In this document: positions 1 through 37,314 of the stretch, one piece after another
Numbering within the stretch: position 1 is the first letter of the stretch
Layout: the number at the start of each line of letters is the position of its first letter
Assembly (NCBI GenBank): GCA_963532505.1
Contig: CAUSLX010000001.1
Location: 1 to 37,314 of the forward strand
Source of the DNA: an uncultured Candidatus Saccharibacteria bacterium
Lineage (GTDB): Bacteria; Patescibacteriota; Saccharimonadia; Saccharimonadales; Saccharimonadaceae
Direction of reading: 5' to 3'
DNA: 37,314 nucleotides
Made by a program: the position numbers and the translations under genes
The notes under the pieces: generated by a model
Seen by the model: the letters and a program-made list of their open reading frames with translations, nothing else
What the model was told of the DNA's origin: nothing
Database searches by the model: none

Positions 1-213
1 GTGAAATGGCAGATTTGTGACGGCGATTCCCTCGACGCTAAAATTCAAGTGATTTGTCGTATTGACCATGTCGATTTCTGCTTGCGACAAACCTCCCGGC
101 ACATGCAACGCGGAAATTATAATAGCTCCTATGTACAACAGCGCCAGTAGCGTATAGCCGAAAACGTAGCGCCATCGGTAAAGGAATATATCGGTAACTT
201 TTTGCTTTTTCAT
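1..213 (-). CDS. 5' part of a membrane protein running off the window edge (possibly GT-C/ArnT-like)
   Basis: Not in the ORF track. Open frame from ATG at 213: MKKQKVTDIFLYRWRYVFGYTLLALLYIGAIIISALHVPGGLSQAEIDM..., with a TM helix and no stop before base 1. TGtTATAAT lies 7 nt upstream. Confidence 0.75.
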   Translation of the reverse strand, partial: MKKQKVTDIFLYRWRYVFGYTLLALLYIGAIIISALHVPGGLSQAEIDMVNTTNHLNFSVEGIAVTNLPFH

Positions 214-234
214 TGGTATGATTATAACACAATT

Positions 235-1587
235 CTATTCATGCTTGCGATCCAGACTCATAAAGCGTAGGCGCTCTGGGTGGAAGTATAACTGAACTTT
301 ACCGACTGGGCCATTACGGTGCTTAGCGATGATTAAGTCTGTAATATTCTGTACTTCTGGGTTGTCGGGTTCGTAATATCCAGGGCGATAAATAAAGCTC
401 ACGATGTCGGCGTCCTGCTCAATGGAACCGGATTCACGCAGGTCGGCTAGTTGCGGAATTGGCGGCGTGCGTGATTCAACAGAACGGCTCAACTGACTCA
501 GGGCGATTAGCGGCACATTCAATTCGCGAGCAATAAGCTTCAGTCCGCGGGAAATTTCCGAAACTTCCTGAACGCGGTTTCCGTTGTGGTTTCCGTTGGC
601 CTGCATAAGTTGCAAATAGTCGACGATGATTAATCCCAATTGGTTCTCGTGGGCAATTCGACGCGCTTTAGTTCGCATCTCCAAAACTGATAATCCCGGC
701 GTGTCATCGATATAAATTGGTGCCTCAGCCATTTCTCCCATAGCCTCAGACAATTTAGCAAAATCTTCATCGCTCAGGTTTCCGGTGCGAATATTCCAGC
801 TATCAACACCCGACGCATCCGCCAACATGCGGTCGACCAGCTGTTCCTTACTCATCTCTAGGCTGAAAAATAGGACAGAATTTTTCTCAATAGTTGCCAC
901 ATTATAAGCCAAATTCGTCACCAGTGTCGTCTTACCCATGGCTGGACGTGCCGCCAGAATGATCAAGTCCGATTTTTGCAAACCAGCGGTCATATTATCC
1001 AGATCGCGATAGCCAGTACGAACTCCCCTGAGAGAACCTTTATTCTTACTGAGCTCTTCAATTCGGTCAAAACTATCTGTCAGAATGCTTTCCAGACTGA
1101 CCAAATCTTGCTTGGTTGATTGGTCCGACACGCTGAAAAGTTCAGCTTCGGCCTTCTCTAATAATTCCTGCGTGGTCGTCGATTCGTCATATCCAAGCTC
1201 GGAAATGTCACCGCTCGCTTTTATCAGACGCCTGCGAACCGCTGCTTGCGCAATCATCTCCGCGTAAGCCGATGCGTGCGCTGCCGTTGGGACGTAGTTC
1301 GTTAGCTCTGTCAGATATGCCGATCCGCCAACCAATTCCAGCTCGTCCTTTCGCTTCAATTCGTCGGTTAAGGTCAATAGGTCGACGGGCTTGTGTTTTT
1401 CAAATAATCGCATCATTCCAGCAAAAATCAGTCCGTGATTCTTGTCATAAAAATCACTAGGGTGAGTAATTTCTGCGGCGTCCGCCAAAACTTCCTCGTC
1501 AATTAAAACCGCCCCAAGCAAACTCTTTTCTGCGTCCAAATTTTGTGGTGGTATCTTCCCTTTTACTTCTTCGCTTTTATCTGCCAT
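235..1587 (-). CDS. dnaB: Replicative DNA helicase DnaB
   Basis: Motifs PPQNLDAE, Walker A AARPAMGKT, FSLEMS, IVDYLQL, LRESGSIEQDAD, IIAKHRNGP. ATG at 1587 overlaps the dnaX TGA; GGAGGA upstream. Confidence 0.98.
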   Translation of the reverse strand: MADKSEEVKGKIPPQNLDAEKSLLGAVLIDEEVLADAAEITHPSDFYDKNHGLIFAGMMRLFEKHKPVDLLTLTDELKRKDELELVGGSAYLTELTNYVPTAAHASAYAEMIAQAAVRRRLIKASGDISELGYDESTTTQELLEKAEAELFSVSDQSTKQDLVSLESILTDSFDRIEELSKNKGSLRGVRTGYRDLDNMTAGLQKSDLIILAARPAMGKTTLVTNLAYNVATIEKNSVLFFSLEMSKEQLVDRMLADASGVDSWNIRTGNLSDEDFAKLSEAMGEMAEAPIYIDDTPGLSVLEMRTKARRIAHENQLGLIIVDYLQLMQANGNHNGNRVQEVSEISRGLKLIARELNVPLIALSQLSRSVESRTPPIPQLADLRESGSIEQDADIVSFIYRPGYYEPDNPEVQNITDLIIAKHRNGPVGKVQLYFHPERLRFMSLDRKHE

Positions 1588-3035
1588 CAAATATCCTCCA
1601 GCTTAACTTCTTCGCCACCACCCATTAATTCTGCAATTTCCGCCAATTTTTCGTCCTCTGGCGGCTTCTTCTCTCCAATTATATCAATTTCCAAATCCAT
1701 CGCGGTTTCTTCTGAGATAATTTCTGAGATCAATGGTTTGTTTTTTGCGTCGTCCAGCTTTTTCTTATAAAACGCGGAACCTGCGTAAATTGTCAATTTT
1801 TCACCGTCAAACGACCACTGGCTTTTCTGCAATAATGACGCCAGCCCGAGGGATTTCTCCTTCGCTCTTTTAATGACTTTTTCCCAATTTAGCTCTAGTG
1901 GCGCGTCAGTTTTCTTTGGTTTTGTGGCAGGTTTTTTTGCTAGCTCGGCTGGTTTTTCTTCCTTTTCAATCGGCTTTTCTGTCGGTTTGGTTGGCTCTAC
2001 AGACTTAATTGGCGTTGGTTTTGCGGCAGGTTTTTGGGTCGCGGCTTGAGCTATATTTTTCTTTGGCGCGGCTGGCTTTCCTGTCGGCTGAGAATTGCTA
2101 TTCATAAATATCGTCAATAATTTCAAGTCTGGATGCGGGTGCCGATCAACCTCGATCAGTTGCTGAACCAACCCAATAAGATTCGGATTTTTCCGTAATC
2201 TATTGCGAGCAATTGACAATAATTGATGCGACACAACAACTGAATTCGCGCCACTATTTTCTAATTCCTGAAAGATGTTTAAGACTTTCTCGTTGTCGTC
2301 GGATGGATATGAATCCAACAAATTGCCGAGCATCGTCGCGTCGCTAAGCCCCAAATATTCGGTAACCATATTCGCCGTCAGTGGCTGGTCTGATGTTGCT
2401 AAAATCGACAATTGGTCAAGCGCACTAATGCCGTCACGGAATCCGCCACGGGAACGTTCAGCGATTAACCTGGCAGCATCCTCTTCAATTGCAAATCCTT
2501 CTTTTTTCGCTATATTCATTAACTGGCGCGTCATAATTTCCGTCGGAATTGGGCGGAAGAAAAATTGCTGGACACGGCTAAGAATGGTGGCTGGAAGTTT
2601 GTCGGCGTCGGTTGTAGCTAAGATAAACACCACGTGTTCTGGCGGTTCTTCCAGGGTTTTTAATAGCGCGTTAAATGCTGATTTTGACAGCATGTGAACT
2701 TCGTCGATGATATAAACTTTTTTCGGCGCAGAAACAGGCGCGACTTGGGCTTTTTCTCTTAAGGCTCGAATGTCGTCAACGCCGTTATTGCTGGCTGCGT
2801 CAATTTCAATAATATCCAAGTTTGAAGCGTCGTCGTCATATGGCAAATGGTTAATCTCGTGCGCCAGAATTCGCGCCACCGATGTTTTTCCCACGCCACG
2901 CGGTCCAGTCAACAAGTACGCATGAGCAATTTTTCCCTGCTCTAACGCTCGACGTAAAATACTAGTCACGTGATCTTGACCTAAAACTTCATCCAAACTG
3001 CGACTGCGATATTTACGATATAGCGCCTGACTCAT
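1587..3035 (-). CDS. dnaX: DNA polymerase III subunit gamma/tau
   Basis: ALYRKYRS, GPRGVGKT, EIDAASNNGVDDIR, IIDEVHML, FNALLKTLEEPP; P/K/A/T-rich linker before the C-terminal domain. Confidence 0.97.
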   Translation of the reverse strand: MSQALYRKYRSRSLDEVLGQDHVTSILRRALEQGKIAHAYLLTGPRGVGKTSVARILAHEINHLPYDDDASNLDIIEIDAASNNGVDDIRALREKAQVAPVSAPKKVYIIDEVHMLSKSAFNALLKTLEEPPEHVVFILATTDADKLPATILSRVQQFFFRPIPTEIMTRQLMNIAKKEGFAIEEDAARLIAERSRGGFRDGISALDQLSILATSDQPLTANMVTEYLGLSDATMLGNLLDSYPSDDNEKVLNIFQELENSGANSVVVSHQLLSIARNRLRKNPNLIGLVQQLIEVDRHPHPDLKLLTIFMNSNSQPTGKPAAPKKNIAQAATQKPAAKPTPIKSVEPTKPTEKPIEKEEKPAELAKKPATKPKKTDAPLELNWEKVIKRAKEKSLGLASLLQKSQWSFDGEKLTIYAGSAFYKKKLDDAKNKPLISEIISEETAMDLEIDIIGEKKPPEDEKLAEIAELMGGGEEVKLEDI

Positions 3036-3088
3036 CCCCTCATGCTCCTCATGAGATAATTATAGCAAACTATACCTTGAGACAGAAG

Positions 3089-3310
3089 TTAACAAATGTG
3101 ATTTCCGAGTATTCGAGATCGCATAAATACGATTATTATTGTAATAATGGCAGTAATTATGCAAGTTAATAACAGAGCCTTAGACTTCTTGCTAATTTTT
3201 TCTTTCTTAAGGATGAATATTGATGTAATTAGAGTCACCACTCCCAAGATGTATGGCAAGTATCGTGCCAGTACTATTGAAGTATTTAATAATATTGTAG
3301 TTAAGCTCAC
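3089..3310 (-). CDS. Small AT-rich membrane protein (2-3 hydrophobic segments)
   Basis: GTG start preceded by AAGGAGG; hydrophobic helices flanking a Lys-rich loop. Confidence 0.6.
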   Translation of the reverse strand: MSLTTILLNTSIVLARYLPYILGVVTLITSIFILKKEKISKKSKALLLTCIITAIITIIIVFMRSRILGNHIC

Positions 3311-3408
3311 TAGTAGCCTCCTTTGCTGTGAAAGTTTGATTTATATATATCAGTAATAGAGTGAAATTTCAAGCTATTTCATCAAAAATATATTGCAAAA
3401 ATAAGGTT

Positions 3409-4284
3409 TTAAAATAATGTTAATTGCTCTGTTGGTAAATCCAGCTCAATCTCTCTGTCAACTTTTTGCGCCCGATAGCCAATAAGCTTTTTAATATTGT
3501 AAGCCAGCAGCTGACTATCGTAATCAGTGATGACAATTGAGCCGATGACGCTGCGTACATGTCCGACCAATTGACTATAATCCTTCATTAAAACGACATG
3601 CGACAGATCAACACCAGCGGTTTGAAAATAATCTTCGCAAGGAATTAGCTCGGATTTCGGAAACGACACGCCAATTTTCTGCTCAATTTCAAGTAATTTT
3701 TGTCGCAATTCCCTTTCGCCGTCAGCACGGTCAAAAGGTTGTTTTATCAATTCCATCTTTTTGTGAACTGGCAGAGTTTCAGCTATTCCGTCCAGCTTGG
3801 AAATTTTCGCCTCGTACTGCCTGGCGATCAATGCCGAAGAAAACGTTTCTAATTTTATGGCTAATCGCGCTCCCTGTTCCAATAATCTCCGAATTCCGCG
3901 CTCTTCTTGCGAGATTCCGACTTTTATGACGTTCGGCGCGAAGTACGCCAAGTAAACAAAGTGCGGATTTTGATTGATTTTTTCTTGTTGGACGGAAACC
4001 GAACTGGCGTTATAAAATGCTGGATTAAAGCCAGTTTTGTCGCGGCATTTTAGGCAATTTTCATACTTTTCATCAACCGTGGCGTGGTCTGGGCAGATTT
4101 GGCTACGGCGATTCTCAAAATCCACCCAACCCGTGCAATATTTGACAGAAAAATCAAACTCAAGAGACAAATTTTGCTCGAACAATTCATGACGCTCAAT
4201 TTTACTGTCAACTTGACATTCAATAAAAGGCTTATTGTCAGCGTTAAAACTGGCGTAACTGAGCAAAAACTCGCTCGGTATCAT
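3409..4284 (-). CDS. DUF2797-like putative Zn-binding protein
   Basis: C..C..CxxC cluster, then VYLAYF...KVGIS...RLLEQGA pattern recalled for DUF2797. Confidence 0.7.
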   Translation of the reverse strand: MIPSEFLLSYASFNADNKPFIECQVDSKIERHELFEQNLSLEFDFSVKYCTGWVDFENRRSQICPDHATVDEKYENCLKCRDKTGFNPAFYNASSVSVQQEKINQNPHFVYLAYFAPNVIKVGISQEERGIRRLLEQGARLAIKLETFSSALIARQYEAKISKLDGIAETLPVHKKMELIKQPFDRADGERELRQKLLEIEQKIGVSFPKSELIPCEDYFQTAGVDLSHVVLMKDYSQLVGHVRSVIGSIVITDYDSQLLAYNIKKLIGYRAQKVDREIELDLPTEQLTLF

Positions 4285-4293
4285 AAGATTTCC

Positions 4294-4809
4294 TTATAAT
4301 GCAGCTTCGACTGCAGCCCAAGTTGCGTCAGGATTGTCTTCAGGGATGATGATTGTAACTTGGTCGCCGACGTTAATTCGGAAGTAAGTTACGCTAGCAA
4401 GCAAAATACGATATTCGCGTCCAGAAGCCTCGACGTAGTAAATTCCGTCGTGCTGGACAAGTGTTCCGATAACTTGCTTTCGAGGCACAGGACCGATTTG
4501 CTTATAGATAAAGCTGCCGTCTTCAGCGATTGTCAATTTCATCAGGTCACCTTCAACCAGCTTCGACTTTGAAGCGTAGTTAGCTGGGATCGGATAATTT
4601 TTGCCGTCTGGGCTAAGCATCATCTGGCCGTCAAATACGCCTTCGATAATCTTTCCTGTTACATCATCTGACGAATTTTTTGGCGTGACAACTTGTCCAT
4701 CGTCGCCAATAATACTAATCAATAATTCTTTTGCGGCAGCTAAATTGGTTTCCGCCTCTTGAATAAGTGTCCTCAGACGCTTAATTTGCTTTTCTGGTAA
4801 TTCAGACAT
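4294..4809 (-). CDS. Conserved hypothetical protein (N-terminal coiled coil plus two beta-rich repeats)
   Basis: 171-aa ORF with AAGGAA upstream; EGVFDG...PANYASKSKLVEGD motif. Confidence 0.75.
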   Translation of the reverse strand: MSELPEKQIKRLRTLIQEAETNLAAAKELLISIIGDDGQVVTPKNSSDDVTGKIIEGVFDGQMMLSPDGKNYPIPANYASKSKLVEGDLMKLTIAEDGSFIYKQIGPVPRKQVIGTLVQHDGIYYVEASGREYRILLASVTYFRINVGDQVTIIIPEDNPDATWAAVEAAL

Positions 4810-4999
4810 GGTTCTCGCAATTCCTTTGTCTATTTTTTATAATACTTAACTAATATATAGCATATCCTTACATTTATATCAAGTCGTGTCATTTGATTTT
4901 CTCTGATTTTCCACAGCGCTATAAGATATGGACGAAAAAGTGTTGCAAATTTTACTCTTGAAAATGATGTGCGGTTCGTGATATTAAGATTGGCTACAT

Positions 5000-5029
5000 A
5001 AAAATCACCGCCCAGAGCGGACGGTGATT
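5000..5029 (-). terminator. Intrinsic terminator after rplL
   Basis: Minus strand AATCACCGTCCGCTCTGGGCGGTGATTTTT: stem-loop plus U tract. Confidence 0.85.
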
Positions 5030-5059
5030 AAACGAAACAAATTGGCATTGTATAACAAA

Positions 5060-5437
5060 TTATGAAAGCTCGACAGTAGCGCCAGCGTCTTCCAAAGTTT
5101 TCTTTGCAGCTTCAGCTTCGTCTTTAGAAACTTTTTCCTTGACTGGGGCTGGAGCGCCGTCAACGATAGCTTTTGCTTCACCTAGACCTAGGCCGGTGAT
5201 TTCCTTGACAGCCTTGATGACTGCAACCTTCTGAGAACCAGCGTCTTTCAAAGTAACTGTGAACTCAGTTTTTTCGTCAGCAGCGGCAGCGTCACCACCA
5301 GCAGCTGGACCAGCAACAGCGACAGCTGCAGCAGCTGGCTCGATGCCGTATTCTTCTTTAAGATGATTTTTCAATTCGTTAACTTCTAGAACTGTCAATT
5401 TTACAAGTTCTTCAGCCAATTTCTTAATATCAGCCAT
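5060..5437 (-). CDS. rplL: 50S ribosomal protein L7/L12
   Basis: [17 protein letters not shown] hinge, [20 protein letters not shown]. Confidence 0.99.
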
Positions 5438-5502
5438 TGATATTCTCCTTTATTATTATATTGTTGCGATTGTTGCAACGTTACTAGTGTTGATTGCTAA
5501 AC

Positions 5503-6027
5503 TTAAGCAGTAGCTTTGGCTTCGATGCCGTCCAAAAGTCCGTGCAAATTGCCGCCAAGCGCGTTGACCGTGTCGTGTACTGGTGATAGCAATTGTGATA
5601 CCACTTGAGCAACGAGTTGGTCTTTGCTTGGTAGGCTTGCCAACGCCTTAACGTCAGCTTCGCTAATTGCCAAGCCTTCGCCCGAGAAGCCACCTGCAAG
5701 TTGTAATGCTGGATGTGTTTTTGCAAACGTGTCCAATACCTTTGCTGGCATAACTTCATCTTCGCTACTTACAGCGTAAACCAATTGACCAACCAATAAG
5801 CTGGTGTCGGTTTCTTTGTAAGTGTCGATTTCCTGAAGAGCTACGCGTACCAATCGGTTTTTAACAACCTTGATGGTAACGCCCGCTTCGCGAGCAGCCT
5901 TGCGTAGTTCTTGTAGGTCGGCAACGGTAAGGGTTTGATATCGAGCAAAAGCCGTACCCTTAGCGTCTTTTAATAGCTCTGTCAGTTCAGCAACCAAAGT
6001 TTGTTTTTTATCGCGTGAAATTGCCAT
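5503..6027 (-). CDS. rplJ: 50S ribosomal protein L10
   Basis: LTVADLQELR, KVVKNRL, LASLPSKDQL; directly upstream of rplL. Confidence 0.98.
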   Translation of the reverse strand: MAISRDKKQTLVAELTELLKDAKGTAFARYQTLTVADLQELRKAAREAGVTIKVVKNRLVRVALQEIDTYKETDTSLLVGQLVYAVSSEDEVMPAKVLDTFAKTHPALQLAGGFSGEGLAISEADVKALASLPSKDQLVAQVVSQLLSPVHDTVNALGGNLHGLLDGIEAKATA

Positions 6028-6088
6028 AAAAATCCTTTCTTTGATTGAGTTAATTTGTTATGTGCCAATTTGTTAACGTGCGGTAATG

Positions 6089-6210
6089 GAGAATCAAAAA
6101 ACGTCTTTGATTCTCGCACTACCAAAGACGTCAAATAAAACTGTTAGTTTCATCCCTCGGTGGCATTTTTATACTTGTTTTACGTTAAGTCGCCACTGTC
6201 TTTGGTAATG
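6089..6210 (-). promoter_or_regulatory. L10 leader (r-protein autoregulatory RNA with attenuator)
   Basis: CCAAAGACAGUGGC...GCCACCGAGG resembles the L10_leader core; followed by terminator ACGUCUUUG-loop-CAAAGACGU plus U tract. Confidence 0.8.
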
Positions 6211-6219
6211 TTCCAGACC

Positions 6220-6248
6220 ATTGTAGCAGAAATGACAACGAAAGACAA
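6220..6248 (-). promoter_or_regulatory. Sigma70-type promoter of rplJL
   Basis: TTGTCT-N17-TACAAT with extended TG. Confidence 0.7.
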
Positions 6249-6309
6249 GAGTTATGGCAATTATTTTCCAGCCGATTCAATCGCCTTATTTATCGCATTT
6301 TCGCCTAGC

Positions 6310-6337
6310 AAAAATCCCGCCAGAATCGACGGGATTT
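6310..6337 (-). terminator. Intrinsic terminator after rplA
   Basis: Minus strand AAATCCCGTCGATTCTGGCGGGATTTTT. Confidence 0.85.
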
Positions 6338-6357
6338 AATTGCCTGAAATATAAAGA

Positions 6358-7365
6358 TTACAGAGAGTTCTCTACTTTAATGCCAGGGCCCATAGTTGTG
6401 GCAATTGCGATGCTCTTAACGTAAACACCCTTTAAGCTGGATGGCTTTTGGGAGTTCAAGCTGGTTAAGAATGCGCGTGCGTTTTCTGACAATTTTTCAG
6501 CTCCGAATGATACTTTGCCGATTGACAAGTGAACGATGGCTTGCTTATCAACGCGGTATTCAACTTTTCCGGCTTTCGCTTCAGAAACGGCTTTAGCGAC
6601 GTCAGTAGCGACAGTGCCAGACTTTGGATTTGGCATCAAGCCGCGTGGGCCAAGCAAACGTGCGTATTTACCAAGCTTTGGCATGTACTGTGGAGTTGCG
6701 ACCAAAATGTCGAAGTTCAATTCTTCCTTGTCCAATTGGCTTAGGAATTCTTCGTCACCGATGATGTCAGCGCCAGCTTTTTTAGCGGCAGCGTGTTCTG
6801 ATTCTGGTGCAAAAACTGCTACGCGAACATCCTTACCTGTACCGTGTGGTAATGCTACGGTTGAGCGAATGTTTTGGTCAGCTTGGCGTGGGTCAACGCC
6901 TAGGCGGATGTGGATTTCAACGCTAGCATCAAACTTAACTGGGCTGGTTTCAGTGGCCAATTTCAAAGCTTCGTCTAAGCTGTACAATTTGTTCTTTTCA
7001 ACGTTTTTTGCAGCTTCTTGATATTTCTTACCGCGGCGCTCCAAGCGTGGACGAGTAACTGGCTTTGGACCCTTCTTTATGTGAGCCTCAGCATCGTCAG
7101 ACTGTGGAGTGGTGTCGCCAGCTTCCTTGCGAGCTTCCTTCTCTGCTTTTTCAGCAGCTTCATCTAGGGCTTTTTGGCTGCGCTTGCCAGACTTAGCGAC
7201 AACAGCTTCGCGCTCAGCAACAACGTCTTTGTCTTTGTTGTCGTGAGATTTGCTTGCGTCTGTAGCTTCTGCAATTGCTGCTTCAATTTCAGCGATTGTA
7301 TTTTTCTCACTGACTTCTAATTTTAGTTCTGCTGCTTTTTCTAGCAACTCGGCTTTCTTTGCCAT
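6358..7365 (-). CDS. rplA: 50S ribosomal protein L1 with ~105-aa N-terminal extension
   Basis: [38 protein letters not shown] at 7365 with AGAAAGGA RBS gives 335 aa. Confidence 0.97.
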
Positions 7366-7377
7366 AAAAAATCCTTT

Positions 7378-7424
7378 CTGTGGTACGAACGGCAATTTGT
7401 CATCTTAACAAATCAGCCTCCCAA
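7378..7424 (-). promoter_or_regulatory. Putative L1-binding autoregulatory leader
   Basis: UUGGGAGGC-hairpin-GCCGUUCGUACCAC directly before the RBS, matching the GGGAG...ACCAC pattern of L1 operator sites. TGgTATAAT promoter at 7445-7453. Confidence 0.7.
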
Positions 7425-7504
7425 CATTGATTGATAATGGTGAAATTATACCATATTTTCAGAGATTGAGGCAAATGTTTGATTTTATGGAGAATAATTG
7501 TACT

Positions 7505-8011
7505 ATGAGTAAAGTTTTAAATAATCCAGATGGTAATTTTAAGAAAATATTTGAGGAAATAGTAAGTGAACTTACTCCGCCTTGCGAGAAGAAAGATGAT
7601 ATACCTGTTCCGAAACAATGTGTAGATTGCCCGAGAGTAGCATATATGTTGGGTTATTTAGGTAGTCTCGGAGAGTCTGCAGCATGTCTTATGGAAGCGG
7701 CTATGGGCGATAAAGTTACAATATCGACTAATGAAGAAACGATTTATGGAGATGAAGCGACTAGGCGTCTTCGTCAAATTGCTGCCGAAACGTTAAACAA
7801 GTTGGATGAAGAAACTAATACAATAGGAGAAGAAATCGTAAGGTCTACTAATGGATGCAAAGGGCCTTTAGTTCTTGAAGAGTCTGATGGTCGTCGGACT
7901 GTGCGCGTCACTGCGTGTGATAGTCCTGAAATGCTTGATTCGGCAGGGCTGGGCGAGGAGCAAATCGGTGAGCCAGTGGTAATAAAGCGCGAGAAGAAAA
8001 ATAAAGATTAA
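7505..8011 (+). CDS. Hypothetical acidic Cys-containing protein
   Basis: Long ORF with CVDC and further Cys. Start uncertain (7427/7487/7505); the upstream options run into the rplA promoter region. Confidence 0.65.
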   Translation: MSKVLNNPDGNFKKIFEEIVSELTPPCEKKDDIPVPKQCVDCPRVAYMLGYLGSLGESAACLMEAAMGDKVTISTNEETIYGDEATRRLRQIAAETLNKLDEETNTIGEEIVRSTNGCKGPLVLEESDGRRTVRVTACDSPEMLDSAGLGEEQIGEPVVIKREKKNKD

Positions 8012-8044
8012 CATATAATTGCTGTTTTTGATAAAATAGTAATT

Positions 8045-9325
8045 ATGGATATAACAATTACAAACATACAAGCAAGGCAAATTTTAGACTCTCGTGGAAA
8101 TCCGACGGTTGAGGCGGACGTGACTTTGAGTGACGGTTCGTTTGGTCGTGCGGCTGTTCCGTCTGGCGCAAGCACTGGCTCCTTCGAGGCTGTTGAGCTT
8201 CGGGATGGCGAGTTGGCGTTCGGCGGTAAAGGCGTGCTTCGTGCGGTCGAAAATGTCAATGGTGAAATTGCGCAGGCTTTGAAAGGCTCTAATCCGTTCG
8301 ACCAGGCCGCAATTGATGAAAAAATGAAGAGTCTGGACGGTACGCCGAATAAGGCGCGCTTGGGTGCGAATGCTATTTTGGCTGTGTCGCTGGCTGTAGC
8401 GAAAGCTGCTGCTAAGTCGCGTGGCGTGGAGTTGTATCAATACGTCAATAGCTTGGCTGGAAATCCTGCAATGTGCCTGCCGATGCCGATGATCAACGTG
8501 ATGAACGGCGGTCAGCATGCGCTCGGTGCGACTGATTTTCAGGAATATATGATTATTCCAACTAGCGCGGCAACTTTTGCGGACGCAGTTCGAATGAGCG
8601 CGGAAGTTTTTCACGCGTTGGCAAAAATCCTGAAAGACGAAGGTTATCCTACAACGGTTGGCGATGAGGGTGGCTATGCACCTCATGTCAGGAATGGTAA
8701 TATGGAGCCTATTTTGTTGCTATCTCGCGCCATCGAGCAGGCTGGTTATAAATTAGGCGTGGACTTTGGTTTTGCGCTGGATGTTGCGGCGAGCGAGCTT
8801 TACAAGGACGGCAAATATAACTTGGCGACCGAACACCGAATTCTGTCGGCTGACGAAATGATTCGCACGTATAAAGCCCTGTTGGAACGCGTCCCTGTTC
8901 TCTCGATTGAGGATGGATTGAACGAAGAAGCTTGGGAAGATTGGGAGAAAATGACGGCTGATTTGGGTAATTTTGCGCAATTGGTTGGTGACGATCTTTT
9001 GGTGACGAATGTCGAGCGATTGAAGCGCGGAATCGAAGAAAAGGCTGGCAATGCAATCTTAATCAAGCCGAACCAAATTGGTACATTGACTGAGACAATT
9101 CAGACTGTTTTGATGGCGAAGAATGCTGGCTGGAATACGGTGATGAGCCACCGATCTGGCGAGACGGAGGATGTAACGATTTCTCACTTGGCGGTCGGGC
9201 TTGGCACTGGTCAAATTAAGACTGGCTCGATGTCGCGGTCAGAGCGAATTGCCAAGTACAACGAGCTGCTGAGAATTGCGGAAAAGCGCCCAGATTTGGA
9301 GATTGCGCATCCGTTTGTGAAGTAA
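8045..9325 (+). CDS. eno: Enolase
   Basis: [45 protein letters not shown]. Confidence 0.99.
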
Positions 9326-9332
9326 CTCGCGC

Positions 9333-9370
9333 AAAAAGACTTCCCCGTAATTCAGAGGAAGTCTTTTTTT
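9333..9370. terminator. Bidirectional terminator between eno and tsaC
   Basis: AAAAAGACTTCC-loop-GGAAGTCTTTTTTT. Confidence 0.9.
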
Positions 9371-9401
9371 ATTTGGCGATTTTTTGACAATTATTCGAGG
9401 A

Positions 9402-9959
9402 TTATCTTCTTAAAAACTCAATTTCCCCGCCCTCGTTGATTCGGATAATTTGCGATGGTTGAGCGTCGGTGGTTTCTCCAGAATCGACATAAATCGGCAC
9501 TAATTCGTGGAAGTAATTTATCGCTTCGGTGACGCTCTTTGCCGGTTCTTCTCCTGATGGATTTGCACTGGGCGCGACCAAAAGACCAACGGTTCGAATT
9601 AACTCTGCTAATGGAGATTCTGGCACGACTCTGAATGCCAATGTTCCGCCATTTCTCGGAAGATGTGGCAGAAAATTAGGACTCACTTTAGTGACGATTG
9701 TTGTTGGTCTATTTTTGGAGATTTCTTGATATTTGTGTTTGATCGACAGCGCAAGATTAGGAATGTCGTCAATATCCGCAACCAAAATAATAACGGGTTC
9801 GTCCAAAGGACGCCGTTTAACTTCGTATAATTTCTTGACGGCTTTTTCTGAATTAGCTACAGCTAATATTCCATAAATTGTGTCAGTTTTAGCAATTATC
9901 AATTGCTCATTTTTAAGCGCGGAAATTACACTGTCATCTAAAATATTATTCACAATCAT
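9402..9959 (-). CDS. tsaC: L-threonylcarbamoyladenylate synthase (TsaC/YrdC)
   Basis: TDTIYGI, KRRP..P, APSANPSG motifs; YrdC domain only. Confidence 0.92.
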   Translation of the reverse strand: MIVNNILDDSVISALKNEQLIIAKTDTIYGILAVANSEKAVKKLYEVKRRPLDEPVIILVADIDDIPNLALSIKHKYQEISKNRPTTIVTKVSPNFLPHLPRNGGTLAFRVVPESPLAELIRTVGLLVAPSANPSGEEPAKSVTEAINYFHELVPIYVDSGETTDAQPSQIIRINEGGEIEFLRR

Positions 9960-9976
9960 TTATTACATCTTCCCAT

Positions 9977-10003
9977 AAAATAACCCCGAGAAGTCCGGGG
10001 CTA
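9977..10003 (-). terminator. Intrinsic terminator after rplK
   Basis: Minus strand TAGCCCCGGACTTCTCGGGGTTATTTT. Confidence 0.75.
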
Positions 10004-10023
10004 TCTGTTAAAAGTTCTGTAGA

Positions 10024-10449
10024 CTAGTCGACGACTTCAACGCCCATTGAGCGTGCTGATCCGGCTATAACTTTCATTGCTCCTTCGATGTCGATTGCGT
10101 TCAATTGGTCTTTTTTCGCCTCAGCGATTTCTTGCAATTGTGCGCGAGTAATCTTACCGACCTTGTCTGAGTGTGGCTTGCCACTACCCTTTTGGATTCC
10201 AGCTTTCTCACGAATCATGTCGTCAACTGGCTGACCAAGTGAGTTCCAAGTAAATGTTCGGTCTTCGTAAACTTGGATGTGAACAATTACGTCCTTACCC
10301 ATCATGTCTTTTGTAGCGTCATTGAATGGATTGATGAAATCCATCATGTTTAGTCCCCACTGACCAAGCGTTGATCCCACTGGAGGACCTGCTGTTGCTC
10401 GACCGGCTGGAATGCGTAATTTCAAATTACCAATAATTTTCTTTGCCAT
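10024..10449 (-). CDS. rplK: 50S ribosomal protein L11
   Basis: AGRATAGPPVGSTLGQ, IAGSARSMG; own TTGCAA-N17-TATAAT promoter upstream. Confidence 0.99.
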   Translation of the reverse strand: MAKKIIGNLKLRIPAGRATAGPPVGSTLGQWGLNMMDFINPFNDATKDMMGKDVIVHIQVYEDRTFTWNSLGQPVDDMIREKAGIQKGSGKPHSDKVGKITRAQLQEIAEAKKDQLNAIDIEGAMKVIAGSARSMGVEVVD

Positions 10450-10515
10450 AGTTCTTCCTTATAGTTTGTAGTGCGTAACTCGAATATTATATCGAAAAAT
10501 GCTTAAAATTGCAAG

Positions 10516-11061
10516 CTAAACTTTTTTAACCTGCAAGGCGTCCAGCTCGACTGGAGTATCGCGGCCAAACATGCTAACCATAACCTTCAAAGTGCCCTTA
10601 GACGCGTCAATTTCGCTCACGGCGCCGTCAAAGCCCTTGAATGGACCGTCGATAATTGAAACAACTTCGCCTTCTGAGAAGTCAATCTGATGCTTTGGCT
10701 CTTCAACGCCCATTCGCTTCTTAATTTTAGCAATTTCTTTTTCAGAAACTGGAGTTGGTGTAGTGTCGGCACCCACGAATCCTGTAACGCCCGGCGTGTT
10801 GCGGATGATGTACCAAGTTTCATCGGTCAATTTCATCTCAACTAAGACATAGCCCTGGAAGATCTTAGCTTCAACAATTTTACGCTTACCGTTGCGAATT
10901 TGAATTTGTTTTTCCTTTGGCACGATAACGTCAAAAATCTTATCGGCCATATCAACGCCGTTGATTCGCTGGCGGATTGATTCGGCAACTTTTTCTTCGT
11001 AGCCAGAATAGGTATGAATTGCATACCATTGCTTACTGTCATCGTATCGTTTTGAACTCAT
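10516..11061 (-). CDS. nusG: Transcription factor NusG
   Basis: WYAIHTYSGYE, RNTPGVTGFVG, KOW motif DGPFKGF, MFGRDTPVEL. Confidence 0.99.
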   Translation of the reverse strand: MSSKRYDDSKQWYAIHTYSGYEEKVAESIRQRINGVDMADKIFDVIVPKEKQIQIRNGKRKIVEAKIFQGYVLVEMKLTDETWYIIRNTPGVTGFVGADTTPTPVSEKEIAKIKKRMGVEEPKHQIDFSEGEVVSIIDGPFKGFDGAVSEIDASKGTLKVMVSMFGRDTPVELDALQVKKV

Positions 11062-11071
11062 AATCTCTCCT

Positions 11072-11401
11072 TTACTTCAAAATTTGGTTAAAGCCCCAGT
11101 TGAATGCGGCGTCAAGTAATAAAATCAGAACGACAAACGCAAAGGTGAAGATAAGCACCGCTGCTGTCATTGCCCAAGTTGCTGAACGGGTTGGCCAGCG
11201 AACTAGTTTCAGCTCTTCCCAAGCGCCCTTGAAATATCCAATCAATCCACCTTTTTCGTCAGACTTTTTAGACGCTTTTGTGGTGATTTTTGTTGGTTTA
11301 TTGATTTTTTTTGCTACAGCTTTTTCTTTTTTTGGCGCGTCGTCGGTAGCCTTGATTCGACGAACCGTAGTTTTGCTGCTTGCCTTGCCTTTCTGTGCCA
11401 T
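11072..11401 (-). CDS. secE: Preprotein translocase SecE with Lys-rich N-terminus
   Basis: ELKLVRWPTR plus single TM; upstream of nusG; ATG at 11401 with GGGAGA RBS. Confidence 0.95.
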   Translation of the reverse strand: MAQKGKASSKTTVRRIKATDDAPKKEKAVAKKINKPTKITTKASKKSDEKGGLIGYFKGAWEELKLVRWPTRSATWAMTAAVLIFTFAFVVLILLLDAAFNWGFNQILK

Positions 11402-11490
11402 ATTTTCTCCCAATTTAAAAAGTCTGTTTTTCACAGACTGTCAATAGTCATTGTAATTCATCCAGTCCAAAAAAACAAGTTGACTAGAGA

Positions 11491-12684
11491 TTATTTGCTG
11501 CTATTTTTGAACTCTTTCAGTTTGAATCCGAACGTCGATCCGTGATTTAATCGGCTTTCTACCTCAATTTTGCAGCCCAATTTCTTCGCCAACTTAGCGG
11601 AAACGTATAGGCCTAATCCAGTGCCTTTCGTCTCGCGAGTTCTATAATCTTCTGCGCGGTAAAACTTGTCGAAAATTTTTGCTATGTCAGCTTTGCTAAT
11701 GCCAATTCCCGTGTCAATAATCTTGAAGGTGATTTCGCCAGATTTATTTTTCTTGATTGATAAAGTTATGGAGCCTTTTTGTGTATATCGAATGGCGTTG
11801 GTGATGAAGTTTTGGAGAATTTCCTCCAGATATAAACGAGAAACTTTAACCACGCCAAGTCGCCCGCCGATATCCAAATTGAAAGCCAAACCTTTTTCGC
11901 CCGCCTGAGGTGAATATTCAGAATTTATCTGAGCCGCCAACTCTGCTACGTCGATTATTTCTGTTTCATCAGCCACCCCCCGCTCTGCGCGTGATAACGT
12001 GCTGAGGTCGTTGATCATTCGCGCTAAGAATAAAATTTGCTTATGAGATTCGTCAATGGCTTCGGGAATTTTGCTAGTCATTTTACGCTCGACCAGCAAT
12101 TTGGCGTTACTTAGCGAACCTTCGGCAATAGCAATTGGCGTGCGTAATTCGTGACTAACTACGCTAATAAATTCATCACGTTCCTCCTCGAGACTCTTCG
12201 TCTTCGTGATGTCGCGCAAGATAAGTACATATCCGTCCGGCGTCATCTTGTCGCCGCCCTGAACTGGTGCAAGCGTAACTTCCAAGCGAATATAATCGCC
12301 ATCTTCGATTTTCATCAGAATGTCGTCGCGCTGGCGAATTGCGGAAGACTTGGTGAGTTCCTTAAAAATGTCAATCGGCTTTTTATCTGTCGTTTCAAGG
12401 TTCAGCACCTGACTGATATGTTCGCCGTTAATTCCACTGTTCGTGTCAATCAAATTAAGCGCCGCCGAATTGTATGTATTGATAATTCCGTGTTCGTCCG
12501 TGCTGAGAATTGCGTCGGTGATGTTATTGATAAGCGTGATCATTCTTTGGTGCTCGCTGAGGCTTTTTTTGTTGTTTTTACAATCGTCCTTATCGCTAAT
12601 TTCTGACAATATTTTATGCAAAACAATAGCTATAACACCTAAAACAACACTCAGAGTGATCAATAGAAAAATTAGCGCCCACAT
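11491..12684 (-). CDS. Membrane-anchored PAS sensor histidine kinase
   Basis: N-terminal TM, PAS-like region, H-box SHELRTP, N-box NFITNAIRY, DTGIGI, GTGLGL. Confidence 0.93.
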   Translation of the reverse strand: MWALIFLLITLSVVLGVIAIVLHKILSEISDKDDCKNNKKSLSEHQRMITLINNITDAILSTDEHGIINTYNSAALNLIDTNSGINGEHISQVLNLETTDKKPIDIFKELTKSSAIRQRDDILMKIEDGDYIRLEVTLAPVQGGDKMTPDGYVLILRDITKTKSLEEERDEFISVVSHELRTPIAIAEGSLSNAKLLVERKMTSKIPEAIDESHKQILFLARMINDLSTLSRAERGVADETEIIDVAELAAQINSEYSPQAGEKGLAFNLDIGGRLGVVKVSRLYLEEILQNFITNAIRYTQKGSITLSIKKNKSGEITFKIIDTGIGISKADIAKIFDKFYRAEDYRTRETKGTGLGLYVSAKLAKKLGCKIEVESRLNHGSTFGFKLKEFKNSSK

Positions 12685-12714
12685 AGCTAAAGTATAACAT
12701 AAGCATATGCGTTT

Positions 12715-13407
12715 CTATATGTATGGCGAATATTTTTTCAATTCATTTCGGTGGATTTTATAATGTGGGTCAAATTTGGCAACTTCATCCCAGAATTTCG
12801 TCGAGTGATTCATATGCCTGGTGTGGCATAATTCGTGGATAATTACGTAATCAATTAGCTCAAATGGTAAGTTCATCATCCCAATGTTCAAGCTAATCGT
12901 TCCAGATGAAGAGCAGCTTCCCCAGCGACTTGATGAGTGTGTGATTTTACTCCGAGCAAAAGAAAAGCCGTGTTCTTCCGCTAAAAACGACAATCGCCTC
13001 GGCAGATATGATTTGGCTTCTTTTCTGAGTGCGATCAGAATTTTACTGCGAATAAGTTGTTGGTTTGCGGCCGATTCGACAGATTCTGCTTCGTTGATTT
13101 CTACCAATATCTGCGTTCCGACGATTTTCACGCTTGAAGGTTTCGTAGTCGTTTGTATCAATAAATGATGGCTTTTGCCGATTTGCTGATTTTTCGTGTA
13201 AGAAAGTTTTTCTCTGTACTGAGAAGCTAATTCGCGGATTTGCTTTCGAGAGGTTTTAATCAATGCCTTTGCGGCCAACAGCGGCGCATATGGTGGCATT
13301 GTAATTTGTATTCGTCCATCTGGCGCAATTTTCAAACTAACAGTCTTCGCTAAGCTACGTTTTTTAACGACAATTTCTCCGAATTCTTCGTCGGCAATAA
13401 TTGTCAT
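12715..13407 (-). CDS. YgjP/DUF45-family Zn metallohydrolase
   Basis: RWGSCS, YVIIHELCH (HExxH), NHS..FW. Confidence 0.9.
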   Translation of the reverse strand: MTIIADEEFGEIVVKKRSLAKTVSLKIAPDGRIQITMPPYAPLLAAKALIKTSRKQIRELASQYREKLSYTKNQQIGKSHHLLIQTTTKPSSVKIVGTQILVEINEAESVESAANQQLIRSKILIALRKEAKSYLPRRLSFLAEEHGFSFARSKITHSSSRWGSCSSSGTISLNIGMMNLPFELIDYVIIHELCHTRHMNHSTKFWDEVAKFDPHYKIHRNELKKYSPYI

Positions 13408-13409
13408 AA

Positions 13410-13952
13410 CTAACCTATGTTAATGCGATTTCCGGCAATTGGGCGGCGTGGAGCTTCTGGGCGACTGGCGCCGATTTGCTTAAGAACGGTGCGAGCCTGG
13501 CTACTTAAGGTGTGCCGACCGCTAATTACGATGTAAGATTCGCTGCTGTGTGGTGCTGAGAACTGCTTCAATCGTCGTTCAAAAGATTCGTCATTTCCGC
13601 CATAAGTCTTTATCCAGCGATGTTTGGCTGTGGTGGGATCGGTTTGCACCCAAACAAATAGGACTTTATATCCATATTCCCTGGCAAGGCGATTGATACG
13701 CATACGATTCGTGCGCTGATCAGTCGATCCGTCCAAAATAACAGTTTGCTTAGTCTTCAAAAATTCTTCCAAAAGCGACAATGTTGCATCAGAAATGGTT
13801 TTTGTGTTGTCCGTAAAAACTTCAAATTGTCGAGAACTTACCACTGGAGAATTGAAAATCTTCGCAAATTCTACAGCGAATTGCGTCTTTCCTGAACCTG
13901 GCGCACCAACCATGGCGATAATATGCGGAAGTGAAGGTGATAAAGGTTTCAT
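13410..13952 (-). CDS. P-loop kinase-like protein (AAA_33)
   Basis: GAPGSGKT, VILDG. Confidence 0.85.
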   Translation of the reverse strand: MKPLSPSLPHIIAMVGAPGSGKTQFAVEFAKIFNSPVVSSRQFEVFTDNTKTISDATLSLLEEFLKTKQTVILDGSTDQRTNRMRINRLAREYGYKVLFVWVQTDPTTAKHRWIKTYGGNDESFERRLKQFSAPHSSESYIVISGRHTLSSQARTVLKQIGASRPEAPRRPIAGNRINIG

Positions 13953-13983
13953 ATTGAGAAATTATAGCAGATTTTTGACTAAT

Positions 13984-14012
13984 AAAAAAGATTCTCTTTC
14001 AAGCGAGAATCT
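13984..14012 (-). terminator. Terminator after tRNA-Trp
   Basis: Minus strand AGATTCTCGCTTGAAAGAGAATCTTTTTT. Confidence 0.75.
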
Positions 14013-14089
14013 TGGCAGGAGTGGAGGGACTCGAACCCCCGACACCTGGTTTTGGAGACCAGTGCTCTAGCCACCTGAGCTACACTCCT
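14013..14089 (-). tRNA. tRNA-Trp (CCA)
   Basis: AGGAGTG acceptor stem, anticodon loop CTCCAAA, GGTTCGAGTCC, encoded CCA end. Confidence 0.97.
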
Positions 14090-14177
14090 ATAGCAACCAT
14101 TTTATCACGAATTAGCTTTGTCGCAAATGTTAAAATTGTGAAAAATAAAAAACTCGTGAAAAAGATCCCAAAATCCC

Positions 14178-14206
14178 TTGAAAAAACATAAGCGTAGTTC
14201 TACAAT
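14178..14206 (+). promoter_or_regulatory. Sigma70 promoter of the GT4-GH57 operon
   Basis: TTGAAA-N17-TACAAT, 10 nt before ATG at 14217. Confidence 0.7.
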
Positions 14207-14216
14207 TAACTCAGAG

Positions 14217-15419
14217 ATGAAAATTTTAATGCTTGGGTGGGAACTTCCTCCGCACAATAGTGGCGGACTCGGCGTTGCTTGCTATCAGATGTCGAAGGCG
14301 CTTGCTTCGGAGGGCGTTGATATTGACTTTATTATCCCCTACACCGCCAAGCATCCCGGAATTGACTATATGAATATCTATTCAGCCACTCCTTTGCCAC
14401 CGAATTATCACGATTTGGGTGCGTATAATAACGGTTCAGAAGAAGACCGTGAAAACGCTAAGGACGAGTATGGTCTTTCGCCGATGCGCGCCGTACAGAG
14501 GCGTTACGGCAAATACGTTCGGGAGTTTGTGAAAAATCATCAGCCCGACGCGATTCACGCGCATGATTGGTTGACGATGGAAGCTGGAATAATTGCTAAG
14601 GAAATGACGGGCGCGCCGCTAATCGTGCACGTTCACGCGACGGAGTTTGACCGTTCTGGCGAGCAGTCAGGAAATCCTCTGGTTCACGAAATTGAGCAGC
14701 AAGGCTTGTTGATGGCTGATCGGATAATCGCCGTTAGTGAAATCACGAAGGAAATAATTGTTAAGAATTATCACATTCCGCCAGAGAAAATTGAGGTGGT
14801 TTATAACGCGATTGATTTGGCTGATTTGCCGCCGCATGAGTATGACGCCAGTACTTACAGGTATTTGGAGGAGTTGAAAAAGGATGGCTATACGGTTGTT
14901 GGCGCGTTGACGCGACTCACAGTTCAGAAGGGTTTGACATATTTTGTGCGAGCTGCAGCGAAGGCACTTGATAAATATGAGAAAATTGTTTTTGTTTTAT
15001 CCGGAAATGGCGAGCAAAGAGATGAACTGATTGAACTGGCGGCAGATTTAGGGATTAGCGATAAGATGATTTTTACGGGATTTGTACGCGGAAAACAGTG
15101 GCGAGATATTTACTGTTTGATTGATGTTTTTGTGATGAGTTCGGTTTCTGAGCCATTTGGTCTGACCGCACTGGAGGCAGCTCATCACGACACTGCACTA
15201 CTTATTAGTCGTCAATCTGGCGTTGGTGAGGTTCTGAATAATATTATGCGGTTTGACTATTGGGATGTGAATAAATTGGCGGATGAAATTGTTAATATCG
15301 CTGAATCACCTGCCTTACAGAAATCTTTGAAGAAAAATGTTAAGAATGAATACGCGAGAATTTCCTGGCAAGATGCTGCTAGAAAATGCCTGAAACTGTA
15401 CAAAGGAGCGCTGATATGA
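14217..15419 (+). CDS. GT4-family glycosyltransferase (glycogen/alpha-glucan synthase-like)
   Basis: MLGWELPPHNSGGLG, HAHDW, SEPFGLTALEA (Ex7E). Confidence 0.92.
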   Translation: MKILMLGWELPPHNSGGLGVACYQMSKALASEGVDIDFIIPYTAKHPGIDYMNIYSATPLPPNYHDLGAYNNGSEEDRENAKDEYGLSPMRAVQRRYGKYVREFVKNHQPDAIHAHDWLTMEAGIIAKEMTGAPLIVHVHATEFDRSGEQSGNPLVHEIEQQGLLMADRIIAVSEITKEIIVKNYHIPPEKIEVVYNAIDLADLPPHEYDASTYRYLEELKKDGYTVVGALTRLTVQKGLTYFVRAAAKALDKYEKIVFVLSGNGEQRDELIELAADLGISDKMIFTGFVRGKQWRDIYCLIDVFVMSSVSEPFGLTALEAAHHDTALLISRQSGVGEVLNNIMRFDYWDVNKLADEIVNIAESPALQKSLKKNVKNEYARISWQDAARKCLKLYKGALI

Positions 15420-16618
15420 ATAAAAATAAAGGAATAGTTTTATATCTACACGTACACCAACCGTGGCGAATACGCGAATACAGCATATTTGACGTGGCTT
15501 GGAAACATAACTATTTCTCTGGCGGTCAAAATCCAGATCAGGACAATCAAAAAATATTCCAAAAAGTTGCAGAAAAGTCGTATTTGCCGATGAATGCTTT
15601 GCTTGAAAAATTATTGAAAAAATATCCTGATTTTAAGATCTCACTGAGTTTTAGTGGAACGTTTTTAGAGCAAGCCGAAAGGTTTAATCCTGAAGTTTTG
15701 GAGAGCTTTAAGCGCCTGGTAAAGACTGGTCAAGTAGAAATATTATCAAGTCCGTATCATCACAGTCTGGCGTTTTTCTATTCGCGTAAGGAGTTCGAGC
15801 GTCAAGTTGAGCTTCACCGCTGGAAGATTCGCGAGATTTTTGGTGCGGAAACGCGAGTTTTGGCAAATACAGAATTGGCGTATAGTGATGACTTGGCAAA
15901 ATGGGCTGAGCAGGATGGTTTTAAGGGCGTGTTGGCCGAAGGCTGGGATCCGATTCTAAATTGGCGCAGTCCGAATTATGTATATCGCCCGAGAGGCACG
16001 AAGAAAATTGGATTGCTGCTCAAGAATTATCGATTGAGCGACGATTTGGCGTTTAGGTTTAGTGATCGAAAATGGAATGAATGGCCGTTGACTGCGGATA
16101 AGTTTAATACGTGGGTGGAAGATTCTGTCCGTTACGCACCGCTACTTAATTTGTTTATGGACTATGAAACTTTCGGCGAACATCAATGGGCGGAATCTGG
16201 GATTTTCGGCTTCTTTGAGAACTTTGTTGATAAATGGCTGAGCGCTGATGGTAATACCTTCTATACCGTTAGTGAGGCACTAGACGCGAATGCGCCTGCC
16301 GGTGAAATAAGTATGCCGTCGCCTGTAACGTGGGCGGACGCCGAGCGAGATTTGACGGCTTGGAACGGAAATAGCCTACAGAAAGAAGCCTTGCGATATG
16401 TCTATGAGCTTGAAGATGAGGTCTTGAATAGTAAAGACGAAGGTTTAATTAGCGATTGGCGAAAATTGCAAACTTCAGACCACTTCTATTACATGGGAAC
16501 GAAGAATTTTACCGACGGCGATGTCCACGCTTATTTTAGCCCGTATGATTCGCCATACGACGCTTTTCTTTACTATATGAATACTATTCGTGATATGAAA
16601 TCTCGATTGAGGAAATAG
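15416..16618 (+). CDS. Glycoside hydrolase family 57 (alpha-amylase-like)
   Basis: HVHQP, NTEL nucleophile, DYETFGEH acid/base, QTSDHFYY; ATGA overlap with GT4 and AAGGAG RBS. Confidence 0.93.
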   Translation: MNKNKGIVLYLHVHQPWRIREYSIFDVAWKHNYFSGGQNPDQDNQKIFQKVAEKSYLPMNALLEKLLKKYPDFKISLSFSGTFLEQAERFNPEVLESFKRLVKTGQVEILSSPYHHSLAFFYSRKEFERQVELHRWKIREIFGAETRVLANTELAYSDDLAKWAEQDGFKGVLAEGWDPILNWRSPNYVYRPRGTKKIGLLLKNYRLSDDLAFRFSDRKWNEWPLTADKFNTWVEDSVRYAPLLNLFMDYETFGEHQWAESGIFGFFENFVDKWLSADGNTFYTVSEALDANAPAGEISMPSPVTWADAERDLTAWNGNSLQKEALRYVYELEDEVLNSKDEGLISDWRKLQTSDHFYYMGTKNFTDGDVHAYFSPYDSPYDAFLYYMNTIRDMKSRLRK

Positions 16619-16637
16619 CCAAACATTCTTGCCAAAT

Positions 16638-16666
16638 AAAAACTCCCTCTGAATGCGAGGGAGTTT
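16638..16666. terminator. Terminator between convergent GH57 and rpmG
   Basis: AAACTCCCTC-loop-GAGGGAGTTT. Confidence 0.85.
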
Positions 16667-16684
16667 CTGTATAATCCTGTTAAA

Positions 16685-16903
16685 TTAGCTTTTACGAGCT
16701 TTAACTTCGTTGCGACCAAGGTTTTTCTTAGTCTCAGTGTAAGTAGCGTGTTGCTTTGCAATTGGGTCGTACTTACGTAGTGTCAATTTACCCTGACCTT
16801 TTGTAGTGCGGTTCTGGGTATTAACAGTAGTATAGTAAGTTCGGTGGTTGCTCAAGTTACTCACCAAACCAATCAGCTTTCGTTTCGTATTCTTCTTTGC
16901 CAT
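16685..16903 (-). CDS. rpmG: 50S ribosomal protein L33, Cys-free, extended
   Basis: YYTT.N...KLTLRKYDP...H..Y.E.K pattern; lies between tRNA-Thr and tRNA-Trp/secE. Confidence 0.92.
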   Translation of the reverse strand: MAKKNTKRKLIGLVSNLSNHRTYYTTVNTQNRTTKGQGKLTLRKYDPIAKQHATYTETKKNLGRNEVKARKS

Positions 16904-17081
16904 CTCTTTACTCGTTAGATTTTATAAAACGTCTTGGATAATTATAGCATGGGTGAAGTGAAAATGCTAGACTCATATCAGATTTTTTATTAAGATTATG
17001 TCGTTCAGCTAAGTTTTTGGCGACTGTTTTATAGTATAATTATCAGAAAGGTTACTCACTTAGTGACTGTGGAGGATATTT

Positions 17082-20000
17082 ATGAATGATGATAAGAAAA
17101 TAATAAAAACCACAAAGAGGATTTATCCTCAAATATATTCTTATATTCTGCCAGATATTCCAGCAAATAAAGGTTGGCAAAAAGTCGGATATACAGAACG
17201 TAAAGACGTTGATTCGCGAATATTAGAACAGACTAAGACTGCGGCTGTAAAATTGCGATATGAGAAATTGTGGAGCGCTAGCTCTTTTTCTAACGCAACT
17301 CACGAATTTTTCAAAGATAAAGATCTCCATAAATATTACGTAAAGAATGGAATCGAGAAGAGTAAAAAGCAGGACGATGGCGGATTGGGCGAAGAATGGT
17401 TTTACTTCAATGGTACGCCAGAAAAATCTAAAGAATTGTTTGATGATTACGCTAATGGCAATTTATTCAGTCGATCTTCCGAGAAAAGTCCGTATAAGTT
17501 GAGAAAGGAGCAAGAACGTGCCGTTTCTCAAACTCTTGCTTATGCAGAATCTCACCAGACTACAGATTTTTCTTCACCAAATAAAGAAGCGGAATTTTTA
17601 TGGAACGCAAAACCGCGTTTTGGTAAAACTCTCTCTTCTTACGATTTTGCAAAAAAGTTTAACGCTAAGAATGTTTTGATAGTTACTAATCGTCCAGCAA
17701 TCGCTAATTCGTGGTTTGATGATTTCGATAAATTCATTGATGGATATTATTTTATTTCGACGGCAGATTCTTTAAAAGAACGCGAAACTTTGTCTAGGTA
17801 TGATTTTCTTAATAAAGCCAATTCATCAAGCGAAGATAGGCAGATAACTTTCTTAAGTCTACAGGACTTGAAGGGCGGTAAAGTTTTTGGTGGACCACAT
17901 AACAAATTAAAATGGGTGGCGGATCTTAAGTGGGATTTGTTAATTATAGATGAGGCTCATGAAGGTGTTGATACAGACAGAACTAATGAAGCTTTTGGAA
18001 AAATTAAGCGCAGGTTTACGCTGCATTTATCTGGAACACCTTTTAAGGCAATAGCGGATGGACATTTTAAGGACAATCAGATATTCAACTGGACTTATAT
18101 TGATGAGCAAAAAGCTAAGCAAGAAGAACTGAAGAACTTGGATGATTCTGGTGATCACGTTAATCTGCCAGATATGAGATTATTTACCTACAAGATGTCT
18201 GATATTATCTCTGATCGGCTTGAAAAAGGCATGGAGATGGACGATGAAAATATCGATTATGCTTTTGAGTTGAATGAAATGTTTGCAACAGACGCAAGCG
18301 GCAAGTTTATTCATGAGGATGATATTTCAACATTCTTAAATCAATTAACTTCAAATGAAAAATATCCATTCTCAACCCCTGAATTAAGAGATCAATTAAA
18401 ACACACGTTTTGGCTGGTAGGAAACCGTGTCGCTTCAGCAAAGGCTATGGAGAAAATGTTGCGCCATCACCCAGTATTTAGTGAATATAAAATAGTGCTT
18501 GCCGCGGGCAATGGAAGGTCTTCTCAGTCTGACAATAATTCATCTGAAGATGAGATGAAGGATACTGCAGCTAACGAGAAAGCTTTGAGCAGGGTTAAGA
18601 AGGCTATCAAGGAGAATGACCGCACCATAACCTTATCTGTGGGGCAACTGACAACTGGAGTTACTGTTAAAGAATGGTCTGCTGTACTTATGTTGTCTGA
18701 TATCAAATCCGAGTCGTTGTATATGCAGGCAATATTCCGTTCTCAGAACCCGTATGAATTTATAGATAATAACGGCAACCTCTGTCGTAAAAAGTCGGCT
18801 TATGTCTTTGATTTCTCGCCGAATCGTGTGCTTAAAGTTTATGACAAGTTTGCCAACAGTCTATTGGCGGACGTAGCCAGAGGTGAAGCTACAGAAAAAA
18901 TCAGAGAGCAGAACGTAGCAGAATTGCTGAACTACTTCCCTGTCTTGGCGGAAGATGAATCTGGTAAGATGATCGAATTGGACGCAGAGCAAGTTTTGAC
19001 CTTCCCTAAAGCTATCGTCGCAAAGGAGGTTGTGAACCGTGGTTTTGTTACTAATTTGTTATTTGTAAACATTAACAACGTCTTCAATATTCCTTCTGAG
19101 GTGATTGCGGCACTGAATAAGGCTCATTCAACTAGCGACACTGATAAACAGACTAAAAGCGAAGAAGTTCAACACGATCCAGATCGTAAGAAGAATCGAG
19201 ACCACAGGATATCTGTAAATAAGGATAAACTGCTCGGTAATAAGGTTTACACTTCAAGAATGCAGGATATTGTGTTGTCTGCGGTTGATTCGGATATGGA
19301 GGCAGATGAGATCGTTGAAAAAATTACCGCTGACTGCATGCCTGAAATATCTGAGCTCCTTGGGAAATATAAAGATTCCTATTCCCCTTCAAAGGCAGAG
19401 CTTGACAATATTAAAAGTGGGCTCCGTGAAAAGGTCAAAGAAGCGGCAGAAGAGTTTGTGTCTGGCGATATAGCAGACAGAATAGCTCAGGATAAATTAG
19501 CGGATAGCCTGGCGAATATCATTGAGAAAGATCTCCCTAACGATACCGTAATTCGTGAAGAAGAGGATAATTACGAAAAAGAAGAAAAGTCTGAAATGGA
19601 CCAAATTAGGAGGAAATTGCGTACATTTACCCGCGCTATCCCTTCATTCATTATGGCTGCCAGCACAGATGTAGATAAAATCACGTTAGATAACATCGAG
19701 GATACCGTTTCTGACAAGGATTTTGAGGAATTATTTACAGAAAAAGACAGCGAACCATTTACAAAAGACGATTTCCGTAAAATTCGCGGCCCATGGACAA
19801 ATCCAGAAACCGGCGAAACATTTGAAGGATTTTTTGATCGCTATACATTTAACGCTGCCATTCGAGAGTTTGAGGAGAAGCGACAGGAAATTGCGGATTA
19901 CCTTTCCCCTGGCGCCAAAGAAGACATTTTCTCTTACATTCGCCCATTAAAAACAAATCAGATTTTTACACCAAGGATAGTTGTAAATAAAATGCTTGAT

Positions 20001-21389
20001 TTGTTGGAAGAAAATAATCCTGGCATATTTGAAGATCCAAATGCGACATTTGCGGATTTATATGTAAAGAGTGGTCTATACCTTACAGAAATAGCAAAGA
20101 GGTTAAACAGAGGACTTGAGAGTAAAATACCAGATAAGTCGGAAAGAGTAAAACACATCCTTGAGAAACAGCTTTATGGGTTTGCGCCAACGAATATTAT
20201 CTACAATATCGCACGCAAGTACATTTATGGAACATTTTCAGGTATTGATGATAGTAATCTTAAGCAATTAGATTTAACAGACGCGTTTAAAAAGGGAGAA
20301 ACATTAAATATGAAATTTACTGCAGTTGTGGGTAATCCGCCATATCAGGAAACTACTAGCAAAACAGAGTCTCAAACGCAGAGTAATTCCAACTGGATTT
20401 ATCAATACTTCCAAGACGCTGCAGATAAAATAGGTTCTCTCTCCTGCCTAATTTATCCATTTGGCGGCTGGTTTGATGCACCTGATAGGCTTGGTGGCCT
20501 AGGTAGTCGAATTTTAAGTGATGGACACACGATTTCTGTGGATGCTTATGAGGGTACGACTGATAGGCGTGCTTGGTACAGAACCGACCGCGATCCACAG
20601 CCAATCTTTGGGAACACCGCTAACCTTTCCGCTGGAGTTTCAATTGTTTTGAGAGATAGGGATCACTATCATCAGACATACAAGTATTCGAATAGAATTT
20701 ATACCGATGATACGGCGGAGGTTAATATAGCCGATGTCGATTCGCTCGCACCAAATCCGGCATTCCTCAAAATCAGTAATAAACTTGCCGGTAAAAAACT
20801 GAGTCAAAGAATTAAAAAAGGGATGTTTGGGATAGAATCTAATTTTGCTGAACAAAATCCTGATAAAGTATCGTTTAGCAAATCGGATTGGAGCAATCCT
20901 ATACAGTTATTGGTTAACGACAAAAGTGGTTCATCTGGGCGCGCAACTTTATTCTGGATGGATAGATCAAATCTGCCAAAAGGTGACGAGTATGTTGAAA
21001 AGTATAAAGTAATCACAACATCGGCTTATCCCAAAAAATCCATAGTGTCTGGCGATCCTACAGTTAAAAATGTTATACATCGCGCTAGTGAGCTAATTGA
21101 AATAATGGATAAAAATTCCGCTTTTGGCGCTAGCAGAATAGCATTACTTATGTCGGACAGCAAGAAAGAATGCGAGAATTTCATCAAATATGCTAAGACA
21201 GGCTTCTTTGCTGCGCTTATGCTTCAGGAGCCAAATCGTCGTTCTACATTTGGGTTTATTATTCCTGACCAAGATTTTACCGATAATTCAGATATTGATT
21301 GGAATGCATCGCTTAGTGAAATAGATAAGCAGTTATTCGATAAATACAACATAACTGCTGAGGAGCAGAAATTTCTTGGAGTCGCATGA
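17082..21389 (+). CDS. Single-chain restriction-modification-like protein: GIY-YIG/T5orf172-like nuclease + SF2 helicase + N6-adenine MTase + TRD
   Basis: IYSY..KVGYT..RI.EQ..EEWF; AKPRFGKT, DEAH, LSGTP, LTTGVTV, QAIFRSQNP; QIFTP, KSGLY, GNPPYQ; C-terminal PDQDFT..SDIDW..ID.QL..KY; GGAGG RBS. Confidence 0.88.
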   Translation: MNDDKKIIKTTKRIYPQIYSYILPDIPANKGWQKVGYTERKDVDSRILEQTKTAAVKLRYEKLWSASSFSNATHEFFKDKDLHKYYVKNGIEKSKKQDDGGLGEEWFYFNGTPEKSKELFDDYANGNLFSRSSEKSPYKLRKEQERAVSQTLAYAESHQTTDFSSPNKEAEFLWNAKPRFGKTLSSYDFAKKFNAKNVLIVTNRPAIANSWFDDFDKFIDGYYFISTADSLKERETLSRYDFLNKANSSSEDRQITFLSLQDLKGGKVFGGPHNKLKWVADLKWDLLIIDEAHEGVDTDRTNEAFGKIKRRFTLHLSGTPFKAIADGHFKDNQIFNWTYIDEQKAKQEELKNLDDSGDHVNLPDMRLFTYKMSDIISDRLEKGMEMDDENIDYAFELNEMFATDASGKFIHEDDISTFLNQLTSNEKYPFSTPELRDQLKHTFWLVGNRVASAKAMEKMLRHHPVFSEYKIVLAAGNGRSSQSDNNSSEDEMKDTAANEKALSRVKKAIKENDRTITLSVGQLTTGVTVKEWSAVLMLSDIKSESLYMQAIFRSQNPYEFIDNNGNLCRKKSAYVFDFSPNRVLKVYDKFANSLLADVARGEATEKIREQNVAELLNYFPVLAEDESGKMIELDAEQVLTFPKAIVAKEVVNRGFVTNLLFVNINNVFNIPSEVIAALNKAHSTSDTDKQTKSEEVQHDPDRKKNRDHRISVNKDKLLGNKVYTSRMQDIVLSAVDSDMEADEIVEKITADCMPEISELLGKYKDSYSPSKAELDNIKSGLREKVKEAAEEFVSGDIADRIAQDKLADSLANIIEKDLPNDTVIREEEDNYEKEEKSEMDQIRRKLRTFTRAIPSFIMAASTDVDKITLDNIEDTVSDKDFEELFTEKDSEPFTKDDFRKIRGPWTNPETGETFEGFFDRYTFNAAIREFEEKRQEIADYLSPGAKEDIFSYIRPLKTNQIFTPRIVVNKMLDLLEENNPGIFEDPNATFADLYVKSGLYLTEIAKRLNRGLESKIPDKSERVKHILEKQLYGFAPTNIIYNIARKYIYGTFSGIDDSNLKQLDLTDAFKKGETLNMKFTAVVGNPPYQETTSKTESQTQSNSNWIYQYFQDAADKIGSLSCLIYPFGGWFDAPDRLGGLGSRILSDGHTISVDAYEGTTDRRAWYRTDRDPQPIFGNTANLSAGVSIVLRDRDHYHQTYKYSNRIYTDDTAEVNIADVDSLAPNPAFLKISNKLAGKKLSQRIKKGMFGIESNFAEQNPDKVSFSKSDWSNPIQLLVNDKSGSSGRATLFWMDRSNLPKGDEYVEKYKVITTSAYPKKSIVSGDPTVKNVIHRASELIEIMDKNSAFGASRIALLMSDSKKECENFIKYAKTGFFAALMLQEPNRRSTFGFIIPDQDFTDNSDIDWNASLSEIDKQLFDKYNITAEEQKFLGVA

Positions 21390-22351
21390 ACGAAGAGTCC
21401 GTCGATATTATAGAGAATACCATTCGCCGCCACGGCGACTTGTTGGATGTTCTTTTGTTGGATAGGACGCGGACGACGAAGCGAAAATCGCATAATGTCT
21501 TGTGGGCTACCGACTCTTACGTCGGTCATAATCCAAAGCAAGAAATATCGATTTTAGACATCACTGGGTCAAATACGTATTTAATACAGCCCAGAATTGC
21601 TAAATCAAAGGAAGAGCAAAAAAGCCGCACAAAGGATAAGGCTGAGGTTTTTACGCCAAAGAATATTGTTAGTCAAATGAATAGACAGATAGACTGGAGC
21701 TCAGGAAATTGGCCTGCAGACGAGAGTAATTGGAAGGATTACGTCAAAGAACTTCGTTTGGAGATAACCTGTGGTGAGGCGCCGTTTATAGTCGGTCGAT
21801 ACAATGCCGCCAGCGGAAAAAAAGTGTTGAAACTGTCTGACAGAGTGGGATTTTTAGACCGTAAACTTCAAGTTGTCGGTTCGTATTGTAATGATAAGAA
21901 AGAATGGCTGGAATGGGCGATTGTTGCTTTTCAATGCTCTTACGGATATGAATGGCAAGGTGATAATCTTCTTCTGGCCAGAGAGAACCTTTTATACACT
22001 TTCATCGACTACTGGAATGACAAATTTCCTAACGATAAGATAAATCTTGACAGGAAAATATCAAAAGAAAAAATGGAAATGTTATTGCGGGTTGCGGAAA
22101 TTATTTCTTGGAACATTTTCCAGATGGACGGAATTAAAAACGTAATACCAATGAGTTGTCGTCATGAAGTGATAGAAAAAGAAATCCCCCCTATGGTCAA
22201 ATTATGGGGCGAATCTCCAAAGATTATTAAGAGTGAGTGTGCTGGGTGCAAAAATAATAACCATTTTAAGCATAATGGCAAGTATGTCTTTATTATGGAT
22301 TGGGAAAAGGGAAAACCAGTTAAATTTATAAACTTAATGAAGGCGGAATAA
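21386..22351 (+). CDS. Partial (SAM-binding half) DNA methyltransferase subunit
   Basis: KAEVFTP (motif X), LEITCGEAPF (I), YGYEWQ (II), FQMDG (III); no NPPY; C-terminal CxH..CxxC..H; ATGA overlap with the upstream gene. Confidence 0.8.
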   Translation: MNEESVDIIENTIRRHGDLLDVLLLDRTRTTKRKSHNVLWATDSYVGHNPKQEISILDITGSNTYLIQPRIAKSKEEQKSRTKDKAEVFTPKNIVSQMNRQIDWSSGNWPADESNWKDYVKELRLEITCGEAPFIVGRYNAASGKKVLKLSDRVGFLDRKLQVVGSYCNDKKEWLEWAIVAFQCSYGYEWQGDNLLLARENLLYTFIDYWNDKFPNDKINLDRKISKEKMEMLLRVAEIISWNIFQMDGIKNVIPMSCRHEVIEKEIPPMVKLWGESPKIIKSECAGCKNNNHFKHNGKYVFIMDWEKGKPVKFINLMKAE

Positions 22352-22375
22352 AAAAGATCCGCATTTCTGCGAATC
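22350..22375 (-). terminator. Terminator after tRNA-Thr(GGT)
   Basis: Minus strand GATTCGCAGAAATGCGGATCTTTTTT. Confidence 0.75.
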
Positions 22376-22386
22376 CGTGTTTCATG

Positions 22387-22462
22387 TGGAGCCACGATCG
22401 GGGCTTGAACCCGAGACCTCATCCTTACCATGGATGCGCTCTACCAACTGAGCTATCGCGGC
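22387..22462 (-). tRNA. tRNA-Thr (GGT)
   Basis: GCCGCGATAGCTCAGTTGGTAGAGC, anticodon arm CATCC-ATGGTAA-GGATG, CCA end. Confidence 0.97.
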
Positions 22463-22509
22463 GTAACAGGCTTAATTTTAGCATATTAAGCCATGTTTAA
22501 TCAACCGGG

Positions 22510-22797
22510 TTATTTCTTACGAGTGGACTTTTTAGCTGGCATGCCGGCTTCTTTTGGTAGTTTTGGCGTGACAAATGCCTCTATTATTCCCCACGCTACG
22601 CTATTGACTAAGAATGTAACGAACAATATTCCTGAAACTGATGCCGCCAAGTGTGCCGATGAAGCGTTAAATAATGTCAATAATCCCGCTACAGCCAGTC
22701 CAATTATGGCTAACATAATATAAGCGTATTGTAATTTCAATCGTTGGTTTTTTTCACTATTCCATAATGCCAGAATAGATTTTGTAAATTCAAACAT
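22510..22797 (-). CDS. Small two-TM membrane protein
   Basis: Two hydrophobic helices and a basic tail; TTGACT..TGcTATTAT 6 nt before ATG at 22797. Confidence 0.8.
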   Translation of the reverse strand: MFEFTKSILALWNSEKNQRLKLQYAYIMLAIIGLAVAGLLTLFNASSAHLAASVSGILFVTFLVNSVAWGIIEAFVTPKLPKEAGMPAKKSTRKK

Positions 22798-22853
22798 ACC
22801 TATATAATAGCACATATGCTTATAAAAGTCAATATTGTGCTCTTTTCTTGTCT

Positions 22854-22876
22854 AAAAAATCGCCCGTAAAGGCGAT
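22854..22876 (-). terminator. Terminator after tRNA-Tyr
   Basis: Minus strand ATCGCCTTTACGGGCGATTTTTT. Confidence 0.75.
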
Positions 22877-22886
22877 AATTCAATCT

Positions 22887-22971
22887 TGGTGCTGGAAGTA
22901 GGACTCGAACCTACGAAGCCTTACGGCGGGAGATTTACAGTCTCCTGTGATTGCCACTACACGATTCCAGC
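22887..22971 (-). tRNA. tRNA-Tyr (GTA)
   Basis: Anticodon arm GGAGA-CTGTAAA-TCTCC, long variable arm, ACCA end. Confidence 0.96.
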
Positions 22972-22977
22972 GTGATG

Positions 22978-23054
22978 TGGAGCCGCTTCTCGGGCTCGAA
23001 CCGAGGACCTACGGTTTACAAAACCGTTGCTCTAGCCAACTGAGCTAAAGCGGC
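22978..23054 (-). tRNA. tRNA-Thr (TGT)
   Basis: GCCGCTTTAGCTCAG, anticodon arm ACGGT-TTTGTAA-ACCGT, CCA end. Confidence 0.97.
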
Positions 23055-23097
23055 AACTGAATTTATTTTATCAATTTTTTCTCTCTGTGACAAGAGT

Positions 23098-23781
23098 TTA
23101 CATAACTATTTTTCGTGGTTGATGTATTTTACGCTGTTGGCGTGGACGTGGCGCGTCGGCTTTCTTTGATGACGCCGTTGGAGTTAGCATTTTTGTAGCT
23201 TTCTTACGTAATTCTTCAGCCAGCTCAGCCTGTCCAGCATTGTCGTAAGCCTCCGCTAGGATCTTCAGGGTTTGAGGAATCGGCTCCAGTTCTACAGCCT
23301 TTTCTAGCGCATTAATAACCTTCTTCGTATTCCCTATCTTTTCCTGAACCTTGGCGTAAGCGATGTAACGTGCAGCCAAATCATCTTCCATCTCCAATGC
23401 CTGCTCAAATGCTAGCGACGCCTTTTCATAATTCTCTGTTTCATAATAAATTAAGCCGACGTTATGAAGGCTGGAGGCGCTTGGCTCCAAACTCTGAGCA
23501 ATCTCAAAACACTCGATGGCGTCTTTGTATGCGCGCTGCTTGGCGTATAAAATTCCCAAACGGTTGTATGCCGTGGCGTTTTTCTCGTCGACTCGCAAAA
23601 TTGTCAATAAAGCCTTTTCTGCTCGCAGATATTTATTTTCACGAATCGATTCTTGGGCAATTTCCCACAATTGATCAAGTTTATTAGTAATCTTTGTTGG
23701 CAAATCGCCAGTTTCTTTGATTGATGGATGATAAAAAATCGCCCAAATCATTAAAATTAGAATGAGGAGTAATCCAAACAT
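23098..23781 (-). CDS. Membrane-anchored TPR protein
   Basis: N-terminal TM; AYNRLGILY, LHNVGLIY, ALEKAVELEP helical repeats. Confidence 0.88.
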   Translation of the reverse strand: MFGLLLILILMIWAIFYHPSIKETGDLPTKITNKLDQLWEIAQESIRENKYLRAEKALLTILRVDEKNATAYNRLGILYAKQRAYKDAIECFEIAQSLEPSASSLHNVGLIYYETENYEKASLAFEQALEMEDDLAARYIAYAKVQEKIGNTKKVINALEKAVELEPIPQTLKILAEAYDNAGQAELAEELRKKATKMLTPTASSKKADAPRPRQQRKIHQPRKIVM

Positions 23782-23791
23782 ATCTATACTA

Positions 23792-24601
23792 TTATATCAC
23801 AAGTTGTGTCAGTGCCAGCCTGACGTTGGCGTTGGATTTTAACGTGCTCGCAACAGAGGTAGTTTTTTCAAGTTGTTCTTCAAGCGACGAATTCATCCCA
23901 CGAGATAAAGCCTGAAAACGAATCATATTCACTATAATATCCGTTAGTAATATTGCTTTTTGGCGGTCAGAAAAGTATTTGGCGAGATTCTTAAACGTGT
24001 CGTATTCCCGATTTGTGGCTAAAATTTGCTTTGCGTCGGTGGCTAATTGTCGATATTCGGCGAATTTTTCTGGATTTTCTGCCAATTCCTTAATCAGCAA
24101 TGGTCGCCCAGCCGCGAGGAAAAGAATTTGCTGACTAGAGGCAGGGTCTAAATTGTACTTTTCAAGCAGTTTTTTATCTTGGGCGGATGTCGTTTTATGA
24201 AGCGTCAATGTCTGACAACGAGATCTAACAGTATCGAGCATTAACTTCGGGTTTTTCGCGACAAGGATAAAATTGGTATTTTTATTCGGTTCTTCCAGCG
24301 CTTTCAGGAATGCATTTTGTGACGGCTCGGTCATTAAATCAGCTTCGTCAATGATAATAACTCGACGATTTATGGCGTAAGTTCGAAGCATAGATATGAG
24401 TTCGCGAATTTGATCAACAGATATGGTTTGCTTTTCTGGAAGCGGTTTCAGATGGAAAGTATCGCTATTTTTTGCTAACATTTGAGCCACGCCCAGTCCG
24501 TCAAGTCCATAATCCGCAATTATCAAAAGCGCGTGAGGCAATTGCGATGAAATCTGGCTGATTTTTTGAGCGTCTCGAGCGGATATAATCACTTCAGACA
24601 T
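23792..24601 (-). CDS. holB: DNA polymerase III subunit delta'
   Basis: PHALLI, ISVDQIREL, IIDEADLM..SQNAFLKALEEP, TVRSRC; degenerate Walker A. Confidence 0.85.
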   Translation of the reverse strand: MSEVIISARDAQKISQISSQLPHALLIIADYGLDGLGVAQMLAKNSDTFHLKPLPEKQTISVDQIRELISMLRTYAINRRVIIIDEADLMTEPSQNAFLKALEEPNKNTNFILVAKNPKLMLDTVRSRCQTLTLHKTTSAQDKKLLEKYNLDPASSQQILFLAAGRPLLIKELAENPEKFAEYRQLATDAKQILATNREYDTFKNLAKYFSDRQKAILLTDIIVNMIRFQALSRGMNSSLEEQLEKTTSVASTLKSNANVRLALTQLVI

Positions 24602-25747
24602 CTATAAATCCTCTGGGAAGAATTTCTTGAATTCGTCAGGAATTGCAGCTTCAAAAACTTTTCTCTCACCAGACGGCAAAGCTATCTCTAATTTTTGAGC
24701 ATGCAGCATCATACGACAATCCGAAGACTTTCCGTAAACTCGATCACCAAGAATCGGCGCATTCAAATGAGTCAAATGGACGCGCAATTGATGAGTTCGA
24801 CCAGTGGTCGGCTTCAGTTCCACGAGCGACTGAGTATCATTTTCCGCCAAAACATGGTAAGTCGTCTGAGCCGGCTTCCCGTTCGGATCTATACGAAAAG
24901 TGCTCGGCGCTGAAGGATTGCGACCAATTGGCAGATCAATTTTTGCGGCATTCAACTTTGGCTTGCCGTCGGTTATTGCTATGTAGGTTTTCTTGGCGGT
25001 TCGTTCGGCAAATTGCCTCTGTAGATGCGCGGCAGATTCTGGGTTTTTGGCGATAATCAGTAGTCCTGAGGTGTCGCGGTCAAGCCTGTGAACAATTCCC
25101 GGACGATCCGTGTCTGTCGCAAACGAAGTTTTCGGGCGAATTATCTCCGCAACCGTCGGCTCGTCAGAAAGTCCGCCCTTCGCGTGCGTCAATAGTCCAC
25201 TTGGCTTATTAACGACAATCACATCATCATCCTCGTATAAAATCGGCAAGTCAACGTCCGCCTGTTCTTTTTCTGGCAAATTAAGCGCAATTTCATCAGT
25301 TTCATCAACCTCAAATTTTGGCGTCGTCACGGCTTTATTATTGACCGAAACGTATCCAGCTTTTATGTATTTTTGCCAAAGATTTCGAGAAATTGTCGTG
25401 TCAAATTTTGTCGATAAATAAATGTCCAAGCGCACCTTAGTTGGCGAAATTTTGAACATTATGACATACTTTCCCTGGAACGGTGTTTCGATAAATTCTG
25501 GGTCTAGCGGATTCAGTAAAATCTCGGCGTTATCTGGCTTTTCCATCCATAGCTCGTCAATAGATTCTTCGTCAACAACCGAGCCGTAAAGCAGTGCAAA
25601 ATGCTGCTTATTCAAAATAAATTCCGCAAAAACGTGCGACTCGTCCGTTTGAATTTCCAGCCGACGCAGCGCTTTGACGGGCGTATTATCGTCTGCTAAT
25701 TTGTACAATCTAGCTATTTTCAGCACTGTCCGAGGTAATATTTTCAC
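24602..25747 (-). CDS. rluD: RluD-like pseudouridine synthase with N-terminal extension
   Basis: S4-like RLDIYL..SR, VNKPSG, HRLDRDTSG, TGRTHQLRVH, ILGD..YG; GTG start with GGGAG. Confidence 0.9.
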   Translation of the reverse strand: MKILPRTVLKIARLYKLADDNTPVKALRRLEIQTDESHVFAEFILNKQHFALLYGSVVDEESIDELWMEKPDNAEILLNPLDPEFIETPFQGKYVIMFKISPTKVRLDIYLSTKFDTTISRNLWQKYIKAGYVSVNNKAVTTPKFEVDETDEIALNLPEKEQADVDLPILYEDDDVIVVNKPSGLLTHAKGGLSDEPTVAEIIRPKTSFATDTDRPGIVHRLDRDTSGLLIIAKNPESAAHLQRQFAERTAKKTYIAITDGKPKLNAAKIDLPIGRNPSAPSTFRIDPNGKPAQTTYHVLAENDTQSLVELKPTTGRTHQLRVHLTHLNAPILGDRVYGKSSDCRMMLHAQKLEIALPSGERKVFEAAIPDEFKKFFPEDL

Positions 25748-25759
25748 GCGATTTGCTCC

Positions 25760-26803
25760 CTATTTTCGAAGCCCTACAGCTTTTTGAACGCGATACAAAG
25801 TTTCATTAGCGACGACATTCATGTCTTTTTCACTAGAAGCCAGCTTTTCTTCAATTGCTTGCTCATCAGCCGCCGCAAGCCGATTCTGGAAATTCTCCAA
25901 AAATTCCGCGACTTCGTCAGCCACGATTCGCTTGAAATCACCATAACGATCCATACCGAAGTACTCGTTGGCGGTCTGCTCCAGAGTAACTTCCTTGCCA
26001 GCATCTTGTCGAACCAAAGTCAAAATTTCCAGCAAATTAGAAATTCCCGGTTGATTTTCCTTGTCATATTGAACTTTGCCAATTGAATCTGTTGTTGCAC
26101 TCATTATTTTTTTATGTGCCGATTTTGGATCGTCAGAAAGGAAAATAACTCCCTTACCACTCTCGTCAGATTTGCTCATTTTCTTCGCTGGATTCACGAG
26201 ATCTTTAATCCTCAATCCTTGGCCTTTTCCGAAGAATTGATGCTGCTGAATTACGGGTTTCGGCACGATAAATAGATCGCCAAACTTACGGTTCATTCGC
26301 TCGGCAATATCACGAGTGAGCTCCAAATGCTGAGTCTGGTCGTCGCCAACTGGCACGTAAGTCGCGCCGTAAAGTAGAATGTCGGCAGCCATCAGGACGG
26401 GATAGTTAAATAGTCCGACAGAAGCGTCGCCTTTACTTCCCTTGTCCTTAAACTGTGTCATTCGGCTCATCTCGCCAAATCCAGTAAAGCAATCCAGAAT
26501 CCACGCCAGTTCACTGTGCGCCGGGACGTAGCTTTGGCGGTAAAGATGAACGGAAGGGTTGTCCAGCGGCAATCCGGCGGCAGTATAAATTCGCGCGTTG
26601 TTCAGGGTGCTGTCGTATAGCTTACCGTGGTCGATTGGCGTAGTAAAACTGTGAAGGTCTGGGATGAATAGATTGATATCGTATTCGTCCGAGCGACGTT
26701 TCGCCATGTTGATAATTGGCAAAATAGCCCCAAAGTAATTACCTATGTGGATGTTGTTGTTGGCGCGCACGCCAGTGAGAATGACGGGTTTAGTTGGTTT
26801 CAT
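25760..26803 (-). CDS. trpS: Tryptophan-tRNA ligase
   Basis: HIGN, YPVLMAADIL, VPVGDDQTQH, KMSKS. Start is 26803 or 26812. Confidence 0.98.
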   Translation of the reverse strand: MKPTKPVILTGVRANNNIHIGNYFGAILPIINMAKRRSDEYDINLFIPDLHSFTTPIDHGKLYDSTLNNARIYTAAGLPLDNPSVHLYRQSYVPAHSELAWILDCFTGFGEMSRMTQFKDKGSKGDASVGLFNYPVLMAADILLYGATYVPVGDDQTQHLELTRDIAERMNRKFGDLFIVPKPVIQQHQFFGKGQGLRIKDLVNPAKKMSKSDESGKGVIFLSDDPKSAHKKIMSATTDSIGKVQYDKENQPGISNLLEILTLVRQDAGKEVTLEQTANEYFGMDRYGDFKRIVADEVAEFLENFQNRLAAADEQAIEEKLASSEKDMNVVANETLYRVQKAVGLRK

Positions 26804-26811
26804 TGTATACA

Positions 26812-27519
26812 TTATAGCACTCCTTTGGTTGTTAAGTAACGTAATAAAATGTTCATTGGGTCAATGGTGTTTGGTTTTTCGGCGAAGGCGCAGGATAATT
26901 CGGTGCAGCCTAATAATACTGGCGGACTGCTGGGGTAATTATTGATATAGTTTACTGCGTTCGCCTGCTCGTACTGGGTTGTTATTGGTATTTTATCCAG
27001 CGCCGCCTGAGATATTGTTTGCCCAGAAATTACTGCGCGAATTATCACTTCCAGTGCTTGTTCTTCGTCCTTATCCGGCGTTAATACGGTTACTCCGGCG
27101 GCTTTCAACGGCTTATCATATAGTCCAGTGCGGATGGTTGTCGGCGATGCTAGCAGCCTAATTGTTTTATAATGACGGCTAACATAATCAATTACGGCAT
27201 CTACCATGGAAGTTATGCGAATATTCAGCCGCTGTTCAATATCGGGCTGCAACAAATGCGCAGTATTGCAGGCAATTATGATAACGTCGTCCATCGACGC
27301 GTCAATATTTTTCAGCTCGTTTATGATAATTTCCAAGGCTTCGCTGCGTCGCGATTCGTTGGTGATAAAATCAGGAACCGGCAGCGACAAATGAACTATA
27401 TGCGGAAAATCCATGCCATCCTTTGCGCCGTCTGCCAGCGCCTGCTGAATCATCCGCCGGTGTAGCTCCAAGCTTGCCTGCGGCCCCATGCCGCCGATGA
27501 TAATTATTCTTTGCTTCAT
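26812..27519 (-). CDS. PLP-independent aspartate/glutamate racemase family protein
   Basis: IGGMGP, IACNTAH and LGCTEL (both catalytic Cys present); AAGGAGG RBS. Confidence 0.92.
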   Translation of the reverse strand: MKQRIIIIGGMGPQASLELHRRMIQQALADGAKDGMDFPHIVHLSLPVPDFITNESRRSEALEIIINELKNIDASMDDVIIIACNTAHLLQPDIEQRLNIRITSMVDAVIDYVSRHYKTIRLLASPTTIRTGLYDKPLKAAGVTVLTPDKDEEQALEVIIRAVISGQTISQAALDKIPITTQYEQANAVNYINNYPSSPPVLLGCTELSCAFAEKPNTIDPMNILLRYLTTKGVL

Positions 27520-27540
27520 AATTCCTCCTTTGGGTTATAT

Positions 27541-27563
27541 AAAAAAGACCGCGCGCGGCCTCT
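27541..27563 (-). terminator. Attenuator terminator (3:4 hairpin) in the racemase-trpS leader
   Basis: AGAGGCCG-CGCG-CGGUC followed by UUUUUU, just upstream of the racemase RBS. Confidence 0.75.
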
Positions 27564-27591
27564 AGTCATGGTTGGTATTTTCAGAAGAAAT

Positions 27592-27669
27592 TTACGAACA
27601 ATTCAACAAGCCGCGGCGAAAACGCGTGCTTTGCCAGGCGGTGCTGATGAATTGCCTTTTTATAGTCAT
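27592..27669 (-). CDS. Putative attenuator leader peptide MTIKRQFISTAWQSTRFRRGLLNCS
   Basis: 25-codon ORF starting 6 nt after a TATAAT; single TGG at 27634-27636 inside a hairpin that competes with an antiterminator. Confidence 0.7.
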   Translation of the reverse strand: MTIKRQFISTAWQSTRFRRGLLNCS

Positions 27670-27675
27670 GGGGTG

Positions 27676-27704
27676 ATTATAACGCTAATTGCTAAAATTC
27701 GCAA
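27676..27704 (-). promoter_or_regulatory. Sigma70 promoter of the leader-racemase-trpS unit
   Basis: TTGCGA-N17-TATAAT. Confidence 0.8.
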
Positions 27705-27709
27705 ACGTT

Positions 27710-27934
27710 CTATAAAACAGCTCGCTTGGATATGCGCCAAACCCATAAAATGATGTAAATAGATAAACCGATTGAGAATAAGAGAGATAGGACGGCCATC
27801 GGATTTGCTTTCCATAATATTGTCCATGTTGGCGACGAAATGATAAATTCTACCATCGCTAAGAACCCGATTTTAGTATAAATATGCAGCGATTCAGCCA
27901 GACAAACAGCGAAACCGATTACCATACCGAACAC
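27710..27934 (-). CDS. Small membrane protein or 5'-truncated remnant
   Basis: Hydrophobic 74-aa ORF. The frame continues upstream (EERPPLLNIILLIVAS) to a TAG without a canonical start or RBS. Confidence 0.4.
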   Translation of the reverse strand: MFGMVIGFAVCLAESLHIYTKIGFLAMVEFIISSPTWTILWKANPMAVLSLLFSIGLSIYIILWVWRISKRAVL

Positions 27935-27987
27935 AGAGGCTACGATTAGTAAAATGATATTAAGGAGCGGCGGTCTTTCTTCCTAGC

Positions 27988-28293
27988 TCAGCTTAGTTGT
28001 TGCTTTATAATCTTTAAAGATTTTTTATATGTAGACGCTATATCATTTTCTATCTTTCGTATGGTTGATACATCACTGGCTTGGGACGTTGCTATGCCAT
28101 CAAAGTTACTTGCTAAATCATCCCAATCAATTGTTGGATAGTCAACTTTATCGCAGTCAGTCAATCTCGCCATTGCAAAACACAATACATCAAGCGACAC
28201 AGCCGTCCCGATTTTGTCTTGCGAATCTCGATAGAGATCAATGATTTCGCGAGCAATGATAGCCTGTTGTACGCGGTTATTATCAGCTTTCAT
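27988..28293 (-). CDS. Hypothetical helical protein
   Basis: 101-aa ORF with ATGA overlap to the HAM1-like gene. Confidence 0.65.
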   Translation of the reverse strand: MKADNNRVQQAIIAREIIDLYRDSQDKIGTAVSLDVLCFAMARLTDCDKVDYPTIDWDDLASNFDGIATSQASDVSTIRKIENDIASTYKKSLKIIKQQLS

Positions 28294-28880
28294 GCATCTA
28301 TTAAATAATCCCTTAACATCGCGAGCCCATCAACTTTCTCAATTATCGTCAGATATTCCTGCCATTCTTCGTCGTTCAGCTCTGCCAAACTGCGGCCAGG
28401 AAAGCTCGGGTGTCCATAAATATATAACAATTCCGTCCAGCCATGGAGATTATCGCCACGTGGCTCGTCAACGATAAATCCCTCTTCGTTGGCTACGAAA
28501 ATGTAGTCTTTTTCGCCGTCAAAATAGCCAACCGCAAAAGAAAAAATAGCTCGACGATCAGTCTCACCCTTCATTAACTTGATAATACCGGGATAGCTAA
28601 AGCTATTCAGTAGCAATTTAACAAACGGCCCCGGAAATCCTTTCAGCGCCGGGATGAAGAAGCCGCGATCATCAACGACCAGACGCTTGTCTGGGAAGGC
28701 TTTCTTGGCTTGAGATAATTTACTTTTTGCAATCGTTTGAATATCTAGTCCGCGCCCTTCGTCAAAATCATAATCGAGCTGCCTTAAATCAACACCGAGC
28801 GGCTGAAGGAGTTCTTGAAGACTGGTGAATTTGCTGTGATTGGAAGTGATGAAATAAATTGGGCTATTTTCTTGTTTCAT
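28290..28880 (-). CDS. HAM1/RdgB-like non-canonical purine NTP pyrophosphatase (divergent)
   Basis: FITSNHSK, IAKSK, VVDDRGFFIPALKGFPGPFVK, EEGFI..PRG. Confidence 0.85.
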   Translation of the reverse strand: MKQENSPIYFITSNHSKFTSLQELLQPLGVDLRQLDYDFDEGRGLDIQTIAKSKLSQAKKAFPDKRLVVDDRGFFIPALKGFPGPFVKLLLNSFSYPGIIKLMKGETDRRAIFSFAVGYFDGEKDYIFVANEEGFIVDEPRGDNLHGWTELLYIYGHPSFPGRSLAELNDEEWQEYLTIIEKVDGLAMLRDYLIDA

Positions 28881-28956
28881 ATTGATAAGTATACGCTAAC
28901 TAACGTTATTTTGCAGATTTTTAATGCTTGTGTCGTACGGAATATGAATGAGGAGA

Positions 28957-29478
28957 TTAGCCGCCATTTTTCCACTGCCTGGCACGTTGCAATAACTTAT
29001 CGACATAAGCTGCCTTAAGTTTTTTATACGCTGACCTGTCGTAATTTGCTTGCTTGGCATATTGATATTTTATCTTTGAATATTGATCAGCTTCGTCATT
29101 GTGAGACCTTAGATAATCTCTGATAATTAAGAAGTTATCGTGCGTTTCAGTATTCGCGACCGCGAGGTGAATATGAATATCGCCCTCGCCAGTTTCTTCT
29201 TGTCGGGACGCCAGGAAGATATACCCTTGACGGGAACTTGGATTTAATGAGGGAAAATATCCAATTGCTACCAATTTGTCTCGCAGCTCGTTCATGTGTT
29301 CGCTATCTTTAGCAGAAATAAGAATATCTAGGATATTTTTACCATCCAAACCAAGTACCGCGGTACTGCCGACATGATGAATTTGCGAACTATCCGCAAG
29401 CACTAGCGCTAATTTATTTTTCACGCGTGTAAAGGCAGCCGATATGTCTTTTTTGGATCTTTTAATTTCAACCGACAT
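28957..29478 (-). CDS. GrpB/UPF0157 nucleotidyltransferase-fold protein
   Basis: HVGSTAV.GL.GK.ILDI, HIH, RDYLR...Y..IK...Y...K. Confidence 0.9.
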   Translation of the reverse strand: MSVEIKRSKKDISAAFTRVKNKLALVLADSSQIHHVGSTAVLGLDGKNILDILISAKDSEHMNELRDKLVAIGYFPSLNPSSRQGYIFLASRQEETGEGDIHIHLAVANTETHDNFLIIRDYLRSHNDEADQYSKIKYQYAKQANYDRSAYKKLKAAYVDKLLQRARQWKNGG

Positions 29479-29496
29479 AAGACCTTCTAAATTTAA

Positions 29497-30081
29497 TCAA
29501 GTATCTGTTTTTAGATACAGATTTTTATTTCTAATGCTTGTGTCGTACGGAATTTTCCATAATTTGCCGTCGATATCCAGGTTTTTCAGAAAATTGCACA
29601 TTTGCTGCTGAATGTTTTTTACGTCGGCACTGTCTTCGGTCAAAACTTCCAGTTCAATAAATAGTCCTAGTCCAGCGACCTCGTCGATGCAAATCGTATA
29701 CTTCTCGGTCTTTGACTCAAGGCGGATTTTATCAACCGTAACGATTTCTTGCCAGCCCAGCGCTGCGAGCATTTGGCGCGCCGCATTTCCGTCGCTAACT
29801 ACAAATTCATATTCATTAGACACTAGCTTTATCTGCCCCTCGACCTTCAGTGTCATCAGGCTCCGTTGCAACTCGCTAGTTTCCGGATTAAGAACGTCGC
29901 GCACTCGCATAATCTTTGAGCCAGGAACAATTGGTGCGTCAACTTGCTCGGGCAATAAAAATACTGTATCAATTTGGCGTTTGCTTGAGATGGGCGCTAT
30001 GAATTGGATTTTTAGTGCGGCGATGAGATTATCGCGAGTAATATCAGACGCTAATTTGAATTTAGATTCGATTTCGATCAT
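29497..30081 (-). CDS. cyaB: CYTH-domain protein (class IV adenylate cyclase-like)
   Basis: EIESK (ExExK), MRVR, EYE, VDKIR, ICIDEV.GLG.FIELE, PY. Confidence 0.88.
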   Translation of the reverse strand: MIEIESKFKLASDITRDNLIAALKIQFIAPISSKRQIDTVFLLPEQVDAPIVPGSKIMRVRDVLNPETSELQRSLMTLKVEGQIKLVSNEYEFVVSDGNAARQMLAALGWQEIVTVDKIRLESKTEKYTICIDEVAGLGLFIELEVLTEDSADVKNIQQQMCNFLKNLDIDGKLWKIPYDTSIRNKNLYLKTDT

Positions 30082-30941
30082 AAGCTTCCTCGTTTGGACT
30101 TTGCTATAAGATGACTCATTTTTGGTGAATATTTTCCCGCCAAATAATCTTTCATAATTTCCGACAACTTCTTCGCATATTTATCGGTTATTTCGTGCCG
30201 CTGAGTTGCCATTGACGTATGAGTGATATTGTTATGATCTTTTGCTAATTTCTTCAGGTTTCTCTCTACAATCAGTGGGTCGAGTTTTCCAGACAAAATA
30301 GCAATCGGAAGAGTGAGCTTAGTGATGTCATTCATTGTCGTCTGATTGATAATCGCGGTGTTCAAGGCTGTCAAGAAGGATTCGGCGGTAACTTCATCGG
30401 CCTTAAATCCAGCGTCAGGCCAAATGTTGTGCCGATCGGCGAATTGCAAAAAGCGTTTCGAACTGCGCGGATGACTATTGAAAAACTCATAAAGCGCACG
30501 CAAAATTTTTTCTGGATGATGGATTTTTTCGTCGACCCTCGGATAATATATTGGCGGACTACACAAAATAAGCGACTTACTTAACTTCGGATATTGCTTG
30601 GCGAGCTCTACGGCAGCCAGCGACCCCATAGAATGACCGATGACAATATCAACGTGATTTATAAATTCCCTACGCAAAGTGGCGACGATGCTTGCGGCTT
30701 GGTCGTGGGCGTTATAGGACTTCCAATCAGGCTTGGGCGAATTACCAAATCCCAGCATGTCAATTGCTATAACTCGCGCATCCTTAGGTAAATACGGCTC
30801 CAGCGGTATCCATGTTCGCCACGAAGCTCCCAGTCCATGAATAAGTAAGATTGTCGCTTTCGGTTTTTCCGGACGAGAAAAATAATGCACGTTCAATGCA
30901 TATGGAATCCGCAACCAGTGATGGATAATCTTGTCCAACAT
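30078..30941 (-). CDS. Alpha/beta hydrolase
   Basis: LIHGLG, DMLGFGNS, GHSMG nucleophile elbow, GKLDP, C-terminal His. Confidence 0.92.
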   Translation of the reverse strand: MLDKIIHHWLRIPYALNVHYFSRPEKPKATILLIHGLGASWRTWIPLEPYLPKDARVIAIDMLGFGNSPKPDWKSYNAHDQAASIVATLRREFINHVDIVIGHSMGSLAAVELAKQYPKLSKSLILCSPPIYYPRVDEKIHHPEKILRALYEFFNSHPRSSKRFLQFADRHNIWPDAGFKADEVTAESFLTALNTAIINQTTMNDITKLTLPIAILSGKLDPLIVERNLKKLAKDHNNITHTSMATQRHEITDKYAKKLSEIMKDYLAGKYSPKMSHLIAKSKRGSL

Positions 30942-30958
30942 ATTTTTAGTATACTATG

Positions 30959-30993
30959 AAAATACTCCGCCTGCATGTGAAACGGAGTATTTT
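30959..30993. terminator. Terminator after rpsI
   Basis: AAAATACTCCG-loop-CGGAGTATTTT. Confidence 0.85.
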
Positions 30994-31011
30994 GTGATAG
31001 CCTTTTCTGTA

Positions 31012-31407
31012 CTAACGCTTAGAGAATTGTTCGCGCTTACGAGCAGAACGAAGACCGTACTTCTTGCGCTCTTTCTCGCGTGGGTCACGTTTCAATAGCT
31101 CAGCCTTCTTCAGAACTGGACGCAGGTCAGCGTGAGCAGCTGTCAAAGCTTTTGCGATGCCAAGCTTGATAGCGTCAACTTGACCAGCCAGACCGCCACC
31201 TTTAACTAGAATAGTAACGTCGAATTCTTTTTGCTTGCTGACGATAGCAAGTGGATCGGTTACTTCTGCTAGTAAGGTTTTGTTGCCATCCAGGTATTCA
31301 GCGGCAGGTTTGCCGTTGATAGTGATAGTGCCTTTTCCAGGAAACAATCGAACGCTTGCTGAAGCACTTTTGCGTCGACCTAAGCCGTAGAAATAAGTAT
31401 CAGCCAT
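31012..31407 (-). CDS. rpsI: 30S ribosomal protein S9
   Basis: GRRKSA, GGGLAGQ, ERKKYGL..ARK..QFSKR. Confidence 0.99.
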   Translation of the reverse strand: MADTYFYGLGRRKSASASVRLFPGKGTITINGKPAAEYLDGNKTLLAEVTDPLAIVSKQKEFDVTILVKGGGLAGQVDAIKLGIAKALTAAHADLRPVLKKAELLKRDPREKERKKYGLRSARKREQFSKR

Positions 31408-31408
31408 A

Positions 31409-31840
31409 TTACTTCACCTCAACTTTCTCTGGTGTTTGTGCTGTGTGAGCGTGGTCGCTGCCAGCAAAAATGCGTAGACGCTTTAGGCGCTCTGCTTGCA
31501 ATTTGTTCTTTGGCAACATACCTTTAACAGCTTCTTCAATAATTCGCTCTGGGTGGCGTTCGCGCATTTCTTTGAATTGCGTTTCCTTAATTCCACCTGG
31601 GAAACCACTGTGGCGATAGTAATACTTATCAGTTTCCTTGTATCCAGTAACGACTGTTTGCGCAGCATTGATAACAACTACGTAGTCGCCACCGTCAATA
31701 TGAGGAGTGTAAGTTGGCTTGTATTTACCAGTCAAATGCTTGGCAATTTCTGTAGCCAAACGTCCAAGTGGTAATTCGCTAGCGTCAAACAATACCCAAC
31801 GGCGAGAAACTTCAGATGGTTTTTGTGAATAAGTCTTCAT
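31409..31840 (-). CDS. rplM: 50S ribosomal protein L13
   Basis: LGRLA, KPTYTPHIDGGDYVVVINA, GMLPKN. True start is ATG at 31840 (MKTYSQK). Confidence 0.99.
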   Translation of the reverse strand: MKTYSQKPSEVSRRWVLFDASELPLGRLATEIAKHLTGKYKPTYTPHIDGGDYVVVINAAQTVVTGYKETDKYYYRHSGFPGGIKETQFKEMRERHPERIIEEAVKGMLPKNKLQAERLKRLRIFAGSDHAHTAQTPEKVEVK

Positions 31841-31841
31841 C

Positions 31842-32228
31842 TTATTTTCCTTCCTTTGGCATTGGTTTAATATCGTCAACAAACTCGATGATTGCCATTT
31901 GAGCGCCGTCGCCGACTCGCAAGCGTGTTCGCTCAACGCGAACGTGTCCGCTGGTTCGACCACTTAGCTGTGGCGCGATTTCATCAACTAGTTTATAAGC
32001 GGCAGCGCGTGTGCTTAATGCTGCAATCACCTGACGTCGGCTAGCTAGGTCACCCTTTTTAGCCTTGGTGATGATTTTTTCAATGTGACGCTGTAGTTCC
32101 TTAGCCTTTGGCAAGGTGGTCTCGATTTTTCCGTACTCAACCAAGCTGGTAGCCAGACCTTTGAGTAGGGCTCGTCGCTGATCACGCTCGCGGCCGAACT
32201 TGCGCCCTTGATATCCGTGTCTATGCAT
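31842..32228 (-). CDS. rplQ: 50S ribosomal protein L17
   Basis: RKFGR, IETTLPKAKE, R.GDGAQMA. Confidence 0.99.
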   Translation of the reverse strand: MHRHGYQGRKFGRERDQRRALLKGLATSLVEYGKIETTLPKAKELQRHIEKIITKAKKGDLASRRQVIAALSTRAAAYKLVDEIAPQLSGRTSGHVRVERTRLRVGDGAQMAIIEFVDDIKPMPKEGK

Positions 32229-32230
32229 AG

Positions 32231-33154
32231 TTAAAACTCCAACTCCGCCATCTTGTCACGTACTTCGTCTAGTGCCTTTGAACCGAAACCTTTCAATTCT
32301 CGCAAATCTTGCTCAGTCAAAGTTACCAAATCGCGAATAGTGCGGATTTCATTGTTAATTAGCGCGTTCGTCGTGCGGGCGCTTAAGTTTAGCTCTTCGA
32401 TTGGCATTGCTAGCTCTGACTCTTCGTCTTCCTTAGCTGCGCCAAGTGCTGGTGCGCCAGTTACCATCGTATTGCCAGCCAAAGCTGTGTATTGGTTGAC
32501 AAGAATCGCTGCTGCTTCTTCGAACGCCTCACGAGGTGTGATTGTGCCGTTAGTTTCAATAGTGATTGCCAATTTGTCCAAGTTTGTCTCCTGGCCAACA
32601 CGAGTTGAGTCGACTTTGTAGCGAACGCGTAGAACTGGTGAGTACATTGCATCAATAGCAATCATGTCGCTGTGCAAACGCTTTTCGCTTGACTCTTCAA
32701 TTGTCTGGTAACCGCAGCCTGCCTCAACTACCAAATCCATGACCAAATGCTTGTTTGGGTCGTCGATTGTAGCAATTACTTGCTCTGGGTTAACGACTTC
32801 AACGTCAGCATTAGTTTTAATGTCAGCGGCAGTTACTTCGCCAGCGCCAGTTTTCTCAATGCGCAGTTCAACTGGATCGTCAGTAAATACGCGTAGGTGA
32901 ACGTTTTTCAAGTTCAACATAATGTCGACAACATCTTCTTTGATGCCTTCAACAGTAGTAAACTCGTGAGTTGCGCCCTCAATCCTGAAAGCTACAACTG
33001 CGCCACCGCGAACGCTTGACAATAGAACGCGTCGCAATGAGTTACCAAGAGTATTACCGTAGCCTGGGTGAAGTGGCTCGATTAGAAAAGTAGCACTGGT
33101 TGCTGAAATATCATCAACGCTCGCGAGTGCTGGATTGTAAATTGCTTTTGCCAT
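32231..33154 (-). CDS. rpoA: RNA polymerase subunit alpha
   Basis: EPLHPGYGNTLGNSLRRVLLSS, HEF, CTD IEELNLSAR..N.L, FGSKAL.E. Confidence 0.99.
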   Translation of the reverse strand: MAKAIYNPALASVDDISATSATFLIEPLHPGYGNTLGNSLRRVLLSSVRGGAVVAFRIEGATHEFTTVEGIKEDVVDIMLNLKNVHLRVFTDDPVELRIEKTGAGEVTAADIKTNADVEVVNPEQVIATIDDPNKHLVMDLVVEAGCGYQTIEESSEKRLHSDMIAIDAMYSPVLRVRYKVDSTRVGQETNLDKLAITIETNGTITPREAFEEAAAILVNQYTALAGNTMVTGAPALGAAKEDEESELAMPIEELNLSARTTNALINNEIRTIRDLVTLTEQDLRELKGFGSKALDEVRDKMAELEF

Positions 33155-33175
33155 AATTCTTCCCTAACCCTTCTT

Positions 33176-33796
33176 TTATCGTGAGTAATACTCAACAATT
33201 AATTGCTCGTTGATGTCAGCTTCTGCTTCCTCGCGCTTTGGCAAACCAGTTACTTCAATCTTCAGCTTCTTACTATCAGCTTTTAGCCAACTTAGTGGGC
33301 CTTGGACTGAATTGTTGATTACATCGTCAATTCGTGTAAAGTACTCTGACTTAGTACTCTTTGGACGAACCGTGATAACATCGCCGGCTTTAACACGAAT
33401 CGATGGAATATCGACGCGTCGGCCGTTCAATTCAAAGTGTCCGTGGCTAACTAGTTGACGAGCTGCGCGGCGTGATACGGCAAATCCAGAACGATAAACA
33501 ACGTTATCCAAACGGCGCTCTAATAGCTTCAACAAGTTTTCGCCGGCCAAACCTTCTTGAGCGCGTGTTGCTTCGTCCATCAAGCGAGCAAACTGCTTCT
33601 CGACTAGACCGTACAAGCGACGAACCTTCTGCTTTTCACGAAGCTGTGTAGCGTATAGACTTGGCTTGTTTTGACGACCATGTGCGTGCTGGCCTGGAAT
33701 GCCAGATTTTTTCGCCAAAATTTTATGTGCTTTTGGATGAAGCGCATAACCTTCGCGGCGGCTTTGCTTGACAATTGGTGAATTATCTCGTGCCAT
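33176..33796 (-). CDS. rpsD: 30S ribosomal protein S4
   Basis: QLREKQK, LERRLDNVVYR, ARQLVSHGH, LIVEYYSR. Confidence 0.99.
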   Translation of the reverse strand: MARDNSPIVKQSRREGYALHPKAHKILAKKSGIPGQHAHGRQNKPSLYATQLREKQKVRRLYGLVEKQFARLMDEATRAQEGLAGENLLKLLERRLDNVVYRSGFAVSRRAARQLVSHGHFELNGRRVDIPSIRVKAGDVITVRPKSTKSEYFTRIDDVINNSVQGPLSWLKADSKKLKIEVTGLPKREEAEADINEQLIVEYYSR

Positions 33797-33798
33797 AA

Positions 33799-34188
33799 TT
33801 ATGCCCTCCTTGCCTTTCGTGGACGAACACCACCGTGAGGCACGCCAGTTACGTCCTTAATGCTTTCTACTGAGATGTCGAAGGCGCTGACCGCACGAAT
33901 AGCGGCATCACGTCCTAAACCGACACCTTTCACGAAAACGTCAACAGACTTCAAGCCGTATTGAGATTTCGCAGCTTCAGCAGCTTTTTCAGCAGCAACC
34001 TGTGAAGCATAGGCTGTACCTTTTTTGCTTCCACGGAAACCACACGCACCAGCTGATGAAGCGGTTAGTACGTTACCCTTCTTGTCGGAAAAAGTAACGA
34101 TAGTATTGTTAAATGTTGCCTGAATGTGCAGCTGACCAGCTGGGACTGATCGGCGCTGCTTCTTCTTGGTAGATTTTGCGTCTGCCAT
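33799..34188 (-). CDS. rpsK: 30S ribosomal protein S11
   Basis: ATFNNTIVT, GFRGSKK, DVTGVPHGG.RP. Confidence 0.99.
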   Translation of the reverse strand: MADAKSTKKKQRRSVPAGQLHIQATFNNTIVTFSDKKGNVLTASSAGACGFRGSKKGTAYASQVAAEKAAEAAKSQYGLKSVDVFVKGVGLGRDAAIRAVSAFDISVESIKDVTGVPHGGVRPRKARRA

Positions 34189-34203
34189 TTCTTAGTCCTT
34201 TCT

Positions 34204-34590
34204 TTAGGTCTTACTTGCTGCTTTTGGTTGTGTACCGCCCACGGCGATGGCGCGACCCTTGCGAGTTCGTGCATTCGTACGAGTCCGCTGTCCGCGTGTT
34301 GGCAGTCCTGCTTTGTGGCGAAGACCGCGATAGGCGTTGATATCCTTCAAGCGCTTAATATTGTTTGTCACCAAGCGCTGGAGATCACCTTCAACGGTGT
34401 ATTCGCTGTCAATAATTTCGCGAATCTTGTTTTCTTCAGCCTCGGTGAGATCTTTCACCCGAGTGGTCGGCTCAATTTTAGCCGCCGCAAGGATGCTCGA
34501 AGCGTGCTTTGGCCCAATACCGTAAATATAGGTGAGCGCAATTTGCACCTGCTTCTCTGTTGGGATAACTACCCCAGCAATTCGAGCCAT
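34204..34590 (-). CDS. rpsM: 30S ribosomal protein S13
   Basis: [38 protein letters not shown]. Confidence 0.99.
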
Positions 34591-34592
34591 GC

Positions 34593-34709
34593 TTAACCCT
34601 GCCTTTGCTTATTCTTAGGTTCTTTCTTGTTGATGATACATAGTCGGCCTTTGCGGCGAACCACCTGATCATCGGGCTTGATTTTTTTCACACTTGCACG
34701 AACTTTCAT
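34593..34709 (-). CDS. rpmJ: 50S ribosomal protein L36 (Zn-free type)
   Basis: Not in the ORF track. Manual translation: [38 protein letters not shown]. Confidence 0.96.
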
Positions 34710-34763
34710 AAAGTGCTTAAATCTCCCTTCCCGAGTAAACCCGAGATTATCGTTGATATTTAA

Positions 34764-35006
34764 CTACCGACCCTGAGGTCGATCGTCACGTAGGCGGAAG
34801 CTGATTCGTCCCTTTGTAAGATCGTAAGGGGTCATCTCAACTTCAACCTTATCACCAGGCACCAGACGGATATAATGCTTGCGCATTCGTCCTGAAATGT
34901 GCGCGATGATACTATGGCCATTCTCCAGTTCCACCTTAAATTGAGTATTAGGCAGTGCTTCCACTACCTTTCCTACCATTTTGATGACTTCCTTTTGACT
35001 CGCCAT
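34764..35006 (-). CDS. infA: Translation initiation factor IF-1
   Basis: EALPN..F.VELENG...AHISGRMR...I....[16 protein letters not shown]. Confidence 0.99.
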
Positions 35007-35111
35007 AAGTTACAGTTGTCAATTATACAGTACTAAGCACAGTTTGACAAGGGTTTTCGCCGTAAATTTAAGTGCTATAATTGTGCTATCAAATTTAACA
35101 TAAGGATTTTT

Positions 35112-35687
35112 ATGGCAAGCAAGAAAAAACCAACAAACTTTAAAGTTACAAAATCGAAGAATGAGATAATGACCGCGGTGCTAATCGGTCTGGTGACGGC
35201 TTTGATAGTGATAGTTATTGGTGTAATTTTATTACACGCAAACCAAACTTCCGACAAGACGTTTCAAACAGTCGAAAATGTTGACGGTGGATCCGTGAAC
35301 TTGGGCTCTCTAGGCTTCCGAATTGAAGGAGATAAATTAGTTATTCGCAACGATTCAGCCACACAAGAGATTCGCTATTTTCTGAAGACAGAAACTAAAA
35401 AATCAGGCTGCAAGGATAACAACAGCGTAACTGTGGTAATTGCCCATTCCCAAGATGAGAAACAGTTGTTGTTAGGCTATGGTTGCGGCAATTCTGCGGC
35501 ACGAATGTTTGCAATTAAGAAAGACGATGGATGGAAAGTGATTTCCCCAACCAACCAATTTAACCTATTTGAAATTCCGAGCTGCAAGATGGTTGATGAA
35601 AATAACATTAGTAATCAAATTGCGCCAGTCTGTCAAAATGAGAAAAAAGTTGGCGACAATTTATCTTACGATTACAAAATACGATAA
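35112..35687 (+). CDS. Hypothetical membrane-anchored surface protein
   Basis: Basic N-terminus, one TM, extracytoplasmic domain with 4 Cys; TAAGGA RBS and upstream TGcTATAAT. Confidence 0.8.
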   Translation: MASKKKPTNFKVTKSKNEIMTAVLIGLVTALIVIVIGVILLHANQTSDKTFQTVENVDGGSVNLGSLGFRIEGDKLVIRNDSATQEIRYFLKTETKKSGCKDNNSVTVVIAHSQDEKQLLLGYGCGNSAARMFAIKKDDGWKVISPTNQFNLFEIPSCKMVDENNISNQIAPVCQNEKKVGDNLSYDYKIR

Positions 35688-35702
35688 TCCATTCACAAAA
35701 AG

Positions 35703-35730
35703 AATTCCCCGCTTTTCGGCGGGGATTTTT
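35703..35730. terminator. Bidirectional terminator between 35112-35687 and secY
   Basis: AATTCCCCGC-TTTTCG-GCGGGGATTTTT. Confidence 0.85.
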
Positions 35731-35738
35731 AATGTCAA

Positions 35739-37214
35739 TTATTTTTTCCTAAACAAACGACGCTTTTTACTCTTCTTTTTGTTGCTATCAAGCAGCTCGT
35801 CTGGATCAAAGTCATCATATGTAACCATCAGCGCACGAGAGTTGACTTGTCGCAGAGTTTCAAGGGCAACTGATACGATAATCAAGATTCCAGTACCGCC
35901 GATTGACAAACGCAAACCTTGCAAGCCTGTCAAATTGTACGTGAGATATTCCGCAACGAATGGCAAAATAGCCACGATTCCTAGGACAATTGAGCCGAAC
36001 AAAATCAAGCGATTAACGGTTCTCATGAGGTATTTTTCAGTCTGAGCGCCCGGACGTACGCCTTCAATAAATCCGCCTTGCTTCTGCAAATTTTCGGCAA
36101 TTTCATTAGCGTTAAAGACGATTCCAGTGTAGAAATATGTAAAGGCGATAACCAAGATAAAGTATAGCGTTGGGTAAATAAACGCTTCAGCGGTGCTTCC
36201 TGTAAACGAACCTGCGTTTGGAGCTTGGAACCAAGTGATCAATTTGTTGGCGGTCGGTAGAAGATTAGCGTTACCAGACGCCTTCATAACTTGACCAACG
36301 AATTGCGGCAAGCTCAGGAATGCAACCGCAAATATGACCGGAATAACTCCCGCTGCAATCAATTTAACTGGCAAAATGCTTTTTACATCGCCGTAATTAC
36401 TGTTTCCGTGAACACGCTTTGCATAGTTAATCGTGATAACTCGCTGAGCTTCGTTGATTTTAACCAGGAAGTAAAGGACGATAAGTCCGGCGATTGACAT
36501 GATTAATATCGTCCAGAACATAACTGGGTTTACAGGGAGAGTGAACCAGTTGAAGACGTTTAAGCTGCCAGATGAGGTGTTGAACAATGATGAGATTAAT
36601 GACGCAAGCATTTGCGGCAATTGGCTGATGATACCAGCGAAGATTACGATAGAAATACCGTTGCCGATTCCCTGCTCAGTAATCAACTCACCGAGCCACA
36701 TCAGAAGAACAGAGCCCGCTGTCATTGAAGTGATTGAAACGATCCATTCCATCATTGTAGGGTCGGCCAATGTCGTACTGCCGCCTTGAAGAACTGTTTG
36801 TCTCAAGATGAAGATGAAAGCGATTGACTGGACAATAGCAAGTGGCACAGTAATAACACGTGTCCATTGCTGAATTTTTCGGCGTCCAGATTCACCATCT
36901 TTGTGTAGCTCCTCAAGCTTTGGAATAGCTTTGGTCAGAAGTTGAATAATAATACTAGCGGTAATAAATGGACTAAGTCCAACCAACACTAGAGAGAAGC
37001 TCGACAACGCGCCACCAGATAGCAAGTTCAAAATTCCACCAAGGTCAGATTGTCCAAGTACCGACGAAATCGCGTTACGCAGCTGCGTTGGTTCCGCCAA
37101 TGGCACTGGAATGTGCGCCAATAATCGATAAACAACGATTATTCCCACGACAATAAATAGTCGTTTTTGCATATCTTTATTTTTCAGCGAGCGAAAAATT
37201 ATTCTCCAATTCAT
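35739..37214 (-). CDS. secY: Preprotein translocase SecY
   Basis: YRL.AHIPVP, GLSPFITASII.QLL, WLGELITEQGIGNG.S, AGVIPVIFA, IEGVRPG, GGTGILI.V.V. Confidence 0.99.
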   Translation of the reverse strand: MNWRIIFRSLKNKDMQKRLFIVVGIIVVYRLLAHIPVPLAEPTQLRNAISSVLGQSDLGGILNLLSGGALSSFSLVLVGLSPFITASIIIQLLTKAIPKLEELHKDGESGRRKIQQWTRVITVPLAIVQSIAFIFILRQTVLQGGSTTLADPTMMEWIVSITSMTAGSVLLMWLGELITEQGIGNGISIVIFAGIISQLPQMLASLISSLFNTSSGSLNVFNWFTLPVNPVMFWTILIMSIAGLIVLYFLVKINEAQRVITINYAKRVHGNSNYGDVKSILPVKLIAAGVIPVIFAVAFLSLPQFVGQVMKASGNANLLPTANKLITWFQAPNAGSFTGSTAEAFIYPTLYFILVIAFTYFYTGIVFNANEIAENLQKQGGFIEGVRPGAQTEKYLMRTVNRLILFGSIVLGIVAILPFVAEYLTYNLTGLQGLRLSIGGTGILIIVSVALETLRQVNSRALMVTYDDFDPDELLDSNKKKSKKRRLFRKK

Positions 37215-37314
37215 GTTTTAGCCCCTCATAGTCACTAACAATTCTTAACTCTGTTAATTATACATTACCTTAGCGGATATTTCCATACTAAAAACATAAA
37301 AGCGTATGCGTTAT

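Follow-up and report, generated by a model that had tools for sequence, protein, structure and literature searches.

A candidate restriction-modification locus in which a conserved internal start probably releases a shared methylase half

The stretch of DNA analyzed here, referred to as the window, comprises 37,314 nucleotides from an uncultured Candidatus Saccharibacteria bacterium and contains a long ORF, P0001, followed by a smaller gene, P0004, which we call gene 2. The long ORF is arranged as a T5orf172 nuclease-like domain, an SF2 helicase, the N-terminal half of a methylase (N-half), and a C-terminal half that carries the NPPY motif and a target-recognition domain, or TRD (C-half, P0005). 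The nuclease-like domain was recognized by a Pfam match of PF10544 (T5orf172) to the first 140 residues (21.7 bits against a cut-off of 20, E 3e-4), and the same 140 residues gave no Pfam match to an Mrr or PD-(D/E)xK family. The helicase region was matched by ResIII (aa 138-321, 2.3e-16) and by the PADLOC model REase_MTase_IIG (PDLC03626, aa 296-638), and corresponds to PHROG 16, a DNA helicase. With this domain content, P0001 is a candidate restriction (and methylation) enzyme. A search of NCBIfam yielded no family for P0001 or P0004, a sequence search of the PDB returned no match for either, and the A4 profile found nothing in the PDB at E 0.01, with weak rows alone at E up to 10. We considered whether the fused ORF could be an assembly artifact and dismissed this because a separate metagenome assembly (L082) has the same fused ORF, with an N-half and C-half 100% identical to those of P0001. 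An alternative genetic code was considered as well; under table 11 all ORFs are open and the neighboring housekeeping genes translate as expected.

Table 1. Features of the long ORF and gene 2, in window coordinates.
Feature	Position	Strand	Remarks
Full-length ORF P0001	17082..21389	+	1435 aa (ORF list, translation)
T5orf172 (GIY-YIG-like) domain, putative nuclease	17136..17411	+	aa 19-110 of P0001
SF2 helicase/translocase region	17493..18995	+	aa 138-638 of P0001
Resident methylase N-half	19860..20309	+	aa 927-1076; linker KKGETLN at its end
Shine-Dalgarno-like AAGGGAG	20292..20298	+	encoded by linker Lys-Gly-Glu
A/T-rich spacer AAACATTAAAT	20299..20309	+	11 nt
Proposed internal start ATG (Met1077)	20310..20312	+	free homologues begin at the aligned position
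C-half P0005	20310..21389	+	359 aa, aa 1077-1435; motif IV onward and target-recognition domain; proposed shared subunit
NPPY catalytic motif (motif IV)	20334..20345	+	translation
ATGA overlap, long ORF stop/gene 2 start	21386..21389	+	sequence, ORF coordinates
Gene 2, P0004	21386..22351	+	321 aa; orphan methylase N-terminal half, proposed partner of the free C-half

Gamma-class N6-adenine methylases carry, in order, motif X, motifs I-III, motif IV (NPPY), and a C-terminal TRD. The same order was found in P0001, where IFTPR is followed by FADLYVKSGLY, YGFAPT, GNPPY, and a 240-residue C-terminal region. The resident N-half supplies motif X (NQIFTPR), the motif-I-like FADLYVKSGLY, and YGFAPT, and its invariant positions are N59, Q60, I61, T63, P64, D92, K96, S97, and G98 (alignment A3); in the C-half, G8, N9, P10, P11, and Y12 are invariant (alignment A1). 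Pfam Eco57I (PF07669) matched aa 1056-1150 of P0001 with 39.4 bits, compared to a gathering cut-off of 25.3, and matched the C-half by itself with 32.6 bits. An AF2 model of the resident N-half together with the C-half (pLDDT 88.3) has three strands preceding the NPPY strand, and structure comparison matched this model to CamA, M.BseCI, BrxX, LlaBIII, and M.TaqI. Based on domain and motif order, the methylase part of P0001 is assigned to the gamma-class N6-adenine (Eco57I-type) enzymes, with a predicted m6A activity.

The boundary between the two methylase halves coincides with a potential translation start. The sequence reads aaaagggaga at 20290-20299 and aacattaaat at 20300-20309, and is followed by the ATG and the codons AAA TTT ACT GCA GTT GTG GGT AAT CCG CCA TAT. 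Since (20310-17082)/3 = 1076, this ATG is codon 1077 of the 1435-codon ORF, and translation from it gives 359 residues with the N terminus MKFTAVVGNPPYQ. The sequence-only reading of the window had described an SD-like AAGGGAG, an A/T spacer, and an in-frame ATG at this position that would yield a 359-aa product, all of which we confirmed in the sequence. Pairing of a generic anti-SD with the 17 nt preceding the ATG has a duplex energy of -8.6 kcal/mol; none of the 22 other in-frame ATGs of the ORF reaches this value (the site is the best of 23), and it equals the strongest real gene starts of the window. The 60 nt around the ATG are weakly folded (-3.1 versus a mean of -8.1 kcal/mol for the rest of the ORF; z = 1.5), and 5% of control windows are equally open. 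The KKGE of the linker lies at an equal distance from the junction in the close homologues P0247, P0248, and P0259, and in L067. The internal site is thus more than chance would produce. The 11-nt spacer exceeds the 5-8 nt of the window's clearest gene starts, and synonymous resampling of the window SD gave p = 0.33, codon choice adding little beyond the peptide KKGETLN; the case for the internal start therefore rests on the family-wide comparison. No RNA runs are listed for the stretch, and the one run that contains 0.07 of the words may be DNA.

Homologues of the C-half exist as free proteins. More than 60 proteins of ∼360 aa were found, and those of 359-366 aa are 50-71% identical to P0005 over 99-100% of its length and all start M-K-F-x-x-[VC]-x-G-N-P-P-Y. 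Homologous loci with MKF..GNPPY as a separate ORF, which the sequence-only reading had named as a check, exist, the C-half being a free gene in L006, L007, L009, L028, L041, L083, and others. The PADLOC model for a stand-alone MTase_II (PDLC03375, 348 positions) likewise covers aa 1077-1431 with its positions 9-340. In one locus (L028) the gene order of the window is divided into two genes precisely at the junction, and in loci with the order gene 2, C-half, helicase, the ORF for the helicase and N-half stops no more than ∼10-20 codons away from the equivalent of the window's junction. An example of this order, with a free C-half, is L007 of Lachnospiraceae MC2017. The closest relatives are a mixture of free (up to 71% identity) and fused forms (64%; up to 80%, the near-identical copy aside). 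Relatives of the C-half form 988 clusters at 50% identity and are spread over many phyla. A metagenome scan with P0005 found two loci only, the organism's own copy and L083; no second C-half copy was found in the organism's genome, and one locus elsewhere (L005) has additional free copies.

To compare the junction at the DNA level, we used the best 80 of 522 confirmed matches together with the window; these loci are related and were chosen as the best matches, so their counts are not independent events. Among these 81 loci, the helicase ORF contains the C-half in 57; in nine the C-half is joined to a gene-2 homologue, in three to an N-half only, and in ∼10 it is free. The C-half tree is mosaic and requires at least 14 changes of fusion state. 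As a result, any single fusion, that of the window included, could be young and its start codon a leftover. An explanation built on this point holds that internal initiation does not occur, that the Met and the purine- or A-rich linker either remain from repeated fusion or simply reflect a linker between domains, and that gene 2 acts on the full-length protein, where it could displace the resident N-half from the attached C-half (a switch from restriction to methylation) or bind elsewhere. We regard this explanation as unlikely. The frequency of fusion and fission speaks for it, as do the window's own codon choice, which adds nothing significant at p = 0.33, and the few fusions that have intact ORFs and no start codon.

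Leftovers should decay, yet a start codon is found at or next to the junction in 55 of the 57 helicase fusions (again among the best 80 of 522 and the window). The junction codon itself is ATG in 43, GTG in seven, and TTG in two; three Leu junctions (CTC twice, TTA once) have an ATG one codon upstream, and the remaining two (CTG and CTT, in L046 and L057) lack a start codon. Ile, another one-step conservative replacement of Met, occurs at none of the 57 junctions and is absent from the DNA set. The junction is ATG in 9/9 gene-2 fusions and 3/3 N-half-only fusions of the same set, and its Val codons are GTG in 8/8 cases (seven helicase fusions and L047), in ORFs where GTG makes up 5-54% of Val codons. 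These eight GTGs occupy several separate places on the C-half tree. Each of GTG, TTG, and CTG differs from ATG by a single step, so some of the codon pattern could stem from recent mutation. The start codon persists in fusions while the C-halves have diverged to 24-30% identity.

The protein-level samples, which overlap in part, gave a similar distribution. In homologues of at least 1000 aa (n = 90) the junction residue is M in 73, L in nine, V in five, I in two, and F in one, with M just upstream in eight of the nine L cases and in both I cases; wherever Ile appears in the protein sets, Met stands directly before it or a few residues upstream. Homologues of 640-800 aa have M in 24/25, and representatives at 50% identity have M (19) or V (7) in 33 long forms and M in 27/37 mid-length forms. 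No start codon lies at the junction or beside it in P0315 and P0352, and the same holds for 3/33 long and 3/37 mid-length representatives. In unsplit relatives the residue aligned with Met1077 is Arg (DrdV) or Glu (M.TaqI), based on weak profile matches anchored on NPPY. Met at the junction is thus not required by the fold, which also speaks against the explanation without initiation.

The strength of the junction SD matches that of the lineage's real gene starts: it is strong in non-Bacteroidota and absent, with an A-rich upstream region in its place, in Bacteroidota. When all 81 loci were scored, with every fusion state and the free forms included, the junction SD was the strongest among the in-frame ATGs of the ORF in 37 (best 80 of 522 and the window), to which the 25 Bacteroidota loci of this set contributed none. 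The mean SD energy outside Bacteroidota is -7.5 at the junction versus -7.0 at the helicase ORF's own start; the corresponding values in Bacteroidota are -0.6 and -1.2, and the A fraction upstream of the junction there is 0.53 versus 0.33 in the ORF. Synonymous resampling of the 41 non-Bacteroidota fusions gave an observed SD of -7.9 versus a resampled -5.4, with p<=0.5 in 35/41 and p<=0.1 in 14/41. In addition, the junction mRNA is more open than the remaining ORF in 59/66 fusions (mean z 0.84; Wilcoxon p 3e-10, to be read as indicative since the loci are related). The explanation without initiation can draw on the fact that linkers rich in K, E, G, N, and D alone yield SD-like or A-rich DNA, the resampled average still being -5.4 kcal/mol. 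Against it, the linker composition follows the host's mode of translation start, the SD strength equals that of the same loci's true starts, and codon choice favors the SD in 35/41 loci. The two features whose conservation in homologues the sequence-only reading had named as a check are kept in the fused forms: ATG, GTG, or TTG is kept at 52/57 junctions, with three more having ATG one codon upstream, and an SD is kept in lineages that use one. A conserved in-frame start codon, a ribosome-binding signal, and open mRNA are found together within the ORF, as in the McrBL/McrBS type. Taken together, comparative sequence evidence suggests that the conserved internal start probably releases the C-half for gene 2.

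The short protein could also be made from its own transcript. In this scenario, a promoter inside the coding region of the helicase and N-half would drive an mRNA that carries the C-half and gene 2, and transcription, rather than ribosome entry on the long mRNA, would set the two forms. On the + strand a sigma-70-like match (TTTACA, 17 nt, TAAAAT; 10/12) occupies 19965-19993, with the ATG ∼320 nt farther downstream, and the order of C-half and gene 2 with its ATGA overlap would suit a two-gene sub-operon. However, promoter-like matches in the region are not in excess over shuffles (22 versus 17.7 +/- 4.5). We give this scenario a low probability; it leaves the start codon and SD unchanged and modifies the main explanation more than it competes with it.

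The proposed partner of the released C-half is gene 2, which contains AEVFTP (motif X) and LEITCGEAPF (I-like), has a Cys/His-rich C-terminal part, and has no NPPY. It was matched by the PADLOC model MTase_II (PDLC03390, 1.9e-81), and a homologue is named 'restriction endonuclease subunit M' by its source; Pfam returned no family even at E up to 10. Its AF2 model (pLDDT 91) had no Foldseek match in the PDB at E <= 0.001. VIA-align paired the model with MmeI (5hr4_J, Z 8.8, rmsd 3.5, 154 aligned) and LlaBIII (4xqk_A, Z 7.3); Z values of 7-9 fall in the range where a common arrangement is possible, and these matches count here solely because every top row is a DNA methylase. As profiles, gene 2 and the resident N-half show only weak similarity (hhalign probability 27.6% over 20 columns), and on this basis we do not claim that they are close paralogues.

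Several observations connect gene 2 to the C-half. Their motif subsets are complementary, gene 2 having X and the I-like motif without NPPY and the C-half beginning eight residues before NPPY. A gene-2-like partner adjoins in 74/81 loci, and five of the other seven are truncated at contig ends (best 80 of 522 and the window). The ATGA overlap makes translational coupling possible. In nine loci of the same set gene 2 and the C-half are fused in frame, and in one of these fusions (L038) the Pfam Eco57I domain extends across the junction (aa 197-388). A model of the gene 2-C-half complex scored 0.93 in three runs, while the best of three controls scored 0.01; this mark was attained by 58/80 solved complexes and 2/110 mismatched pairs. 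The runs had at least 93% of contacts in common, with partner pLDDT of at least 84. Contacts involve gene 2 residues 122-129 and C-half residues 1-13, and the motif-I strand of gene 2 is paired with the MKFTAVVGNPPY strand. SAM was included in the model, unscored. The model may pass because unsplit methylases of the same fold have been solved, and predictors tend to reassemble the halves of a fold that they have learned. Together, sequence and modeled structure indicate that gene 2 would complete the C-half into an adenine methylase.

The loci with gene-2-C-half fusions also encode a helicase+N-half protein that lacks a TRD. Because it has no TRD of its own, this protein needs a C-half in trans, which is the mirror image of the window. 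It had been proposed from the window alone that gene 2 is the methylase half missing the NPPY part, that a nested gene supplies this part to form a protective methylase, and that one TRD is common to both enzymes. The first proposal is borne out by the nine in-frame fusions and the predicted pairing with the MKFTAVVGNPPY strand, the second gains support from the comparison (free homologues, start conservation, and fusions), and the third fits the helicase+N-half proteins without TRD and the mosaic C-half tree.

Our current model is a restriction-modification system whose gamma-class N6-adenine methylase domain would be functionally split between motifs III and IV, with the C-half (NPPY, later motifs, and TRD; aa 1077-1435) as the catalytic and specificity module common to two enzymes. 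Initiation at 17082 would give the 1435-aa protein, the presumed ATP-driven restriction enzyme, and initiation at ATG 20310, with AAGGGAG at an 11-nt distance, would give the 359-aa C-half alone. The free C-half would bind gene 2, an orphan SAM-binding N-half, whose motif-I strand would lie against the MKFTAVVGNPPY strand and complete a Rossmann-like sheet. The resulting methylase would have no nuclease, would share the specificity of the restriction enzyme, and would protect host DNA. Ribosomes ending the C-half could restart on gene 2 via the ATGA overlap and so yield similar amounts of the two partners. The features in the sequence, conserved in all three fusion states and in many phyla, the relatedness and folds of the halves, and the natural fusions of gene 2 with the C-half are observed, whereas synthesis of the short protein, methylation by the heterodimer, restriction by the long protein, and coupling of the two genes are inferred. 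It is likely, on sequence grounds, that the C-half is common to a protective methylase, formed with gene 2 via the internal start, and to the T5orf172-helicase restriction enzyme.

A further possibility is that the free C-half acts mainly as a regulator and not as the main methylase, titrating gene 2 or occupying sites and so damping restriction. The precedent for such a role is McrBS, which arises from mcrB by internal initiation as a C-terminal product and withdraws McrC from the active complex (PMC12707154; also PMC12602166). However, the C-half carries NPPY and gene 2 the SAM-binding motifs, the natural fusions form a complete Eco57I-type domain, and without such an enzyme the window would offer gene 2 no catalytic partner. 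Because the motifs are complementary and the fusions complete the domain, a productive enzyme is the simpler reading, and we consider a mainly regulatory role very improbable.

Extending the shared-module model to the whole class, we hold with slightly better than even confidence that these are a widespread class of ATP-dependent restriction-modification systems built around a mobile NPPY+TRD cassette that is used by two SAM-binding halves. One half would sit on the nuclease-helicase and serve restriction, the other would be a small free protein and serve protection, and after fusion of the cassette to either, selection would keep the internal start, leaving the other half supplied. If true, this would be a third route to cutting and protection of the same target, beside Type I S subunits and the shared Mod of Type III, in which the methylase catalytic fold itself is halved and the catalytic, DNA-reading half is common to both enzymes. 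It would also be a rare bacterial internal start that is conserved across phyla and has a clear purpose, with a built-in natural control in that the junction exists both as a free gene and in fusions to each of two partners. Halves of one enzyme would then be recognized in thousands of genes now annotated as "restriction endonuclease subunit M" or "Eco57I methylase domain protein", and gene callers would overlook one protein per fused locus. A cassette swap, or the addition of free copies (L005 has extra ones), would redirect restriction and protection together in one step, and a single cassette could serve as a handle for joint re-targeting of methylase and restriction enzyme. Fused forms were found in several cultivable hosts, which opens the idea to direct tests: Streptococcus mitis/oralis (L013/L024, GTG start with GAGGAGG), Pseudoramibacter, Helcococcus (H. 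bovis, L026), Salinicoccus, and Flectobacillus (F. roseus, L043, of the type without SD).

The best structural matches of the N-half + C-half model are CamA (8cxw_B, E 2.8e-16, TM ∼0.5), M.BseCI (6e-11), and M.TaqI (8e-9), which are unsplit gamma-class methylases with a C-terminal TRD. They differ in being single-chain, stand-alone enzymes of ∼10-13% identity, and the position of Met1077 is not Met in them where it is readable (Glu in M.TaqI). Naturally split methylases are represented by M.AquI and M.EcoHK31I, in which two polypeptides form one C5 methylase and, for EcoHK31I, the small subunit is encoded within the large gene in another reading frame. In contrast to the system proposed here, they modify cytosine-C5, neither half is known to serve another partner, and no connection with a helicase-nuclease is known.

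The DnmA-YeeB-YeeC cluster of Bacillus subtilis and Vibrio crassostreae consists of an MmeI-like adenine methylase, an SF2 helicase, and a T5orf172/GIY-YIG protein; the study describes it as a conserved cluster that occurs in defense islands and reports no phage protection by the B. subtilis cluster (PMC9973331). The same three activities are present in the window locus, but DnmA-YeeB-YeeC has three separate genes and a complete methylase, and neither a split methylase nor a half-methylase partner is described for it. McrBS resembles the short product proposed here in that an in-frame internal start in a restriction gene yields a C-terminal product for complex assembly (PMC12707154, PMC12602166). 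McrBS is a regulator without a DNA-binding domain, whereas the short product here would be DNA-binding and catalytic, and part of a proposed second enzyme.

Type ISP enzymes (LlaGI, LlaBIII) combine nuclease, SF2 helicase, gamma-class adenine methylase, and TRD in one polypeptide, and related helicase-domain enzymes use other nucleases, for example GIY-YIG (PMC3553950, PMC2790903; the latter point from PMC3553950). P0001 has the same single-chain order (T5orf172, aa 19-110; ResIII, aa 138-321; Eco57I, aa 1056-1150; TRD), its N-half + C-half model matches LlaBIII (4xqk_A, E 3.7e-9) and LlaGI (5ffj_B), and the gene 2 model matches 4xqk_A residues 786-1012. The nuclease is T5orf172/GIY-YIG-like in P0001 and Mrr in Type ISP, and P0001 matched no PDB chain at the sequence level. 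Type ISP enzymes are described as working without a separate methylase partner, whereas here the large gene nearly always comes with an orphan N-half gene, the methylase domain has an internal start, and the C-half is a separate gene in many loci. In the accessible, mostly non-subscription literature, REBASE aside, we found neither a split gamma-class methylase with a common NPPY-TRD half nor an internal start in such a gene.

In Type I systems HsdS is common to M2S and R2M2S, and in Type III systems Mod is common to Mod2 and Res-Mod. The system proposed here would likewise use one DNA-reading module for a protective methylase and a restriction complex, and because the module is common to both, protection and restriction could not drift apart in specificity. 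It differs in that the module also has the catalytic NPPY half, the cut falling within the catalytic domain between motifs III and IV, and in that the module would come from inside a larger ORF and not from a gene of its own.

The long protein P0001 combines a T5orf172 domain, a helicase, and a methylase region ending in a target-recognition domain (TRD). We call the two parts of the methylase that meet at Met1077 the N-half and the C-half, the latter containing the NPPY motif and the TRD, and the point between them the junction. The 150 residues preceding Met1077 contain NQIFTPR (motif X), FADLYVKSGLY (motif I-like), and YGFAPT, all kept in 28 homologs. The AlphaFold model of both halves (pLDDT 88.3), in which three strands precede that of NPPY, matches CamA (E 2.8e-16), M.BseCI, BrxX, LlaBIII/LlaGI, and M.TaqI. 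Based on these motifs, the model, and the structural matches, P0001 is predicted to hold a complete gamma-class adenine methylase with its TRD.

Positions of features in the window and in homologous loci (L-numbers)
Feature	Position	Remark
P0001 ORF	17082..21389 (+)	1435 codons
T5orf172 (GIY-YIG-like) domain	aa 19-110 of P0001	21.7 bits, cut-off 20
ResIII/SF2 helicase	aa 138-638 of P0001	PADLOC Type IIG model match over aa 296-638
Eco57I-type methylase region, then C-terminal TRD		in P0001
N-half	aa 927-1076 of P0001	
C-half	aa 1077-1435 of P0001	candidate start ATG 20310
Gene 2 (P0004)	21386..22351 (+)	321 aa; ATGA overlap with stop of P0001 ORF
Small hairpin CTGCTGAGGAGCAG	21355-21368	contains GAGGAG, 18 nt 5' of gene 2 ATG
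YgjP-like metallopeptidase, AAA_33/zeta-toxin-like kinase gene	12715-13407 (-) and 13410-13952 (-)	~3 kb upstream of system
L082, near-identical organism	1213-6476	compared with window 17082-22351
L013, short gene 2	5963-6649	~228 aa, first seen here
L039 (Treponema sp.)	9458-13473	separate methylase and helicase genes
L005 (uncultured Akkermansia sp.)	544-11047	three C-half copies
L005, helicase-fused C-half	1555-5487	
L005, free downstream C-halves	5790-6839, 10001-11047	754-aa ORF in between
L048, C-half	10001-10099	stopped after 32 aa
L055, C-half	2539-3075	stopped after 178 aa
L047, helicase ORF	6935-7748	broken
L050, helicase ORF	1075-2661	broken
L041, helicase ORF	2151-2646	broken
L052, helicase ORF		broken

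The system lies among housekeeping genes, in an assembly of 710 kb. GT4/GH57 lie upstream; downstream follow a TPR gene, a holB-like gene, and genes for a pseudouridine synthase and a tRNA synthetase of class I (Trp/Tyr-type). The closest relatives are among Candidatus Saccharibacteria. In a second assembly (L082) the N-half and C-half are 100% identical to those of the window, the helicase part 97.9%, and gene 2 97.5%; the methylase core is either more strongly constrained or recently exchanged.

The sequence-only reading had proposed that an internal AAGGGAG and an in-frame ATG would give a 359-residue product, and the sequence and its translation bear this out. From 20290 the window reads aaaagggaga aacattaaat ATG AAA TTT ACT GCA GTT GTG GGT AAT CCG CCA TAT, the ATG is codon 1077, and the 359 residues translated from it begin MKFTAVVGNPPYQ. 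Genes of the window carry Shine-Dalgarno (SD) sequences such as AAAGGAG, TGGAGGA, and AAAGGAGG, 5 to 8 nt 5' of the start, whereas the internal spacer is 11 nt. Pairing of AAGGGAG with a generic anti-SD amounts to -8.6 kcal/mol, which equals the best real starts in the window; not one of the ORF's 22 other in-frame ATGs attains this value. Local folding is weak, the 60-nt segment spanning the ATG coming to -3.1 kcal/mol versus a mean of -8.1 (z = 1.5). It should be noted that the window's SD is mostly dictated by the peptide Lys-Lys-Gly-Glu (synonymous resampling p = 0.33).

A search with the C-half returned more than 60 proteins of 359 to 366 residues with 50 to 71% identity over 99 to 100% of its length; some of them come from contigs exceeding 100 kb. 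The aligned free homologs all start M-K-F-x-x-[VC]-x-G-N-P-P-Y-Q, and a stand-alone PADLOC model of 348 positions begins its alignment to P0001 at residue 1077. We then placed four pieces of the window's proteins by tblastn in the 80 best genome loci out of 522 confirmed, giving 81 with the window, decayed-looking loci included. Helicase and C-half share one ORF in 57 of the 81; the C-half lies in frame behind a gene 2 homolog in nine (L008, L011, L020, L038, L045, L056, L064, L072, and L079), is joined to the N-half only in three, and is free in 12, a number that takes in L047 (broken helicase frame upstream) and two cases at contig ends. In loci arranged gene 2, C-half, helicase, it is the helicase protein that holds the N-half, and it ends within ~10 to 20 codons of the equivalent of the window junction. 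An Apilactobacillus locus (L028) has the window's gene order split into two genes at the junction point, and a metagenome contig (L083) encodes gene 2 (36% identity), a free 363-residue C-half (65%), and the helicase (48%). The separate MKF..GNPPY ORFs to which the sequence-only reading looked for confirmation thus exist. Of the 81 loci, 74 have a gene 2-like partner adjoining the system, 64 via the window's gene 2 and 10 more via a shorter 228-residue homolog; five of the remaining seven are cut by contig ends.

Several loci show further variation. The ~228-residue gene 2 (GEVFTP, FLEPSAGDGNF), without the Cys/His-rich tail, was also seen in L024, L071, L017, L029, L069, L026, L048, L039, and L067, and takes the place of the 320-residue form in a sub-family including Streptococcus mitis/oralis and Pseudoramibacter. 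The Treponema locus encodes N-half and C-half as a stand-alone complete methylase of ~510 residues that keeps the junction ATG, preceded by a short gene 2-like ORF and followed by the helicase gene. Both free C-halves of the Akkermansia locus start ATG AAA TTC/TTT..GGCAATCCACC, and its copies look like alternative specificity cassettes for one system. Six loci appear decayed, with an interrupted C-half or helicase ORF (Table).

The C-half tree (79 sequences) tracks neither taxonomy nor fusion state, pairing, for example, Christensenellaceae (L047) with Proteiniphilum (L068) and Alloprevotella (L031) with Erysipelotrichaceae (L049). Such pairings suggest exchange of the NPPY-TRD cassette among systems and phyla, for which the conserved ends MKFDxVxGNPPYQ and SDIDW..EID.QLY.KY would be natural recombination points. 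Among the closest relatives are free forms, with up to 71% identity, and fused ones (64%; up to 80% leaving aside a near-identical copy). Fusion state changes at least 14 times on the tree, and fusion and fission this frequent weaken the internal-start model and speak for an alternative in which the internal start is a leftover or linker feature and gene 2 acts on the long protein. We regard this alternative as unlikely, and the codons at the junction bear on it.

Among the 57 helicase fusions, the junction codon is ATG in 43, GTG in seven, TTG in two, CTC in two, TTA in one, CTG in one (L046), and CTT in one (L057), and each CTC and TTA is directly preceded by ATG. It is ATG in 9/9 gene 2 fusions and 3/3 N-half fusions. 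An Ile codon was not found there in the locus set, although ATG mutates to ATA as easily as to GTG. All eight Val codons (seven helicase fusions and L047) are GTG, which makes up only 5 to 54% of Val codons in those ORFs, and these loci are scattered over several places on the C-half tree. At the protein level, the NPPY box is present in 118 of 120 longer homologs. The junction residue in those of at least 1000 residues (n = 90) is M 73, L 9, V 5, I 2, and F 1, with M just ahead in 8/9 L and 2/2 I cases, and M in 24 of 25 homologs of 640 to 800 residues. A second, partly overlapping sample (150 representatives at 50% clustering, 106 scorable) gave M 19, V 7, I after M 2, L 2, and other 3 for long forms (n = 33) and M 27, M one residue earlier 4, L 2, V 1, and other 3 for mid-length forms (n = 37). 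Unsplit relatives have Arg (DrdV) or Glu (M.TaqI) at this position, in weak, NPPY-anchored profile matches, and therefore the fold does not demand Met. A start is thus usually retained in fused forms, and the exceptions show that it can be lost.

In 37 of 81 loci (all fusion states, free forms included) no other in-frame ATG of the ORF has an SD as strong as that at the junction; 0 of 25 Bacteroidota loci are among them (phyla from record titles and tree labels). Bacteroidota use SD sequences little. Mean SD energies are -7.0 (n = 50) at the helicase ORF's own start and -7.5 (n = 55) at the junction outside Bacteroidota, versus -1.2 (n = 24) and -0.6 (n = 25) within. Bacteroidota junctions are instead A-rich upstream (0.53 versus 0.33 in the ORF), KANNNND and NLKEN being examples of their linkers; linkers outside Bacteroidota recurrently contain [KE]-G-[GDE] or E-E, spelling AGGAG or GAGGAG. 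Compared with synonymous resampling, the actual codons strengthen the SD in 35 of 41 non-Bacteroidota loci (p <= 0.1 in 14/41), and 59 of 66 fusions have mRNA that is less folded at the junction than in the remaining ORF (mean z 0.84); the loci are related, and these SD, codon, and folding counts are not independent events. On this sequence evidence, the junction signals appear to fit each host's mode of translation start. The expected conservation of SD and Met before NPPY in fused homologs therefore holds for the start in most and for the SD outside Bacteroidota.

Gene 2 matched no Pfam family but matches the PADLOC "Type II methyltransferase" model (1.9e-81). Its family is very large (7998 of the 8000 candidates scored passed), with one member named "restriction endonuclease subunit M" by one source. 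Conserved are KAEVFTP, LEITCGEAPY, and, toward the C-terminus, a Cys/His cluster; NPPY is absent from the family alignment. The gene 2 model (pLDDT 91), for which Foldseek by itself gave no match, resembles the N-terminal portion, helical and SAM-binding, of several methylase domains, those of MmeI (Z 8.8, rmsd 3.5, 154 aligned), LlaBIII (Z 7.3), DrdV, CamA, and HsdM. From its motifs, the missing NPPY, and the model likeness, gene 2 is therefore a methylase N-half without the catalytic half, as the sequence-only reading had claimed.

The nine natural fusions of gene 2 with the C-half are Rosetta-stone evidence, at the sequence level, that both function together as a single methylase, and L038 has a Pfam Eco57I domain (aa 197-388, profile positions 3-171) that crosses the junction. 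Modeled as a complex, SAM included, gene 2 (38-row alignment) and the C-half (26 rows) scored 0.93 in three runs versus 0.01 for the best of three controls, a score that may derive largely from solved unsplit methylases of the same fold and reflect likeness, not binding. Of 80 solved complexes 58 reach the mark applied, as do 2 of 110 mismatched pairs. The runs share at least 93% of contacts, with partner pLDDT of at least 84. The nearest contacts are between RLEITCGE of gene 2 (residues 122-129) and the start of the C-half (residues 1-13, MKFTAVVGNPPYQ), which we read as predicted strand-1/strand-4 pairing of the methylase sheet.

Taken together, the comparative and structural-model evidence supports the proposed division of labor. 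The long protein, with nuclease, motor, N-half, and C-half, would be the restriction enzyme; the internal start would free the C-half; and gene 2 with the C-half would form a nuclease-free methylase of the same specificity. We consider this model probable. Ribosomes finishing the C-half could restart on gene 2 at the ATGA overlap. A second GGAG lies 4 nt 5' of the gene 2 ATG, and given the upstream hairpin, gene 2 translation could depend on ribosomes coming from the C-half frame. In loci with gene 2-C-half fusions, the helicase and N-half protein would need a C-half in trans because it has no TRD of its own, and the conserved ATG inside the fusion would provide it, a mirror of the window. That the short form instead arises from an internal promoter, a variant compatible with the model, seems improbable.

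The full-text literature, incomplete in journals and without REBASE, yielded no account of a gamma-class methylase that is split and shares its NPPY-TRD half, nor of an internal start of this methylase. An internal start within a restriction gene is known from mcrB (PMC12707154, PMC12602166), DnmA-YeeB-YeeC has the same three activities but as separate genes (PMC9973331), and relatives with GIY-YIG nucleases are remarked only (PMC3553950). An McrBS-like regulatory role of the free C-half is very unlikely beside the shared-subunit methylase we favor. The closest known enzymes, Type ISP, have the domain order and structural match of P0001, but an Mrr nuclease, no partner, and no split, where the window system has T5orf172, the gene 2 partner, and a proposed functional split. 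In Type I and Type III systems one specificity module serves both activities, and the principle proposed here is the same.

Follow-up and report, generated by a model that had tools for sequence, protein, structure and literature searches.

A probable ribosome-mediated, Trp-codon-sensing transcription attenuator upstream of racemase-trpS in Saccharibacteria

The racemase-trpS operon of a Candidatus Saccharibacteria genome is preceded by a short leader that is, in all likelihood, a ribosome-mediated transcription attenuator sensing a tryptophan codon and controlling the operon. The leader lies on the minus strand (27704-27541) of the window, the 37,314-nt stretch of contig CAUSLX010000001.1 analyzed here. 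The element is not a local curiosity, as it belongs to a family spread through the order Saccharimonadales and reaching other orders, and the best reading is that of a new RNA family using a known mechanism. Knowledge of how Saccharibacteria, and the wider Candidate Phyla Radiation, regulate their genes is minimal. The family is a conserved cis-regulatory RNA without an Rfam entry, occurring in roughly half of the order's sampled genomes and linked to a single gene, and it provides a concrete, testable handle on nutrient sensing by epibionts.

Anatomy of the leader and its operon

The promoter, of the sigma-70 type, is formed by a -35 hexamer, TTGCGA (27699..27704, minus strand, as are all features below), and a -10 hexamer, TATAAT (27676..27681), which are separated by 17 nt and together match 10 of the 12 consensus positions. 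Six nucleotides (CACCCC) then lead to an ATG at 27669. With only these six between the -10 box and the start codon, transcription is expected at or beside the A of the AUG, which would make the mRNA leaderless. The signal is well kept. The -35 position is found in all 27 distinct sequences of the genus (Candidatus Nanosynbacter), 16-18 nt from the -10 box, and the same 27 sequences have TATAAT with the 6-nt spacing to the start codon. More widely, 6-8 nt separate the -10 box from the start codon in 47 of 59 sequences, which bears out the leaderless start proposed in a preliminary description of this DNA. Long ORFs are also enriched, genome-wide, at ATGs lying 6-7 nt after a -10-like box, so that leaderless starts seem to be common in the genome to which the window belongs. 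Four tandem pairs of elements were found, and in three of them the second copy carries, in place of the promoter, a clear Shine-Dalgarno sequence 7-9 nt before its ATG; the fourth (G053) is doubtful.

The leader ORF (27592..27669) comprises 25 codons and a stop and would encode MTIKRQFISTAWQSTRFRRGLLNCS, with a single Trp codon, UGG (codon 12, W12; 27634..27636), as the proposed sensing position. It is intact in all 29 copies of the genus (24-25 aa), each of which has the UGG, and homologous ORFs across the order encode 17-31 aa. In an order-wide alignment of 40 members, one of them cut by its locus end, UGG occupies the aligned position, in frame, in 36. The distance from start codon to UGG is 27, 30, 33, 36 or 39 nt, always a multiple of three despite a variable N-terminal region. 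Only two of the 39 uncut members (G326 and G374) have no Trp codon, and one member from another order (G509) has two in a row. On these sequence features, the ORF is most readily understood as translated. Apart from the surroundings of the Trp, the peptide is poorly conserved across the order; outside the genus these surroundings are nearly always aromatic (YWFT, FWFT, SWF, SWW), while the window peptide reads A-W-Q-S. The classical trp leader has two adjacent Trp codons, so the sensitivity of a leader with one may be low.

Other coding signals were considered and rejected. The Arg codons R16, R18 and R19, which the preliminary description had offered as an alternative input, belong to an Arg-rich stretch found only in the genus and not in other members. 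A second small ORF begins at the repeated CCAUGACUA upstream of the terminator and, in two contexts, reaches to the start codon of the next gene. In G111, G069 and others, 1-nt indels beyond the U-run disrupt its frame, and in place of its ATG G121 has ATA and G132 has GTG.

Folding divides the leader into four segments. Segment 1 (leader nt 14-42; 27628..27656), with the UGG inside it, forms the 5' arm of a long 1:2 hairpin, and segment 2 (nt 47-73; 27597..27623) forms its 3' arm. In the unconstrained fold this hairpin is lengthened by a lower stem, in which GGCAAUUCA pairs with UGAAUUGUU, and thus spans codons 5-25. The predicted intrinsic terminator (3:4; 27541..27563) consists of AGAGGCCG-CGCG-CGGUCUUU and the remaining U-run; its stem-loop (27563-27544) has 8 pairs, 4 of them G-C, and a 4-nt loop, and the U-run ends at 27541. 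When the start of the leader is masked, nt 51-62 of segment 2 (27619-27608) become the 5' arm of a predicted antiterminator. They pair with segment 3 (27549..27563), which takes in the 5' arm and loop of the terminator together with 3 nt of the 3' arm, and enclose the conserved spacer between stop codon and terminator (27564..27591) as the inner part of the antiterminator hairpin. Promoter, leaderless ATG, ORF with W12, in-ORF hairpin and terminator were all found as previously described. The 25-codon ORF and the ~130-nt leader deserve annotation, and the region should not be treated as an ordinary intergenic terminator. Among sequencing runs, none of RNA was found to contain the locus, and the four runs compared with it consist of contigs, from which RNA ends cannot be read. 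One contig of 240 nt (27364-27602), from a library labelled RNA-Seq, spans the terminator; its RNA origin is a guess, and for this reason it is not counted as evidence.

The first gene behind the terminator (26812..27519) encodes a predicted amino-acid racemase of the Asp/Glu racemase family (PF01177; TIGR00035, 101.4 bits against a cut-off of 93.1). It is preceded by a strong Shine-Dalgarno sequence, AAAGGAGG, and its 235-aa product contains no Trp. The start codon of trpS, the gene for tryptophan--tRNA ligase (25760..26812; PF00579; TIGR00233, 294.9 bits against a cut-off of 176.75), shares one base with the racemase stop codon. A promoter-like extended -10 box lies 7 nt before the second ATG of trpS, which probably has a basal promoter of its own there; if so, the attenuator is an added inducible component and not the sole control. 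The genome assembly contains one tRNA-Trp (CCA) gene. TrpA and indole-3-glycerol phosphate synthase (IGPS) genes were not found in this genome, which is 88% complete, a result consistent with Trp auxotrophy.

Distribution, covariation and predicted folding

Two covariance models were used to define the family, R1 for the genus form and R2 for the diverged form found across the order; members beyond the first were gathered from the positions of trpS matches and with these models. R1 gives 29 strong matches (142-180 bits) in 131 whole genomes of the genus. All 29 copies precede trpS, 23 of them via the racemase gene and 6 directly, the racemase gene being missing. The flanks of the racemase-less copies differ, and where their upstream regions were aligned (G029, G032) no alignment could be obtained. 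The conserved block extends exactly from the -10 box to the U-run and moves between genomic contexts as a unit. Within the genus, the element is 95.5% identical, against 91.2% for the racemase gene and 87.9% for its third codon positions (21 genomes), in keeping with selection on the element. Four weak R1 matches in the genus (G076, G139, G079 and G140; 20-24.5 bits) were treated as noise; those in G076 and G079 lie ~40 kb from trpS, and one that was inspected (L080) resembles an ordinary terminator.

R2 detects the diverged form, with the same anatomy, in 83 of the 151 order genomes sampled (91 matches, usually one per genome). A simple scan for an ORF plus terminator in the first 40 upstream regions missed members that the covariance model recovered, and stretches of 600 nt were too short for some genomes, the element of G269 lying just beyond the one used, so the whole-genome R2 figure is the better estimate of prevalence. 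The association with trpS holds at this depth. In 50 of the 51 genomes with a listed trpS position the element is on the same contig and strand as trpS, 176-5908 nt upstream of it, and 30 of the 56 matches in genomes with a listed position fall within 700 nt. Among the best 30 order-wide loci, trpS lies at most 1.5 kb downstream in 24. The scores connecting the genus form with the order-wide family are low: the R1 score for G273 is 27.3 bits (E = 2.6e-4 per genome, with 151 genomes searched), and R2 gives 16.2 bits (E = 0.23) on the window, still its best match there and an end-to-end alignment in which the UGG of the leader falls on that of the model. These weak scores, together with identical anatomy and position, suggest that the two forms are homologous.

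Within the genus, no compensatory double change is seen at any of the 42 predicted pairs, and the only changes are one-sided and pair-keeping; the sequences are too similar for the pairing to be tested by this comparison. Across the order, the helices of 1:2 and 3:4 are paired in 86.1% of cases against 81.0 +/- 0.6 in shuffles, with 10 pairs changed on both sides and a covariation score of 0.199 against 0.116 that none of 500 shuffles reaches. The terminator helix is 91.7% paired, with both-side changes in 7 of its 9 pairs. For the competing 2:3 helix the paired fraction is 71.3% (67.1 +/- 1.2 in shuffles), falling to 29-49% if the partner columns are slid, and again none of 500 shuffles reaches its covariation score (0.175 against 0.115). 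One position of the terminator loop lies inside the 2:3 helix and pairs as GC in 10, CG in 7, UA in 4, GU in 2 and AU in 1. Relatives belonging to other orders (G509, G529, G488) show a concerted change of the entire G+C core in segments 2, 3 and 4, where GGCGG/CCGCC has given way to GGGGG/CCCCC, GCGGG/CCCGC or a GCCGG-type core. The antiterminator plausibly extends further, across the spacer and the 3' end of the ORF; this extension is 58.5% paired against 53.8% (1 of 500 shuffles reaches this value), and its covariation is reached by 4 of 500 shuffles, a weak signal.

The leader RNA of the window folds, when unconstrained, into the 1:2 hairpin plus the terminator (-35.6 kcal/mol). Masking of its first 46-49 nt, that is up to 13 to 16 nt beyond the UGG, makes the 2:3 structure the minimum-energy one (-25.0 kcal/mol; 12 pairs and one bulged C), and the terminator disappears. 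The three mutually exclusive pairings proposed at the outset are thus all recovered, 1:2 and 3:4 in the free fold and 2:3 in the masked one. Taken alone, the window sequence does no better than chance, and significance rests on its relatives: the fold has z = -1.55, with 17 of 200 shuffles folding as well, and 26% of controls with shuffled intervening RNA also displace the terminator, since this is a G+C-rich CG repeat. Of 62 distinct members, 51 have the terminator in their free fold and 45 lose it when masked, against 7.5% of shuffled-spacer controls. In the order-wide set, the terminator remains part of the minimum-energy structure under masking in 17 of 36 members and is absent even without masking in 9 of 36.

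Proposed mechanism and competing explanations

The leaderless mRNA would begin at or next to the AUG, and a 70S ribosome would translate the 25-codon leader while RNA polymerase moves on downstream. With plentiful Trp-tRNA, or with no ribosome, segment 1 would pair with segment 2 in the long in-ORF hairpin; the 3:4 terminator could then form, and transcription would stop at the U-run near 27541. Under a shortage of Trp-tRNA, the ribosome is expected to stall with the UGG (codon 12) in its A site, covering segment 1 to about nt 46. Segment 2 (nt 51-62) would be left free to pair with the terminator 5' arm and loop, and this 2:3 pairing would block the terminator and let the polymerase enter the racemase gene and trpS. 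Stalling at UGG and the direction of the response are inferred from this arrangement. A ribosome at the stop codon leaves the core of segment 2 uncovered, and the correspondingly constrained fold shows a 5-bp 2:3 contact, so termination with a ribosome in that position would have to rely on rapid re-formation of 1:2.

The conserved Trp codon (29 of 29 copies in the genus and 36 of 40 at the aligned, in-frame position across the order), the order-wide maintenance and covariation of all three stems, and the folds constrained by a ribosome footprint were the checks suggested in the preliminary description, and each favors its reading of ribosome-mediated Trp-tRNA sensing. In an improbable alternative, promoter, ORF and terminator would be a self-contained small gene or sRNA that yields a small protein or a ~130-nt trans-acting RNA, with no regulated read-through. 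The mobility of the block as a unit from -10 box to U-run, the terminator in the free fold of 51 of the 62 members and the promoter-like box belonging to trpS itself all agree with it, and attenuator-derived RNAs with trans functions are described for Sinorhizobium in the available part of PMC6614838; in the present family such a role could be additional and not alternative. However, the peptide is poorly conserved beyond the Trp context, and an independent unit leaves unexplained both the position upstream of trpS, on its strand, in 50 of 51 genomes and the in-ORF segment that is complementary to, and covaries with, the 5' arm and loop of the terminator.

The remaining explanations concern what the leader would sense. 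The ribosome might be arrested by the nascent peptide through the [Y/F]-W-F-[T/I] context, instead of or besides Trp-tRNA shortage, perhaps in response to free Trp as in TnaC; this is considered quite improbable. Outside the genus the Trp is almost always found among aromatic residues, and peptides of ~20-28 aa with a Trp near position 10-13 have a superficial likeness to TnaC. In TnaC, however, the Trp stands at a fixed distance from a Pro that ends the peptide, and an acidic residue between the two is invariant. In the present family, 6 to 17 codons separate the Trp from the stop, and the peptides end in different residues (S, N, A, K, V, L, Q and others) with no fixed Pro, so that an arrest peptide of the TnaC type was rejected. 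The window peptide, with A-W-Q-S, does not have the aromatic context. Conservation after the UGG can be explained at the RNA level, since these nucleotides form segment 1, and induction of trpS by abundant free Trp would be physiologically less sensible than induction by uncharged tRNA. Least probable of all is an untranslated sensor that binds uncharged tRNA-Trp as a reduced T-box, or a protein or ligand, the UGG being read by an anticodon or factor. trpS is a classic T-box target in Firmicutes, and segment 2 often contains a UGGC that could in principle pair with the tRNA 3' end. However, about ten members have AGGC or GGGC instead, the element is only ~130 nt long with a single UGG in the window copy, and no T-box match occurs in 27400-27850 at E <= 10. 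Translation is indicated by indels that preserve the frame, by a start codon fixed at the promoter and by the Shine-Dalgarno sites found in second copies. The TRAP gene (PF02081) was not found in the window's genome (88% complete) by a search whose control detected that of Bacillus subtilis, which speaks against a protein-bound leader and led to the rejection of TRAP-mediated (Bacillus-type) attenuation.

Relation to known attenuators and possible regulon

The element shows the features of a leader-peptide attenuator, with a leader ORF provided with translation signals, a matching Trp codon, a terminator before the first gene and exclusive 1:2/2:3/3:4 pairings in which the codon is placed so as to free segment 2, this last point having a weak control (26%) in the window alone. 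E. coli trpL likewise combines a short translated leader with Trp codons, exclusive hairpins, a terminator and read-through upon stalling at Trp. By contrast, the present leader has a leaderless start instead of a Shine-Dalgarno site and one Trp codon instead of two adjacent ones, and it precedes a tRNA synthetase operon, in a genome where TrpA and IGPS were not found, in place of biosynthesis genes. A ribosome terminating at its stop codon also does not cover segment 2. The Rfam Trp_leader model (RF00513) gives the window 14.5 bits (E = 3.8) against a gathering score of 41, and matches the terminator half only.

A trpS attenuator of Streptomyces has reportedly been studied experimentally. Classical attenuators upstream of trpS and leuS in Streptomyces were predicted by Seliverstov et al. 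(2005; PMC1262725), according to the available part of that paper, and share with the present element, by description and not by sequence, both the logic and the target gene outside Proteobacteria. They belong to a different phylum, whereas the form described here has a single Trp codon and is found throughout Saccharimonadales; leaderless starts are not mentioned in that paper. For gamma-proteobacteria, the same text gives E. coli pheST as its example of an aminoacyl-tRNA synthetase operon under attenuation, likened here by description: it too has a leader-peptide attenuator before the synthetase gene of the sensed amino acid, with another amino acid and in another lineage. In mycobacteria, leaderless polycysteine short ORFs are described as cysteine-responsive attenuators (available part of bioRxiv 10.1101/834739), and these are likewise regulatory short ORFs at the 5' end of a leaderless mRNA that sense one amino acid. 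The present leader differs from them in its one conserved Trp codon and its covarying terminator and antiterminator, and the window peptide has one Cys and no Cys run. In Firmicutes, trpS is usually under T-box control (PMC1262725, available part). The T-box (RF00230) has a common input (tRNA-Trp charging), output (terminator versus antiterminator) and target gene. However, its model, which covers Stem I with the specifier loop and the T-box sequence conserved in the antiterminator, has 219 positions as against ~130 nt here, and it binds the tRNA directly, in place of sensing through a translated codon; the best RF00230 match in the genome, on another contig, has 25.7 bits against a gathering score of 93.

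As a correction to the preliminary description, novelty lies in the lineage, in the RNA family and in the leaderless form with a single Trp codon, and does not extend to the kind of regulation, which is already known from the trpS attenuators predicted in Streptomyces (PMC1262725, as far as available). The literature searched contained no paper combining Saccharibacteria with transcription attenuation and none on leader peptides or attenuators in the Candidate Phyla Radiation. With this element the known repertoire gains a compact case of leaderless attenuation through one codon. The element further indicates that host-dependent bacteria for which no TrpA or IGPS gene was found may monitor the charging of tRNA-Trp and answer with more tryptophanyl-tRNA synthetase and co-transcribed proteins.

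A broader possibility, put forward tentatively and rather doubtful at present, is that the leader marks a Trp-starvation regulon across the phylum in amino-acid-auxotrophic epibionts. Its single Trp codon would be sensitized by the conserved aromatic peptide and codon context [Y/F]-W-F-T through nascent-chain-assisted stalling, and the genes switched on would be built for Trp-free translation, including a racemase that might salvage D-amino acids. If true, this would give a direct molecular readout of how Saccharibacteria sense host supply. The genes placed under the leader, encoding the racemase or unknown proteins of 290-370 aa, have no Trp in any of the six cases examined.

Anatomy of the leader and its locus

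The leader lies on the minus strand, as do all features described in this paragraph, and opens with a promoter (TTGCGA-17-TATAAT, 27704-27676) that matches the consensus at 10 of 12 positions in a promoter scan. Its -10 box ends 6 nt before an ATG at 27669, which starts a 25-codon ORF (27669-27592, MTIKRQFISTAWQSTRFRRGLLNCS) with a single Trp codon (27636-27634). An intrinsic terminator hairpin follows (27563-27544), and the U-run behind it ends at 27541. The next ATG, 21 bases further on and preceded by AAAGGAGG, belongs to an amino-acid racemase gene of the Asp/Glu type (27519-26812; PF01177, TIGR00035), whose best NCBIfam matches fall in the "amino acid racemase" subfamily, cysteate racemase being below cut-off. 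The racemase stop codon shares one base with the start of trpS (26812-25760; TIGR00233, 294.9 bits), and RluD-like, holB-like and TPR genes lie 3' of trpS, in that order. The window sequence confirms the promoter, single-Trp ORF and terminator that the preliminary description had placed before racemase-trpS. The 9-nt direct repeat CCAUGACUA occurs at 27660-27669, the RNA 5' end, and at 27563-27572, just before the terminator. The CAUG cores of the two copies could pair; no role for the repeat was found, and the copies drift independently in relatives.

At gathering thresholds the leader region contains no Rfam family, and the whole window yields only four tRNAs and the ribosomal protein L10 leader (RF00557, 6087-6223, minus strand, 55.3 bits). 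Three Rfam tRNA genes lie at 22390-22462, 22890-22971 and 22981-23054, and a fourth is matched at 14016-14089, all on the minus strand; this fourth one (14013-14089) is the sole tRNA-Trp (CCA) detected in the genome assembly.

Association with trpS in the genus and beyond

In a BLASTN search of 60 relatives, six genomes, all from the window's genus, carry the element. In two relatives (G029 and G032) the alignment is limited to the stretch from the -10 box through the U-run, with 95% identity and unrelated flanks on both sides; the racemase is absent, and trpS directly follows the element. The covariance model R1, built from ten genus copies and run over whole genomes, gives 29 strong matches (142-180 bits) in 131 genomes of the genus; four further weak matches were treated as noise. 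Downstream of these copies are racemase-trpS (23) or trpS directly (6). In element-free relatives within the genus, trpS stands right behind TATAAT-N7-ATG, being itself leaderless, or behind another gene. Across 21 genomes of the genus the element is 95.5% identical, more than the racemase gene (91.2%) or its third codon positions (87.9%).

Outside the genus, R1 has one weak match (G273, 27.3 bits), located between rpsI and trpS. Its anatomy is that of the window: a promoter (TTGACA-16-TAATGT) 7 nt before an ATG, an ORF of 24 codons whose one Trp is W11, a window-like spacer and a terminator. In the order, trpS was located in 282 of 301 genomes; 100 upstream regions were taken from other genera, and a model of the diverged, order-wide form (R2) was built from 14 upstream regions. 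R2 gives 40 matches at E < 1e-4, all oriented in the trpS sense, in 38 of 99 upstream regions and the G273 locus; one locus (L085), in which a simple scan had shown nothing, was left out of this search. Because the sample had been chosen by trpS, R2 was also run over whole genomes, where 83 out of 151 genomes from the order show matches at E <= 1e-3 (91 in total; the tally includes G163, an unpublished genome counted without reading its sequence). Among the 51 positive genomes with a listed trpS position, 50 have the match upstream on the same contig and strand, G270 being the single exception; the distance to trpS is 176-5908 nt, and 30 of 56 matches lie within 700 nt. Of the other 32 positive genomes, nine show trpS downstream inside the fetched locus, and two (G195 and G173) have none within 1.5 kb downstream of the match.

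In a phylum sample of 151 genomes, R2 has four weak matches outside the order. The leader of G509, from another order, lies immediately before trpS and encodes ...FSWW..., its two Trp codons side by side. The matches in G529 (peptide ...TYWFTH...) and G488 (...FWFTD...) have no trpS within 1.5 kb, and G539 has no Trp and is probably a false match. Within the 37-kb window, the best R2 match is the element, in an alignment that runs its full length and brings AUG and UGG into register. Since it scores only 16.2 bits (E = 0.23), homology between the genus form and the order-wide family is likely, not proven; at the least, both share the same design and the same place. The element is widespread in Saccharimonadales and reaches at least one further order of the phylum.

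Conserved codon and alternative pairings

In the 40-row order-wide alignment (A4), 36 rows have UGG at the aligned position, in frame as the attenuator reading expects: its distance to the start codon is 27, 30, 33, 36 or 39 nt, always a multiple of three, and the sequence between is variable. One of the remaining rows has a Trp elsewhere, one is cut at the locus end and two (G326 and G374) have no Trp. The leader peptides differ widely except for the Trp and its neighbours, which read [Y/F]-W-F-[T/I] outside the genus and A-W-Q-S inside it. Judged by these comparisons, the ORF behaves like a leader that is translated and includes a Trp codon. The proposed leaderless start also finds comparative support: in 47 of 59 sequences the start codon follows the -10 box at a distance of 6-8 nt (6 nt in 27 of 27 distinct genus copies, exactly 7 nt in 17 order-wide members). 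In the window genome, an ATG 6-7 nt past a -10-like box opens ORFs of at least 100 codons in 36% and 33% of cases, against 13-28% at other spacings; this is consistent with leaderless starts being common in this organism and suggests several dozen leaderless genes in the 710-kb genome.

Tandem double leader copies, each with its own Trp codon and terminator, occur upstream of trpS in G292 (locus L126), G053 (L195), G201 (L200) and G173 (L212), and also in G042, G040, G204, G249 and G192. In three of four inspected pairs, AGGAG, AAGGA or AAAGAG lies 7-9 nt before the ATG of the second copy, replacing the leaderless promoter; in G053 this ribosome-binding signal is doubtful.

Copies from the genus differ too little for a test of the pairing: none of the 42 predicted pairs shows a double change, and one-sided changes, usually from G-U to A-U or from G-C to G-U, keep it. 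Across the order, segment 2 typically reads xGGCGGUUU inside codons 17-20. It resembles the terminator 3' arm and is complementary to segment 1 (ACCGAC just past UGG-UUU) and to the terminator 5' arm and loop. The hairpin inside the ORF (1:2) with the terminator (3:4) is paired in 86.1% of A4 cells against 81.0 +/- 0.6% in shuffles (covariation 0.199 against 0.116; score reached by 0 of 500 shuffles), a comparison in which A4, being fitted to this structure, favours it. Both sides change in ten of its pairs. The antiterminator (2:3), to which A4 was not fitted, is paired in 71.3% of cells against 67.1 +/- 1.2% (covariation 0.175 against 0.115; again 0 of 500), so that all the stems read by eye in the preliminary description covary beyond shuffles; its core is 83% paired, and sliding the partner columns lowers 2:3 pairing to 29-49%. 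An extension of 2:3 through the 3' part of the ORF and the spacer (58.5% paired against 53.8%, reached by 1 of 500 shuffles; covariation 0.18 against 0.136, score reached by 4 of 500) would, if real, explain the conservation of the spacer. One position in the terminator loop, which the terminator does not itself use, forms the pairs GC (10), CG (7), UA (4), GU (2) and AU (1) with segment 2. For any of these helices, related sequences can exceed shuffles even without structure. In G509, G529 and G488 the G+C core of segments 2, 3 and 4 is replaced together, a whole-helix replacement that lends independent comparative support to the predicted pairings.

The window fold alone is not beyond chance (z = -1.55). 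Unmasked, the leader pairs nt 14-42 with nt 47-73 in a single long hairpin within the ORF and forms the terminator, at -35.6 kcal/mol. When the first 46-49 nt are masked, as they would be under a ribosome holding UGG in its A or P site, the antiterminator becomes the minimum-energy fold (-25.0 kcal/mol) and the terminator disappears, the switch that had been predicted for the window. Among 62 distinct members, 51 form the terminator in the free fold, and masking abolishes it in 45 of the 62, against 7.5% of controls with shuffled intervening RNA. Full off/on behaviour is seen in 34: 24 of the 26 genus members and 10 of the 36 others. Among the rest of the order-wide members the terminator persists in 17 and is missing from nine, in both states; a choice made kinetically during transcription might still operate in them.

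Mechanism, precedents and downstream genes

Taken together, the conserved Trp codon, its frame, the pairings and the association with trpS support the ribosome-mediated, trp-style reading: classical leader-peptide attenuation, in which tRNA-Trp charging would be read at a single codon, is the best-supported explanation and a quite probable one. Neither TrpA nor IGPS was found in the window genome (710 kb, 77 contigs, 88% complete); Trp would presumably be supplied by the host, and its shortage answered by more TrpRS. The single Trp codon is a departure from the textbook attenuator. In the constrained fold a ribosome at the stop codon would not cover segment 2, so rapid local 1:2 refolding would have to do that job. 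An arrest peptide, the alternative input named earlier, would draw on the conserved aromatic context of the Trp outside the genus (A-W-Q-S inside); the defining tests for TnaC-type mechanisms failed here, as did those for TRAP and the T-box. No T-box matches the leader region at E <= 10, where three chance-level Rfam matches occur. Elsewhere in the genome lies a T-box-like match (G000:C15:1362-1485, minus strand) that covers model positions 106-216 and, at 25.7 bits, is far under the gathering score of 93.

A Shine-Dalgarno site precedes the first ATG of trpS, and at the racemase/trpS junction (26800-26835, minus strand) an extended -10 box, TGTTATAAT, ends 7 nt before the second. In genus relatives that lack the leader, trpS lies directly behind TGnTATAAT-N7-ATG. 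The extended box suggests a basal leaderless promoter besides the attenuated one, and trpS may be expressed two ways, by a basal leaderless route and by an attenuated, Shine-Dalgarno-led one.

A Streptomyces trpS attenuator has reportedly been studied experimentally. The E. coli trp leader works in a like mode, but the window element is not in that Rfam family, Trp_leader being the best-known of the chance-level matches (14.5 bits against a gathering score of 41). A literature search, mostly outside subscription journals, found no report of transcription attenuation in Saccharibacteria, no relevant leaderless report among the papers listed for them, and no description of such regulation in the lineage; on CPR leader peptides, attenuators and tryptophanyl-tRNA synthetase, nothing relevant was found among the matches listed. 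The suggested novelty in CPR bacteria stands to that extent and is narrowed by leader-peptide attenuators upstream of trpS already predicted in Streptomyces in 2005 (PMC1262725). Mycobacteria, too, have regulatory short ORFs that are leaderless, with cysteine there and Trp here (bioRxiv 10.1101/834739). As an RNA family the element is new and not in Rfam, and its probable mechanism is a known one.

In every case examined (the window and five other genomes), the first gene of substantial length downstream of the leader is free of Trp. The window racemase has none in 235 aa; the other five ORFs (L192:1647-2573, L195:474-1334, L196:413-1480, L200:2031-3134 and L212:2025-2912; 286-368 aa) have no Pfam or NCBIfam match, and two of them are mutually homologous. 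Among 208 ORFs of 230-380 aa in the window genome, only 13% are Trp-free; the mean Trp content is 1.0%, and TrpRS has one Trp in 350 aa. As a post hoc check on a small sample, this fits proteins meant for synthesis during Trp shortage. Racemase homologues lie between leader and trpS in other families of the order (L195 in G053 and L212 in G173; tblastn, 38-49% identity), so the racemase-trpS pairing predates the genus. Apart from trpS, the genes under predicted leader control differ among genomes. A prephenate dehydratase gene (PF00800, E = 3e-36; L206:1644-2507) directly follows the first leader copy in G042, and a peptidase M20 gene lies between leader and trpS in G175. In many genus genomes (e.g., G003, G150, G029 and G028) the TrpRS match is split near residues 110-130 within one frame of 370-425 aa, which indicates a protein insertion absent from the 350-aa TrpRS of the window.
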